In this document: positions 1-64,000 of the stretch, piece after piece
How the letters are laid out: every line of letters starts with the position of its first letter
Numbering within the stretch: position 1 is the first letter of the stretch
NCBI GenBank assembly: GCA_004022145.1
Contig: RCNU01000013.1
Source of the DNA: Paecilomyces variotii
Taxonomy: Eukaryota
DNA length: 64,000 bases
Direction: 5' to 3' (one strand)
Translations under genes and position numbers: made by a program
The notes under the pieces: model-generated
Told to the model about the DNA's origin: nothing
Seen by the model: only the letters and a program-made list of their open reading frames with translations
Databases searched by the model: none

Positions 1-579
1 TGACAGTTCGCTGGTGAATGGAGTTAAACTCACCACGCAGGCTCAGACCACCACTTGACCGTTGCAAAGAGGCACACGCTTCCTCCATTTCCGTAGTTTG
101 CTTTCTCGCCTGCTCGACCGGTGGGTTTTTCCCCTGCGGAGTAACCCGAGCCCTCTCTGGATTGAGGAAACGCATTTTAGACTTCGCATCGTAGCGGTTG
201 GTTGACAGTCCAGCGCCAGCTTCTTTGTTGTTATTATTAACGCCGCCTCATAGCTAAACTTGCTGCCTTTCTGAAGCAAAGTAGTGAATCGCCTTGCTTC
301 TCTGGTTCCTCCCACCATCTTGTCGATTGCCCAAAAGCACGAATCTCTGCCATTGCCCCCTCCCTGTCGTCCCTTTTCCTCGTACTAGTTTCTACCGTCC
401 CTAACACTTTGCTACGGGTTCACTGGCCACACACGAAACTGCCAGGCTTTCCTCTGGCTTTGGAGTAAGGGCACGCCCCGCAGGGGAGTGAACTCGTCGC
501 TGCTCTTCCGAACGTATCCCTTTTCGGTGCGTCCAGCCGCGCGTGACTCCCCCGTTCTTCCTGATAGAACAGTCATGTC

Positions 580-1829
580 ATGTCCGGAGACAATCTTCGG
601 CCCAGGGAATACGAGGTCAGGGAAGATGATGGCCCTGTTATCGAAATCGAAGCGGAAAGCGACGGAGAAGAAGGAGAATTATTGGCTCTAGAGGAGGAGG
701 AGGAAACCACACTTGAATCCTCTTCGATATCTGAATCAGAATCCGACGAAGACTCGACTTCCATGTTGGCTACCCACACCTGATAAATAATAATCGTGAG
801 ATCCATGGTCTCTCAAATTGGCCGGCAACTGATTGCAACAGAAGATCAACCAGGTCATGCCACAAAGACACTATCGAAGATGTATATGAAAACGGCCGGA
901 GGTATTGTAACGACACCTACTTCATGCCGAATGATGAAGCCGAGCAGACCCGGTTAAACATCGCTCATCAAGTCTACCTGATCGTTCTCGATGGCGAGCT
1001 AACGAGGGTCCCTGTACCCCGGGGCCGGGCTCGTATCCTGGATATCGGTACAGGCCCCGGAGACTGGGCCGTCGAGATGGGTGAACGATATCCTGACGCG
1101 GAAATCGTCGCTACTGATATCAGCGTCTTTGATATCGGTCCCAGTAGTCTGGGCCTACCCAATGTATCTTTCCAACTAGACGACACCGAAGCCGAATGGA
1201 CGTATCACGAACCATTCGATCTAATCCATCTACGAAGTCTATCAGGAGCTTTCCGTGACTGGGGCTCAGTCTACCGACAGGCTTTCAACCATCTCAAACC
1301 AGGCGGCTACATCGAAGTGATCGATGCCGATACCGCAGCAGGCGTGATCAATTTCCCAGACATTCGCAACTCCTATTTCAGTATCCTCGTCGCCGCCATG
1401 CAATCGGCCGCCGAGAGGACGGGTTTTCCCCGTAACCAGGACCATTTACGCCCAAACCTCCTGACGTCGATTGGCTTCACGGCCGTTCGCAGCACCGAGA
1501 TCACGATCCCAGTGGGTGTATGGCCGGAAGATCCCCGACAAAAGACTCTGGGGAAGATGGCATTGATTTCAATCTTGGAAGGGCTAGAGGCATGGAGTCT
1601 ACGACAGTTAACCGATACCGGCAACTGGACTGCGGAGGAAGTGAGGGCGTTATGCGATAAGGTCAAGGGCGAATTGGTGAAAGCAACGGGGATGACGGCG
1701 CAAGTACGAATCTTGACTGGGAGAAGGCCTTTCGCCCATGATATCAGAAGGGGTCGGACAGATGACGAGATGTTGGAGGAGGCTTTGGCGCGGTTGCGGA
1801 TGCGTGAGAGGAAGAGGGGTGAGAGGTGA
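580..1829 (+). CDS. SAM-dependent methyltransferase, LaeA-like family; intron 765-841
   Basis: Acidic exon 1 (ATG 580) splices in frame (GTTGGC...CAG) to give ENGRRY...YFMPNDEAEQTRL; SAM-binding motif ILDIGTGPGDW; FDLIHLR and LKPGGYIE motifs. Confidence 0.85.
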
Positions 1830-1970
1830 GATGGTTGGAGAGAGGTCAGCATTCTGCAGTTGCCAGCTGCAGCAACAGAGGAAATACCACGAAGGGTCCA
1901 TCTGAGAGATTCATACTTGAAAAAAAAAAAGAAGAAGAAAAAATTACGACGAGATGTCTTCCCAACAAGA

Positions 1971-2001
<31 letters not shown>
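1971..2001 (+). repeat. (ATC)n microsatellite, about 10 units
   Basis: Run of catcatcat directly visible downstream of the methyltransferase stop. Confidence 0.9.
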
Positions 2002-2002
<1 letters not shown>

Positions 2003-2866
2003 CCAGGCATACATGACGATGCGGAGGCAAAAAAAAAAGACATTCTAGTCCGTCCTTTCAACGCATCATGCTACAATAACCATACAACACCACCACCCAT
2101 CAAGAAAAACAAAGTGATAGAAAGGCGAGATAGACGTCTGAATTAACTTCGATATCCCGTATCGCCCTCCGTCCTGAAATGCAAACAACTACCAATACTA
2201 AGCGCAGTGATTGATTCAACTCTGCATTAACTTACCCCTAGATCCACTTTCATCTATCTATCTACTGTACATAGCATTCTTTTTCTCACGTTAAAATTTT
2301 TTGATCTATATCGGGACTCGCGTACCGGTATATTGATCGATTGGTTATTATTCTTTTTTTTCTTTCCTGCTTGGTTTGCCATACCATACCATATCATAAC
2401 TAGGTCTAGATTAGACATTATTTTCCTTTTGGTTACACCCAGGTTGCATGAACTAGAAGGAAAGGAGGGAAAAGATAAAACATTAGAAGATTATATATAT
2501 ATATATATATACAGACTTGGTTTTTATTTGCTCTCTATTTGGTTCTTATCTCATTCATTCTTTTGTTCGAGCAAGTTAGATACATTATGGATCATATCAT
2601 TTCTTGAAAGTAGTTACTTATGTCTATCAGGGAGAACTTTTTGAAGGAGGAAAGATATATTAAAAATATACACTGCTGCCTCATGTGAACCACAATAGGT
2701 ATGATATGTGGATAAAACACCCAGAGAACTCCCGCCAGAACCGATGCTAGAGAGTACAAGAAGGAAAAGGGAAATGGTCGATATTCACAGGAGATGGAAT
2801 GATCCGAATGGAGAAGGCCCATGAAAGGGTGGAGAACGATGACTAGAGGAGAAAGACTGCGTAGGA

Positions 2867-4177
2867 CTATAGCTGGAACTTCGTCCTCGTCTTCTCCATT
2901 CTTCCCTTCCATTCCCATTCCTGTCCACTGGCTCGTTGGATCCCCTTATCGACACGTCGGAGCTTGAGGGTGAATCGCGGACCTAGCTCCTGCAGACCGA
3001 CTCGGATGCCCTCTGCGCCTTTCATCTGCTCGCCATCGGCGCCCACGACGGCCTTTTCTGTCTCGCGCTTCTCGCGGAAGACGTAGCGGTGTCGACGGAC
3101 GAAGATGTAGTCGCGCTGATTCGCCAAGGTGACGACCTGTCGGCCCTGGAATTCCGGCTGGGGCGGGAACAGCGTGCGGAAGAGATGGGCCGTCAGGATA
3201 CCGAGGGGTGTGCGGAAGTTGTTGAGGATCAATTCGGGCCAATGGTCGGTTGGGTTTCCGTGGCCGGGGAGTTTCTTTCCCTCGACCCAATTCCTGATGG
3301 AGAAGGTGAACATTGGTCCGTGGGGCAGATGGACGATGGTGAGTCCGGACGGACGCTTCTGGTCCTCTTGCAGGACGACGACGGCCGTGTAGTTCCGGTT
3401 CGAGGCGAAGGAGCAGATTTCGCGCAGGGAGAACTTGTAGGAGTGGTGGTGGGCGGTGCGGCGGATGTAGACGCTGTTGGGGAACAGACTGGTGAGGAGT
3501 TCGGCTTCGTGATGGAGAGTCGAATGGATGGAGGTGGTGATGAGGATCTTGGGCGTCGGGGGAATCTCGTTGGAGAAGAGAGATGGGAATTTGGCGGCCA
3601 GGGCTTCTGGGGCGAGATTGAGATTCGTGCTTCGCGTCGATTGACTCGGACTGGTTGCTCGTTCGGTGGCTGTTGGGATGGAAGATTTGCGACGGCCGCG
3701 ATCTTTTGATTTTGAGTCTTCATTATCATCTTCATCTTTGTCGTCCTCTTCGTCATCATCATCATCGCTCGTCGCGATCATACTGTCGACTTCATCCTGA
3801 TCATCATCCTCCTCCTCCTCCTCCGACTGTTCCTCCTTCGACAACGGCCGATTCAATTCCTCCTCCTCCTCCTTCCGCTGCCTCTTGATGCGCTCCACAT
3901 CGACACTGAGCCCCAATCCTCCCTCCTCAACATCGCTACCGGCGTCATCCCATACTCGTTTCCGCTCGAGGGTCAAGGGGATATTCTTCCGTAGTCGCTC
4001 CGCGCGCAGGCTGGGATCCTTGGCCTCTTCCTTTTTGATTGCGAATCGGTGCTTGCGACGCGCTTCATCTTTGGCGCGCTTGCGCTTGACGTGCAAGAGT
4101 TGTCGACGGAGCTTGTTGGCGGGTTTGTAGTCTGTGCTGGAATTGGGGGGCGCTTTGGAGCTGGTTTTTTTGGGCAT
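2867..4177 (-). CDS. RPF1: Brix-domain ribosome biogenesis protein Rpf1
   Basis: PKILITTS, HLPHGP, PELILNNFRTPLG, RQVVTL.NQRDYIFVRRHRY and LQELGPRFTLKL are Brix/Imp4 family motifs. Confidence 0.88.
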   Translation of the reverse strand: MPKKTSSKAPPNSSTDYKPANKLRRQLLHVKRKRAKDEARRKHRFAIKKEEAKDPSLRAERLRKNIPLTLERKRVWDDAGSDVEEGGLGLSVDVERIKRQRKEEEEELNRPLSKEEQSEEEEEDDDQDEVDSMIATSDDDDDEEDDKDEDDNEDSKSKDRGRRKSSIPTATERATSPSQSTRSTNLNLAPEALAAKFPSLFSNEIPPTPKILITTSIHSTLHHEAELLTSLFPNSVYIRRTAHHHSYKFSLREICSFASNRNYTAVVVLQEDQKRPSGLTIVHLPHGPMFTFSIRNWVEGKKLPGHGNPTDHWPELILNNFRTPLGILTAHLFRTLFPPQPEFQGRQVVTLANQRDYIFVRRHRYVFREKRETEKAVVGADGEQMKGAEGIRVGLQELGPRFTLKLRRVDKGIQRASGQEWEWKGRMEKTRTKFQL

Positions 4178-4680
4178 TTTTGTGTTCTTTTTTTTGTCTC
4201 TCCTTCGATGGTATTAGAGAATGTGCGAAAGGGAATAAATATAATATAAATGAATCAATATCGAATGAATCAAAGAAGCAGCTTTCGCAGTGATTTGATA
4301 TCTTTTTATCTAACGGAGAGAAGAATAAAATAAAATAAAAATGGGGAAAAGGCAGACGGCGAAATGTTTGGCCGAAACGGAATCAAATCAGATCGAAGAG
4401 AAAGAATGAGCAATAATAATAATTAATTAATTAATTAATCAATCTAAGGAAATTATATGCGAATGATCTTGTCTGGGGAAGTAATTAATTAATTAATTAC
4501 TTACTTACTTAAATTGATTGATTGATTGATTATTGATTTAATTTCCTGTCCGAGGGAGATATCTGGTTCTTTCTCCTCCACGTTTAAATAACTAAAATAA
4601 CTACCCCTCTTGACTCTATCTTTCTATCTTTCCATCTTTCTCTCTCTCTCTCCCTCCCATTCTTCTGCCCTGGACCGTGG

Positions 4681-6847
4681 ATGAATCGGTCCGTTGTCTT
4701 TCGCCTCCTCCGCCAGCGCAACCACAAACTCAACCCCGCCAGAGCCTTTTCCTCCACACACGCCGCTTTCCGCGCAAAGGCCGTCAAGGTCGATTCCACC
4801 ATGGCTACGCTCACCACCAAGACCGGTCAGACCGTCGACCGGTCCAGTCTCGAGTCGCTCGTCCGTCGCCGCCTGTTTTTCACTCCCTCCTTCGAGATCT
4901 ACGGTGGTGTGTCCGGTCTGTACGACTATGGTCCCCCCGGCTGCTCTCTGCAGGCGAACATCGTCGACCTGTGGAGGAAACACTTCGTGCTGGAGGAGGA
5001 CATGCTGGAGGTCGACACCACGATGCTGACCCCGCATGAGGTCCTCAAGACCAGTGGTCACGTCGACAAGTTCGCCGACTGGATGTGCAAGGACCCCAAG
5101 ACCGGGGAGATCTTCCGTGCAGACCACCTGGTCGAGGAGGTGCTGGAGTCGCGTCTCAAGGGCGACAAGGAGGCTCGTGGCCAGAAGGTCGTGGTCGACG
5201 AGGAGAAGGAGGCCAAGAAGAAGAAGAAGGTCAAGGAGACCAAGGTGGTCAAGCTGGACGATGCAGTCGTCGCCGAGTACGAGGAGGTCCTGGCCAAGAT
5301 CGACAACTACGACGGCGACGAGCTCGGCCAGCTGATCACCAAGTACGACATCCGGAACCCCAAGACGGACGGCCCTCTGCTGCCGCCCGTCGCCTTCAAC
5401 CTGATGTTCCAGACCTCGATCGGTCCCAGCAGCAACATGCCCGGTTATCTCAGACCGGAGACGGCGCAGGGTCAGTTCCTCACCTTCCAGAAGCTGCTCG
5501 AGTTCAACCAGCAGCAGATGCCGTTTGCCTCCGCCTCCATTGGCAAGTCCTTCCGTAACGAGATCTCGCCTCGCGCGGGTCTGCTGCGCGTGCGTGAGTT
5601 CCTGATGGCGGAGATCGAGCACTTTGTCGACCCCGAGGGTGGCAAGAAGCACCCCCGTTTCGAGGAGGTCAAGGACACCGAGCTGTCGCTGCTCAACCGC
5701 GACGTCCAGCTGTCCGGCAGCACCAAGACCGAGCAGATGACCATCGGCAAGGCGGTCGAGATCGGACTGGTGGACAACGAGACCCTGGGTTACTTCCTCG
5801 CCCGTATCCAGCAGTTCCTGCTGAAGATCGGTATCGACAAGAGCAAGCTCCGGTTCCGTCAGCACATGGCCAACGAGATGGCTCACTACGCGGCCGACTG
5901 CTGGGATGCTGAATTGCACACCAGCTACGGTTGGATCGAGTGCGTTGGCTGTGCGGACCGCAGCGCCTACGATCTGACGGTGCACAAAAACAAGACCGGT
6001 GCCCCTCTCGTCGTGCGCGAGACCCGCCCCGAGCCTCTCCGCATCGAGGAATGGCAGGTCAACCTGGACAAGAAGAAGTTCGGTCCCCGCTTCAAGAAGG
6101 ACAGCAAGACCGTCGAGGCCGCCGTCGAGGCGCTCTCCCAGGAGCTGCGCGAGAAGCTGGCCCTGGACCTCCAGCAGAACGGCAAGATCGAGGTGGACGT
6201 CGAGGGTGTCGGCAATGGCAAGGTCGAGCTTGACAAGGAACTCGTTGCCATCGAGAAGCGCGAGCGCGTGGAGCACATCCGGGAGTACACTCCCAATGTC
6301 ATCGAGCCGTCGTTCGGTATCGGTCGTATCCTGTACAGTTTGATCGAACACGTGTACTGGTCCAGACCCGACGACGAGGCCCGTGGTGTAAGTTTCTTTT
6401 CTCTTTTTTTCTTTTTCTCTCAAATAATTCTTGTATGTTCATCATATACTAATGCTGCATCAGGTTCTGTCCTTCCCGCCGGTGATTGCGCCCACCAAGG
6501 TGCTGCTTGTGCCGTTGTCGAACCACGCCTCTTTCCGGCCTCTGCTTCAGCGCTTGACCTCCAAGCTGCGCCGTGCTGGAATCTCCAACCGCGTGGATGA
6601 CTCCTCCGCCAGCATTGGCAAGCGTTATGCCCGTAACGACGAGCTGGGTACTCCTCTCGGCATCACGGTTGACTTCCAGTCCGTCAAGGACCAGACATAC
6701 ACCCTCCGTGACCGCGACACTACGAAGCAGGTGCGCGCCAGCGAGGACGAGATCCTGCAGGCCGTTAAGTCGCTCGTCGACGGTGACGAGACTTGGGAGG
6801 ATATTCGGAAACGCCTGCCCGAGTTCACCGGACAGGAGGCTGAGTAA
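4681..6847 (+). CDS. GRS1: Glycyl-tRNA synthetase with an optional N-terminal mitochondrial presequence (second ATG at 4801); intron 6388-6463
   Basis: GLYDYGPPG, LRPETAQG, FRNEISPRAGLLRVREF, IEPSFGIGR, and anticodon-domain SIGKRYARNDELG; strong codon bias; GTAAGT...ACTAAT...CAG intron restores the frame. Confidence 0.97.
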
Positions 6848-7395
6848 AAGGGGACTTGGGTGCCGTTTACAGAATAAAAAAAAGCTGCTGGATCCTGATA
6901 TAGCTATCTATTATCTATTTTCTTTTATTTTCGTTCTTACCCTTCTAGAAAGGTTTCTGCATGGAGGGCTCCGATTACCTGTGGACGTTGTCTTTTCTCC
7001 GGGTGTCTAGAGTAGTGTATACGTGTTGTACGTAGAACGAGCGGAATGCAAAAGCACCAATTGTCATGACCGGTGCAGAGCAATGAGTCGATCATTCATT
7101 TCCGATCAGTCTCTCGACTGCAATGCTAGACTGTAGACATTAAACGTCTAGATGTTGTGTGTTGTATACTTCATCGGAAGAGCGCCAAGAGTCTGAGAGC
7201 ATCCGCGGTCCAGCCAGAGTTTCGGCGTGACTTCCAACTGGCATCATCTTCTCTCTCCATTGATGTCTTTCTTCTCTGGAGATCTCCTGGATACCTCCTC
7301 TTTTCCTTTTCACTCCTGGTTGATTACTTCCTTTTCAACTGTTTCTCTCAGTTCCTTCCATCCGTGACTGTGACCAACAACTGCCCTGCGGCCAC

Positions 7396-9452
7396 ATGGC
7401 GCCGAACATCGCCTCCGCGAAGATCACCCTCTCATGTCCGCTGTTCGCAGCCGACTTCGACCCGCGAAATAATGGCTTCCTGCTAGTCGGTGGTGGCGGA
7501 GGAGAAGGTCGCAGTGGTGTTGGCAACAAGATCGCAAGTCTCGACCCTTTCTTTGTTTTGTTTTCTTCCTTTCTATGTCTCTCATCTTTCTCGATGACGC
7601 AAACAATTCAAGCATCGTTGGACTAACAGGCCATGGGACGAAATAGGCTCTCCTCGATACCTCCAAACGCAATGAGATCGCAGAAGTCGTGGACATTGAG
7701 CTTTCGCGCGACGAGGACTCGGTTACTTCTCTGGCGGCTGCGCATGCGGACGATGAGTCGGTCGTTGCGTTCGCGGGGATCAATAGCTCCCAGAAGGAGC
7801 AGCTAGAGGGGAATAATCAGCATTTACGATCGTTTCGGGTCGCGTATCCTCCCAGGAAGAGTACAGCAGCGGTGACGGGGCCGGAAGCAAATGCAGAAGG
7901 AGAGGTAGAGAAGGAGACGACGTCGGCCAGCACGGTCTCTAAGCAGCAGAAGACGGTGCCATTGTCGCGAGCGTCGTTGTTCAGGAATCCAACTACAAAG
8001 CCCGCCAAGGGCCAGAAGATCGATACGTATCAGCGGATCTTGAGGCTGTCGCCGTGGAGGGGACCAGATGCTCCGCGCATTGGGGCCGTCGCGACGGGAC
8101 TGGCACCCTCCGGGGAGATTGTGCTGTTTAATGTGACTACGACGCCGAGCGAGTCGGACATTCTAGCCCGGATACAACTGGGCGCTGGGGAGGAAGCAGA
8201 GGATCTTGATATCATTGATTTGGAGGACGGCAACTTCCGAGTTGCGTATACCGATGGCGTCCAGGTCTCCATATTCGATATCTCGTCCAAGAGCAAGTCG
8301 AATACTTCACCAGAGATACGGTCCGTCTATACCATGCCGAAAACCAAGACGAGGCCGAAATTGCGTGCCTTGCGCCTCCTCTCTCCGTGGGCTGTGCTGG
8401 TGCTTCAGAACGCCCCGAATCGATCTGGATGTGAGCTGGCGGTGTTGTCTATACCTCCTTCTGGGCCTGCCCAGGCGACTGTCATCCGCCGTCGGAAGCT
8501 GCCCAGGTCGATGAAGATCGGATTGGGGCTCGATGTATCCAATCTGGGAGAAAACGAGACAAAAGAACGCCAGTACGTTCTGGCTGTGTCCGGTAGCGAT
8601 CAGTCGATTGGGGTCTATACTCTCGATTACAGCCCGAAAAAGGGCTACAGTGCACCACGGCCATACACCACTCTACGGGATGTCCATCCATTCTCCATGA
8701 CCAAGCTCTGCTTCTCGACGTTCACCCCTCCTGCCCACCCAGTCACGGCGGCTGTCGGTCCTCAATATCTCAAGCTGGCCTCCGTCAGCATGGGCAATAC
8801 CGTCGTCGTCCACACATTCCCTCTGATTCCATGGCCACCTCCATCCCGCACTCCCCGCTATCTCCTCGTCAAGCCCGGCCACCCGGAGACTTGGGACACC
8901 ATCTTCAGCAGCTTCATCGCCCTCCTCGTCGTCGTCCTTGCCTGCTTCCTCCTGCAAGCCTTCACCGAAATCCGCGGCGGCACTCCTCCCTATCTGGGCG
9001 CTACAGACTGGCTCTCTCCCCGCGTGCGCGCATGGATCGCTCGTCCCTACATGTTCGATCACCACATCCCCGGCCGCGTAGTACCAGACATTACTCCCCC
9101 TTCCCCCATCCCCCAGATCAAAGTCCAAGACGAATCCCTTCGCAAGCTCCTCTCCGCACGCCGCGCCGCCGGAGCAATCGACCTCGCCTCCGACACGGCC
9201 CCCCAACCCCCCGCCATCTTCGTCCGGGACGAAGGAACCGCCATCTCCGCATATACCGCCCAGGGCGCCGAAGCGCTCATCCAGCAAGAAACAGCTCGGA
9301 AATGGGAAGACCTCCACGAAGAGGAACGTGAGAAATGGAAGAAACGCCTCATCGAAGCGGGCCACTGGGCCATTGAAGAAGGAGAGGCTGTTCTCAAGGG
9401 TGTGTTCTTCAGTCAGATCGGTGAGATAATCGGTGGTGCGATTGCGAGATGA
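7396..9452 (+). CDS. SEC12: Sec12-like Sar1 guanine-nucleotide exchange factor (beta-propeller plus transmembrane segment); GC-AG intron 7534-7646
   Basis: N-terminal GGGGGEGRSGVGNKI motif typical of Sec12/PREB; hydrophobic segment IFSSFIALLVVVLACFLLQAF; splice joins GNKI to ALLDTSKRNEIAEVVDIEL in frame. Confidence 0.75.
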
Positions 9453-10179
9453 TGATGATTATCATATTTCAATGATAATAAATTAAGCATTGAGGTATTA
9501 TTTTTTATTTTTTTTATTTTTTGGATTCTTTTGGATTCTTTCGATGTATGTATGTCTTGTGTTGTGTCGTTGTATCTGCATCTGTTAACTAGATAACTAA
9601 TGTCTGAAATGAGAAAGATGAAAAATAGAGAAAAGAAAAAAGAAAGGATTAATTAATATTGAATTAATTTTTTGGAAAGATTGCGATGTATCCTATCCTA
9701 TCCATTCTGAATCGAAAGGGTTTGTACACATGCATAAACTTGGGCTGGGGTAGTTAATAGAATAGATAGTAGGTTTCCATGTTGCTCAAAAGAGTGTTGC
9801 TTTGGCTCTGTTGTGGTTAACATGCCGATAAGTAGGCTATTTCATAGTACTAATTGTACTTTATATGGATTGTCATGGTTGAGATCTGCATTGTTGATCT
9901 ACTAAGATTATTTAATTTACAATACGAATGACCACTTGAAAAGAACACAAAAAAAATGAATACGAAAAGGTATTATTGGTCTATGTGACGGTTCCGCTTG
10001 CTTTCCATGAACCAATATTTCATCGTCAACTCGTCTCGTCAAAAGGCGTCGGTGACATGAGAGGGGGGCGTCGAGGAAAGGGGGAGGGGAGGTGGTATAA
10101 GTGCAATCAGGGATATCGTGTGATGTGACGAAGGACATATTATTCATGGCGACCGGACGTCATCTTTCGTGGAGGATAG

Positions 10180-10207
10180 ATCGCATCGCATCGCATCGCA
10201 TCGCATC
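10180..10207 (+). repeat. (ATCGC)n pentanucleotide repeat, about 5 units
   Basis: atcgcatcgcatcgcatcgcatcgcatc. Confidence 0.8.
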
Positions 10208-10677
10208 TTCACTGCGATCTCAAATCGAGACAAGGACTTCTAGCTGTGCAGTGTAGGGAAGGGGGTTTTGATGATTTAGATCCACATCAACCAGACATGG
10301 TAATCCACCAACACGGCTAGAGAAAGAAGGAGGAATGGCGAACGAAAAGGAGCGAAAGAGAACAAGATCCCATGCGAACCAAATCAAGACGCCGAACTGT
10401 CCACGCCAAATTTGTAGTTTTCAGAAGACAAATTGTAGTTTGGATATCATGCCAGAAGTCTTTTATCAAACGCAAGTCGTAAAGGAGAGAGGGAAAAAAA
10501 AGTTGAGGGCCCGAGAAGATGAGGCGGATGAGATCGGAGTCCAATATGTATATGAAGATCAAGTCGAAAATTTGAGACTCGACGCGTGGAAGTGGTCAAG
10601 TTCTGCAGACAGGCAAACATATCCGATGAGCAAGCACTGTTGTCCGAAGTCTGTCACAGGCCCACCACCGTCTATAT

Positions 10678-13467
10678 TTACTGTCCGCTGTTCTTCTTCC
10701 AGCGGAGCAGTTCAGCCAGGCTGGCCAAACTGCAGCCCATCTTCAGGAACTCATGCGCAAGCAGTTCGTCAGCAGTGGCACGGCTGCGCACGTCGACGCA
10801 CAGGCAAACGCTCAAGAAGGACTTGAGCTCCTTGCTAAGCTTCTCCGGCTTCTTCAGTCGTGGGGTGCCGTTGGTGGCAATGAGATACAGCGCCTTCAGA
10901 GGCTCCTCGTTGAGGTACGGTGGCTCAGACTCGATCATCTCGATCGCCATGATACCGAGCGACCAGCAGTCGACCTTGGGACCATACTCCTTCTGCTTGA
11001 CGACTTCAGGGGCCATCCAGTATGGTGTGCCGACCATGGTGGCACGCTTGCTCTTTGACTCGGTCAACTTGGCGCAGAAACCGAAATCAGCTGAAAAGGG
11101 AAGAACTCCATTAGCTATGACCTTTCATACAAACATCGGATCGAAACTCACTAATCTTGACATTTCCAACACGGTCAAGGAGGACGTTGTCACTCTTGAT
11201 ATCACGGTGAATGATGTTCTGACTGTGCAGGTGGGCCAGACCCTTGCAAGTCTAAACGAAAAATAAAGTCAGCGAATAGCCAATATGTCAAATACCTGCT
11301 GGGAAGCATACCTCTAAACAGATCGTGGCGATTTGGTCCTCCTGGATAACAGGGTTGTTGTCGATAACGTCTGTCAAAGCACCACCCTCCATGAACTCCA
11401 TCACCACCCAGAGTTCGTTGTTCTGCTCCTGCAAGAACGAGTCAAGGAAGTTGACAATGTTGGGGTGCTGGCTGTCCTTCATGACGATAATCTCGTTGAC
11501 AATCAATTCCTTGCGTGGCTGGCTACGGAGATCCATCTGTTTGATAGCAACCTGGCCTCGAGGACCATAGGTGCGGTACATCTCACGCGCCACGGGCGAG
11601 GTTGCGTTCTCCTTGATACGAGCAACGTACACGGAACCAGAGGCACCTTGTCCGATCTTCCGCTGCTTACTGTATGACTCGGTGGGGTTCTCCTTGGAGA
11701 CAACTGCCTTGAGTCTCTCCATGACCTCGTTCTCGGTCATGTTCGACATGCGGACCTCCTTCTTGCTCGGCTCCGCCTTCTTCGACAATGCAGCCTCTGC
11801 CTGTCGGACACCATCGGGAACAGCGTTCTTGTTCGCATTCTGCTTATTGGCAATGTTCAATGGCTTCACAGCCTGCACCGGAGTCGGCAGTTTCGTGGGA
11901 GGCGGGCCTTGACCCTGAGGCTTGACGCCATTCTGCGCGCGGGTGGCCGGGTTGGGAGAAGGTTGGCGCTCATTTGACTGCAGAGGATGCGGCGCTGCTT
12001 GACCATTGGCCGGTCTCTGTCCATTGTTTTGAGCAGTCGGCGGAGACGGTGCAGGACGCTGAGCAGTCATCTGTCTCGGGGGTTGCTGTCGAGCAGCAGA
12101 CCCAGGCGCCTGAGGAGCTGGACGGCTCGGGTTGTATCTGTTGTTCATGCTGGGATCGCTATCCGACGCGCCGTAGCCACCAAGCTCCTGCTTGGCCAGG
12201 GGAACACGAGTCTTGGGAAGAGATGCATTGTATTCCTCCTGTTCAAGACGCTCCTGCTCGCGTCGGCGCGCCTCCTCTTCTGCCCGACGGCGGTATTCCT
12301 GATCAGCCTCGGAGGGCCGTCGCTGGGACTGAGGTGACGAAGCACTCGAAACACTGCCCAGTCTTCCAGATGAGGAAGTGTCCAGACGTTGCAAAGGCCC
12401 TGGTGGCGGCGGCCGGGGAGGCGCAATGGAACTGCCCACACTCTGCATCGACTGAGAGCCGGAGCCAGGGGTGGCTGCACCGTTCTGGAAGTACTGCGGG
12501 TTCTGTTCGCGCATCTTGATGTCCGAGTAGAATTCCAAGACCTCGATGACGGCCTGAGGGTTCTTCTTGTAGTCCTCCTTTGTAATGGCAGATGCAGTCA
12601 ACAATTTCTCCCATTCAGACGGAAGGCCCACGAAAGCACCTGTCTGCGGATCGAAACCGACATGGACACGGTGACTGAAGTTCGTGGGATTACTGACTCC
12701 TCCCATTCCGGGGCAGCGTTCGTAGATCTTGTCAATCCAGTCGTAGATCTCGTCATCATTCTTCACTTCACATGTAATCGTCTTGGTGGGCACATCGCGT
12801 GTCATCAGTCCCGATTTTGAGGACACGTCCTTAGGATTAGCGAGACGAGTAATTTCAAACGCCATCTTGCTGTCTTCCGAGCGGGTCACTCCCGTCACGG
12901 TGGACAGCTGAATTGACAGGACGACCTTTCCAGTCTCACTCTTGAGGAAATCCAGACGGAATTCGCGCAGGACCAGGTAGCGCTGGTTCCAGCTGGCCAG
13001 GAACTTGTCCTCCTTGCACCTGACATATCCTTCCTTGATGACGGCGAAACCTCCTGAGCCAGACTGATTGGATTTGTTGGTGCCAACAGACATACTGCTG
13101 GTATTGGGGAAGATCGAAAGCGACGGAGTGCTTGGTGAATTCATGCTCATCTGACTGAACGAGGTCGACACGCTCGACATGCTAGGGTTCACACTCAGGG
13201 GCGGGCGCTCTGTCGGAGGACGAGGGGCAGGACCCGGGTTCATAAACTGCCCGGGGGAATAGAAACTGGCAGACCATCAGCTCGGGACGCAAGAGACTTG
13301 AGACTGATTATATTATATTTTCTCCGTAGACTCCACCAGGACGAAAGGGCGGTCAATTGCGACTCTAGCGACCACCGCCCTCGGCGAATTCGGCGGGGAA
13401 GTTGAATGTGGGGGAGAAACATTAAGCTGCGACAAGGGAAGCATTCAACGTACTTTCCAGACGCCAT
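10678..13467 (-). CDS. CLA4: PAK-family kinase Cla4 (PH, CRIB and kinase domains); introns 13453-13266, 11311-11252, 11151-11091
   Basis: PH domain, [20 protein letters not shown], kinase motifs [17 protein letters not shown] and GTPYWMAPE; a 14-nt first exon (ATG 13467, GTACGT donor) gives [19 protein letters not shown]. Confidence 0.95.
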
Positions 13468-15828
13468 TCTGAAATACGACCGCAGCAGCGATCTCTCTGG
13501 CTAGGATTCTTTCTGTCTGTCAGGGGAAACGCGGTAGTGGGAACGTTCTGCGATCGAAGGATGGAGTGGAGAGAAGAGAAGCGGACTGAAAGCAAGCAAC
13601 ACTGGGTGAGGATCAGCATCAGTACAAGAGCTCAATGAATCGACTACAACAATAGACAGGGTTATCCATCAATAGCAACCAGACAACACTGTCCTCTGTG
13701 AATGCAAGCTTCCCCAGGACAGGAAATGTAGCTAACTACAACACTTTCTGCCCCAGGGAGCGATATGCTGTCGAGGCTGCTTGCGCTTCGCTTACCTGGC
13801 TTATACCCGCAGGTTAGTTATCGGGGGGGCGCGTCCCTCGTATCGATCTGAGGATACTCCGAGCCCAGGGCGGGCACCGCTCGAGGTACCTCAAGGCAAC
13901 TCGAACGCCTTGAGACGTACAGGCTTGGGAAACGAACAGACCGCAGACACGCACGAGCAGCGTGGTGGGAGAGAGAGAAAACGAACGGGGTGAGCGAAGA
14001 CGAAAGGGAGAAAGACAAGAAAGCAAGTAAGGAAGACGAGAGAGAGGAGTGGCAGCGTGTCGGCAGTTTCACCTGCGCGGATCCCCAAGTTGGTTTGAGG
14101 GGGGGAAGCCGAATGGAGGCTCTGCAAACCACCAACCACCACCACCAGTGAATTATTACAGTGAATAGCTGATGGACAGCCGTTGGGTGGCGGGGTATCA
14201 TTATCTTGGCGTGGCTGAGAAAGAACAATGTTTGTTTCTACTGGACGGGGATTACTTATTATTATCATGCCTTTATTATCACTGAGACTGCCAGGTGAGT
14301 TGAACCCTTCAGAGACAGAAGAATGGCCATGCTGACTGCGAACGCTGGACACGGTGGCGGCTCTCTCAAGACACGAGTCTAGTCAGTCCCTCAGTCGCCG
14401 GACAGAGATTATTACAACTACAGAGCACAACTAAGTACATACATAATAATCATTATTATTATCTTAGTTCTCGGGCGGAATCCATCGCCCCATCAGTCGC
14501 CTAGTACGGAGTAGACTACACATGGCGTTAACTGGAGTATAGGATAGTTAGGTTTCCGTCTTATCAAGCGGCCCATTGTCCCCGAGTCCGAGTCCACCAA
14601 CAAGAAAAGGGATGCGATGAGACGGGTTCCTGAACCGTCCATTGTTCTCTGGTTCAGGGTGCTGTTCAGGGAGAGCCATGGTAGTTAGTTAGAGTGAGCG
14701 TGGATTCTTTGCTTACTCGTTAAGCTCTCGGGAACAACCCCCTTTTTTCCCTTTTGCTCAGTTCGCTCCCCCCTTCCGACACGGAACGCGTCGAAAAAAG
14801 CAGCGTCTATAGGCCACTTGCTACATGGCGAACGGGAAGCGCCATAGCGGCCGTTATAGCTGGTCTGATTCGTCCGCTGAATGGTATCTTCGAAACGTCT
14901 ATTCTGCTTAGGGTCCGCTCGTTTATCTAATTGGCGTTGCTAGTTAGCTAAGTAAGTGGTCGGAGAGCACAGAAGGCTAGGACGGTGTTAGTACTCTAAC
15001 TCGCTCCCTCTATCTATACTTGTCGGCGAAAATGCAGCTCAGTAAAAGCCAGACGGGAGTGGGACGGGAACATCGCCGCTTTACTCCCACACAAGCTACG
15101 TGACTACATCCTAGAATGCCATAATTCCTATATCTTGGTGATATGGCGAAGATTATAAAATACCCTGCCAATACTCATTTGCTCTGGATCTAGTTGCGCA
15201 TATATTATTGGGCACGGTGACAGCAATCAAGGACAACATTGCTAACTCATTATTGAGTATATGCTCTACAACGTGGCTAGCAATCTCACCACCGAGTGTT
15301 GGTGTCTGCAGTTATGGCATCCATTTTACCAACTCAATTAAGAATGTCATATTTTATTGTGTGGGAAGGGATCCCATACCTATTCCTGAACCTTGGAACC
15401 GGCAAGGCAACGTTCGAGGGGACGAATAACTAGAACGTTGACCATTGTCGACATCATCGCGTCTTGATAATTGCGGAACAGGCATAGGAACCCTTCAAAT
15501 TTTTTATTCATTGACATCACATAAATTACTGAACACCGAAATCAGTGAATATTTGATTTCATTGTGACTAGCCACCTCATCTCTAAACATGTAGAGTCGG
15601 GACAAGGCCTGGTTACAGGAATCCAATCGAATTGACGAGCCCATTGCGTCCTCAAACAAGATCTCAATCAACATCTATACGGTGCGATCTTCGATAGAAA
15701 CCATAGCTACAGTGATTGATCCGGGGAGTCTAAGCCTCTGACAGCCTCCCCTCCATTTATTAGACTGTCCAAAGTTCAATCGATTCAATCGCTATCACGA
15801 AGTCGACGCAGCAAAGGATCACGACGCG

Positions 15829-15984
15829 ATGGCCTCAACATCAGCTGCAAACAGCAGCACCGTCGATCTGACTGCAGCAGTTGCATTATTAACACAGCAA
15901 GTCACGACTCTCACACAGAAACTTGACGCGCACATCGAGAAGTGTCAACAGTCAGATAGATCCACGCCCTCCATTGCATTCTGA
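15829..15984 (+). CDS. 51-aa small ORF (MASTSAANSSTVDLTAAVALLTQQVTTLTQKLDAHIEKCQQSDRSTPSIAF); uORF, separate gene or first exon of the downstream gene
   Basis: Hand translation from ATG 15829 to TGA 15984; amphipathic heptad-like pattern; stop lies 22 nt before ATG 16007. Confidence 0.35.
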   Translation: MASTSAANSSTVDLTAAVALLTQQVTTLTQKLDAHIEKCQQSDRSTPSIAF

Positions 15985-16006
15985 CAGCTCCTACGAGCCA
16001 GAGAAC

Positions 16007-17383
16007 ATGGCCAATAATACATTCGCCCATCTTCCTCCGGAAGTATTGCTGATTATTCTTCGCAATGTACCGGATCTGCCATCGCTCTATAGATTCATAT
16101 GTGCATCAGCACAAGCTAATGCGGTATTTAAAATGGATGCTCCTCACATTTTGGATAAGGTCATCAAGCGCTCAATACCAGACTTTCAGCCTTTAGCTCG
16201 CATGATTTCTCTTTTAGGCTCGCTTGACATCCGGATTGGCTTCAATCCACGTCGATTATCAGAAACAGTCACTAAATACGGCGCTCTGCCTAAAGACCTA
16301 CTCACCAAGGCTGCTCCGTCCTTGTACTTCATAACTGGTACCTCGGGTCCGCGATACGTGTTGCTGACAGCTTATCGCATTGAGCATCTCCGACATATCT
16401 GTTTTACCACTCTTCTGCAAAATATTCATGAACTCATTTTTGTCAGTCCCGTGGACGGAAGAAATTTCAGTGACGTCCATACATTGAAACAGTTCCGGCC
16501 TGGAGTATTCTTCAAGCCCGTCGCCTGGTGGTCCCCATCATGGGTCGAAAGGTTTCGCATTGAGCGAGCACTCTGGCGATTATTTATGTACTGGAATATT
16601 GAAGCAATCCATTCTAAAGCTACTGTGCAAGATCCTGACCTCCGTCAATATAATAAAAGAATACGGCAGCTCAGCGGAAGCATAATTGCAGAAGAACGAG
16701 AAGAAGCCAAGATCATATCACACAGGGTTGAAGAGATGAATTGTATATCAGCAGCGGTTTATGAATTTCTCGGTTGCGAACCAGTGAAATTCTTTACGGC
16801 CATATCCAGCCAGGAACGGAAAGCATTGGTTACCAAAGCCCGGTCCAAGTTCGCACTCAGTTTCAAGGAGACTGCTGGTTGGAAGTTCGAAGACCCAAAG
16901 CCCTCAGAAGACACACCCTCTTATTACTGGGGCCAGGCAGCGAGCTGGACGAAGAAGCCTAACTCCGAGTATAGAGACTCCTATTGGTCGGTATGGGAGA
17001 GGGAGAGTCGTCTCCCTAGCTTTAGCATATTGAATCTTGAAAGACGCGATCTTTGGTTCTGTGATTATCTGGGCCTTTGCCTTTGGGATTACAAACGATT
17101 GTTGTATCTTGGACTAGATTATGGAAAATACTGGGATCCTTCCTTGGGGCGTCCAGCGCAGCCTGACGGCAAGTTCTTTTCTTCAGACAGATTGGATGGC
17201 AGATGGAGAGATATCTTCCTCCATGAGTTAGCCAGATTTCAAGGACATGGACGGCGGATGCTGTCATTGAACTGCAAAAGCCACATCGAACGTTGGGACA
17301 ACGAGTTAAGACGTAGGCCACTGTTGGATGGCTGGCGGCTGGAAGAGTCTTACTCTCATATGTACAATCGTGACATGAAATAA
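16007..17383 (+). CDS. Orphan protein with an N-terminal F-box-like motif
   Basis: Uninterrupted ~458-aa ORF; FAHLPPEVLLIILRNVPDLPSLYRFICAS matches the F-box pattern LPxE(I/V)LxxI...LxxLxxxS. Confidence 0.7.
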   Translation: MANNTFAHLPPEVLLIILRNVPDLPSLYRFICASAQANAVFKMDAPHILDKVIKRSIPDFQPLARMISLLGSLDIRIGFNPRRLSETVTKYGALPKDLLTKAAPSLYFITGTSGPRYVLLTAYRIEHLRHICFTTLLQNIHELIFVSPVDGRNFSDVHTLKQFRPGVFFKPVAWWSPSWVERFRIERALWRLFMYWNIEAIHSKATVQDPDLRQYNKRIRQLSGSIIAEEREEAKIISHRVEEMNCISAAVYEFLGCEPVKFFTAISSQERKALVTKARSKFALSFKETAGWKFEDPKPSEDTPSYYWGQAASWTKKPNSEYRDSYWSVWERESRLPSFSILNLERRDLWFCDYLGLCLWDYKRLLYLGLDYGKYWDPSLGRPAQPDGKFFSSDRLDGRWRDIFLHELARFQGHGRRMLSLNCKSHIERWDNELRRRPLLDGWRLEESYSHMYNRDMK

Positions 17384-17484
17384 GAGGAGGGAGAAATGAT
17401 CTTCATCGAGAAAAGCTCCATTGCTGCTCATTTAAAATGTATAAAGATAAAGATAAAGAAGAAGAAGAAGAAGATAAAGATAAA

Positions 17485-17580
17485 GAAGAAGAAGAAGAAG
17501 AAGAAGAAGAAGAAGAAGAAGAAGAAGAAGAAGAAGAAGAAGAAGAAGAAGAAGAAGAAGAAGAAGAAGAAGAAGAAGAA
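17485..17580 (+). repeat. (GAA)32 perfect trinucleotide tract, preceded by degenerate GATAAA/GAA units from ~17443
   Basis: Directly visible; 32 consecutive E codons in the 17437..17622 ORF. Confidence 0.95.
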
Positions 17581-17764
17581 GCGGGGGAAAAGGAAAGGAA
17601 AGTCGAAAAGAAATCTATGTGACTGTTTGTATAATGCCTTTTCACTTCACGTCGTACGATGATTGCTATCTTGCTTCAACACATATGATCTTGGAGGACA
17701 ACATTAGATTTCTAATTCAGTAGCAGGACTAATTGGGAGTATGTAGGTCTCACATTTGTTGCCC

Positions 17765-19203
17765 CTAGGCTAACATCGTCCACAGTAAGCCGAACTAGAC
17801 TGGCATGTATCTTTTCGCGTGGTTGAGCATGTACATACCTCTGCCACTTGCTTCTAGTCAAAAGGTCAGTATGAGACAAGTGAGACAGAAACCCCATAGA
17901 TAAATACATACCCCCGCTACCACCAGACATCAGAGCCAGCGCCGCAACGACGTCGTCCGCCGCCGCCTCCTCCGCCGCCTCCTCAGTCGCAGCCGCCGCG
18001 CCCTATGAAATCATTTCAAGTTAACCTTGTTGAGTTATACAGAATTCTTACCAAAGAACATACTGCATCCTTCTTTTCTAGTTCCTAAGCAATTATTAGC
18101 AGAAAGGCCATATACAAGTATAATTGTCATGTATGCTGACCTTTAGCTTCTTTTCCGCTTTCTATGTTTATATGGTAGCTTCGTTAGTAATTATCTAACG
18201 CACAGTCGAACGGAAGTGATAAATTCTACCAGGTATTTTTCATGAGCATCCTGCAGACAATTGTCAGTTGGTTTAACCTTTAAGAATACATTTAGGACCT
18301 CTTACATCTCTCTCCTCCATCATATGCTGTAATAATACAATATAATAAGCCTTGTCTAAGCTTATTTATAAAGATAATACTGACCTGGATCAGAGAGTCG
18401 AGGCCCTATCAGAGAAGAGCATATCAGTCTAATAATACTTGCGAAACAAGCTCAGTATGAAGTACCTTCCACTGCTGTTTGGAATCCTTGATTATATATT
18501 AGTCAGTGTTATAACCTAGTTAATGTGTACAAAGGATGCTTACATGGGCCACGTTCTGCCAGTACTACATTCCGAACCTATTAGCTGCCCAATTTAAAGA
18601 GATATCTTTGTGTAGAGCTTCATACTTTCTTCGTTCCCTGGAAGAACGATGTTTTGTTAATTAATTCCATGGCAAATGTAAGACCCTTGCTTACAAACTC
18701 AACCTCCGTCTGTCCCAACGACAATTTGCCAAAATTAGTATACTCTAATTGACATGGTAACAGCTTCAGTGTTTCATCACGTACAGTTCTCTACTAAACT
18801 GTCAGCAACGGAAGTACAAATCACCATATAGGTATTTTGAAGTAAAGAATCATATACCTCGTCATCTGCCCTGAAGGTGTACTTCTCTTTCTTGTGGCCT
18901 TGCTGGTGGCATAGTCTGCACTATATTGCGTGAATACTAATCCATTCGAACCCGAACTCTGGCTGCTTACGGTTCCGATACTATATAAAACAAGTATATT
19001 AGCAGAGTTCTTTTCAGTACGGCGAGGGACACTGACATGACGAGAGCTCCGACTCTGATGACAGCAATAAATTTGGACTATTAGCGTTTTCCATCGACCC
19101 TTCCTTTGTTTCTATCCACCTTGTTTTCTGGCTATTTCAAAGCAAGTAGACTTCATATTAGCAGGGCTCTACTGCTCATAGATCGCTAGACTAGCTTGCC
19201 CAT
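17765..19203 (-). CDS. Microexon gene encoding a ~130-aa predicted coiled-coil protein; 18 coding exons from ATG 19203, with further short exons upstream to ~19600-19900
   Basis: Regular minus-strand donor, branch-site and acceptor triplets every ~70-85 nt. Exons: 19206-19200, 19131-19120, 19054-19037, 18980-18971, 18915-18858, 18790-18785, 18709-18695, 18637-18626, seven 21-nt exons between 18564 and 18064, 18002-17912, 17853-17839, 17769-17765. They splice into one open frame. Confidence 0.75.
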
Positions 19204-20226
19204 TGTCTTGAAGTTCAAGCGAGACATATGTCAGCATCGGACTGCATTTTGTAAGTTACAGGACGATTTACCTACTCTCAGCTTTCTTTCTATTAATTAG
19301 TCAATTGGTCTTCAGTGCGCTTCCAGAACAGGTAGAATAAGCTTCCACTCTCAGATAGTCTGTTCTTCAATAAGTCCTATTATTAGCCAAGCTTGTCTCT
19401 CGAACCACGAAGATTGCAATGAAGATATTCTCACATAAGTTAGGACTATGAGATATTGAATTATCAGTCAGCGATACTAGCTCGTTGATAGCAACAAAGG
19501 TCACTGCTTACTTACAGAATTCAGTTAAGAACTTGAAATTAGGAAGTTCAATCAGGTTGGCCAGTTTCGATTGAGAATGATCCTCATAACTTGTCGGAGC
19601 CTGCCTACAGGCAGACTTCCTGTCGGGTTTCTCCCACGCCTTCTAGCTCTATCCACAGAGACATATAGGCCGAGCTAGTTGCTAGAGAATTCAAGCTCAG
19701 CGAGCTTCGCTCCAGATAGGTCACATGGTTATCGAATCTGCTACCCAGTCAAAGGTCAAAAAGAACTAGTGTAATATAAAAAAAGAAGCTGCTCTGGTTG
19801 TGACAGACCAGACATTTCAATAAAAATAAGGACACAAAAATCTAGTTCATCACGTACGTGTCTGCTGTTGCGGAGAGGGAAGGGGAAAGGTGAAGGAGAA
19901 GGAGAAACGTCGCGGCACCCACTACGGACTTATAAGTCCAACAGAACTACGTGCCTTCCCAGGCACAGCGTGACTCTTACACTCAATTCGACGCACAACG
20001 ATTGAAAGTGAATCATTTACAGAGTGATTACTTGGACTAGGGACATGCTTGAGAAACCTTTCATACTATACAATATTCATTGGGCCCTCTAGTCATCAAT
20101 TTGATGGGCAGCCAGATCATCACTTTACTAAATATGTCGTTTTTGATAATAAGAACCCAATATTAAGCTAGAAACTATGCTCGAGGCGCGAAAACATACG
20201 ATAGCTCCTCCGGTTGAGATGTTAAC

Positions 20227-20732
20227 TTGGTCATGCTTCTCCTTCAAGATGTATTTTCGTCCACTAGCGTCCAAAGAGTCCTGATTACTTATTCATGTAC
20301 GGAGCTGCTTACTTACTGGATCGCCCCCTGCGTCTTCGAATCAAACAATGTTGTCGAGGAAGTATTATGGGTTCGAGCTAGTGATCACGATATTACACCG
20401 GTAGACTGGGTTTAACTACAAATTGAAGCAGCCCAGGATTACGGCCATGGAGACTGGATCAGTGAACTATCAGGTTGTCCATCACGTCTTTCCACAGGTG
20501 AGCTTATTCAATCCTTAACAGTTTCGATTCCTGCCTTTCGAAATATTATTTGTTATTAAAGGAACATTCTAATCCTTCAAACAGATTAATCAGCCATATT
20601 ATCCAGAGATTGCCAATATTGTCAAATGGACGTGTATCGAGTTTGGAATCACATATAGAGCTCGATCTAGCTGCGCTGGGTGACCATCTTCGCTTGCTGA
20701 AAAGAATGGGAATGGTAAAAGCTGATTCCTAG
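20227..20732 (+). pseudogene. Decayed C-terminal part of a front-end (delta-5/delta-6-like) fatty-acid desaturase; intron 20498-20584
   Basis: Translated pieces FESNNVVEEV...DWV*LQIEAAQDYGHG / GSVNYQVVHHVFPQ|INQPYYPEIANIVKWTCIEFGITY / ALGDHLRLLKRMG; QxxHH third His-box; internal stop and two frameshifts. Confidence 0.75.
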
Positions 20733-21203
20733 TTGGGGCTTATCTTCTCTGATCATGCGGGTCTTCGATATGGTCGGACAAAGTTGATACGTATTTGACA
20801 ACTTTTGCAGCTCTGCTAAAAAGGTACCCCCTTAGGAGCGCAGGTCATTTTCATGTTAGACCACCCATACTAGGTGACAGCATTTCACAAAGTTGTATAT
20901 AACTGAAGAACATTTTCGACGATGGCTTGCATGTTATACAACACAGGATGTATGTCATAGATTCTATTGGCTCCATGAACCCGCAGCCCTTATACCTAGA
21001 CTTTTGGCAAAGAGTTGAAATGATTAATGGACGAGAGTGAAATGCCTAAGGCGTATCTGCGATATTGTCCTGGCCTGCTCGTTGGCCTTGATTTTTGGAT
21101 CCATTTCGTAGCACAGAATAAGACCTATGTACTAAATACTGTAAACATTATGATCTCTGAGCTAACACAGATAACTTCTTTCTCGATAAGACTGGCGGAC
21201 GCC

Positions 21204-22988
21204 CTAAATACATATAGTACTCCAAGTCATTGCACCGTAACCTTGTTCCGTCGAGCTCCAGCTGTACGCCCTAGGATCCCGATGCAGTGTAGTCATATAT
21301 TCAAAATGTCCACGAATATTTTCGGCGTCAGTGTATACTTTGGTTAATCTTCCACCATTCTCAAGTTCATGTTCTGCCTCTGCGCTAGTTTGGAAAACGG
21401 TTCCTTGCTCCTGGCAAGCCTTTTCAGTCTTTTCAAACGACCCATAGGGTGTAAACATCGAACTACCCTCGCTATCGACGAATCTCTCATTAATTAGGAT
21501 CATGTCCATCGGTCCACCTTCGTCTTCATGACGACGCACGTAAACCTCGAGAGAAGTGTCCCAATCGTGATACAAAAAATTCGCGAAGTAAGACCTGTAA
21601 AGGGTGAGTTTTGTTAATCGGTTGGGCAGATGTGCCCGGAGATAACCGGTGGTCAATTTTTGATGCTTGTACTGGTCGCCAAGGAGTAGATCTGGGACAA
21701 CAGCAAGGTGTTTCAGAGAAAGAAATGACCGTAATGGACAGCAGTAAACTGGTTTTTTCTCCACCTTTTCTTTTTCTTCTTGGTAACTATCGTAACTATC
21801 GTCATCGTCATCGTCGTAGTCGTCTTGTTCTTCTTCCTCTTCACCAAACGCACCTATCGGCGGCGGACACCAAAACTCGTTCACGTGCTCATGCAAATCG
21901 AGATGAAACAGCTGGTCTTTGAATCGATCTAAACTCGGCCACAGTTTCCGTTTCAAAGTTGTCACAGGGTCTGTCTCCAACGTCTTCATCACCGAGAGAC
22001 GTAACGTGTCGAGAGTCTCCGGGAGATCAAGAAGTGTCCAAAGATCATCATTTTCTTCGGATAATGGATGATCGAGCACAATCGTCAAATCTACCACCGG
22101 CGATATCTGTCGGGCATTTTTGTCAAATATCGCTGCAGCGCCCCTCGGGTTCAGATCGTAGAGACCCAATACCTTCAGTTGCGGCAGGTAGAACACAGGC
22201 CATAGATAGTCCAAATTAAGATCGTAGTATCTCTCCCACGGGTGACCAGTGTCATTGCAGTGATAGCCCTCACAGAAGAATTCCGCTCGTGATAATTTCT
22301 GAAAAGCTCGATACCTGGGACTGCGATTCGTTGTGCCCTCTTCTTTTTCAATGGCTTTTTTGAAGATCTCACTGAGATAATAGCACCAAGCCGGGACGTG
22401 AGCCTGAATGCTTTCCACATTCGGCAGCCGTGTGAGCAAGATAGCCATTAAAGGGGTCCGATCGGCATTCTTTTCAATTGCCCAGAACATGTTGAATTCA
22501 TCTTTCTCATTAAAACCAGCGTCACCAATGGCGGCCTTGAGCACGACTCTCTCGGCCTGCGAGAGAGTTAGCTGATTCTCCGGCTTCTCCACGTCTGACG
22601 GAATAACCCAGCAGCCCCATGCGCGAATTTCTAGATGCTTCACGCATGAAGCAAGTTCCGGGCGACTGAGTATCGTTCGGAGGTAGAGCCAGAGATTTCT
22701 TAAGGATTGCCTTTCTCCGCGATATGTGAACGTTTCGTACAACGTTGGTTGTACCAGATCCCTCCACTGCTTTCCAACCCGGCAAAGGTCCGAAAGTTGT
22801 CTTTCTTCAGAACGAGCGTCCGGCAGACGCCGGACTGCAGCATCTAGGTCCTTGCTGGGTATTTCAAGTGGCAATAATGCCGGGTCGAACCTCTTCTCGG
22901 GAGAACCATGATTGTCGCGATTTTGGCGTATGACCTCGTGCAGGATCATCCCGAATAGTTCAGGTGGTAAAGATGCTGGATCGGGCAT
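21204..22988 (-). CDS. F-box-like protein with degenerate LRR-like C-terminal repeats and an acidic insert
   Basis: 594-aa ORF; LPPELFGMILHEV...LSDLCRVGKQWRDLVQPTLY, ILSRPELASCVKHLEI, LPNVESI, LPQLKVLGL and LPNRLTKLTL are typical of expanded fungal F-box-like families. Confidence 0.75.
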   Translation of the reverse strand: MPDPASLPPELFGMILHEVIRQNRDNHGSPEKRFDPALLPLEIPSKDLDAAVRRLPDARSEERQLSDLCRVGKQWRDLVQPTLYETFTYRGERQSLRNLWLYLRTILSRPELASCVKHLEIRAWGCWVIPSDVEKPENQLTLSQAERVVLKAAIGDAGFNEKDEFNMFWAIEKNADRTPLMAILLTRLPNVESIQAHVPAWCYYLSEIFKKAIEKEEGTTNRSPRYRAFQKLSRAEFFCEGYHCNDTGHPWERYYDLNLDYLWPVFYLPQLKVLGLYDLNPRGAAAIFDKNARQISPVVDLTIVLDHPLSEENDDLWTLLDLPETLDTLRLSVMKTLETDPVTTLKRKLWPSLDRFKDQLFHLDLHEHVNEFWCPPPIGAFGEEEEEQDDYDDDDDDSYDSYQEEKEKVEKKPVYCCPLRSFLSLKHLAVVPDLLLGDQYKHQKLTTGYLRAHLPNRLTKLTLYRSYFANFLYHDWDTSLEVYVRRHEDEGGPMDMILINERFVDSEGSSMFTPYGSFEKTEKACQEQGTVFQTSAEAEHELENGGRLTKVYTDAENIRGHFEYMTTLHRDPRAYSWSSTEQGYGAMTWSTICI

Positions 22989-23857
22989 TTTGAAATGTCT
23001 CGACCGTGTTCCTGTTCTACTTCAATAGACTGTTACTTAACTGCGGACAGAGGAATAAGTGGGCGGCTGCGATTGAGTTGTCCGCACATGGAGAATTGAT
23101 TCGAGCCAACAAAAATAGACTGGTATAAACATACAAAAGGAGAAAGATGAAAAAGAATTTGAATACCTAGTGGTAGGAATTCGCTGGTGGTCATCCAGCC
23201 AGGCACTACTTACTTCCCTGAAGGTTTCACGTTGAAGAAGACGGTTTGGCGCTCGTGACAGTGATGTGACACGGGCTAATTTAATGTCAGCAGCTAAAAT
23301 CAACGGTCCTAAAAAGGTACCAACGCACTCGTATTCGGAGGAATAGCCATTATAGCTCAATTCTTAGTTGGCACTTAGTAACCAATCTATTAAGTATTAT
23401 TTCACAGGCGAGTCGGCTATCCGTCCGAACTTTCTAGCGTTTATTGCCTTTTCCCTAACCCAAAGTTCGCTGTATATCATACAAATTGCTTGGCGAAAAA
23501 GGAGTATCATCACATTCAGTCGCTGGAGAGACTAATAGATACCTCAGTGATAGTTGTCGCCCTCAAGTCCACGCTGTTTGAGCTCCCCAGTTAGTGGTCT
23601 ATATAGTCGGGACACAGAGCTTCCCATATTACCCATGGCCAAGTCCGTACTCCGTAACTAAATAGTAGTAGAAACGCATATGCCGTAATTATAATATACC
23701 GAATCCCGATATTAGTCGCTAGCCTAGGATTTATATGCTCGCAATAAGAAACATGGTATATTCACTGAAACGCTCGTCCGGAGCAGGAAGACAGGTCATA
23801 AGCTTCTGTTAGACATGCGCTGCAGAGTCTACGCCGCTGAGATAGGGCGAGTCGGCC

Positions 23858-25330
23858 CTATGGCTCTTCACCAAAGGGGTAGTTGAATTTCAGCAATCCG
23901 TTCAGGCCGCCGACCCATCCGTCGTCTGCGTCGCCAACCCCGAGCGTCCTTCTCATGACACAGGGCACGCCGCCGCGCCAGTCGTTTTTCCCATGTCGGA
24001 TCTCCTCGTCCCAGACACGGACCTCCGTCCCGACAGCCATGCCGTGGCGCATGTTGACGCCGTCGATGCTTACCTCGACCTCGCGTCCGCGGTTCTTCTG
24101 GCTCAATCGTAGGGTAACCGGAGTGCTGGAAGGTAACACCAACGGCCGAAAACTAAGGCTTCGGGGGCAGATGGGCGTCAGCAGCAAAGACGGCACCAGC
24201 GGATGGACGATGCTGCCTCCACTACTGAGACTGTACGCCGTACTTCCTGTAGGCGTCGAGATGATCATGCCATCGGCCACAGCTTCCGTAAGGAAGCGTC
24301 CACCGACAAACACGTCGATGATGGTTAAATGCGGCTCCTTACCGCGGTGAATCAGGACCTCATTCATCGCATAGACGCCCTCAGTTCTACCGTCAGCTCC
24401 GGGCTGGAACACGTCCCGATGAGGCCGCACGGGCTTCCCGTCAGGCGCATAGAGCCCGACCTTGAGGCGATTTCGCATCAGAATACGGGCGCCGCGAGAG
24501 GAGCCCATGGATTTGCCACGGATGGAGGACCATCCCGTAGGACCAAGCGCTGCTTCTGTCTGCTCCATAGTGGGTTTATGACGATGATGAGGAGGAGAAT
24601 CATCCAGAATGGAAGTGCGATCTCCGACTCCAGCACCGGACATGTACACCTCTCGGAACGCTCGCTTATACTCTGCGAACTTCCATTCACTGAGGAACCC
24701 GAGTGTGCCCATACTAAATGAGAGAACGGGAGGAACATCTTTACATGTGGCAAAGAGAGACGATGCGCGTAAAATGGTCCCGTCCCCTCCGAGAGTAATG
24801 GCTAGGTCCACCTTTTCATGTGCAGCAGTGGAGAGCACACCACTGGACTTGCTGGAGTACACGGGAAACGAAAGAGACGAGTGTACTTCAGCAGCTGTTT
24901 TTGGCTCCAGGATGATACTAATTGACGGGTATGTAGACACAACATGACTAGGATACATGGTTAATAGAAGGCCATGTTAGGTGGCGGAAGAGGTCCCCGT
25001 ACTTAACTAATTCAATCAGGGCTTCAGTCACATCTGGAGCTGAGTCCTTTTTCACCAGCAGTATATTTCTAGGTGGGGCTGGCCATTTCAAAGATAGAAG
25101 ATCGCTCTGTCGCGATTCTAACATCGCATGGATCAGCAACGGCCAACAACAAGATCTTGACAGGACATTAAGTTTCAGCACGTACCTTGATATTTAGGAA
25201 TATACCGTTGCGGAAGCGTCTCGATGTCTCTGATTTCTCGATATGATGATGAAGCAGAGAACGGCCGGTGCCATTGTGCCCAGCCTGTCCGTCCCAGCCA
25301 GTGACCTCGAGGCCGGAAAGACATGTGCAT
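23858..25330 (-). CDS. POS5: Mitochondrial NADH/NAD kinase; introns 25185-25118 and 25002-24948
   Basis: LGGDGTIL, GTLGFL, NEV and ADGMIISTPTGSTAYSLSSGG NAD-kinase motifs; Arg-rich N-terminal presequence; both splices are in frame. Confidence 0.88.
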
Positions 25331-26153
25331 GGCGGCGGAAAGGTAAGCAAAATGACTTTGTATACACAGACAATCAAGGGATACCAAGAAATGAGCGTCT
25401 TCCGAGTTCACCGTCTAGTCTATACTGTCTCTTCATGTGCCATTTTCCGACAGATCACGATTCGTGATCTTCTGCTCGGCAGAAGTGGTATAACCAATCC
25501 TAGCACTTTGGCTAGATCGTACAATGCATCTTCAAGAATCAGGCTGGTTAGTAATTGAGCAGACACGTAAATGTGCAAATGCTGTTGTCTTCACTATCTT
25601 TTGTTGTACGTTGACAGACACAGAGTATGATGATCGATCAGCGTGGCACGTGCAGGCTGGAATTCTCCCGTAATCAATCGATCTGCCGGCAGAACAAAAT
25701 CACCCTTATCGGGCTGTCCACACCGCTTTCCCCCAGAGCCGAGGCCTTTATGGCCCGTGCACGAGGACGTCACCGGGATCCAAGCATGATTATGGTAATC
25801 AATCTTGTCCACGCGATCCTGGTGCTTTTCCGGGGAAAGCCGTTGTTCGCTGGTGCATCTATCTGTCCCTAACATAACCACACTCGCCATCAGCCGGAAT
25901 CACAGGCATATTCAATACATCCCTTGCCAGGCAATATTGTCTGCTCATGCTATGACAACGAAAACAGGCGCGGTCGTCTCTTCGAAGTGAACGATCGTTG
26001 GATCTCCCGAAGACACCGCTTGCTGTACTCTGATTATGCTGTCTGCTGTTTGATTGAGCCCCGACCGAACAAGATAAGACATTGGCGTCTTTAACACAAC
26101 TATATCCACGACGGAAACCTCTTACAGATTTAACAGTGCCATTACCTTCCACG

Positions 26154-27474
26154 ATGCAGGCGTCCGACATCCGACTGCGCAAGGCTGCTTCTTCCCCGGA
26201 TCAGACACACCACGCCAATGGGATCCTGAGAAAAGACAAGGGAGCGGAGCAGCGGTTGAAACATGGCATTCCCATGCAACTCTTGCGAACGCTTCTGCTC
26301 GCCACTTGGTTTAATTGTTGCGCTGTCACCATCGTCGCTACGCAGTTACTAGGCTCTCCGTTGTACCTGATAAACAAGAAATGGTTCTATAACTACATGG
26401 CGATCACGAAGCAGAGCTTTGGCTTGGTGATTACTGCCATGACTGAGTGGGGATGTCCAACACTTGTCCGTGTCAGTGGGGATAAGAGTGTGAGAGGAGA
26501 GCTAAGTGTGGCTAAAGACGGGAGGTTGGAATCGGGGTTCTCTGAGCGGCTCGTCCTGATTGCCAATCACCAAGTATATACCGACTGGCTCTACTTGTGG
26601 TGGTTCGCCTACACGAATCGCATGCACGGTCACATCTTTATCATCTTGAAGGAGTCCCTCAAGTATATCCCCGTCATCGGACAAGGCATGATGTTTTATG
26701 GCTTCATTTTCATGGCCCGCAAATGGCAGTCGGACAAGCCTCGACTGCAGCACCGTCTGGAGAAGCTGAAGACAATGTGTTCAGGACCGATGTCTGGATC
26801 GCAGCCCTACGACCCTATGTGGCTTCTCATCTTCCCGGAGGGGACGAATCTATCCGCCAATACGAAGAGAAGGAGTGAGGAATATGGCGCAAAAAACGGA
26901 CTGCCTCTGTTCAAGCACGTTCTTCTGCCGCGTACCACGGGGCTCTTCTTTTGCCTCCAACAACTGAGGGGTACGGTTGATTGGGTATATGACTGTACTG
27001 TAGGATATGAAGGACCACCGTAAGTAATGCCTTCTGAGTATACCGTCTCAATGGTGCTAATTATTCCTTGCACGAAACAGAAAAGACAGTCTCCCCGATA
27101 AGTATCTGACTTTACGCTCGACTTACTTGCAGGGACGCCCTCCTAAGTCAGTCTGCATGCACTGGAGGCGATTCGCCGTGAGCGAAATTCCTTTGGATGA
27201 CCAGAAAGAGTTTGAAGCCTGGCTCTTGGCTCGTTGGGCCGAGAAGGATGAGCTACTTGAAGAGTTCTTTGAGACTGGCAAATTCCCAACAGAGCTAGAA
27301 GGATCTATTTCCTGCCATTCGACAGACGAAGACCAGAAAACTGCTGCAGCTCACGGATATGTAGAGACAGATGTCAAATTGGGCCATTGGTCTGAAGTCG
27401 GACATATATTCACGGTGCTTGTGGGCGCTGCGTTGCTCTTGAAAATACCCAAGCTTCTGTTTAGAGGAGCGTAA
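26154..27474 (+). CDS. Lysophospholipid acyltransferase (PlsC family, Cst26/Psi1-like); intron 27020-27080
   Basis: NHQVYTDW (HX4D), LKESLKYIP, IFPEGT and HVLLPR motifs; C-terminal WxxKDxLLEEF. Confidence 0.85.
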
Positions 27475-28020
27475 AGAGCCAAATGCTGGGTTCTTATGTT
27501 TATTTGAGCTTCCGAGTCACGCTCATAAATGTGGCAGCTGGGACGTTCTTGGAGTGAGCCTCGAGGCTTGACTACGACACACGATTTGTTTATTCGACTG
27601 ACGAGCAACATGCGGGGGTTTTCTAAAGGAGTCACAGATATACAGTATCTATTTCAATTTTGCTGTAACAACCCTTGGGCTTTGACTTCTCAATCGATCA
27701 TTTAATAATTATAATAACCTACTCTAAAAAAGAGTCAGCTAGGCTGTAAACGCGGGCTGTGGCGTCTGTGGCGGTGTGGCCCCGACCGGCGCCGACGTCC
27801 CAGCCTCAATCCTCGTCCGCGCAAGAGACACAGTTCGCAAGCTCTTTCTGCTCTTCATCATCCTTCCAGGTGTAGCACACCAATCTTGAACGGTGCTCTT
27901 GCTGTCTCTACGAGCCCGTCACGTCAATTTTCATTGTCGCCAGGCGACCATGAGTTAGGTCGTGAAACCTGCCCAGCTACCTCGGACCTGTCGCGACTCT
28001 AGTCTTCGGACAGAGGCATC

Positions 28021-31000
28021 ATGGCGCCTCTGCAGAATGGCTATGGGAATGGCCTGAATGGCGAGGATCTCACCTCTCCCACCTCTATTGCGAATTTCCG
28101 CTTCTCCGACATCCCCTCTGCCATCGATATCCCCGCATCGACGTTCGACAGCGAGGTCGAAGTCAGTCTTGAAGAGTTACCAGATGATCCCACGGAGCTG
28201 TGCACTCTGCTCGAAAATGAGAAGGCTGCGAAGAACTTTTGGGTGATTATAGCTCTCGCGTACGCGAAGCAGAAACAGATCGACCATGCGATTGATATCT
28301 TGAACAAGGGACTTGCTTCAGTCTCCCATGGCGCCACGAAGGAGAAGCTGGGGCTGTTGGCGTGGGTTTGTTGGCTGCTGCTGCTGAAGAGTCGACAGGC
28401 GCCTAGAGTCGCGCCGGACGGTGGACTTTACTCGGAGGCCAAGACGAAGGATCATTATCTGCAGCTTGCGACGTCAACGCTGAACGAGGCTTCGCGACTC
28501 AATCCTGCGTTCCCGCCCTTGTTCCTTGCTCGTGGTGTTCTCTCTCTGTTGCGTGCTTCTCTGTGCCCGCCCAAGGTCGTTCGTCCGGGAGCAGTCGATA
28601 CTTCTGAGAGAGTGGAGTCGTTGCGGCAGGCGTTGAAGTCTTTCGATGAGTCGTCTAAGGCTTTTGGGGGCAGGAACGTTATGGCCCTGCTTGGAAGGGC
28701 TAGGGCATTGTATCTTCTTGGAAGATACCCCGAGGCCCTGGAAGGATACCAGAAGGTGTTGATGAAGATGCCCAGTCTGACTGATCCAGACCCAAGAATC
28801 GGTATTGGAAGTTGCTTGTGGCAGCTTGGCTTCAAGGACCAGGCTAAAGTGGCCTGGGAGAGAGCTCTAGCTCTGGTATGTTGTCATTTATGCAATATGA
28901 AAAAACATATCTAACGTATCTTATAGAATCCGGACTCGAAAGTCGCCAATGTCCTCCTTGCTGTCTACTACCTGTACAGCAGTTCCCGTCATGCCACCAC
29001 GGATCCCGCCTTTGGGTCGCTGTACAAGATAGCGATGACCCAGTATACACAGAAGGCTTTGAAGCTGGACAAAGAATATCCGATGACCTGTGCCTTGTTC
29101 GGTAGCTACTTCCTGCTGCGAAAGGCGTACCCGACGGTGGAGACATTGGCGCGCAAGGCTATCGAGCGAACCGATGTTATGTCCATTGCCAGTGATGGAT
29201 GGTATCTGCTTGCGAGAAAGGAGCACTATGAGGGCGATGCTTCAAAGGCTTCCGAGTACTATAACCGATCCGATCAGGCCAGAGGTGGTTCGGAACAGGG
29301 CTATCTTCCTGCAAAGTTTGGTACGGTGCAGATGCAAGTGAAGAATCGAGACTACGATGGCGCCAAATTCCGTCTGGAAAAGATCATCCAGCAGACCAAG
29401 AACCCGGAGTGCATGATGCTGCTTGGTGCACTTCAAGCTGAGGAAGTGTTTGCAGCTCAGAGAAGCAGTACCAAAGAAGATAAATCCGCCGAGGCTAAGA
29501 AAGCTATCAGTCTTTTCGAGGGTGTGCGAGCTATGTGGAAAGACGAAAAGAAGAAGCTCACTCCCGATGAGTCTGTGCTGGTCTATTTGTCTCGCTTATA
29601 TGAAACCGTTGCTCCAGAAAAGAGCATGCAGTGTCTCACCCAACTCGAGCAGATGCAGCTCGCGCAGATCCCTGAAGAGGATCGGCCAGAGGATGTCGAG
29701 GACGAGGAGACCATGAACGCTATTCTGCGGGAGAATCTGCCTCCCCAGCTTCTCAACAACATCGGTTGTTTCTTCTATCAGTCCGAGAAGATCGAGCAGG
29801 CCAGGAACATGTTCCAGACTGCATTGAATGCTTGCGTGAAATCTCGGGAGCGGGATGAGGAACTTGACACTGATGCCCTTGTGACGACCATTAGTTACAA
29901 TCTCGCGCGCACTTACGAAGCGGCCAATATGCCAGACGAAGCGAAAAAGGTCTACGAGGGTCTGCTGGAGAGGCACAAAGACTACACGGAGGCAAGCGCA
30001 AGACTAACATACATCGCCTTGCGGCAGAGCCCTACCGATGAAGGCCCCAAGAAGATGGCTAAGCTATATGAGACAGAAAACACGGACCTGGAAGTGCGTG
30101 CTCTGTTCGGATGGTATCTCAGTAAGTCGAAGAGACGCGTGGCAAACCTCGCGGAAGACCACGAACAACGGCATTACAAGCATACTTTGCAGCACTTCGA
30201 CAAGCATGACAAATATTCCTTGACTGGCATGGGCAACGTGCACCTTCTTACCGCCCGAGACATGCGGCGCGACACCGATCAGGATAAGGAGAAGAGGAGA
30301 AAGATGTACGAGCGAGCTGTCGAGTTCTTCGACAAGGCTCTGCAACTTGATCCGAAGAATGCCTACGCAGCTCAGGGTATCGCCATCGCTCTTGTTGACG
30401 ACAGAAAGGACTACAGCACGGCGGTGCATATCTTTTCCAAGGTCCGTGATACGCTCAAGGATCCCAGCGTCTATCTGAACTTGGGACATGTGTACGCGGA
30501 ACTGAGGCAGTTCTCAAAGTCTATCGAGAACTACGAAATGGCACTCTCGAAGGACCGAGCTCGAGATGCCCAAATTCTGGCCTGTCTTGGAAGAGTCTGG
30601 TTCCTCAAGGGCAAGCAGGAGAAGAGCATATCTGCGATGAAGGCGGCGCTGGATTACGCCCAGCGTGCTCGTGAGGTCGCACCGGAACAAATCCATCTGG
30701 AATTCAACGTGGCGTTCGTCCAGAATCAGATTGCACTTTTGGTCTATGGCTTGCCAGACACCCAGAGAACTGTCCAGGATGTGCAGGAGGCGTCTGCAGG
30801 CCTGGATGAAGCCATCGAAGCTTTCGATCGCATTGCGAAGGCAAAGAATCCTCCTTACCCTCGCGGAGCATTGGAACAGCGCGCGAACATGGGTCGTAAC
30901 ACGATCCGTAAGCAGCTTGAGCGCGCCTTGCAGAGCCAGAAAGAATACGAAGAAAAGAATGCTATCAAGCTTCAACAGGCTCGCGAAGCTCGTGAGGCCG

Positions 31001-31656
31001 AGATTAAGCGACGTGAAGAGGAAGTCAGAAAAGCACGAGAAGCTGAGGAGGAAAGGAAGAGGAAAATCGCAGAAGAAAGACAACGGATGGTTGAAGAAGC
31101 CGCGCGACTCGCTCAACAACGCGCTGAGGAAGAACGCGCGAGGGAAGAAGCCGAACTGACGACGGATGAGGAGACCGGCACCAAGACCAAGAGGACGAAG
31201 AGGAAGCCTTCCAAGCGCAAGAAGAAGGCCGAAGATGCTGAGAGCGATGGAGACTCATCACGCCGTGGCAGAAGCACAGAACCTCCAAGTGATGGCGAGT
31301 CTGCACCTAAGAAGCGCAGACGACTGGAGCGGAGGTCTGCTGCCAAGGAGAATACCAAGTACAAGAGCAGCGAAATCGTCGTGGATTCCGACAGCGAAGA
31401 AGGTGGTGTGGACAACGCTCGTACGGCTGAATCTGATCACGATGAGCAGATGGGCGGTGCTGGTGATGAGGATGAGGGAGTTGTTCGAAGCCGTCGGAAG
31501 ATCACACGCCGGATCGAAGACGATGACGACGAGGAAGAAGAGGAAGCTGAAGCTGCTGCACCTGCAGATGATGACGATGACCTATTTGGTGAAAAGTCCG
31601 GCGACGAGGGGGCCAAGAATGAGGATGCGGAAATGAAGGATGACGATGAGGAATAA
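28021..31656 (+). CDS. CTR9: Paf1-complex TPR subunit Ctr9; intron 28876-28926
   Basis: Tandem TPRs, DPRIGIG, KALQLDPKNAYAAQGIAI, charged C-terminal tail with KYKSSEIVVDSD. Confidence 0.92.
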
Positions 31657-34600
31657 GCGTAATCTTCTCTTTCTCTCGGTGTCGTTTACCATCATCAATT
31701 ATTTCTTGTCATTCTCAACTATCCCAGCTTGTCCAGGCAGCATTTTAAGGAAAGCCACAACAAATAGCTTCGCATTTGAATACCCTGACTTTTTGAAGGC
31801 GTCGGTGGTTGTATAGGTTGGGGGTTTATTTCCAGTGTATTCTAACAGAAAATTACTATATTATTTTGTCCAGCGGTTGTCTAAATGCATCAATTTGAAA
31901 GACTATGATTGTCGTCTCAATATTATATAGGTTACTATTTTCTCATTTACAACCTATAACTATTCATCCCTGGTTTATGCCATGGGAGTGAACTTCAATT
32001 CCCCGTCTATTTTCCTTTTTTTCCGCTTGTGTCACGACACAGAAGCAATCTTCATCCATATATCAAACGGCCCCAAAAACCCAGCTCATCTCAGCAGGAA
32101 AAAAAAAGCAAAAAAGCCCCTGAGAAGCGAAGGAAAAAAAAAAGATAAGATTCCAACAAACACAAACCAGCAAACATACGCAGGTGGCACATCCCTGATA
32201 AGTTTGCTTGTCCACACACCCCTAGACTAACTAACTTATCCGACTCACCGTACGGACTACTCGTAGATAGTACTGTACATACTACATGTACATACTACGC
32301 CGCAAACTACGCCGCAAAACTACAGCCTGCAGCGGTATTTAGGGCTTGTTGATCCCGATCTGCATGTAACATCTGTTCCAGGGACCCGAAAGGAGTCGCT
32401 CATTCCTTCTTTGTTGTCGTCAGCCTTATTTTCAACCGGCTCTAACTAGTTAGTTATCTAGAGTGGTTGATGAGTTAATATCCATTTGTTCTTTCGATAG
32501 TAAGAATAAAACGAGATAGGATAGGATGGGTGTGTTTTCCAGATTAGGGACTTACATATATTTTACTGTAGTGTGCTACAATGCGATGTGATGCAGCTGG
32601 GTTTATCTTCGATAATATGTAGTGTAGAGTAAGTGGACGAATGGGAGGGAAAGGAATACGTCCCCTGCAGTTGCAGGTGTAGTATGCAGCATTTAGTTAC
32701 ATATACCTGTCCTCGGGACTATAATATTTAATATTACATTGTAACTATTCCGGAACTAACCGCATGAAATAACTACGGATAATATACCTAGGATAACACG
32801 AGATAAGATCTGTAGATAACGGACGAGAGTATAATTTATTTAGTGATAAATATTAAATAGTCCACGCACGGTAGGAATTCAGTCTGAAGATTCGGATGAA
32901 TTATTAGTAACTATCAAATATCTATCCCAGATTTCAGAATTATATCTAACAACTAGTTAAGAGTAATTGTTTATTATGCGGAGAATAATATTTACCCCAT
33001 ATCTACTGGTAGAAAATCCAGAAAATTCGGACAAGGGTACTTATGGAACAACGGTAAGCAGAAAGAAAAAAAAAAGAAAGAAATCCTCCGAATCCGGGGA
33101 TTGGAGTTAGAGGGTGGTGATCTGGTCTCCATTCCCTGTTTAACTAATATTACCCCGTACAGCCTCACGCATGCGAGCGCGGGTATGGGGCCGGATAAAA
33201 TAAAATAAAATAAAATAAGTAAAATCAATCATTGGGTTTTGTGTGATTAATTTTACTGATTTGGGTATGTATCGTCCACTTACTATTGGATCAGATCATG
33301 CATGGTTGTTTTGCTTGCTAGACGATCATATCATTTTAGCATAAAGTAAGTAATCATTAGAGCAGGGAGTACGGAGTATAAGTTACTTTACTTACAAGGA
33401 TCTGCTTAATTTTCCGATATGATTCCCCAGACGACCAGTTAGCACAGTGCCACAGAAAGATTCCGGAAGTTTTTGACCAGGGTGAAGTTGGGGGGAGGGT
33501 GGTTCGACTCTTTCGAGTCTCGACAGCTCTAGAATGCCAGGGGGAGTTGATGTTCTATTGACATCTGGAACTGCGAGTGTATCAGGTAGATAGTTTTTTT
33601 GCTGGCCGTTATCGTCTTATCGATTATCTAGTTAGTTAGCTACCAATTCAATAAACCCGAGATTCGAGGATGGATCCAAATTGGTCTATCTACGGTCTAG
33701 TTAACTATAGTATAAGTTATGTTCCTTTTTCTGGAGAAGGGATTACTATCATCATCATCATCATCAAGTGGTCTTTTAATCTATCGCTCCACCTGTGCTA
33801 ACTACTCCTGTTACTAGTTAAAAAGATTCTCAAATGATTTTCCATCACGCCCAGCTAGCCACGGAGTAGGTTTAGGTTTTACTCTACTAGTTCACCCTCG
33901 TTCTAGTCGAGTTTAGGTCCTGTTCATCATTTTTCAGCTTTGCTTCTCGGCTTTTGGCGGATTTCATCGTCGCAGAAACTCCACTGTGGGCGGTTTCGTC
34001 TGCCCATTATTGCCCCCCCTCTTTTTCCACACGGTCGCTTCGTCTTTCTCTCCATTATCCACAATCCGTTAGACTGGATATTGATTCTATGGAATTTGGG
34101 AGGGGGGGGGTCATATGAGTCAGTTGTTGATATCGGATTGTTTGCACTCCAGAATACTTATTGATCGACCGGTGGATAAAGATCTACGCGGGAATAGAAA
34201 AGATCTGGCGGAGGGATAGATGAAAGAAAGCGAATTGCTCAGAAAGGAAGGTCTTTTCTTTCTTGTGGATTATTATTATGTATTATTCTCGTGGAGGCTT
34301 AGAGATTTGCCCGACTTTGACGGACGGGGTAAGTGTCGGATCAGATAAGCTGGACGAGCTGGACGAGTTGCTATGAAGACGGGATGAAAGGTAATTATCT
34401 ACCGTTGACGGAGACGGTCTGGTTGTGAAGAGAAGAGTACTAGTTAGTCAGTTCGTTAATGCTGACCAGCTTCTTCTACCTAGAATATTATTGTTATTTA
34501 AGCTATCTAGTAGTATCTACAGTAGTACAGAGAGCATCACGATGTGGGCTTTGACCTCGTAACCATGTCTTCATCCCTTGCTTCATGCCGTGGCACGATA

Positions 34601-37600
34601 CCGATCTCTATAGAATACTGTCACTGCAATAGGCTCATTGGCTGCGGATATCTCAATTGATCTCGATGCGAGTCTGCACGGCCTTCGGTGCTTTGACTCA
34701 TGAAAGCTCTCTCTCCTAACAGCTGTTAGATCGTCAAGAACACCAGCAACGCAACGTAATAGTTACGGGCCGGGCATAGATCGGGTCCCGAGGTGTCGTG
34801 GGATGTCAATTGCGCCGACTCGGGCCTTTTTTTGTCAACGGTTCCTGGTACCTGTCGATGATCCCACGGCAAGTCGATCTCCAACCGGAGATCCGTCTTG
34901 ATGGCTCTCAGATGGCGTTCATGGAGATTCTTATGTATATTATTAAACACCCACCAAGTGTCTTTCTGATCAGTATCTAACTATCTACTTCGATAGAATT
35001 TCTATAATAATACAAGCGAAACGGACCTAGAGCACCGCACACCTGGTTTCTGCCACATGCCGTCGGTTTCAAGTTCGAACCTGACAGTTCCGCGTGGTTT
35101 TTCAACGGTCGTCCTCGTCAGCTTGGGGCCAAAGTCCCCAGCCGGAATGTAACCGTTGGACAGATTAGACAGACGGTGTAAAGTTACTTTTGAAACGTCT
35201 CCGCGGTCCTTCTTGCCGGTCCTCAGAGCCGGAGCCCGCTAGGTGAGGGGAAAAAGAAAAGACTAGCTAGTTTGGATGCATAAAAAGTCAATGAAGCCAG
35301 GCGGATTATTGTCGACTGATTGGAGAATTGGTCGATGTAGACGGGATTTTCTGTCCAATTGTGGATGAGAAAAATAGTAAAAAAAAGAAAACGCGTCCCA
35401 AGCAATGGAAAAGATAAGAAAGAAAAAACCACTGCAGAGGAGCGTCAATATGAGCGATTATTGTTATTTCTTACGGTTTCACTGCGGCGTCCCCAGCCTA
35501 TATTCTTGCGTGTTCCCTTCCTTGGCGCGCTCTGTATTGGACAATACTTAATGGAACCATCCTGACCAGACCAGACTAACAATAAAAGCGTGCATTGTGC
35601 ATCGTCAAGACCGTTTCCGACCACGTTGACGGCTCCGAGCGACCACGAGGATGAAAGCTGCTGCCGTGAACCTTACCTTTTCGCCGGCCGAGCTGGAGTT
35701 CCTCGAGACTCGAGAGAGTGATCTGCGCCCAGCGAATTGCTCCACCGGTTGAAGGAATAGTTCATCCCAGGAACCATGGAACGCGGCAGTTCCCCGTGGA
35801 CACACACACACACACACACATATTATGGTATTATTATTGATCTTGCCATTATTCATTATCCTCGGGGACTCGTGAAGCGATATACATACATACATAGTTA
35901 CGGGACAATGCGCAAATAATTAATCATCATCGCGACTTACGCCGTCTGCGATCGCGAACCCACTGAGCAGCGCAACTAACCATCCTCAAGCCACATTCTC
36001 CAGTCGTGGGAGAACAGAGGCTTAAGAGAGCTTTCCACCCCCACTTGATTATTGGATCGTATCCGATCATCTGCGATATCGTCTACAGAATAGGTAACGG
36101 GTGGTATCGTTGGAACTTGGTAGAGAGAGAGAGAGATGCGGACATGGGATCTACCAGCCTTGCAGAACCCGTCGGGGTTGTATAGAGTATGGTATACTAG
36201 TATTGCCATGGGTCTTCTCACAATACTGGAACCGTCACACCGCCGGGGACCTTCTGCAGTTTTCTTTCACCGAAAGATTCTGCAGAAAAAAAAAAGAAAA
36301 GAAAAGAAAAAAGGCCGGGATGATATCAGGCACGGCTCGATGTTATCCTCTCTGTCAAGCGGATCATCCCGAGGCTGGGATGATGGGATATACCTGGCGG
36401 CAGGAGTGACAACCCAGCATCTTGCGCTACGCTACTCGACTCTATATTACTCTAGACGCGAAGTAACAACCATCTAGTTACTGCTGCTGTACCGCGTTGC
36501 GCCTAGGACAGCGTCAGCCGGTGTACAGCAGCGGATTTATTGATCCCTCCCCTTGTCGCACGGTGAGGAAGCCTGAACAGCTTCTCTCAGTAAGTTATTG
36601 TTATCGAGTAGCCTCAAAAACAAATAAGATCATAATAATATCTGGACGGGGGAGCCTGGATCCTGACGACGCATGGAGAACCCAGCGTCACAGCGGGTTG
36701 TCCATCGGGTTGGACTTGGGATGCTACACCAAAGTAGGGAAACCGACCGCGATCCGCTAGAGTAGGATGATAGCGAACACGGACTCATCCCGCATACTGG
36801 TACGTCTGCTGGAGGATTTATTGAGGATTAGTTATTGAGTCCGCAATCCAAACGGCCTTGCGCAGCTAGAGTGCGTTCGTCCCCCCACTGATGCTTCTCG
36901 TTCAGCCACCATCGACCCGGTCTCGCACCAACAGGGTTGACCCAGGGAGCTGTGAGGTGTTCTGATACGCCCAGCCGTGGTTCCTCACTGTTCGGTGTTC
37001 ATCATCTGCGGACAGGAACTGCCCCTGAGCACGGGTGGACAAGAGTTGTTATTATTATTATTCTTCCGCTTAGGCAGACCGGCTAGTCGGGTCATCCCAG
37101 AGAGAGAGTAGTGAGTCTATGATGGGGTTACTCATGAGAAGATTGAATAGAAGAAGAAGAAGATAATAACAAGACCATACCTCGTATATCTTTTGTTCTA
37201 AACACATGTCATGGACTGGATCTGACAGGCTGGCCGGCCTGAAACATACGGGGGGGAGAGGGAATAATTGCTAGTTAGCTAGACTTTGGGGCTAAACAAC
37301 GCGCGTGTGGACAAACCAGCCAGAACGATCGCGGTTCTAACTTCTCGCTCTAGTTAAGCTAATTCGCTTCTGAACCTCCAGAAAAGCGAACTTGTCCCCT
37401 GGCTACGCCCCACTGACGCCGATTCTTTCTCAAAGAGAAATCCACAGCGTTGGATTCACAACTATTTGCACGTTTGACGCCGTTTTCGCTGGCGTCTGGC
37501 CCTTTCCCCGGAACCTCCTGCTGCTGGTCGAACAATCACTCGACGCGATCAGCATTCAGGCACGGCAAACTATCTGCCGCGCGCTGTCTGTGCGGTGTTT

Positions 37601-38326
37601 GCTATTTGGGCTGAAGGTTATGGTTTAAAAAAAAAAAAGAAATAATAAAAAAAAATTGGATATGAGAAAAAAAAAAGGCGATCACATATTATTATTATTA
37701 TTATTATTATTTGACAGGTGTGCTGCCGCTTTGCAATTATTGTCATCTTCCATCTTCCGTCTTTCTTTCTTTCTTTCTTCCTTTCCATTTCCTTACTTCT
37801 TATAGGAAGAAGTGGAGGTCTGTCAATCAATCCAATTGCCCTGCGGGGTTCCTATCGTTTTATTATTATTGCTGCTTTTTTAGTACCCGGGCAAGACCTT
37901 CGTCTGATCAGTTCTGAATTGTCTCTCCTACCCACACCCTCGTCGTAGTGGGATCCGCTCCCTTTTCTCAAAATAGCTGCTTGTCAACGGTTATCCAGCC
38001 CTGTGCCCTAACAAGTAGCATCGATCATTCTCTCCTTACTTACCATTATCACTACTACTACTCAAGCCTCAGACGCAAGCGTGTTTCTCCTTTTCCTCCC
38101 TCTGTTCTGGACCTCCCAATACACTACTAGCCTGGCGTGCGGAGTAGCAATCTCCTCGTCAGCATCATTATTATTCTCTCTTTTGCCTAGCTGCTATACT
38201 ACCTACTAGTCAATTCGGCGGACAAGTGTTTGGACTTAGGCCATGGTCTAAGGTCCTGGTCAGAAACCCCGGTCACTCGCATATCTACTATCCGGCAACA
38301 ATATCCCCGATCCTACAAGCAGTCGG

Positions 38327-40877
38327 ATGTCTAGTCCTTATCCTACATCGACGTCGTCGTCGTCGTCGTCGGTACCCAAGTTCACCGCTGGTGCATGGCA
38401 GGAGGATTCAGACCAGGAACAGAGACCCGCAACAATGGCTGCCAATGATGCCCTCGAGCACTCATGGCACACTCGTTCGCGATCCAGTGCGCAGTCACAG
38501 AGTCCCCGGCGACTTTCAGTCTTCAGCGGACGGTCGAGAAGCAATACGACCACGTCAACAACTACCTCTCTGATGTCCAACCGCCAGTCGCCGGCGTCGT
38601 CGATGACCTCTCTCGATGCATCGTCACTGCGTTCGCAGGAGGAGCGGTCTGGTTCTACTGCGGGACTCGAGAAGCAGGAGAGCACGTCCAAGTCGTTCTT
38701 TTCTCGGGGCAGCCGAATCATCAGACGGCAGGGAAGCAAGTTCAGCATATCGGCTACTCTCGATGAGGCGGACGAAACAGAGAAAGAAAAGGAGAAGGAG
38801 AAGGAGAAAGAGAAACAAAGAGTCAGCGAATTGTTCAGCAGGAAGTCGCGTCGAAGCGAATCTCGTGAGTATTCGGTCACCCTTCTTTTGGCGGGTGTAG
38901 GGAGATTGTTAACTCAATTGCCCAGATGAGCAAATCAAACGTATCATCTCAGACCCTTTTGACTTTCACCATCTTACCCATACCAACCCCGCTCAATTCC
39001 AAGCGATAGATAACGCCAGTAGGAATGAGTTAGTGACCGAGTTCTCTGCCATTCGTGCCTCGCAGAGGCCCGGAACCGAGCTCAAAGGTATCAGGGCGGA
39101 GGATATCCATTTCCGCAACTTTTCTGATGTCGACCTGTCCACTTATCGCCCGGAAGAGGGCGGCGAAGATTCCCAGTACGGCTCCGCTATGAGCCCTCCA
39201 GTGTCTCCTGGTACTTCACTTCCAACCAGCCCGGTGCGATCAACTCCGGAAGTATCTGCTCGCTTGGTAGATAACTTCTCTCGTCCGGTATCGAAACACC
39301 AGAAGGTCCCTTCGTACCCATCGATCGTGCCGCCACCTCGTGTCTCGTCCAGACTGGCACGTTCTCCCGACTTGACTGAAGGACCAACGCAAGCAGTTGA
39401 CGGGAATACGGGGTCGGTGTCGCCGCCAGCGCGCTCCCGAATGGGAAGTCTCGATGAGATCCTCGATCCTTCTGCCCGACTTGATGGAGGCAATGCAGTC
39501 ACTACACCCGACGAGTCTTTCGACCCGAACCGGAGCTCGTATTTTACGATGCAGCCTTCAGATCTGGAGGACGTACCGGAGGAGGAAGAGGCAACTTTCT
39601 GGCGCGACGGTTCGGACCATAGCTCTCGACCATCCACATCCCGATCTTTCGTCCACCAGGAGGACGAAGCATTGGCCGTAAGAGCTTCTGCTATGCCGAA
39701 ATCTCGAGACGGTCTGTCAATGTATATTGAAGATGATCTGGCCGCGGATTTGTCGGCTTCCCTAGGATCACCTACACTCCCGCAGAGCCTAGGTAATCTG
39801 AAGGAGTCACCCATTCCTCAAGCAGAAGATCTCAGCAGGGGAGTCGCTAGCAGGAGGCCTACCCTCGGCGAGGCCTTCTTTGACAATTGGGACGAAGATA
39901 TCGATTATTGCTATGAACATGCAGCTGAGTCTAACTGCAACTTCGACTGGCATCGCAGCTCCCTCGAGGAAGCGGACGGTCGAGATGCTGAGCTTCCACT
40001 TCAACACCCAGAGGCTACTAATAAGTCCTCAAAGAGGCAAGAAAAGGGTGCGCTAAATTCCCTTTATCTGGACCCGGCCGATCTTGCAACACCTGACCTT
40101 GAACCCGGATCTACACAGTCTCTGATGACGGCACATAGCGTGGTGACGCCCTCGACATCGGGGGATGCACTCGATTATCTCTCAGGCGGAAAGCACAACG
40201 TGCAGGGGGATTACTTTAGGGCAAGCCAGCTCTTACCGTCGCCCTTGGGAAAGGACATTTCGCAGGAAACGCTATATGAAGAGTACCTAACCGCTGATGG
40301 TGCATCGGACCGGCACTTTTCGTTCTGGTCCCAGAGGGGCTCGCAGTATTTGGAACAGCCCGTCTCTCCCCGGAGCAGCTGTTCTCCCATCAGCAAGTGC
40401 AACTCGCAGGAGAGCATGATCTTGTCTCGTGCAGCTTCAATTGTCCGCAAGCATCGTTCCTCCATCTCGACCATCAGTGTCCCTGAATTGGTGCCCAGCG
40501 CGAGCAGCAGTCGCGAGCATATGTCCCAGGACAGTTTTGGGTCCATCGAGCCTCCTAGTTATGCTGCTGGCGGCCCTGCCGCGGCACATACCCAGGGAGC
40601 CTCGTCCCCACGCCACCGTGCAACCAGAAGCTATGGCCTTGACCTTAGTGAGATGGCCCGCCAAACCTCAATGCCAGTGCAGCATAAGGGTAGATCCGTG
40701 TCGACGGTTGACGCCCACAGTGCTGCCGCCGCCGCGAGCATGATGAAGGAAGAGGGTCTACCCTTCGCGGCAAGAATGCAGTCGGCGGCTTTGAACAAGG
40801 CCATCGGCCAGAAGAAACAGAGGAGCTACTCCCTCTTTCCTACACCTGCGCCGGCATCACCGCGCTTTCGAAAGTGA
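38327..40877 (+). CDS. Ser-rich CRIB/PBD-motif protein, putative Cdc42/Rac effector; intron 38865-38925
   Basis: Splicing GTGAGT...CAG gives QIKRIISDPFDFHHLTHT (ISxPxxFxHxxH CRIB); conserved WDEDIDYCYEHAAESNCNFDW block. Confidence 0.75.
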
Positions 40878-41686
40878 TCTGTTTTGCGTACGGATCACAC
40901 CTGGAGTCCACCAGATCCGAATCACCTTCATTCATCATCTTTCACTCCTCATATCCATCATTCAGACACTCCCGGTATACTATATGACTTCACGAATTCC
41001 CTTTTAGCATTGCATCTGTGATTTTGCGTCATCCAACTTTTGGCGGTTGTGCACCATTTCTTTTCAGTCATCAATTGTGCTTTTCCTTCCTCTCTCTTTT
41101 CATCTCTCCTATCTTTTCTTGTCTTTAAAAGCAGAGAGTCACTCGGTTTCTTTTGTCCAGTATTTGCAAAAAGGTTGAAAAAGCGGGCTGTTGGAAACCC
41201 TCGCTTGTTTCCTTATTTCTTTATATACTTTCTGCATACATAGATTGGGGCGAATGGGCATGGAATAGGGTATTTCGCGAACTTCTCCCCGGTTGGCCGG
41301 CGGCACTTTGGAACTGTACTTGAAAGGAAGACAAAACATAAGAGTGGGAATCTGGCTGATTGGGGGAGTGTGGGTTGTTTTTTTACTTTGTGATTTAGCA
41401 TTAGACTCGACCAGAGTTGGTTATAATAAGCTGTCGCGCTGTCTTTGACAAGATCTCTGTGCATTTTCTAAGCTCTGGAGATATCATTCATCCATTATCA
41501 CAGATGGTCAACCTAAGAAGCTCAGAATAATCCCCGATCCACGGATTCCGCCGGGACCGGATATTCAGATGATCCGGCGGAGTCATAGGCATTGGCAGAA
41601 ATAGACTTCCCCGCGGCACCATACTCTTTTTTTGGTTGCCCCTCGTTTTTGATATCTCTGTTAAGAAGTGTTAACAGGCTTGCACA

Positions 41687-43133
41687 ATGGACGCATCCGC
41701 ACAGGCAAGATTCGATCTCATACGCGAAAACCTCGCGGAGATCATCAACCCGGAGTTGGTGGAGAGCGTCCTCGCGGAGGGGCGCAATCCGCGTGTCTAC
41801 TGGGGTTAGTCAATGACACACCAGCAGCCCTCATTATTCCCAGACTAACATGATGATACCTGTTGTTGATTAGGCACGGCCACGACGGGAAAACCTCATA
41901 CGGGATATTTCACACCGGCACTTAAGATTGCGCAGCTATTGGCTGCGGGATGTGAGGTTGTGATTCTGCTTGCGGACGTCCATGCGTTCCTGGACTCGTT
42001 GAAGGCGCCGTTGGAGTTGGTGGAGAACCGTGTCAAGTATTATGAGAAGGTCATCAGAGCAATCCTGGAGGCAGTTGGCGTGTCGACAGAGAAGCTCGAG
42101 TTCGTGCTGGGCAGTTCATACCAGACGAGTCCTAAGTACACGATGGATTTATACCGCCTATCAGCCTTGACTTCTGAGCACGACGCTAGGAAGAGTGGCG
42201 CTGAAATTGTCAAGCAGTCCACTAATGCTCCATTGAGTGGCCTTCTCTACCCTCTCCTCCAGGTTCTCGATGAGGAGTATCTCAATGTGGATGCTGAGCT
42301 AGGAGGTGCGCTTCCGCAGAATTCCTACCTATTCTATACTTCATCTAACAATAGACAGGTGTCGACCAGAGGAAGCTTTTCGTGGCGGCGACGGAGTGGC
42401 TACCTAAGCTCGGATATCGAAAGGTAAGACCGGTCTCGATCAAGCTAGTATCTTGAACAACGAGCTAAACCAAAGGCATAGCGCGCACATCTTGTCACGC
42501 CCATGGTTGCGGGTCTTAGTGGAGGTAAAATGAGTTCCAGTGATGAAGGTAGAAGACTCTCTCTCTCTCTTTTTTCCTCTCCCCAGAACAGCCACTAAAG
42601 TCCAACAGATAGCAAGATTGATCTCCTTGACCCGCCTGAGGTTGTCGCTAAGAAGATCCGCAAATCCCAAGCGGCTCCGAAAATTGTCGAAAACAATGGC
42701 ATTATTGCACTCGTCGAATTTGTCTTACTTCCTGCAGCCGCCCTTGCTGGAAAGAGAGAATTCCGTGTGGAACGCCGGGATGCCGAACCCTTGATTTACA
42801 CCGATATTCAGAAGCTCAAGGATGATTATTCGAATGACATTGTAAGTCCATTTCTTGATTCTGAACTAATTCCGGTTCTCAAAACGGCATACTAACTGAG
42901 GTATTTACTAGTTAACACCACAAACCCTGAAGCCTGCTGTTGCAGATGCCCTGACCCGTCTCATGGCACCTATCCACGAAGCCTACCAAGCGTCCCCCGA
43001 GTGGCAAGAGATTACTCTCAAGGCTTACCCGCCTCCAGTGGCGCAGAAGAAGCAGAAGAAGGTCAAGGACAAGGGTTCTCGCTACCCAGGAGCTAACAAG
43101 GAACAAGAGATTCCAGAGCACCCGAAGCCTTAG
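41687..43133 (+). CDS. TYS1: Cytosolic tyrosyl-tRNA synthetase, 5 introns
   Basis: YWG|TATTGKPHTGY (HIGH-like), LLADVHAFLD, LLYPLLQVLDEEYL, GGVDQRKLF, GGKMSSS. Confidence 0.92.
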
Positions 43134-43697
43134 GCTTACCTATGAACAGCATGCTCTATATGAGGATCGCCGATAGCTCTCCAAAGTGAAGGCGAAACTC
43201 GCCGGTCCCGTTGTCGCGTGACCTCAGAAATAGAATATCCAAAAATTCATCGCAGATACCCTGTTGGGCAATTTCCAGCGAATCGACCACTAGTTGACTG
43301 CATCCTATGGCTTATTATGGAAGGACACTGAACAGTCGCATATAGCAATAAAAAAATAACATTGATAGATTATTCAAATCATACATACCAGTAAGCAATT
43401 GACAGCTAGCTTAATGACTGTATTATTATTATATTATTCTATATTAAACAACTTTAAAGAACGGGGGTTCCTAGTACTGGCGCACCAGCCAATCAGATAA
43501 CAGCAGACGCCGCCACAACTCAACTCCGTCTTTAAACTTGTCAGCCTCCATACTTACTTCATCCACTCGACCTCTCTCTATCCTATTTTTCCATGTCTAT
43601 CTGACCTGTCGCTATATCTAGGGGTTCTCCTCTCTCGTCGCTTCTCGACGCTTTGCGTTCTTCCTTTTCTTTCCTTTCCTGTTCATTCCAAATTACC

Positions 43698-45089
43698 ATG
43701 GCGTCGTCAACGCCCTCTTCCCAGCAGGTGTTAATCAAACGCCAATCCGACAATGCATTAATGCCGCCCCCTCCCCCGCCCAAACGGATCAAGAGACCAG
43801 CTACCGTCCTCGACGAAGATACCTATACCGATGCGCTCTCGCACATCATCGCTCGCGACTTCTTCCCGGGCTTACTCGAAACGCAAACGAAGCAAGAATA
43901 CCTCGACGCCCTCGAGTCGAAGGATAAAGAATGGATAGCAAGCGCAGGCAAGAGACTATCTGAAGTTATGACGCCCGGTCGTAGCGCGAGGGGTCGACGC
44001 GGCGTGAGCATGACTCCGATGACTCCCGCAGGAGGAAGGCCGGGCGACACACCTGCTGGATGGGGAGGCGATACGCCCATGTCTGTTGTGTCGAGCGCAT
44101 CGACTGCGCAGACGGAGGGTACGAGGAAAGACATGCCTGATGTGTCGAATATGGGACTTGGTGCCTTCCAGGCGAAATATACAAGTGAGGATAACGAGTC
44201 GTTTTACCAGTTGTTGGATAGACAGAATACGAAGCGGAGGGAGAATTACGCGTGGATGTGGAGTGGGAATAAGATTCCGACTGCGAGGCAGATTGCGCAT
44301 CGGAAGCGAGAGGAGAAGAAGTTGATCGAGCAGGGGCGGAATCCGGATAATAATGATAAGCAACTGGTGGCCATCACGACGGATATGGACGCCAGGCCAG
44401 CTAAGCCTGATGCGTGGAAATCTAGCGCGGAAAACTCGCTCATGTTCACTCCCTCCGGCGTGGAGGATACGCATGAGACCGTCCAGCAGAAAGCAGAGGC
44501 TGCGTCTCGCGCGGGACCGAGACAGGTCGTATACGATAATACTCGACTCCGTCCTGAATCCAACGAGGCTGCAGCAGTGCCTCCATCTCCATCCATATCT
44601 GCCATCAAAGACGCCATCGCAGGACGACCACGTCGTACGGACTCTGAACCCGGCTTCACGGGCGGCGAAACACCCCGAGTAAACGGCTACACGTTCGTCG
44701 ACGAAGACGAGCCCGAACCCGAAATCGACCAGTCTCACTACCTCAAACTCCTCACCTCAACCACCAGCAGCGACTCAACCCCCAACCCCTTCCAGATCAA
44801 AGAGAACCGCAAACGCGAAGAACTCCATCACCGCATGGTCGAGAGCGCCGCACGCACCAAACGCGCCGAGAAAACAGCTCGCGAAATCAAGACCCCTGTC
44901 CCTAGATTCCCGAGTAGTCCGATGTTCACCTCTGGACGAACGCCTAGCGGGGGAAGTACGCCGGGAAAGACATTGACGCCTGCAGCGCAGAAATTGTTAC
45001 AGAGAGTAGGTAGCACGCCTAGAGGGTCTTCTTTTACGTCGTCGTCCGGGTTGAGGAATATGTGGACCCCGACTCCGAAGAGGAAGTGA
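43698..45089 (+). CDS. Nuclear ES2/DGCR14 (Bis1-like) spliceosome-associated protein
   Basis: VLDEDTY...IIARDFFPGL, KYTSEDNESF, TPRVNGYTFV and LTPAAQKL motifs. Confidence 0.85.
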   Translation: MASSTPSSQQVLIKRQSDNALMPPPPPPKRIKRPATVLDEDTYTDALSHIIARDFFPGLLETQTKQEYLDALESKDKEWIASAGKRLSEVMTPGRSARGRRGVSMTPMTPAGGRPGDTPAGWGGDTPMSVVSSASTAQTEGTRKDMPDVSNMGLGAFQAKYTSEDNESFYQLLDRQNTKRRENYAWMWSGNKIPTARQIAHRKREEKKLIEQGRNPDNNDKQLVAITTDMDARPAKPDAWKSSAENSLMFTPSGVEDTHETVQQKAEAASRAGPRQVVYDNTRLRPESNEAAAVPPSPSISAIKDAIAGRPRRTDSEPGFTGGETPRVNGYTFVDEDEPEPEIDQSHYLKLLTSTTSSDSTPNPFQIKENRKREELHHRMVESAARTKRAEKTAREIKTPVPRFPSSPMFTSGRTPSGGSTPGKTLTPAAQKLLQRVGSTPRGSSFTSSSGLRNMWTPTPKRK

Positions 45090-45709
45090 AGTGGATTTCA
45101 CTTTGTAAAAATGTTTTCTGGTGTTCAGTTAGGATTGATTGGTTGGGGAGTATAATGGTTTGCTTTTCAGAATATTCTATTTTTATGATTTGCTGGTTGG
45201 TTGATTGGATGGTTGGATGGATGGGATACGAATTATGATACCCCCTTTTTCTTTTCCTTTTATTTGTTTCTTCTTGTATCGTTTATTATTAAAGAAGAAG
45301 GATAGATATCTCCTGAGATATTACAGATTAAGACTCGTTGTGGAATAGGAAAATCTGAAACTTTACATTCACAACCTCAACATGAAATATATTCAGGTAC
45401 AAGCACCGAGGTTTACACTCTCACTTTATATAATATAGTTCGTTCTATTTCATTTTCACATATGCACGATGATATCTATCGTCCTAGACAAGGGGAAAGC
45501 ACACGTAACAGTAGGTATTTATTCAATGTCAGAAGGGACAAGAAGGAACAAAAAAAGAACATGACATGGTATGATATCCGCTAGATAGCTAAAAGAGAAA
45601 AAAAAGGGGGGGCGCAATGATAATAATAACTAATTTACTCATGAACCGTCTCTTTCCCCATTCCCCAACTCAAGGAAAAGAAAAAATACAGAAAAAAAAA
45701 ATAAATTCT

Positions 45710-47679
45710 TCACACAAACGCCCAAATGACAGTCCAGAAAATAGCCACAGTATAATAAAGAGAAACCAAGGCCTGAGAGCGGAAACTCCAAGAGTTATTG
45801 AGATAGTACGCTGCGCCGAGATAGCTGCATGTGATATCTCCGTTCGGGTCGCGGTAGCCGTAGGAGGCATTCAGGGCTCGGCCTACTGGACAAGAGAATT
45901 GCAGGTTGGAGGGACAGGACCGGACGAGGTCCCAGCAGAGGTCCTGGCAGGGTAGGACCTCTTTGTAGGGACCTGGTCGGATTTGGCTGTCGATTAAAGG
46001 ATTGCGGGATCGACTCTCCACTGGCGATTGCACGAGAGGGCTGTCGCTGGGGATTTGGGTGCCGTTGAGGAAGGGCTGGGCTGCGTTTCGGACGCGTAGG
46101 AAACTTGCGTCGTTTGAGAAATCGGCACATCGGGGGATGGTGACTGAGCAGAGCCATTGTTTGTAGGCTGCAGCGCAGTCGTCGCAGCCGACGGCGAGTG
46201 AGTATGCTGAGTCGGCAGAGGCGTTGCACTGGATCTGCTGTAGAGAATAGGAGAAGTTCTTGTACAGGGAGGCAGCGTAGCTGTCGTAGATGTCGGTGAG
46301 TTCAGCGACATTGAGTGATGGGTTGGAGGGGACGGCATAGGCGACCTCTGAGCAGAATGAGAGGTTGAACAAAACAGCGCAGTTGTCATCTATCAGACGG
46401 TCAGTGAGGTTCGACAATATAGACGCATGATCGAGGAGTACATGCCTGCTTTGGTGGAGAAGTTCATTGGCCGCCAGACCTTTCCTCCTCCGCCGATGAT
46501 CCCGTTTCCTGAACTGGTCGAATTGCCATCCATAGCAAGGATACCATAGTATGTCGAACTGCGATTCAGACCGGTGATGTAGAACTGCTCTTTCGGCTTA
46601 TTTCCCAAGCCTCTGTTCGTCATTCCCACCTCGACGTTGTTGCTGCTCTTCCTGATCTGCGCAAATTGATCCAGCGCACAGTACGACTTTTGCATACCAA
46701 TTATAGACGTGTCGTTGGTGTTGCTCGCAAAGACTGTATACGGCGGAGTGATGTTCATCCATTGCTTGTAATTCTCAGAATCCGACGCTGACTCGGTAAC
46801 GTTATTCGTCACAAGAAGGGCGGCACTGATATCGCCATCGACGAAGTAAAGAAAGGGATCATCCTCCACGACACTGTGGAAATAGGCATCGATGGACGCA
46901 GCGATTTCGTACGTATATATTCCAGAATACCCCGTCGCATTGGGTGCCGACACAGAGAGGTAAACGTCCCCGTCAGCCTGCATAGCGACTCCCATGTATC
47001 CACCGTCCGCATCGTATTGAACCTGGCTCGAATTATCGACTGAAGGCCCCGGTTTCTGCAGCGATTCGGATCGGGAGATGTAAACCTGGAGCTGGGGCGG
47101 CGTGTATCCGCTGTCAGGATCGCTCTTGTTACCACTGGGTTGTGAGCAGGTGGTCATCGAGATATACACCGTCGTTGACCGTTTGTCAAGTTCGTCATCG
47201 CGCCGTTTCAATTCACGGAGGTCGACCTGGTCACTATCATCGTTTGGAGCCGGTTCGAATGGGGGAAGCCCTTTCGGCTTTGGAGACTTTGGGCCAGCCA
47301 CAGCCTCCTTTGGAAAGACGAAGTATTGTGTTTCTCCTTGGTTGATATTGTTTTGTTTGAACTGATTGTTCCCCAGAGCAGTGACTCCCTGAGGGGCCCT
47401 CCGAACTATGGCCAGCTGCGGTGCTTCATCTTCCTCCAAGACGTCGTCGAAGTCGTCCAGCTCAAGCCATATCCTTTCCTCCCCAATCCCATCGGACAAC
47501 GAGCCTATCGAGATCGGATAGTTGTGGTCTGTCTCTGCGATAGAAGAGGAGATGTCGGCGGCATATGCGAAGCGGGGACTGGAGAAGATTAGATAGAGGA
47601 GGACGAGGAAGAGAGTGGCGGTAAAGGTCGCAGCAAACCGAGACTGCAGCGGGGTGAGCCTGGGGAATTGCATCCCCAT
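45710..47679 (-). CDS. MID1: Calcium-channel regulatory subunit Mid1; GC-AG intron 46445-46390
   Basis: N-terminal hydrophobic segment, many N-glycosylation sequons, Cys-rich C-terminus (FCSEVAYAVP, C..AYKQWLCSVTIPRC, SRNPLID, YKEVLPC...FSCP). Confidence 0.92.
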
Positions 47680-48528
47680 CGAGGATGTAGGGCGTCAGTA
47701 TCAACCGGGGCGAGGCTGAAGATCAACGTCGTGGACAACCTGGTGCTCGGAATCCGGGGTGAAGCGTTGGCACGTGGAAGGGGAGCTGTCCCCAGACGCA
47801 GATGAGTGATTGCAGTGTTGCTCAATTTGAGATCCAACTGCTTATTTTCACTTTTGCAGCAGGGACTGCAGAGGAGGCCAACAGAGAGATAAAGAGCGCC
47901 AGGGCCATTTGCAGTCTGAGGCGCTTCACATACGTTGGAAGTCTAGAAAACGATCGCCTCCCATCTCCGACCTCCGTCTCATCAGAACTGCGCCACAGCC
48001 AATGGTGCTTGAACAACGATGAAAGGGGTCCACTTTCTTAAGATTCAAATTACTCTAGAAACGATATTCATGCGAAAGGGACATCTCCAATTCCAATGGT
48101 GTTCTTACTTGACGCGCAAAGTTGTCTGAATTTGCTGTTGTACAGAAGTAGATTCGACGCGACGTCTGTCAGCACCTCACGCGGTGAATCCACGAGTTGA
48201 TTCCAGCATGGGAAAGTTCCTTGTAAAACTACTGGAAATGCTAATAATTACACCCTGCATTCAAACCAATCTTGAACTGCATTGATTTTGCCTGGTATGT
48301 CTGACCGAGTCGACTATGCATTGGCAATGTATATATATGGAGAGTATGTATTGACACAGAACAGTACAGTACAGTAATCAGACGCCTAAACATCATGCAA
48401 GGGTGAGAGAAGTTGAACTTCCCGACGGACAAAAGAAAGAATCCAATTGATATATAAGAGCAGACATCCAAACAGAGCGGAAGAAGCAGCAAATACTTGT
48501 AATCGCGTTGCTGAGTGCTGCCATGTAG

Positions 48529-50562
48529 TCACATCAGCTTGAGCCATCGAGCAGCAATGGTGCTGACGACGACAATGAGTCCAAGGATGCCAACAATACC
48601 AAAGAACCAGCCAAGATTCTCGCTGTCTCTGCCGGGGACAGGAACGTTCATGCCCCACAGACCACAGATGAGATTCATCGGGACAAGCATGGTAGCAATC
48701 AGCGTGACTTTGCTCAGCACCTTGTTGACATGGTTTCCCAGGACAAGATTGGTGACGTTCAGCTGCGCGAGGTAGTTGGCGTGTGAACGGCTGAGCATCT
48801 TCTCGAAGTGACCCAGGTTGGACATCATGGTCACGACGTGATCCTGAATATCGCCCAGATACAGACCGATATCACCACGGGGAGTGACCGAGTACTGCTC
48901 ATTGCAGCGCTTAGAGAAACCCCTGATGACATCGGCTTTGCCGCCAAGGAGACGCATCAGGCTCATCACCTTCTTTCGCAGTTCGCCGATGCGGGGCAGG
49001 AATGATTCGAAATCATCGACACGGGCGACAAAGACGTGGTCTTCAATGGCTTCCGATTCGATTTCCACTTCCCGGATGACAGGGCCGAAGCTGTCAACAA
49101 TGTCATCACTGGATATGGTTAGTATACTATTCAGCAACCATAGGTCTGATTTGCACAACTTGCACACTTACATCATGGCATAACAGATCCAGTCACTACT
49201 GAGAGACACATAGTCGCGCAGCTTTCCAATTCGCTTTCGGACGTTGGCGGCGTGAGGATTTTCCGTGAAGGAGAACGTGATCACTCCATCGCGAAAGACC
49301 ACCATGTAAAGGTTGACTGGCTCCAGGTAATCCTCACTGGTCTTGTCCACCTGGTAGAAGGTACGGAAACAGACGAAATAGTACTGTTTGAATAGCTCGA
49401 CCTTCTCACGGGCTTCCTGGGTCACGATATCTTCCGCCGTCAAAGGATGGATGGAAAAGGCGCGAGAGAGGGCACCAACTTCGGCCTCGGTGGGATTAAG
49501 AACATCTAGCCACCAGACACCTCCCTCCGGGCCCAACTGGAAGAGGTCCCGGAAGGTGTCTCCTGGCAGGACCAGGTCACCCAGTTCCGAGGCGTGCACT
49601 GTGCTCTGAGACTCGGACGAGAAGAAGCTGAAGCGGTTTGGTCCGTTTTCATTCTGCAGTTTCTCAAGCAGGTCCTTGTCATCCATACCCTTGCTGGGTA
49701 TGTCCTCAAGCTTCTCGTCGAGAGGCCCAATGGCCTCTGAAGATGACCGCTCCGGACCCCAGGACTGTGTCACTATCTTCGGAAGATCGGGCTTGAAAGT
49801 ATTGGGCCTGAGATCGTGGAAGACCCGATAGGTCCTGCTCTGGGAACTCAGACTGTGTTTTCGACTGCTCGTGATCGGTTTCGCCTTCTTGTTGAGAGCG
49901 ACGAACTCCTCCAGCTCCTCGTAATCAATGACCGGAATTCTGCCAGGCTGCTCGTACGGAGTGACGCAGGCATTCTCCGGTATTTCCAGCCTGACATCCC
50001 CCTGTTCCGGTCTGATCACGCTTGCATTGCTGAAGGTCGGACGGCGACCATGGCTGCCTCCAGACACGGTCCGCTGCAGGATAGCTTCCACGTCGACAGT
50101 GGCATGGCTCTCCAGAGTGTTGGCGCGCTCGCGGCGACGCGGATCGGCGAAGGCGTCGACGGAATTGGGTGGTGAGGACGATCTGCTCGAAGGCGACGAT
50201 TCTCGGGACCGCGTCGGAGGTTCCTGCTGATTCCGACTCCATCTACGAGCTGCCAGAAGAGGCGACGCACGGTCGATCGAGATGCGCCCATCGACGTCCC
50301 GGCACGACTTGTCATCGTCCACAACCGCATGCTCAAAATCGCGAGAGATGGAGCCCGCCGTTCGAATAGCTTCATTGACGTTTAGCAGATCGGGACGCTC
50401 TGGCGCGTCCGTTGCACATGCCGGCTGCGTGGTATTCTGTGGGGTCTCCGCACCGACGTCTGCTGCGGTTGAAGGATCGAGTTGAAAACGGTGGTCATCC
50501 AACTCGGGCACCGGAGTGCTGAACCGAGTCAGGCACTTGGACGATCTCGGTGATTCCGACAT
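48529..50562 (-). CDS. CorA-family Mg2+ transporter (Alr1/Mnr2-like); intron 49171-49109
   Basis: WWLDV, IHPLTAEDI, REKVELF, YLGDIQDH, GLWGMNV (GMN motif) and two C-terminal TM helices. Confidence 0.9.
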
Positions 50563-52102
50563 GGTGATAAGGACGCAGCACACAAATGCAACCCAAAATT
50601 AACCGACCAGGGAGAACTGGCGGCTTCGCTGCCGCAGTTAGATGCACGCCAGCGTTGACAGATTATTTCCAGCACAATATAAGGTTATCCACAGTGTATG
50701 TAGGGGGGCCCCCGGGACGTTTAAACCGTGAGCTTCTTCAGCCAGACCCCAGGGGAGGGCCTGGTGATTGCGCGACACGTCCGGGTGCCAGAATATTCTT
50801 GTTGCTAAACCGTAGTTATGGAGGCCTGGTGTCGCCCCCGAAGAAGACCCGGAATTTTGGGCCCAGCAGAGGGTGGAGGAAGGAAGCCTGGGTAAAGCGA
50901 ATGCCCGCCAACTTGGCTGTGTGTGATCGAGGGGAGCGTTCACGCTCCAGGGTCGCAGGGATGTAGTGGTTGTTGGTTTTGACGAAGGGAGTCCCGGGTT
51001 TGAGACTCCAGCAATAAGGCCGTCACGATATTGCCCGCGATAAACGTGGAATATCAATTGGCAACTAACAACGCGTGTTTCGGTGGTGGTGAGGGACTTT
51101 TCCACAGATTTCCCTGACCGCTCCTCGTCCGAAACGTCGATCGAGATCAGTCAAGATCTGAAGAAAACCGGGAACTCAACGGGCGCGAGTCCTGATCGAA
51201 ACGACAGAATTTGAATTGTTGAAGACGGGGGAGAAAAAAGAGAGAAGAAGAGGAAGATGCGACAGGGTGATAATCACCTTGACGGCGTGTTGGATGGGGA
51301 AGAAGAGAAAAGCAGGGAAAAGGAAAAGAACTAATATTATAACAGCGCACGGCAGCGCAAGCGAGGGGCCACAAGTTTGGAGGCCAAAGTCACATCGGGC
51401 GCCCAAGCTGGCTTAGTGGGCGGATGGGCCCTTTAATAATATTAATATAGCGAGTTCTTTTTTTTTTTTTAAGGTCCAGATTTAGACTGAAAGGAAAGAG
51501 GGGGACAAGAAATAGAATAACCATTATTAGAAGCGAAATTTCCACGACTTTCCTCAGCCACGGCTCATCTAGACTCTGCTGGATTCCCGCGGTATAATTA
51601 ATTGTCTGTTCGCCTGAGACATCCGGGTTCCTGCGCAGAGGAATGTATCATTATTGTTGGTGGTGCATATAGTCCTTTATCGACGGGGGAGATCCTCGTG
51701 GACGCAAGATGTGATGCATGCGCAGAATCAATCGACTCCATCTGGCTTGAACTACTGTTTGCAGGTCATCGAGAACCATATTGTCGTCGCGTAATAATTC
51801 TTATTAGCCTGACTTCAACTCCACCGCCAGATCCACCCGATTTGGTTTTGGAGCGCCAAGAGCACACTTTGGAGTCATACTGGTAGCAAAAGGACCGACC
51901 TTTGTCTCTCTATCCCAAGACATTGAGAGATCAGGTCCGGGGAAAGCCCATCAGCAATAGAGAGAGAGAGAGCGAGGAAGCACAGAAATCGGCTGGACGT
52001 CCTGATCGCCTTTTTCTTTCAGCCCCTCCTTTGACGTCCCCCGCCGCAATCGCAGAAAATCAACGCCCGAACTTCTAGATCCGGGACGGTCATCAAGCCA
52101 GA

Positions 52103-53311
52103 ATGAGTCGCTCCTCCTTCACACTGCGGACGCCATGCTCGTCCGCCAATATCGGACCTGGCTTCGATGTCATCGGTCTGGCCCTGTCGCTGTATATGGA
52201 ACTCCATGTGACCGTGGACTCCTCGAAGAAGACGTCGTCGCAACCGCTCAACTGCGTGATCACATATGAGGACCAGAGTGGGAGCACGGAGCAGATCAGC
52301 TTGGACCCGGAGGTCAACCTGATCACGCGCGTAGCCCTCTATGTTCTGCGATGTCATGAGCAGCGAGCGTTTCCCGTGGAAACCCACGTTCACATTGTAA
52401 ATCCCATTCCGCTGAGTCGAGGGCTGGGTTCGTCAGGCACTGCGGTCGTAGCAGGGGTCATGCTGGGCAATGAAGTCGGTCGACTAGGACTGAGTAAAGA
52501 GCGGTTACTGGATTACTGTTTGATGATCGGTACGTCGATGGCTTGGATCTGCCCATCTTCAACTTTTTCGAAGGACAATGACTAACCCATGGCTTTCCAC
52601 GCTGTGTAGAGCGACACCCCGATAATGTGGCTGCAACCTTGTTCGGAGGATTTGTTGGAACATACTTGAATGAGCTCAAGCCTGAAGACGTCGCCCGCAA
52701 GGAGATCCCACTGAGTGAAGTTCTGCCTGCGCCTGCTGGTGGTGTCGATACAGGCAAGAGGCCTCCAGAGCCGCCGCTGGGCATTGGTCACTACAGGAAG
52801 TTTGGCTGGGCAAAGGAAATCAAGGCGATCGCCATCATTCCTGATTTCGTCGTACCGACCGCCAAAGCCCGTGATGTGTTGCCCAAGTCATATTCTAGAG
52901 CGGATGTCGTAAGTTCTAGCGGTTGAGATCCTCTTGAGTCGTCCCAAGACTGACCATATCGTGTAGATCTTTAACCTGCAGCGTGCCGCTCTCCTGCCCG
53001 CAGCTCTGGGTACTTCACCCCCAGATCCCGACACGATCTATTTGGCTATGCAGGATAAGGTCCACCAGCCGTATCGACAGGGCCTCATCCCGGGGTTGAC
53101 GGAGATTCTGCAGTCCATGAACCCGAGCACGCAGCCAGGGTTGCTTGGTATCTGTCTTTCCGGAGCTGGTCCCACCATTCTGGCGCTGGCGACCGGAAAC
53201 TTCGAAGAGATTGCTGACCGTATCATTGCAAAGTTCTCCTCGCAGAATATCTCCTGCAAGTGGAAGCTGCTGGAACCGGCCCACGAAGGCACAACGGTGG
53301 AGTGGAAGTAA
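52103..53311 (+). CDS. THR1: Homoserine kinase; introns 52530-52609 and 52909-52966
   Basis: SSANIGPGFD, IPLSRGLGSSG (GHMP motif), ERHPDN, DKVHQPYR, LSGAGPT. Confidence 0.95.
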
Positions 53312-55186
53312 TTCTTTCTCCGATTGACCATCAAGTCTTCTTCCCCATACTCTCGCTTCTGTGAAGTACCGCGGACACGGAGCAGAATTTCCTGCGTTCT
53401 CTCACGTAAGGATGCAAGAAAAGGTGTCTGATGAAGTGGATATCGTGCTGCAGGGAAAAGGCAGCAATCAAAGGCGCGTGAGATCCGAGTCACGGTTTAT
53501 GTCTACCGGCAGCGGACTCGCACCCTATGCGCATCAATAGTGCTAGGTTAATCCCCCAAAAAAGCCACATGGGAGAAGAAACATTCTCCCTCGACTTGAC
53601 TGAAATGTGTGTAAAAAGTGATGATATAACGAGGTGTAAAACGAAAACAGATAGAATAGAAAACGGCAACCAGGGAGTATAGAGGTCTAGCCGATACCTA
53701 AACCAGGCCTGTCGGCGCAAAGACACCAGAACCTAGACCTGCTCAGCTCGCTCTAATCTACAAAAAAACAAAAAGCTTAATCTCCTGTAATTTTATTCCA
53801 GACTCTAGCCTGCCTGGGTGGTGGCTTTTTACTATGAAACAGGAGTTCTTAGCATTTCTAAACTCACCATCAAGGCTCTTTCAGCGGCTCGAACAGGATA
53901 CCAGGAAAGGTCATATTGATCATGCGACCCTGTGTCCTATCACAACAGTAGAAGAGTATAAATAGGACCTAGCGTATTTCGTGCTCGTAGAACGTCAACC
54001 TTCCAAGCCTCACTCCCTGTAACATGCTCTAGTCCGCGCGCGGAGGATCTGCGCACGATGTAGTTAGTTAGGTACCTTAGTTACTAGAGTCTTAGAGTAA
54101 CTAGGTCTGAGGTTTGAGCCTCGATGATCTAATTGATAATTTGATAGGATTTCCAAGGACCAACAAGGGGCTCTAGAGTCTGGCCACCAAACTAGGCTAC
54201 TGCCACAGCGAGGTCTTTCCCCCATAAAGCTTGTTGCTGTTCTGGTGTTTCATCTTTTTTTCCACGATGGCTTTATTCGCGAAGAAAAAAAAGCCCTGAT
54301 AGTCTTAGCTTTTTCATATCTCGATCTGCCGTGGAGAAAGGCGTCGTCAGCTGTTATTTGACCCCCGGGGCGAAGACCTCTTAGCCTGTAACAGGTGAAT
54401 GTGTATGGAGGGAGTAATAAGTAACAGCTGGCACTGTTACATGGGGATTGGGGGCCAGGTAAGAGTTGTAAGAATATAATAATAGTTAGCATGGCAGTTG
54501 GTGACTGGCTATGCAAAGTAATACAGAGCACAGAGTTGGTATATATAATAATGTTCTGGAAGGTTATCTGATGTGATTCTATTTGGAACTAACTACTTAA
54601 TTAGTAGTACTAAGTTATCGCCACTGGGAAACTAGTGAGATGAGCAAGACCCAGCGGACACTCCCGTTACCGTTATATTACCCTCCTTTTGCTGCCAGAC
54701 TACCATTTTCCAGTGCATAAACCAGCACGCCATGCCGTCCAGGGCGGTATTACAGATACATCGCCGCAGAGTGGAGGGTCGAGACAGCTGACGCTACAGC
54801 CTCCGAAGGGCCATGTATCTTTTTGGGGGCATAACTATCATTGTCACTCCCTCACTCCCTCTTCCACTCCACCGCTAATAATACTCTAATCATTCTCTTC
54901 GTGGAACAGAGATCTGTCTCCCCTCTTTCTGGTCTCTTTCTTTCTTTCTTTCTCACCGCCTCCTTGGCTCTTGTCGACTTCCGTAACGCCAACGCCCCCT
55001 TGCGGAGGTACACGACATCTCCCCGTCTGGCCTGGTTCCCTGGTACGGCGAATCCCCCGGTTCATCGCGGATATCCATGATACTTTGAGCGCACAAACGG
55101 GCGTCCCTCGAAGGACGCATTCCCGCTATTCGTGGTCCCTTCGTTTCCCTCCAATAATTAATTATATCGTGTCCTCTGTTGCCGGG

Positions 55187-57216
55187 ATGTTCTCGACTTC
55201 TCCATGGAGAGGCCGAAAGGGCACTGTGGCTGCTCTGTCATCATGGCTATCGCTACTGTTCCTCAGCTGTCCTCTGACGGTTACGGCGAAGTCAGCTTCA
55301 GATTATTATGTCCCCTCGCTTCCAGGAGCACCGGATGGGCCGCTCCTGAAAATGCATGCTGGGTAAGTCAATCACTACGGAGGAGACTTCTTGTCTCCGG
55401 GAGGATCTTGTTGCCGGATAGCGCTGACATCTTGTGTGTTAAGACATATCGAGGTTGATCAGGAACATAACGGACACCTATTCTTCTGGCATTTCCAGAA
55501 CCGACATATCGCCAACAGACAACGGACGGTGATCTGGCTCAATGGCGGTCCGGGATGCAGCTCTCTAGATGGAGCTTTGATGGAAGTTGGACCCTATAGA
55601 TTGAAGGATGACCATACATTGGAGTATAATAATGGATCGTGGGATGAATTCGCGAATCTCCTCTTCGTCGATCAGCCGGTCGGAACTGGCTTCAGTTATG
55701 TCAATACGAACAGTTTCCTGCACGAGTTGGATGAAATGGGTGCTCAGTTCATCACCTTCCTGACCAACTGGTTTCAATTGTTTCCGGAATATGAGAACGA
55801 TGATGTATGTGAATATTTTTGTCGGAGGTCATGACGTGCTGGCTAACTGAACTGATTCTGCAGATTTACATTGCAGGAGAGTCATACGCCGGTCAGCATA
55901 TCCCGTATATTACCAAGCATATACTTGAACGGAACAAGGACGCAGCTGCGAGTGGCAAGGCGAAGTGGAATGTCCGTGGTCTACTCATCGGAAACGGCTG
56001 GGTATCTCCAGCGGACCAATACCCGTCCTACCTCGAGTTCGCATACAAGGAGGGCATTGTTCAGACCGGCAGCCAGAAGGCGAATAATCTAGAGGCGTTG
56101 CAATCTGCATGCATATCTACTCTGACCGCTCCAGGCGGAACCGAGCATGTCGATAACGGTAAATGCGAGGAGGTTCTGCAGGAACTCTTGAGATTGACGG
56201 CGGATAATGGTGGGCAGTGCTATAATATGTACGATGTCCGTCTGCGTGACGAGTACCCGTCATGTGGAATGAATTGGCCTCCAGATCTGGTAAATGTCAA
56301 GCCGTATCTGCGCCAGCCAGAAGTTGTCAAAGCGTTGAACATCAACCCGGACAAGAAGACTGGCTGGGAAGAATGCTCGGGCGCGGTCAGCAGTTCATTC
56401 CGTGCGAAGCATTCGCTACCAGCCATTGACCTCCTTCCGGATATTCTTGAATCGGGCGTCCCCATCCTTCTCTTTAGTGGAGACAAAGACCTGATCTGCA
56501 ATCACCTGGGCACCGAACAGTTGATTCATAACATGAAGTGGGGTGGCGGCTCTGGATTTGAGCTGTCCCCCGGGATTTGGGCACCGAGACGTGACTGGAC
56601 ATTTGAGGGAGAACCGGCCGGTCTATATCAGCAGGCAAGGAATCTGACATATGTGCTCTTCTACAACGCAAGCCACATGGTGCCGTTCGATTTTCCTCGC
56701 CGGACCCGTGACATGCTTGATCGATTTATGAAGGTCGACATCGCCAGCATTGGTGGTACTCCTGCTGATTCTCGCATCGACGGCGAGAAATTGCCTCAAA
56801 CCTCCGTCGGAGGCCAACCGAACAGTACGACGGCGGAAGAAAAGGAGAAGGAGAGGCTAAAGGAAGCGACGTGGAAAGCGTATGCTAAATCAGGCGAGAC
56901 AGCCCTCGTCATTGTCATTATCGGTGTTTCTGTCTGGGGTTATTTCATCTGGCGCAGTCGCCGCAACCGCCGGGGCTACCGCGAGGTCCGACAGAGGGGC
57001 CGCAGGAGTACGGCCTCGGCATTGGAACGCTTCCGTAGCAGAAGCAATGGTACAGACATCGAAGCGGGCGATTTTGACGAGACCACGCTCGACCAGTTGT
57101 CTACTCCGAGGACAGACCAGGATCGTTTCTCCGTAGGAGCTGAAGACAGCGAGGACGAAGCCGCTGCGCGCCGTAATGGTGCCACAGGCACTTCAGCACC
57201 GCACAAGGCATCTTAG
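55187..57216 (+). CDS. KEX1: Pheromone-processing serine carboxypeptidase Kex1; introns 55363-55443 and 55805-55863
   Basis: Signal peptide, [32 protein letters not shown]-terminal TM segment and acidic tail. Confidence 0.92.
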
Positions 57217-57698
57217 AAGGAGAATCGAGAGGTAGTCGTTTTAATACAACGCTACCCTTGATCTTATAAGCATTCGGTTTTTTGGTGTCGATCTGTTCTA
57301 TTTTTGTATATATGTCGACTTTTCATCGGGAGCATTTACTACTATCACGGCGCGGTACTCTGAGACATGAAATATAGACTACTTATTCTCTTACTTGATA
57401 CCAGTCACTGGTAGGACACGGCGGTTAGCAATAGATTAAATTTCCAATTTGCAGAATTCAATCAGAGTTTGCGATCATAATCCCGTCACTGAGTCAATCA
57501 ATATCTAAATCAAAATATGATATATATTTCCCCCTCCCTCAATTCCTCTCCTTTCCCTCTATATGCAATATATGTAGATAACATGACGATACCAGAAGAG
57601 CCATCCACATGACGTAAAAGAGAAAAGACGGAAGATATATAATATAAAATGCATGCACTTTTTTCTTGTTCCAAATTAATGATACATGATATAGAGCT

Positions 57699-59111
57699 CT
57701 ACCTCTGAACAACCCACACTTTGACACTTCCATCATCTGCCGTTGTGATCAGAATCTCCTCTTCCGCAGCAGCAGAGGAAGAAGAAGTATTGAGCACCTC
57801 CTCGCCCTGTTGACGGCGCGGACGCTTTGCCCAGCAGATATGGTTGACTTCGTAGATACCATGTGCGGCCTCGATCGTGGCGAGGACGGTCCACTCTGTT
57901 CGGAGAGTGGGGTCGATAGAAGATGTATTCTGGGGGGTTTCACTTTCGATTTCCATTGGTTGTGTGTCTTCAGAGGAAGCAGTAGTAGTAGGAACAGTGG
58001 TTGTGCTGTCCGCAGGAACGAATCGTTCCTCGTATACAACAATCCTACCGTCCGCGCCGGTGGATGCGACGAGACCACTCCGCTTGCTCCATGCGACGGT
58101 GTAGATCGATAGCTCGTGCGCTTTCGGGAGTACGCTCTCTTCATACCATGTCTCGTCGAGGCCAGTTGGGCGAATGATGCTAGGGATTTCGGAGCCGGCT
58201 GAACGCTGCTCTTTCGGCTGTCTGCGCCAGATACGGACTGTGCGATCATCAGAGCAGGAGACGAGCCGTGGTCCAGATAGTGCATGGTGTTCTTTCCATC
58301 TGCGGAGTTTCGATTCATATTCTCCTTCTTCTTCTCCTGATGTGTTCGTTGCAGATGGTCCATTCTCAACTCCTTCCCAATCAATATACCAAACCGTACC
58401 ACCATGACCTCTCAAACACGCCACCTGGCCCCAATCATCAATATCCTCCCTCCACAATCTGATCGTATCATCATAACTCGCACTAGCAAGACATTCCTCG
58501 ACCGGATGCCACGAAACGCACTTCACATCCCCCGAATGCTCCTGCATGACCGCCACTGTCTCGAAGTTATTATCCCCATCGTCCAGATCCTCCCAGATCC
58601 ATATCGATTTATCCCGCGAGCATGTAGCCAGGAGCGTCCCCGAAGGCGACCACGATACGGACTTGACTTCGCTATCATGTCCATCTAACAGGACCGCAAA
58701 GCGCCACTCTTCATCTTCGTCTTCGTTATCGCTTCCCGATCCATTTGCCCCAGGGGCGCTGAACCTCCAACCCTCCTCTTCCTGCTCTTCCTCCACCCCA
58801 TCCGCATTCCGACCATAATTATCCCACCGTCTCCAAATCCCCACTGTTGCGTCAAAGCTACCTGTCGCGAGAACACTCTCGCCCTTCACGAGCGGTTTCC
58901 ACGCACAGCTGCGGACGCTGCGCTTATGGCCGCCTGATATCGTAGAGAGGAGATGGAAATTTGTTAGCGAGTATACTCGCACCGTCTTGTCGGAGCTGCA
59001 TGTCGCGACGATGGGTTGCGTGGGGTGAGGTGAGGTTAACCAGCATCGTTCCGTCGATGGAGGGGTGAGATCGGCGAGATGCGATATCGAGGCGGGTTTG
59101 CGCCCGGCCAT
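57699..59111 (-). CDS. CIA1: Cytosolic Fe-S assembly WD40 protein Cia1
   Basis: HKRSVRS, GHDSEVKSVSW, LLATCSRDKSIWIWE, EHSGDVKCVSWHP, LASASYDDTIRLW, HGIYEVN. Confidence 0.93.
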   Translation of the reverse strand: MAGRKPASISHLADLTPPSTERCWLTSPHPTQPIVATCSSDKTVRVYSLTNFHLLSTISGGHKRSVRSCAWKPLVKGESVLATGSFDATVGIWRRWDNYGRNADGVEEEQEEEGWRFSAPGANGSGSDNEDEDEEWRFAVLLDGHDSEVKSVSWSPSGTLLATCSRDKSIWIWEDLDDGDNNFETVAVMQEHSGDVKCVSWHPVEECLASASYDDTIRLWREDIDDWGQVACLRGHGGTVWYIDWEGVENGPSATNTSGEEEGEYESKLRRWKEHHALSGPRLVSCSDDRTVRIWRRQPKEQRSAGSEIPSIIRPTGLDETWYEESVLPKAHELSIYTVAWSKRSGLVASTGADGRIVVYEERFVPADSTTTVPTTTASSEDTQPMEIESETPQNTSSIDPTLRTEWTVLATIEAAHGIYEVNHICWAKRPRRQQGEEVLNTSSSSAAAEEEILITTADDGSVKVWVVQR

Positions 59112-59628
59112 GATAAGAATTGTAATTGAATTGAATTATGTCTGGAGAGAGGGAGAGGGGGGTTTTGAACACCCTATGTATGTGTGAGTGTGTGTGGTTT
59201 TGGTTCTTGCGTGACCTTGTGCAGGTCGGGTGGAAAGTTTGGTGGTTGTTGCGGGGTTAGTAATTGATCGATGATTGATAAGGAGGCGCTAACTTATCGA
59301 TTTATAGCACATACTACATACAAACCCAGAGTTAACGTTCACATAACATACGTGGTTGGAACTACTGATCAAGACCGTGGCTTTCAAAAGGGACCGGGAA
59401 CTTAGAAGCCATGGAAAAAAGCCATTATGCATTTAAACCGAAACGAACACAAATCGCGAGGGAACTAGCATGAACCCATCTACGTATCTATACTCGATTA
59501 CCCGTCCTTCAGTTCCCCATCCTTCTTCCCCCAGGGACCGAACCGCATATATAACCCAATCCGTCCAGAAGAACATGCAGCCCGAAAATGAAAATGATCA
59601 AAAAAAAAAAAAAAATCAAGAATCGCGT

Positions 59629-62583
59629 TCAACTCTGCGCCTGAGAAATGCCTTCGTTGATAACCCGTTCATAGAACGTGCCATGGCAAAGCCAATCAAC
59701 TTCTTTGACTTTCTCGAGCTCATCAACTAATTTGCCAACCTCGTTCACAAATTCAGGCATTCCCGCTGCAGCCAGGCTTTGGCTGGCAGTCGAGGTGGCT
59801 TTCACCCTCTCATTCGCGCTCGACGCACTCAAGCGTGCAAATACGTGCGCCCGCAGACGCGAAAGGATTAGACGTGCTACCGGGTCGGAAAAGTACGTCG
59901 TAGAAGCTTCCGGTTCACCAGCAGACGAAGTGGGCCGATCGCTGGAACTAGCACTCTGCTCGGACATAATTTCGACAGATGCTCGCTGTTGACAAGAAGC
60001 AGAGGCTGCTGACGCGGCAGCGACAGGCGCAAGGACACGCTTGATGGTGCCGGCCAGCTGTGACCTGGCTGTCGCCGGCATCGGGTGCGTTGACTCGAGG
60101 ATCGATTGCACGCGATCCGGCTTGGCTTCAGTAAACTCAAGTGAGACGATACGATCGGCCTCCGTCTTCCACTGAGACCGGGCATCACGTTTCAGGAGGT
60201 TCTTCGCTGTCAACAGGATCGAGGCTGTCCCAACGATCCTGAAAGCGCTGGCGTGAAGTCTCTCCAACCGCTCGCGGTCAAGGTCCAATGTCTCCGGGAT
60301 GAGCTCCGGTGACACAGCAGCATTGCTGAAAACCAAATCAACGAGTCCTTGAGTGTAGATTCTCGAAGCTGGAGGCACGGCAGTAGGATTGACATTCTCA
60401 GGATCACGCTTCTTCATCTCCTCGACGACAGCTGCCCGGTTGATTCGCCAAAATCGTCGGGTCTTCTGCAGACTTATCGAACCGTCCTGGAGACCCCTCT
60501 CAAACGTCCTCTGCTCATAACCCGGAGCTTCCTGAATAAGCTGGGGAGCCGCTGCCCGGATCATGAAATTAGTGTGATCCAGAGATAGAAGGTCGATAAT
60601 ACCCATCAACCGCGCGAGCCGATCGATTGCGTCCCCTGACTTGTCCTCTGCGAAAGCTTTGACTTCGGGGTCTCGGTAAGGAGCACATAGCTTGGGCAAT
60701 ATAGTGCTCATGAAATCAAAGAATGCGTCGTATGAAAAGGTACCGGCCTTGCACTGGTTTTCGACGAGCTTCGGGTCGAGGACCTCGCTGATCAGAACGT
60801 GCAATGAATTTCCTGCCCTGAGAGAGCGCAAGAGTCTGTCTTGTATGACAGTAGCCATTGCAACTATCCAGTTAACACCTAGACCTGCTTCTACATCCTG
60901 CCTCATCATATCGCACATATGCTTCATGATCTGCTTCCGCGGCTCCGTGTAGGGTTCTTGTTCGATCTTGTACTCCTTATTGACCAACAGTTCATGTACG
61001 AGGGCCCGATTTTCGGGTAGAGCAGTCAGCGCTCTAGTGAAGCGCTCATGAGGGGAAATTCTCTGCTTGTCCAGCTCTTGCAATACAGTACCATCAACAT
61101 TGTTGAAGCTCTCACTGAGGGGAGACGCAACGCTCTCCGGGAGAACCGAAGACGATGCAACTTCAGCAGAACGTGGAATGGCTTGCGTGGAGGATGCAGC
61201 TCGCTTCTTTTCTCGCTTCGCCTTCTTCAAAGCATCCCTGACCATCTGCATCGCACGATCCGGGCCTGCCAAACGCTTCAATCTGGCGAGCAAGAGGATC
61301 TGATTCTGCCTGATGCCTTGTTGGTACTCGTCTGCTGCTCCACCGGCACGGTCATCCTTCACCGTCTGCCAGATTAGTTCCAGTTCGATAAATTGAGCAA
61401 GCATGATCTCAATCAACACGGTAGAGTCACGCGCTTTCCAGGAGTGGAAAGCAGAGAAGAATACGTTATATGACTCGGATAACGCTTGGAGTTCGGTAGA
61501 AAGGGACTGAAGAGAACAACAATCCGACGACAGCTGTGTGGTCAATTGCTCGAAAGCAACTAGCAAGTCCCGCGCCTTTGCAATCAGGTCTTGCTCCTGC
61601 TCTCCGTTACTGCTCAAGACCTGCGTAGGGTGTGTCAAGATCAAGTAGCTGCTGAGAAAAGTACGAACAGCACCTCGTTCGCCCATTGTACCGCTTTCCA
61701 TATCTTGCAGCCCACACAGTCGAAGGACCTTTGCCATCGTATCCAAAACACTCTGCTCGGCAAGTAACGAGCCTACTTCTTCGAACGACATGGTGCGGAT
61801 GCGCTCCAGGGAGAGATCAAGTGCGCGGAAGCTCTCCATAACTACCTTCGCGTGGTGCCTCCGCCATGCCTTCTGAATTCTTCTGGCCGCAGATTCCGGA
61901 GTAAGGGATTTAACTGCGTCCCTGACGGGCTTCTTGTCTTCCATGCTGGGCAAGCTACTGGTACGGCGTCGACGCTGATTCTGCTGGTAATTCAAGCGTC
62001 TCTTTTCAGTTTCTGCGAACTTCTCGGCCATCTCGAGGCGCAGTCGGGCATGCTCAGCAGCTCTCTTCTCCTTGTTATCCTCCGCCTTCTGCTTTGCCCG
62101 TCTCACTTCCTCTTCGCACTTCGCCGTGATTTCCGCGAGCAGACGTTCCCGAGCCTGCTGTGCGGCCAACGCTCTCTCCTCTCTCTGCAGGTTTCTGGTA
62201 GCAGCCTTCGCCAGCGCCGCTCGAAGTCGAACCTTCTCCGCGTGCGCGGCCCTGTCTGCGAGTCTCGCCTTGCGCGTCTCGATAATGGATGCCCGCCGCA
62301 GATGTTGTGCAAGGTGATCGCTCTGTGGTCCGCCGTGGGCGGAGACATTTGAATGATGGGAATGGATGGATGATATGGAACTGCGACGCGATGACACAGT
62401 AGAAGACCGTCTCACGCCGTTCGATTTTCTGTAGAACCGGGCAGCGATGTGAGGCGGTAATGATAGCGAGTTCGTCTGATTGTCGGATAGCATCTCGATA
62501 TCTTCCTTATCTGAGTCATTCACCGGGGGTTCCGGTCCTGCATCGGGTAACTGGAGCTCAAGATCGGAATTACGACGGATCAT
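59629..62583 (-). CDS. T-complex protein 11 (TCP11/Sok1-like) family protein with an IQ-like motif
   Basis: 984-aa ORF; AARRIQKAWRR IQ-like motif; LCAPYRD and PETLDLDRERL match the TCP11 family patterns CAPxRD and PETLxLD. Confidence 0.75.
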   Translation of the reverse strand: MIRRNSDLELQLPDAGPEPPVNDSDKEDIEMLSDNQTNSLSLPPHIAARFYRKSNGVRRSSTVSSRRSSISSIHSHHSNVSAHGGPQSDHLAQHLRRASIIETRKARLADRAAHAEKVRLRAALAKAATRNLQREERALAAQQARERLLAEITAKCEEEVRRAKQKAEDNKEKRAAEHARLRLEMAEKFAETEKRRLNYQQNQRRRRTSSLPSMEDKKPVRDAVKSLTPESAARRIQKAWRRHHAKVVMESFRALDLSLERIRTMSFEEVGSLLAEQSVLDTMAKVLRLCGLQDMESGTMGERGAVRTFLSSYLILTHPTQVLSSNGEQEQDLIAKARDLLVAFEQLTTQLSSDCCSLQSLSTELQALSESYNVFFSAFHSWKARDSTVLIEIMLAQFIELELIWQTVKDDRAGGAADEYQQGIRQNQILLLARLKRLAGPDRAMQMVRDALKKAKREKKRAASSTQAIPRSAEVASSSVLPESVASPLSESFNNVDGTVLQELDKQRISPHERFTRALTALPENRALVHELLVNKEYKIEQEPYTEPRKQIMKHMCDMMRQDVEAGLGVNWIVAMATVIQDRLLRSLRAGNSLHVLISEVLDPKLVENQCKAGTFSYDAFFDFMSTILPKLCAPYRDPEVKAFAEDKSGDAIDRLARLMGIIDLLSLDHTNFMIRAAAPQLIQEAPGYEQRTFERGLQDGSISLQKTRRFWRINRAAVVEEMKKRDPENVNPTAVPPASRIYTQGLVDLVFSNAAVSPELIPETLDLDRERLERLHASAFRIVGTASILLTAKNLLKRDARSQWKTEADRIVSLEFTEAKPDRVQSILESTHPMPATARSQLAGTIKRVLAPVAAASAASASCQQRASVEIMSEQSASSSDRPTSSAGEPEASTTYFSDPVARLILSRLRAHVFARLSASSANERVKATSTASQSLAAAGMPEFVNEVGKLVDELEKVKEVDWLCHGTFYERVINEGISQAQS

Positions 62584-63413
62584 GTCTGGGATGTAGTGAA
62601 TCTGGCCTCAGGGATATGTCGAGAAAAGAAAACACAACTGGAGAAATATAGATACGAATGGAAAGGGAAATGCGGACAATTAAGGATAGCGTTGTCGATG
62701 CTCAAGGAGAAGTCGCGTAGGATTGCCGCGGCCTTCCTCTAGAGATGAGACAGATCCAGGCGTTCAGGCTGGGGCTTGTTAGCGGTGGGTTGTTTCAGCT
62801 GACGAAAGTCAGACAACAGGTGATCTGCACGCAGTTTCATCAAAGATAGGCAGCCCGACAAAAGAAGGCTAGGCTGCTGAGAAACAAGATATATAGCATA
62901 GGTAAATAAAGGATCAACGAAAGGATTGTCAAGAAGAAGAAGAAGAGAAGAAGAAGGGGGGCAAACGAAGCGCCCAAGCGTCATCAAACAGTGAAGTCCG
63001 CTTCCGTCCGGCTTGTGGCAAGTCGCAGGGCCAAACGTCACGAGCGGGCATCCGCAGCTTAGTCACGGCAGGAAGAAGCCAGTCTAACTACAGTATGGTA
63101 GCTATCTAGTAGTCCTTTCTATACTCTAAGAAGCTAGAGAATAGATGATTTTAGAGCAGGATGGATTGATAACGTCAGATAGTGACAGAAGCACGAGCCA
63201 CCCGGCTGATAATCAATAGCCCCAGAATGCCCAGACATGTTGACCCTCCACATCTGTATATGCCCTCGAGGCCGGGACTGTTGAATAACCACATACTCTT
63301 CTAGAAGAATATCTCCTTCTGGCACCTAACTACTTTACTTGTTTCATGTAGGAAAGAGCACTTAAGAATCTTTGCTAGTTCTATTAATAGGAGATCTCGT
63401 CCCGCCACGCACC

Positions 63414-63977
63414 TTAATCTACGAAGCTGACTCGTATTGGTATCAGTCTGATGTGACATAGATTGGATCTCTCCTGGTGCTGATATCGCAACTTCCCAAT
63501 CTGGCTAGGTGACATGTTCAAGGACTCCCTGTCAAGTACTCCAGTCATGTGCGCTATAGCACCGGGAAAGGCCTCAAAAGATACTCGCAGGTAAGACGTA
63601 CAAGCGCGCTCGAACGCCTTCTGAGGCAGGTTATATTCTGACACGACCCAAGAAGAAAAGCTCCATTCTTTCTCGGGCATACTTCCAACAGGCTGCCCGT
63701 CCTGCCCAGCAGTTTTGCGTATGACGCATATTTTTATCCAACGAGGCAGCAGGGTGAATTTCGTTCATGTCCCCCATTCAGGGCTAGAAAGCAGCTTCAC
63801 ACAGACAGGACAGGACAGCTTTTTCTTTTCTGTCACATGGTCTCTGAGGAAGGACCGTTGTTCCCTTAGGTGCTTGCACCGAAGCCCTGAGAACCGCTCA
63901 GAGTGCGGCGAGAATAGTCCCTGACACAAGGGAAAATGTGGCGTAGGAGAGGAAAGTGAATTAAGCCAAGATAGCAT
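63414..63977 (-). pseudogene. Possible degenerate ORF of unknown product, may extend beyond the window
   Basis: ORFs 63765..63977 and 63414..63680 are in the same frame, separated by one TGA and 28 open codons; contains CPVC. Confidence 0.25.
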
Positions 63978-64000
63978 CTTGCTTGCTTCGAGTAAAAAAG

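Follow-up and report, generated by a model that had tools for sequence, protein, structure and literature searches.

Can a fungal protein be encoded in a row of exons of 6-21 nt, each separated from the next by a short intron? The question is raised by a locus on the minus strand of a 64-kb stretch of Paecilomyces variotii DNA (the window, meaning here the whole stretch that was analysed), for which an original prediction had proposed a hidden gene with about 21 introns. Ascomycete genes usually contain a handful of introns, and micro-exon architecture is described for genes of blood flukes and so far not for fungi. Here, we conclude that the locus is probably a genuine, expressed, lineage-restricted protein-coding micro-exon gene of P. 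variotii or a very close relative, cut by about 20 short spliceosomal introns. This conclusion draws directly on the splice sites, the open frame and its codon bias, the introns removed in RNA contigs (four, and a fifth by inference) and the identity of the core with a GenBank protein.

Removal by coordinate of 17 introns of 55-75 nt on the minus strand, starting from the ATG at 19203, gave an open frame of 130 codons that ends at the stop codon TAG (17767-17765) and reproduces letter for letter the 130-aa frame that had been proposed. The coding introns i1 to i17 lie, all on the minus strand, at 19199-19132 (i1), 19119-19055 (i2), 19036-18981 (i3), 18970-18916 (i4), 18857-18791 (i5), 18784-18710 (i6), 18694-18638 (i7), 18625-18565 (i8), 18543-18487 (i9), 18465-18406 (i10), 18384-18327 (i11), 18305-18251 (i12), 18229-18162 (i13), 18140-18085 (i14), 18063-18003 (i15), 17911-17854 (i16) and 17838-17770 (i17). 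Three more introns interrupt the leader and a fourth leader candidate, near 19347-19291, was left in place in the RNA contigs, so the total comes to 20-21, in agreement with the number first proposed. The RNA data are metatranscriptome contigs from the runs X2-X5. The features of the locus are as follows.

19516..19900, minus strand: first leader exon with a provisional 5′ end and several upstream ATGs, unbroken in an X5 contig over 19516-19699 and followed there by the spliced leader.
19592..19716, no strand assigned: dispersed repeat or conserved RNA element of about 125 nt, inside the leader and outside the coding model (contig depth).
19446..19515, minus strand: leader intron a, 70 nt, GTAAGT..TAG, spliced out in a contig of run X5.
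19435..19445, minus strand: leader microexon, 11 nt, with all 11 letters present inside the X5 joint 19359>19516.
19360..19434, minus strand: leader intron b, 75 nt, GTGAGA..CAG, removed at the same X5 joint (70+11+75 = 156 skipped).
19207..19275, minus strand: leader intron c, 69 nt, GTAGGT..AAG, removed at the X5 joint 19206>19276 (skips 69, CT..AC on the plus strand, side 46).
19201..19203, minus strand: proposed start codon, context ACAATGG, the first ATG of the open frame; leader intron c stops 3 nt upstream.
18858..19200, minus strand: N-terminal coding part, comprising 4 coding nt of the first exon and exons of 12, 18, 10 and 58 nt, split by i1-i4 (splice model; i3 removed in RNA).
18791..18857 and 18003..18063, minus strand: introns bordering the array, i5 directly upstream and i15 directly downstream (splice model).
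18064..18790, minus strand: array of ten symmetric phase-0 microexons of 6, 15, 12 and seven times 21 nt, split by i6-i14 (splice model; codon signal; GenBank model).
17912..18002, minus strand: 91-nt exon, a tail rich in Ala, Glu and Asp (splice model; GenBank model; ORF P0001 of a relative).
17765..17911, minus strand: i16, 15-nt exon, i17 and the stop codon TAG (splice model; the GenBank model splices i16 and reads through i17).

All 20 introns of the model carry the ends that U2-type spliceosomal introns of Pezizomycotina require, one of them with a GC donor, and their length of 55-75 nt fits the range of about 50-100 nt for this class. Among the 17 coding introns, the donor is GT in 16 and GC in one (GCAAGC, i1), the acceptor is AG throughout, and a CTRAY-type branch motif is present in 12 and absent from five; GTATAT, GTACTT, GTAGAA, GTGGAT and GCAAGC are weak donors. 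The internal coding exons measure, from 5′ to 3′, 12, 18, 10, 58, 6, 15, 12, seven times 21, 91 and 15 nt. Fourteen of these 16 are no longer than 21 nt and 13 are multiples of three, for which the binomial probability at p = 1/3 is about 1e-4. About 20 introns interrupt a gene whose coding sequence is about 390 nt. The intron density, roughly 43 per coding kb, exceeds several-fold that of even intron-rich eukaryotes.

The tiling of the minus strand with short introns was also recovered by a frame-blind rule (donor, branch and first AG), in which non-overlapping segments were counted per 2 kb. This rule detected 14 intron-like segments on the minus strand in 17751-19750, compared with a plus-strand maximum of six anywhere in the window, and the eight best minus-strand 2-kb windows (9-14 segments) all overlap the locus. 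Eleven of the 20 model introns were called exactly at both ends, including both introns around two of the 21-nt exons, around the 12-nt exon and around the 15-nt exon; the remaining nine of the 20 calls in the region have one end or no end in common with model introns. The proposed tiling is therefore real, with 14 versus six segments per 2 kb and five introns removed in RNA contigs (one by inference), and the observation of an intron-dense minus-strand gene is confirmed.

The splicing signal in RNA comes from one run of one study, X5, whose contigs derive from a relative that is about 4-8% divergent from the window. These contigs remove 19515-19446, 19434-19360, 19275-19207 and 19036-18981 (i3); the ends are GT..AG, and the letters of the microexons match exactly. 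Nine of the 20 model introns could be judged in X5: these four were seen removed, i5 appears to be removed, and i1, i2, i4 and i6 were retained. Removal of i5 (67 nt) is indicated by an X5 contig that has at most 68 letters for a span of 136 nt, a fit within one base. No more than 8 nt away from the i7 donor (18694), the same contig departs from the genome, and its 93 further letters match nothing, as would be expected of an aligner faced with successive exons that are 21 nt long or shorter. Spliced microexon chains could not be placed by the aligner, and no 21-nt exons joined to each other were seen in the placed RNA contigs; none of the five joints listed skips an exon, though the frame permits skipping and fully spliced microexon chains are beyond the aligner. 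The removal of i3, and apparently of i5, with i4 and i6 kept hints at an order in intron removal. X5 is without cover over 17735-18590. X2-X4 cover the array and the leader as unspliced sequence only, at a depth of about 15-37, and in X2 the unspliced depth is equal across the intergenic flank; this cover is probably DNA carry-over, or else pre-mRNA, and counts neither way on splicing. In a near-identical strain, four of the 15 differences of the contig are shown: the sole exonic one is synonymous (18144 T>C, CTA>CTG), and the other three, within 17992-18710, fall in i15. Taken together, spliced minus-strand transcripts are present in X5 at predicted sites (leader introns a, b and c and i3, and probably i5), as the original prediction had demanded, and these results support a real, transcribed and spliced minus-strand gene.

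The spliced frame is probably coding. Its codon-frame log-likelihood margin was 35.6, whereas 56 chunks of the long ORFs of the window had a median of 27.4, and in a second codon-frame test its margin of 39.5 was reached by none of 5000 shuffles and by none of 5000 pseudo-genes made from the introns of the gene itself. The array had a margin of 24.4, which none of 5000 shuffles reached. GC3 was 0.63 in the spliced frame, against 0.61 in the training ORFs, and the introns have a GC content of 0.24-0.46 (0.37 overall). The stop-free reading alone is only modestly unlikely (P 0.006-0.011), because the exons hold just 15% T.

The ten consecutive exons of 6, 15, 12 and seven times 21 nt are all of phase 0 and multiples of three, and one 21-nt exon corresponds to one heptad, with the junctions falling between codons and between heptads; no tryptic peptide of the array is free of an exon junction. 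In the seven 7-residue exons, hydrophobic residues occupy column 2 (6/7) and column 6 (5/7). Helical hydrophobic periodicity was found at period 3.6 (P 0.0008) and period 3.5 (P 0.013), which is the 3.5-3.6-residue periodicity of coiled-coil or heptad-repeat proteins, a structural class and not a family; the power at period 7 was not significant (P 0.70). AlphaFold2 with the single sequence predicted one helix over residues 6-88, with a pLDDT of 91-96 at residues 11-60 and a mean of 73.8. A homodimer model scored 0.59, against 0.00 for the best control, with runs agreeing in at least 97% of contacts and a partner pLDDT of 89; of the solved structures used for comparison, 17 of 29 eukaryotic pairs and none of 30 single chains reach this mark. 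The contacts in this model involve the same columns in every exon, and the long, amphipathic helix is predicted to pair antiparallel as a homodimeric coiled coil. Given that the junctions fall between codons and heptads, skipping any array exon, or keeping i6 or i7, which are in frame and free of stops, would alter the helix length with the frame kept, and skipping one 21-nt exon would also keep the heptad register. The cell may make use of such frame-neutral skipping or of i6/i7 retention.

TRF detected no tandem repeat with a period near 78 nt, and a MAFFT alignment of nine exon-plus-intron units gave 43% mean column identity with zero conserved columns. The similarity between introns was slightly raised (mean local score 13.7 versus 12.5 ± 0.4, P 0.005), and the 21-nt exons agreed at 7.2 versus 5.7 of 21 positions (P 0.001). 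This small excess may be attributed to shared branch and pyrimidine signals together with codon-position composition, and an origin by duplication is thereby neither shown nor excluded.

The gene had been described as unannotated, which holds for its N-terminal part of about 42 residues and for the last junction and fails for the core from i8 to i16. The window spliced at i8-i16 from the ATG at 18670 is identical (113/113) to the GenBank 'hypothetical protein DTO164E3_7803' of P. variotii (113 aa; KAJ9193547.1 and KAJ9351604.1, here P0002), with the same nine introns. This model includes all seven 21-nt exons and the 12-, 91- and 15-nt exons; it starts inside i7 and reads through the last intron, and thus comes without the first approximately 42 residues of the 130-aa frame and with a different C-terminal end. 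As a possible ab initio prediction, it may not count as independent evidence of splicing. In a relative, an unspliced ORF (P0001) spans the 91-nt exon; the two are 92% identical and differ in length by two codons, in frame.

No true homologue beyond the gene itself was found among 5.8 billion proteins (word-indexed, 62-198 aa) or among 1.84 billion representatives of all lengths searched with HMMER. Two extra HMMER matches (1421 and 1519 aa) were rejected as repeat proteins matched via repeated short stretches. A match to Pfam DUF4110 (PF13422) with 15.6 bits against a gathering cut-off of 27 (E 0.016, with neighbouring noise at E 0.09-0.27) was taken as noise. Metagenome contigs were scanned with P0002 and, for synteny, with the 486-aa neighbour, and of the 598 and 36 pattern matches none passed tblastn. 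The best score in the ESM Atlas was 0.76, below lead level, and no PDB sequence was better than E 0.5. A literature search found no described fungal micro-exon gene array, although supplementary gene lists could hold some, and no paper on the structure of DTO164E3_7803. In line with the proposal of a possibly undescribed family, these searches brought up neither a relative nor a Pfam family nor a paper. The neighbours of the locus look ordinary: Pfam families were assigned to three of them, a PAK-type kinase, an NAD kinase and a TPR protein; the 594-aa upstream neighbour has a sub-threshold LRR match only, and neither the ORF at 7647-9449 nor the 486-aa protein downstream has a Pfam family.

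The least secure part of the model is its beginning, where ATG 19203 would serve as the start codon. An in-frame stop lies upstream of this ATG, and the long leader contains up to five upstream ATGs. The GC-AG intron i1 directly after the start codon is retained in the X5 contig, and its retention leads to a stop after five codons. Moreover, the 10-nt coding exon is 11 nt long with three substitutions in the spliced RNA of the relative (alignment read by eye), so the N-terminal frame is not obviously conserved. Codon usage in the first 35 codons gives a weak signal (margin 5.2, P 0.032) compared with the array, and no protein of 84-2000 aa carrying the peptide of the 58-nt exon was found. With i1, i2, i4 and i6 retained, the 10-nt exon changed in the relative and the codon signal weak, the claim of an intact gene from ATG 19203 is not supported. 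Further upstream, the element at 19592-19716 has a summed contig depth of 800-1200, and in four runs the flanks at both of its borders are unlike; no second copy was found in the 64-kb window, and no Rfam family came near threshold in 15000-23000 (E up to 1) or in 19540-19770 (E up to 10). The idea that the introns host snoRNAs was rejected, as they gave no Rfam match and are too short.

Could translation of the same gene begin where the GenBank model begins, at ATG 18670? In that case exons 1-7 would form a long 5′ leader with many introns and inefficient splicing, and the product, made up of the array and the tail, would be about 113 aa or similar. We consider this rather unlikely, despite the strong context GCCATGG, the in-frame and stop-free i7 around it, the weak score of the first 35 codons of the 19203 model against that of the array, the retention of i1, i2, i4 and i6, the length difference of the 10-nt exon and the N-terminal peptide that occurs in no database protein. 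The X5 contig quits the genome at the i7 donor and does not run through i7, which suggests use of this donor and removal of ATG 18670 by splicing. In i7 the donor is also good (GTAAGC), CAG is preceded by a pyrimidine tract and the GC content of 0.37 is like that of the other introns, and an internal ATG is the expected choice of a gene finder blind to microexons.

It is very unlikely that the open frame is incidental, with the heavily spliced transcript being non-coding or targeted by NMD and the locus acting via its transcription or splicing, such as through a regulatory RNA that depends on splicing. Such a transcript would fit the retention of four of the nine judged introns, the upstream ORFs of the long leader, the GC-AG ends of the first coding intron, the lack of a homologue or domain in our searches, and the T-poor exons that make stop-free frames fairly easy (P ~0.01). 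However, the frame-specific codon usage exceeds the median of real ORFs of the window and was never reached by shuffles or intron pseudo-genes, GC3 is as in real genes, hydrophobic residues recur in register with the exons, and ten consecutive phase-0 exons in multiples of three would be unexplained without a reading frame. Hardly tenable at all is a chance pile-up of splice-like motifs in intergenic DNA, over-read by both the original prediction and the gene finder. Several weak donors, the five introns without a CTRAY motif and the nine frame-blind calls that are not model introns speak for it; yet the density at the locus is more than double the highest value elsewhere in the 64 kb, the exact exon length of 21 nt occurs seven times, the codon statistics of the spliced frame have to be accommodated, and the genuine GT..AG joints with microexon letters between them in the RNA contigs already contradict it, barring assembly chimeras.

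In the protein-coding micro-exon gene that we favour, each intron, with its own donor, branch site and acceptor, would be recognised singly, that is, by intron definition, which would account for the tolerance of exons of 6-21 nt. Full splicing of the array in vivo and translation would yield a core helix built heptad by heptad from the 21-nt exons, followed by the acidic Ala/Glu tail, and this helix would dimerise. We would guess that the product is a small coiled-coil protein with a structural or adaptor role, whose output depends strongly on splicing efficiency. The locus offers a natural test case for intron definition, in particular for the minimum splice-site spacing and the removal order of adjacent introns, and the match of exon and heptad makes it a clean object for asking if exon borders track protein repeats by duplication or by targeted intron gain. 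It also marks a blind spot of annotation, as ORF-based or ab initio methods miss the gene altogether or catch no more than a part of it; that no homologues are apparent may reflect this blind spot, and more such fungal genes may exist. A bolder reading, which we regard as unlikely, takes the locus as the first fungal micro-exon gene, with exon equal to heptad as the finest match of exon and protein known. Splicing would then set a ruler or spacer, giving graded coiled coils via exon skipping or i6/i7 retention, and the protein output would be a sensitive indicator of how much capacity the spliceosome has, heat stress in this heat-resistant mould being one example; or else the gene would have been built by repeated exon-plus-intron duplication or by massive intron gain at heptad spacing.

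Among known systems, collagen-type exon arrays consist of 54-bp exon units matched to the Gly-X-Y repeat. As in collagen, where exon length is a multiple of the triplet, exon length is here locked to the protein repeat, with one heptad per exon. Collagen exons are larger and clearly related by duplication, whereas no tandem-repeat signal is left among the exons of this gene. In fungi, a long-read annotation of Coprinopsis cinerea reports 1,165 gene models with an internal exon of 15 nt or less (PMC12230235), and a paper on the Xlr2 switch of Trichoderma states that functional microexons were previously undescribed in filamentous fungi (PMC11121469). The present gene has very short internal exons like those of these cases, which are spliced correctly in fungi and often missed in annotation. 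However, those are lone microexons in ordinary genes, while here microexons make up the gene and seven of them are equal in length.

The closest architectural parallel is found in the micro-exon genes (MEGs) of Schistosoma. Their exons are described in one account as 6-36 bp long, tandem, symmetric and multiples of three (PMC3961193), and in another as 3-81 bp long, with introns of up to 5 kb and secreted products (bioRxiv 10.1101/2023.06.21.545858). As in the MEGs, the coding region consists here mostly of tandem symmetric microexons, of 6-21 nt, and any array exon could be skipped without a frameshift. In contrast to the MEGs, the introns are 55-75 nt long, and both candidate N-termini are hydrophilic, with no hydrophobic signal-like stretch on inspection. 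MEGs form multi-copy flatworm families, whereas this is a fungal gene with a single copy within the window, and the searches of 5.8 billion and 1.84 billion proteins gave no sequence similarity to them. MEG products are varied by exon skipping; the frame would permit this here, and no skipping joint was among the five listed, with spliced chains beyond the aligner. The comparison with MEGs in the original prediction therefore holds for exon symmetry and not for a secretion signal, long introns or a sequence relationship. The likeness would be convergent and one of architecture only, and the gene would show that micro-exon architecture has arisen independently of the parasite-specific MEGs of schistosomes.

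We read the minus strand over 17400-20300 and removed the proposed introns by coordinate in a script. Splicing out 17 introns of 55-75 nt (i1 to i17, numbered 5′ to 3′) from the ATG at 19203 gave a 130-codon frame ending in a TAG at 17767-17765, and the protein was identical to the 130-aa product of the original prediction. The coding introns have 16 GT donors and a single GC donor (GCAAGC), all 17 end in AG, and in 12 of the 17 a CTRAY-type branch motif lies 8-31 nt before the 3′ end. The leader contains further introns:

19515-19446, minus strand, leader intron
19434-19360, minus strand, leader intron
19275-19207, minus strand, leader intron
near 19347-19291, minus strand, weak leader intron candidate

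This makes 20 introns, or 21 with the weak candidate, in agreement with the approximately 21 first claimed. The lengths of the internal coding exons are 12, 18, 10, 58, 6, 15, 12, 21, 21, 21, 21, 21, 21, 21, 91 and 15 nt; 13 of these 16 are divisible by three, and ten consecutive exons (6, 15, 12 and seven of 21 nt) are bounded by phase-0 introns, a regularity of exon length that had been left unstressed.

Intron density was compared with chance by a frame-blind rule requiring a consensus-like donor, the first branch motif and the first AG beyond it, at a length of 48-95 nt. Across the 64-kb window this rule called 79 non-overlapping intron-like segments on one strand and 88 on the other (about 1.3 per kb), while 14 fell on the minus strand of 17751-19750. 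The top eight 2-kb windows of the minus strand (9-14 segments) all overlap the locus, and the plus-strand peak across the whole window was 6 per 2 kb. For 11 of the 20 model introns, including both flanking introns of two 21-nt exons, of a 12-nt exon and of a 15-nt exon, the rule recovered both ends, which indicates that the boundaries were not tuned for an open frame; nine further calls at the locus are not model introns. Elsewhere in the window, 31656-38252 (6.6 kb) holds no stop-to-stop ORF of at least 150 aa on either strand, and it is not among the listed windows of highest intron density.

The open frame by itself is only moderately unlikely, with T making up 15% of the exons and 33% of the introns: in 20,000 shuffles, a stop-free spliced RNA had a P of 0.006 when the whole RNA was shuffled and 0.011 when shuffling was within exons. 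Codon usage is much stronger coding evidence than the stop-free reading. Codon tables were built from 8,385 codons in 14 long ORFs of the window; under them the frame-0 model was ahead of the shifted models by 35.6 nats, compared with a median of 27.4 for 56 equal-sized chunks of the training ORFs, all 56 of which were phased correctly. A second codon test gave 39.5, a value reached by none of 5,000 shuffles even with the best of three frames allowed, and by none of 5,000 pseudo-genes cut from the introns of the locus itself (maximum 10.3). The signal was distributed along the gene as follows:

Codon margins by part of the gene
Symmetric array (the ten phase-0 exons): margin 24.4, reached by 0/5000 shuffles
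C-terminal part: margin 9.9, P 0.0002
First 35 codons: margin 5.2, P 0.032

GC3 is 0.63 for the spliced frame and 0.61 for the training ORFs, with intron GC at 0.24-0.46. An RNA contig of a near-identical strain has 15 differences from the window, of which four are listed within 17992-18710, three of them in i15 (18063-18003) and one, at 18144, a synonymous CTA>CTG.

RNA runs were found via the flanking genes of the window, and four metatranscriptome runs from food fermentations (X2-X5) were aligned to 17200-20400. Contigs of X5, which differ from the window by 4-8%, showed minus-strand GT..AG joints:

19359>19516, minus strand, skips 156; the exact 11 letters of microexon 19445-19435 lie between, accounting for an 11-nt exon with an intron on either side
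19206>19276, minus strand, skips 69
18961>19037, minus strand, skips 75 with 19 letters between; i3 (19036-18981) is out, followed by the small exon and the start of retained i4 (18970-18916)
18788>18925, minus strand, compound joint; no more than 68 contig letters cover 136 genomic bases

By arithmetic, the compound joint fits removal of the 67-nt i5 (18857-18791) within one base. The contigs run continuously through i1 (19199-19132, GC-AG), i2 (19119-19055), both ends of i4, and i6. Spliced minus-strand transcripts were observed: with i5 counted, five of the nine introns that could be judged were removed and four retained, all of this evidence coming from a single run of a single study and from a close relative other than the window's strain. 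In the contig with the compound joint, the match ends 8 nt beyond the donor of i7, and 93 further letters match nowhere in the stretch. Since the aligner placed pieces of 28 nt, it would also have located a retained intron, and the simplest reading of the 93 letters would be a chain of exons of at most 21 nt. X2-X4 covered the locus as unspliced sequence only, with the depth of X2 equal to that over the intergenic flank, and are uninformative on splicing.

Within the gene's leader, an element of about 125 nt (19592-19716) is covered by numerous distinct RNA contigs, drawn from each of the four runs, to a summed depth of 800-1200. On crossing either border these contigs enter unlike sequence, a pattern expected of a dispersed repeat (MITE- or SINE-like) or of a small RNA with wide conservation. 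The two ends of the element pair, with a minus-strand fold of -46.7 kcal/mol; it matched no Rfam family and has no second copy within the window.

A protein search was conducted with the stop-free genomic ORF holding the 91-nt exon, which runs open for 96 codons from that exon through the last two introns (17715-18002, minus strand). It matched two proteins. One, P0001, is an unnamed 114-aa ORF on a 583-nt metagenome contig, representing the same unspliced 3′ end in a relative at 92% identity. Judged from its protein letters, a changed residue at the exon end could give a stop at the spliced junction, and the last seven residues of the 130-aa protein may lack conservation in this relative. The other, P0002, is the 113-aa 'hypothetical protein DTO164E3_7803 [Paecilomyces variotii]', held under two GenBank accessions. 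When the window was spliced at i8-i16 from the ATG at 18670 and i17 was read through, P0002 was obtained at 113/113, and the window is therefore P. variotii or extremely close to it. All seven 21-nt exons are present in P0002, joined precisely as predicted, so that the gene is not unannotated, as had been claimed, in its core; the claim holds for the N-terminal peptide of the 58-nt exon, which was found in no protein of 84-2000 aa. The 130-aa form is absent from the protein collection.

The two models differ at both ends, P0002 leaving the last intron unspliced and starting inside i7, in the context GCCATGG. The model is least certain at its start codon, and a start at 18670 with all upstream sequence as leader appears unlikely. 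The introns concerned, i6 (18710-18784, 75 nt) and i7 (18638-18694, 57 nt), are both multiples of three, phase 0 and stop-free, and their retention adds 25 and 19 residues, respectively, with the frame kept; the RNA contig of the relative keeps i6. In the relative's spliced X5 contig (window 18962-18980), the 10-nt exon is, by eye, 11 nt with three substitutions, and the compound joint downstream of it is one base shorter than expected. These could be compensated length changes, or the N-terminal part could be without coding constraint.

AlphaFold2, run on the single sequence of P0002, predicted one helix over residues 6-88 (mean pLDDT 73.8; 91-96 over the array-encoded part). Written as 7-residue rows, the seven 21-nt exons have hydrophobic residues in column 2 (6/7) and column 6 (5/7), with charged residues in columns 1, 3, 4 and 5. 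Hydrophobic periodicity was found at 3.6 residues (P 0.0008) and 3.5 (P 0.013), and a period of 7.0 was not significant (P 0.70). Two copies of residues 12-70 were modelled as an antiparallel pair, with a score of 0.59 versus 0.00 for the best control, pLDDT 89 and contact agreement between runs of at least 97%; of 29 eukaryotic proteins solved as one-chain pairs, 17 attained the mark for this score, but only one of the seven among them without an older solved relative did so, and of the single chains 0 of 30. The modelled contacts use the same columns in every exon, and the model supports a putative coiled coil. The coincidence of exon and heptad boundaries stands from the sequence alone.

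Searches for relatives returned only P0002 itself and P0001 among 5.8 billion proteins (62-198 aa), and P0002 itself with two long repeat proteins among 1.84 billion representatives of all lengths; the repeat proteins were judged spurious. Nothing exceeded the Pfam threshold (top match DUF4110, 15.6 bits, cut-off 27), PDB and ESM Atlas gave no usable match, and two metagenome scans gave no related locus. Such absence is weak evidence, because gene finders usually miss genes of this kind. At 17432-17613 the interval between the two convergent genes holds a long microsatellite, (AAG)n/(CTT)n, and an X2 contig, 7-11% divergent, spans this interval with 114 letters against 247 in the window.

Taken together, the locus is transcribed from the minus strand and carries about 20 short introns, each with its own signals, along with a reading frame of biased codon usage and a symmetric microexon array. 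Its introns would be recognised singly, by intron definition, which would make exons down to 6 nt possible. Adjacent introns may need ordered removal, which fits the alternation in the contigs (i3 and i5 out, i4 and i6 in). The product would be a small helical protein, probably self-pairing, with an acidic tail. Since the array junctions fall between codons and putative heptads, exon skipping or retention of i6 or i7 would keep the frame, and with any single 21-nt exon of the seven left out the heptad register would be kept too. No tandem-repeat signal is left in the exon/intron units, and the small excess similarity among them can be explained by common splice signals and codon-position composition. 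The array may have arisen either through ancient duplication of a unit made of one exon and one intron, or through gain of introns at heptad spacing.

The hidden microexon gene of the original prediction is confirmed, and the interpretation put on it is supported in part. It is a real, lineage-restricted and probably protein-coding gene, its core already in GenBank as a hypothetical protein. Its relevance to intron and splicing biology is fairly high, within the limits of a single-lineage distribution and of RNA contigs that do not read directly through the array. We found no paper on this architecture, nor, in a literature search of abstracts and main texts, a fungal gene built from a microexon array; fungal microexons appear in PMC11121469 and PMC12230235 as single short exons within ordinary genes. 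Among described architectures, the schistosome micro-exon genes (MEGs) come closest; according to PMC3961193 they have tandem symmetric exons of 6-36 bp in multiples of three, a layout thought to permit protein variation through alternative splicing. The locus likewise has tandem symmetric exons in multiples of three. However, its introns are short whereas those of MEGs are long, its protein is, by inspection, without a signal-like N-terminus, there is no sequence similarity, and no multi-copy family is present within the window. The locus is MEG-like in layout, and not a member of the MEGs.

Follow-up and report, generated by a model that had tools for sequence, protein, structure and literature searches.

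Can the exons of a gene be cut so that each encodes exactly one heptad of a coiled coil? The question is raised by a locus of Paecilomyces variotii (contig RCNU01000013.1 of GenBank assembly GCA_004022145.1), where an earlier note, made from the sequence alone, had proposed seven consecutive 21-nt, phase-0, stop-free exons on the minus strand of a 64,000-nt stretch of DNA (the whole of which we analyzed and refer to here as the window). In order of translation, the peptides proposed were YWQNVAH (exon 10 of the gene described below; 18544–18564), DSKQQWK (exon 11; 18466–18486), GLDSLIQ (exon 12; 18385–18405), HMMEERD (exon 13; 18306–18326), DAHEKYL (exon 14; 18230–18250), KAEKKLK (exon 15; 18141–18161), and ELEKKDA (exon 16; 18064–18084). 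Each of the seven segments is 21 nt long and free of stops, with AG before it and GT after it. The exons stand as the note described them, for contigs of a sequencing run that we call X2 carry joints at exactly the predicted bases. In particular, these joints (CT..AC, which is GT..AG on the minus strand) remove 18487–18543, 18406–18465, 18327–18384, 18251–18305, 18162–18229, 18085–18140, and 18003–18063, that is, introns of 57, 60, 58, 55, 68, and 56 nt between the heptad exons and one of 61 nt after the seventh. Each joint of the heptad region is supported by one X2 contig, at a depth of 4.7–11.6, and the letters of the micro-exons sit between their flanks in these contigs as the AG and GT sites predict.

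Joints at the predicted bases were found in X2 contigs for all 18 introns of the gene. We take X2 to be an RNA run because it also contains unspliced pieces (records 9, 10, and 12) and alternative donors (joints to 19272 and 19276), which is an RNA-like pattern; compared with the window, its pieces contain no other letters. (Note that the evidence for splicing comes from this one run, that its RNA nature is inferred from the joints, and that the evidence consists of contigs and not of reads.) A metatranscriptome, which we call X1, yielded a single unspliced contig over 17992–18710, with 15 other letters in 719 (approximately 2% divergence). Because the depth of this contig is even (26–37) across the introns and across the stretch upstream of the gene, the X1 contig suggests DNA carry-over, and we used X1 as a haplotype only, neither for nor against splicing. 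Two more runs labeled with the same species, X16 and X19, gave no match here to words of 31 letters, a length at which 21-nt exons in spliced RNA would escape in any case. The stretch is represented in runs X10–X15 at shares of 0.57–1.00 and in a further organism, organism B, at 0.73.

The gene to which the heptad exons belong spans approximately 1.9 kb of the minus strand and comprises 19 exons separated by 18 GT-AG introns of 50–75 nt. It lies between genes for a Cla4-type kinase and an NAD kinase. A branch-point-type motif lies 5–40 nt from the 3′ end of every intron if YTNAY is allowed (18 of 18) and of 15 of the 18 if YTRAY is demanded. Thirteen of the 17 internal exons are no longer than 21 nt (6, 10, 11, 12, 15, and 15 nt, and the seven of 21 nt). 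Exon 1 (19516–19647), of at least 132 nt and with an undefined 5′ end, is defined by X2 record 16 and by the joint 19364->19516 and has the donor GTAAGT. Its start lies inside a repeat-like element, with a contig break at 19647; the predicted fold of this element was uninformative (z = −0.89). Exon 2 (19435–19445) is an 11-nt micro-exon that provides the 11 letters found between 19364 and 19516, at a unique site bordered by AG and GT. Exon 3 (19276–19364; 89 nt) shows two joints, 19206->19276 and 19206->19272, the second using an alternative donor at 19272, 4 nt downstream. Exon 4 (19037–19206; 170 nt) is seen in X2 records 14 and 15, and exon 5 (18971–18980) is a 10-nt micro-exon providing the 10 letters between 18920 and 19037.

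With exon 6 (18858–18920; 63 nt, phase 0–0, as given by the X2 joints and the phases) there begins an unbroken series of eleven phase-0 exons whose lengths are multiples of three, exons 6–16 (63, 6, 15, and 12 nt, and seven times 21 nt). The 33 letters between 18564 and 18858 are the sum of three micro-exons of 6, 15, and 12 nt: exon 7 (18785–18790), exon 8 (18695–18709), and exon 9 (18626–18637; GTKK), the last two placed by X2 contigs together with their AG and GT sites. Intron 8 (18638–18694; 57 nt) is itself a multiple of three and open in frame. Downstream of the heptad exons, exon 17 (17912–18002; 91 nt, entering in phase 0 and leaving in phase 1) encodes an Ala/Glu-rich low-complexity tail and is supported by the joint 18001->18063 and by X2 record 11. 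Exon 18 (17839–17853), a 15-nt micro-exon of phase 1–1, is placed by its AG and GT site and by 13 letters between 17771 and 17912 at a depth of 2. The last exon, exon 19 (17600–17769; X2 record 9), has an undefined 3′ end and contains the TAG that closes the coiled-coil frame, at 17767–17765, which begins two bases past the final junction. The earlier note had overlooked this longer run of micro-exons, namely those of 6, 15, and 12 nt just upstream of its seven, those of 10 and 11 nt further up, and that of 15 nt downstream.

How readily might such regularity arise by chance? By simple arithmetic, eleven exons in a row would all be multiples of three with a probability of (1/3)^11, approximately 6e-6, or of (1/3)^5 = 0.004 if the seven 21-mers are counted as one event. 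We also scanned both strands of the whole 64-kb window for chains of sites consisting of AG, 21 nt without a stop, and GT, spaced 45–100 nt apart. The longest chain had three links on the plus strand and eight on the minus strand, the latter starting from 18564 and its eighth link being a chance site past the last exon. For comparison we simulated 300 sequences of 64 kb from a first-order Markov model of the local composition: their longest chains had 2 links in 27 cases, 3 in 207, 4 in 59, and 5 in 7, and a chain of 6 or more occurred in none. A stricter intron-chain scan found no second locus of this kind in the window, although its donor pattern was so strict that it recovered only 4 known introns in a row.

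The earlier note had also argued that the exons differ too much from each other to be a recent tandem duplication, and our comparisons agree with it. Tandem Repeats Finder detected no tandem array over 18064–18564, and the closest pair of heptad exons is identical at 11 of 21 bases, a value reached by 318 of 1,000 shuffles. Mean identity among the heptad exons is 7.19 of 21, compared with 5.71 in shuffles, of which 2 of 1,000 reach the observed value; shared codon composition could also explain this excess. The introns are barely more alike than shuffled ones, as expected from common splice signals. A repeat search of the window found no repeat family at the locus; with the missing array and the low likeness of the introns, this speaks against introner-like elements as well as recent tandem duplication.

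The heptad reading was likewise borne out by prediction. AlphaFold2, run on the single sequence, predicted a helix over residues 6–88 with a block pLDDT of 91–96 for residues 11–60, and all 49 residues of the seven heptad exons are in confident predicted helix. In the heptad register that scores best, the core lies at positions 2 and 6 of each exon, as the earlier note had it; position 2 is then d (W,S,L,M,A,A,L) and position 6 is a (A,W,I,R,Y,L,D). Hydrophobic residues (A/I/L/M/F/V/W/Y) occupy 11 of these 14 a/d positions, as many as only 1 of 5,000 shuffles attains in its best register, and the hydrophobic moment has its maximum at a period of 3.5–3.6 (9 and 3 of 2,000 shuffles).

A model of the homodimer scored 0.59, against 0.02 for the best of three controls, with runs agreeing in at least 97% of contacts and a partner pLDDT of at least 85. 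In a microbial benchmark, the mark set for a homodimer was reached by 21 of 30 solved pairs of one chain and by none of 23 single chains; in a eukaryote benchmark, 17 of 29 solved pairs attained it, although only 1 of the 7 that lacked an older solved relative did so, and none of 30 single chains. Contacts in the model fall on the a/d residues 17, 21, 24, 28, 31, 35, 38, 42, 45, 49, 52, 56, and 59, and the paired residue numbers sum to approximately 70–74; the modeled dimer is therefore antiparallel. The model supports predicted homodimer binding along the a/d seam. The K/E-rich second half could also be a single stable helix.

The gene matches a GenBank hypothetical protein of P. variotii, here P0002, which is built on the seven heptad exons and is identical to the translation of the window. 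A query with the 96-codon read-through open reading frame (ORF) recovered P0002 together with a variant, P0001, in which exon 17 carries three substitutions and a two-residue indel in 30 residues. P0002 is the only protein model of the gene, and the RNA contigs agree with it at neither end; its start codon (ATG, 18670–18668) lies within what the RNA identifies as intron 8.

Homologues were not found in any of the collections searched. A phmmer search with P0002 of 1.84 billion representative proteins gave three matches, of which one was P0002 itself and two were long unrelated proteins (TPR and PilZ) that matched in many short stretches and that we dismissed as compositional; no homology to a family of micro-exon genes (MEGs) of the kind described below appeared among these representatives. 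Word-indexed searches returned only P0002 itself among 121 candidates of near length and nothing at shorter lengths. In Pfam nothing cleared its threshold, the best-scoring family, DUF4110 (E = 0.016), attaining 15.6 bits where 27 were required. The ESM Atlas provided no match that could be used, no PDB sequence came below E = 0.5, and a scan of metagenome contigs for exact 23-mers yielded 0 matches. A possible CCHC zinc knuckle in exon 6 (C-x2-C-x4-H) was rejected, since zf-CCHC_2 attained 11.2 bits (E = 0.34) where 27 were required and the position of the fourth ligand is a Tyr. A scan for bacterial promoters and terminators was uninformative. The orphan status of the gene may in part reflect poor annotation elsewhere, because gene finders and databases can miss or truncate genes of this type.

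The explanation that we favor, and hold to be moderately probable, is that the locus is a genuine micro-exon gene of P. variotii, spliced and restricted to its lineage, with a translated frame, one heptad per exon, an antiparallel coiled coil as its product, and an origin by duplication. The translated frame would be the long one, which runs through 16 exons for 134 codons without a stop and terminates in exon 19; both of the other frames meet stops within the heptad exons. Candidate starts for the long frame are the AUG of exon 13, the AUG of the GenBank model, which would require retention of intron 8, and the AUG at 19094, if a putative donor 4 nt past exon 4 were used. Each 21-nt exon would account for one heptad in an uninterrupted amphipathic helix, its sixth residue always taking core position a and its second core position d, and two such helices may pair as an antiparallel coiled coil. 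The most likely origin of the series is the repeated duplication of a 21-nt exon along with an intron of approximately 57 nt, at a time long enough ago for the likeness between copies to have been lost; what points to duplication is the regularity itself. The architecture would then persist because any change in exon length other than by a multiple of 21 would break the frame or the register. Because fungal splicing is likely to recognize short introns one at a time, any exon could be dropped with frame and register intact, as happens, by regulation or as noise, for exon 13.

A substantial, though on balance unlikely, alternative is that splicing takes place but productive translation does not. 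The locus would then produce a noncoding RNA with many introns or a transcript made mainly for degradation, or would be an orphan gene in the course of birth or decay, with the helical frame as a remnant or by-product. Several properties of the fully spliced contigs fit this alternative. The coiled-coil frame is closed upstream by TAA TAG in exon 4 (19083–19078) and has no AUG ahead of exon 13, where its first ATGs lie (18323–18318). The leader contains several upstream AUGs, one of which (ATG at 19094, in exon 4) starts an ORF of 73 codons in a different frame; this ORF stops in exon 12, far ahead of the last junction. The depth of the contigs is low (2–15), the intron-retaining X2 pieces lie beside the spliced ones, and the gene is an orphan with no homologue. 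In the comparison with the X1 haplotype, the exons (5 differences in 185 nt) are not better conserved than the introns (7 in 534 nt).

Against nontranslation stand the eleven phase-0 exons, the 134-codon open frame, and the stop in the terminal exon, which would be unexpected of a noncoding RNA, as well as the rarity of the heptad pattern in shuffled sequences. Moreover, three of the five exonic differences are third-position synonymous in the long frame, compared with one of five in each of the other frames (expected synonymous share, 0.17–0.33), five differences being too few for a dN/dS test on the exons. No Rfam family matched 17000–20500 at E ≤ 1, and introns of 50–75 nt are too short to host snoRNAs; on these two grounds we also rejected the idea of a snoRNA host gene.

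The 73-codon ORF might itself be the real product and the long helical frame incidental, since no other long ORF with an AUG start comes before it in the fully spliced contigs. We consider this very unlikely: its stop lies seven exon junctions ahead of the end of the transcript, only one of the five haplotype differences is silent in its frame, and it leaves unexplained both the length of exactly 21 nt of exons 13–16 and the opening of the other frame as far as the last exon. That the joints are assembly chimeras, or come from another organism or from an intron-less DNA copy, is scarcely credible, even though X2 is labeled RNA by guess and consists of contigs, and even though the one X1 contig at the locus is unspliced. 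All eighteen joints fall on minus-strand GT..AG borders; X2 contains, side by side, alternative donors, a form that lacks an exon, and pieces with introns retained; its pieces match the window letter for letter; the seven heptad exons recur in the GenBank model, which is independent; and the even X1 depth over introns and upstream sequence fits DNA carry-over.

If the gene is translated, as in the explanation that we favor, its exon borders would match the period of an α-helical coiled coil and would be a counterpart of the 54-bp exon of collagen. Fibrillar collagen genes of animals have 54-bp exons, separated by long introns, that each encode six Gly-X-Y triplets in the same phase and are classically derived from a duplicated primordial exon unit. 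As in collagen, exon length at our locus corresponds to a whole number of structural repeats and the phase is uniform; here the repeat is one α-helical heptad, the introns are short, and the organism is a fungus. The locus might thereby offer a simple model for the growth of repeat proteins through the copying of an exon together with an intron.

Three further systems bear on the run of micro-exons. Most of the coding sequence of the gene lies in short symmetric exons that are multiples of three, as in the MEGs of Schistosoma mansoni, whose exons are given as 3–81 bp (PMC10526429; bioRxiv 10.1101/2023.06.21.545858) and whose isoforms are described as arising by alternative splicing (PMC10399815). 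According to these accounts, the MEGs resemble our gene in that skipping yields in-frame variants and in being lineage-specific and without known domains. They differ from it in introns that reach 5 kb, compared with 50–75 nt here (PMC10526429; bioRxiv 10.1101/2023.06.21.545858), and in encoding secreted, partly disordered parasite proteins, whereas our product is a predicted regular helix to which no signal peptide can be assigned, the frame upstream of exon 6 being hydrophobic but free of Met and the start codon not established; uniform 21-nt exons that match a structural repeat are not described in the MEG abstracts. Among ascomycetes, runs of alternatively spliced, codon-sized micro-exons are reported to diversify the proteins of the nank (NACHT-ankyrin) genes of Tuber melanosporum (PMC4986451 and PMC10197012, citing Iotti et al. 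2012). These genes share with ours the micro-exon runs and the alternative splicing but, as summarized in those papers, have micro-exons of 3 bp and form a large family of NLR-type receptors, whereas ours has 21-nt exons and is a small orphan without NACHT or ankyrin. The long-read annotation of Coprinopsis cinerea indicates that the spliceosomes of fungi cope with internal exons no longer than 15 nt; the passage concerned counts genes with at least one micro-exon, which are enriched in P450s, and does not describe runs of thirteen or exons with a structural period. In one account, micro-exons in fungi are said to be barely studied (PMC12230235). With thirteen micro-exons, one of them of 6 nt, in approximately 1.9 kb, the locus is a compact natural substrate for asking how a spliceosome that works by intron definition removes adjacent introns too close for side-by-side spliceosomes, in what order it does so, and how skipping arises.

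The earlier note had further suggested that skipping of any of the heptad exons would preserve frame and register and so tune the coiled coil, for example in recognition or genetic conflict. The first part of this suggestion stands at the RNA level for exon 13, in that one isoform in run X2 lacks 18326–18306 and joins 18385 directly to 18250, with the loss of exactly one heptad; skipping of the other six was not seen in X2. The skip joint (18249->18384) removes 134 nt (55 + 21 + 58, with the cut at +1), and its depth is 9.4, compared with 6.7 for the inclusive joints, these being depths of X2 contigs and not proportions of isoforms. Like the MEGs, then, the gene forms an in-frame isoform by micro-exon skipping, seen in one of the seven heptad exons and in one run. 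The part of the suggestion that concerned recognition or genetic conflict found no support, the protein having no homologue, domain, or informative neighbor.

These results raise the possibility, which we regard as doubtful, that the seven exons form a cassette system in which each heptad is separately skippable. The outcome would be coiled coils in graded versions, as many as 2^7 in principle, with different lengths and pairing surfaces and accordingly different partners or antiparallel registers, and with the skipping of exon 13 as an on/off switch. A literature search, made largely outside the subscription journals, found no description in any organism of splicing-encoded tuning of a structural repeat for coiled coils, nor any match for one exon per heptad, for 21-nt exons, or for heptads in connection with exon boundaries or exon duplication. 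The loss of exon 13 deletes the first AUGs of the long frame and could for that reason act as a switch. In Trichoderma virens, also a filamentous ascomycete, the inclusion or omission of one micro-exon of Xlr2 is reported to alter the protein made (PMC11121469), and the skipping of the single exon 13 may be comparable. As described there, Xlr2 has one micro-exon in a conserved transcription factor, whereas our gene has a run of exons of equal length that are tied to a structural repeat.

Seven minus-strand segments (18564–18544, 18486–18466, 18405–18385, 18326–18306, 18250–18230, 18161–18141 and 18084–18064; exons 10–16, hereafter the heptad exons) are each exactly 21 nt long, lie between an upstream AG and a downstream GT, and translate without stops into the seven peptides, from YWQNVAH to ELEKKDA, proposed in an earlier note. 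The exons are separated by introns of 57, 60, 58, 55, 68 and 56 nt, and the last heptad exon is followed by one of 61 nt. A run of seven 21-nt exons is far beyond chance: elsewhere in the window the longest chain of open 21-nt segments bordered by AG and GT at intron-like spacing is three, and in 300 Markov sequences (64 kb, local composition) the maximum was five (7/300), with six or more in 0/300. By pairwise identity compared with shuffles, the heptad exons are not recognizable copies of one another; the most alike pair is identical at 11/21 bases, which was equalled by 318 of 1000 shuffles, and Tandem Repeats Finder detected no array at these exons, as expected from the earlier claim that they are no recent tandem duplication.

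Evidence for splicing came from public sequencing runs, 24 of which were listed for the stretch and four of which we compared with it. In contigs of X2, a pure-culture run of 'organism A' whose RNA label is a guess only, all seven proposed introns are spliced out at exactly the predicted bases. The joint ends read CT..AC, that is, GT..AG on the minus strand, and each joint is supported by one contig at a depth of 4.7–11.6. X2 also contains alternative donors at 19272 and 19276, intron-retaining pieces (records 9, 10 and 12) and a joint linking 18250 with 18385, in which the 134 nt left out comprise intron 13, exon 13 (18326–18306, HMMEERD) and intron 12; this mix of spliced joints, alternative donors, retained introns and skipping is RNA-like and not DNA-like. 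These joints demonstrate the architecture of the gene, its splicing and one isoform skipping one heptad. The earlier observation is confirmed and extended, and its interpretation partly supported: of the idea that exons can be skipped with frame and register preserved, the isoform without exon 13 is the instance found; tuning, recognition or conflict would be conjectural uses of such skipping. (Minor X2 joints, of depths 3.7 and 2, also connect 19136 with 19276 or 19272; they have a non-canonical TC..AC end and contain two additional letters, and could reflect an alternative acceptor, an assembly quirk or a 2-nt exon.) In X1, a food-fermentation metatranscriptome, the sole contig at the locus (17992–18710) is unspliced; because depth is even across the introns as well as the region 5' of the gene, this suggests DNA carry-over, and we therefore took X1 solely as a second haplotype. 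That haplotype is ~2% divergent (15 differences in 719 nt), and word shares of 0.57–0.81 occur alongside it in some runs with the same species label. For the other two runs compared, X16 and X19, no sequence aligned to the stretch, which is no proof of absence.

The larger X2 joints enclose extra letters between their flanks; these are micro-exons, each mapping to a unique AG/GT site on the minus strand: 11 nt (19445–19435), 10 nt (18980–18971), 6 nt (18790–18785), 15 nt (18709–18695), 12 nt (18637–18626) and 15 nt (17853–17839). The transcript comprises 19 exons of 132+, 11, 89, 170, 10, 63, 6, 15, 12, seven times 21, 91, 15 and 170+ nt, with about 1.9 kb from the start of the first to the last; of the 17 internal exons, 13 do not exceed 21 nt. 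All 18 introns are GT–AG and 50–75 nt long, and 5–40 nt from the 3' end they carry a branch-point motif (YTRAY in 15/18, YTNAY in 18/18). The 6-nt internal exon, confirmed by an X2 contig, is flanked by introns of 67 and 75 nt, which leave hardly any room for two spliceosomes at once, so intron removal there must be ordered. Introns 7 (18710–18784, 75 nt) and 8 (18638–18694, 57 nt) each have a length divisible by three and contain no stop in the frame that runs through the heptad exons (the long frame); their retention would insert 25 and 19 residues, respectively, in frame.

Several findings argue that the transcript is coding. The long frame is open for 134 codons across sixteen exons and has its stop (17767–17765) in the last exon, and the two remaining frames are closed within the heptad exons. 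Exons 6–16 are all multiples of three in phase 0, for which simple arithmetic gives a chance of (1/3)^11, or (1/3)^5 = 0.004 with the seven 21-mers taken as one event. Of five exonic differences in X1, three are synonymous third positions in the long frame versus one in each other frame. Counting against coding, the long frame lacks an AUG upstream of exon 13; the leader holds several upstream AUGs, including that of a 73-codon ORF that begins at 19094 in another frame and ends in exon 12; X1 exons, with 5 differences in 185 nt versus 7 in 534 nt for introns, are not better conserved; and the exon-17 tail of a variant protein, P0001, has three substitutions and a two-residue in-frame indel. 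Translation could possibly start at the AUGs of exon 13, at an AUG in intron 8, given retention of this intron or a transcription start within the gene, or at AUG 19094 via a putative donor 4 nt past the end of exon 4. Using the exon-17 read-through ORF (96 codons) as query, we retrieved P0002, which is 113 residues long, has two NCBI accessions and is named 'hypothetical protein DTO164E3_7803 [Paecilomyces variotii]'. Coordinate-joined window segments reproduce it exactly, so the window derives from P. variotii or from a source with the identical sequence here; this independent annotation contains the same seven heptad exons. Its start, ATG 18670–18668, falls in the RNA-defined intron 8, and at its 3' end intron 18 is read through, contrary to the RNA contigs.

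The heptad exons had been proposed to encode a coiled coil with its core at positions 2 and 6. Since each exon is exactly one heptad, core position a is exon residue 6 and d is exon residue 2 throughout, and the best register indeed places d and a there, with 11 of 14 core residues apolar (equalled in 1/5000 shuffles). The hydrophobic moment is maximal at 3.5–3.6 residues; of 2000 shuffles, 9 and 3 attained as much. AlphaFold2, given P0002 alone, predicted a single helix over residues 6–88, with block pLDDT of 91–96 over residues 11–60; the heptad exons are residues 16–64. A two-copy model of residues 12–90 scored 0.59 versus 0.02 for the best of three controls, with contact agreement between runs of at least 97% and partner pLDDT of at least 85. 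The mark it reached was attained by 21/30 solved one-chain pairs and 0/23 solved single chains in a microbial benchmark, and by 17/29 pairs and 0/30 single chains in a eukaryote benchmark, but by only 1/7 in the eukaryote subset lacking an older solved relative; the model supports binding without showing it. Its contacts are a/d residues whose paired numbers total about 70–74, so the model dimer is antiparallel, centred near the exon 12/13 junction.

More likely than not, the long frame is translated, and its product would be a small, self-pairing helical protein. Repeated duplication of one exon plus one intron, a unit of ~78 nt, is the most likely origin of the equal exons; the units would since have diverged, with the 21-nt length kept by frame and register. 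Recognition of short introns would allow exons to be dropped cleanly, and skipping of exon 13 might act as a switch, because the first in-frame AUGs go with it.

Collagen, with its 54-bp exons, is the classical example of exon length matching a structural repeat, and the P. variotii gene combines known kinds, namely micro-exon genes and repeat-matched exons; in the limited literature collection searched, we found no description of 21-nt exons matched to heptads. The nearest in architecture are schistosome micro-exon genes, which have long introns, unlike the 50–75 nt introns here, and secreted products (PMC10526429, PMC10399815); we found no sequence relation to them. The nearest fungal precedent for alternatively spliced micro-exon runs is the nank genes of Tuber melanosporum, whose micro-exons are reported to be 3 bp, rather than 21 nt, and to lie within NLR receptors (PMC4986451, PMC10197012).

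No relative of P0002 was detected by a word-indexed protein search at near and shorter lengths, by exhaustive phmmer against 1.84 billion representatives (TPR and PilZ hits were rejected as compositional), or among ESM Atlas and PDB sequences; no Pfam family scored above cut-off, and Rfam had no family at the locus. Because micro-exon genes are seldom predicted by gene finders, missing annotation may account for part of the absence of homologues. In exon 6, a faint C-x2-C-x4-H motif fails to qualify as a zinc knuckle.

The gene sits in a low-GC stretch (0.41–0.46) amid housekeeping genes (class II tRNA synthetase, PAK kinase with PH and PBD, NAD kinase, Es2, CorA, a WD40 protein and Tcp11). 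It is flanked by large intron-poor ORFs at 15893–17383 (plus) and 21204–23021 (minus), which have no Pfam match above cut-off, the latter matching LRR_15 weakly (21.2 bits versus a cut-off of 24), and whose N-terminal motifs look, by eye, F-box-like; together the three form a low-GC island between conserved genes. Just 3' of the last exon lies an (AAG)42 microsatellite (17456–17581), (CTT)n on the gene strand. An element of ~125 nt (19592–19716) at the transcript's 5' end reaches very high depth (maxima of 1695 in X1 and 3820 in X2), and many contigs extend from it in both directions into dissimilar sequence, as would a dispersed repeat carried by many transcripts; it is single copy in the window, lacks an Rfam match and has no notable fold, and it may provide the micro-exon gene with its promoter or first exon.
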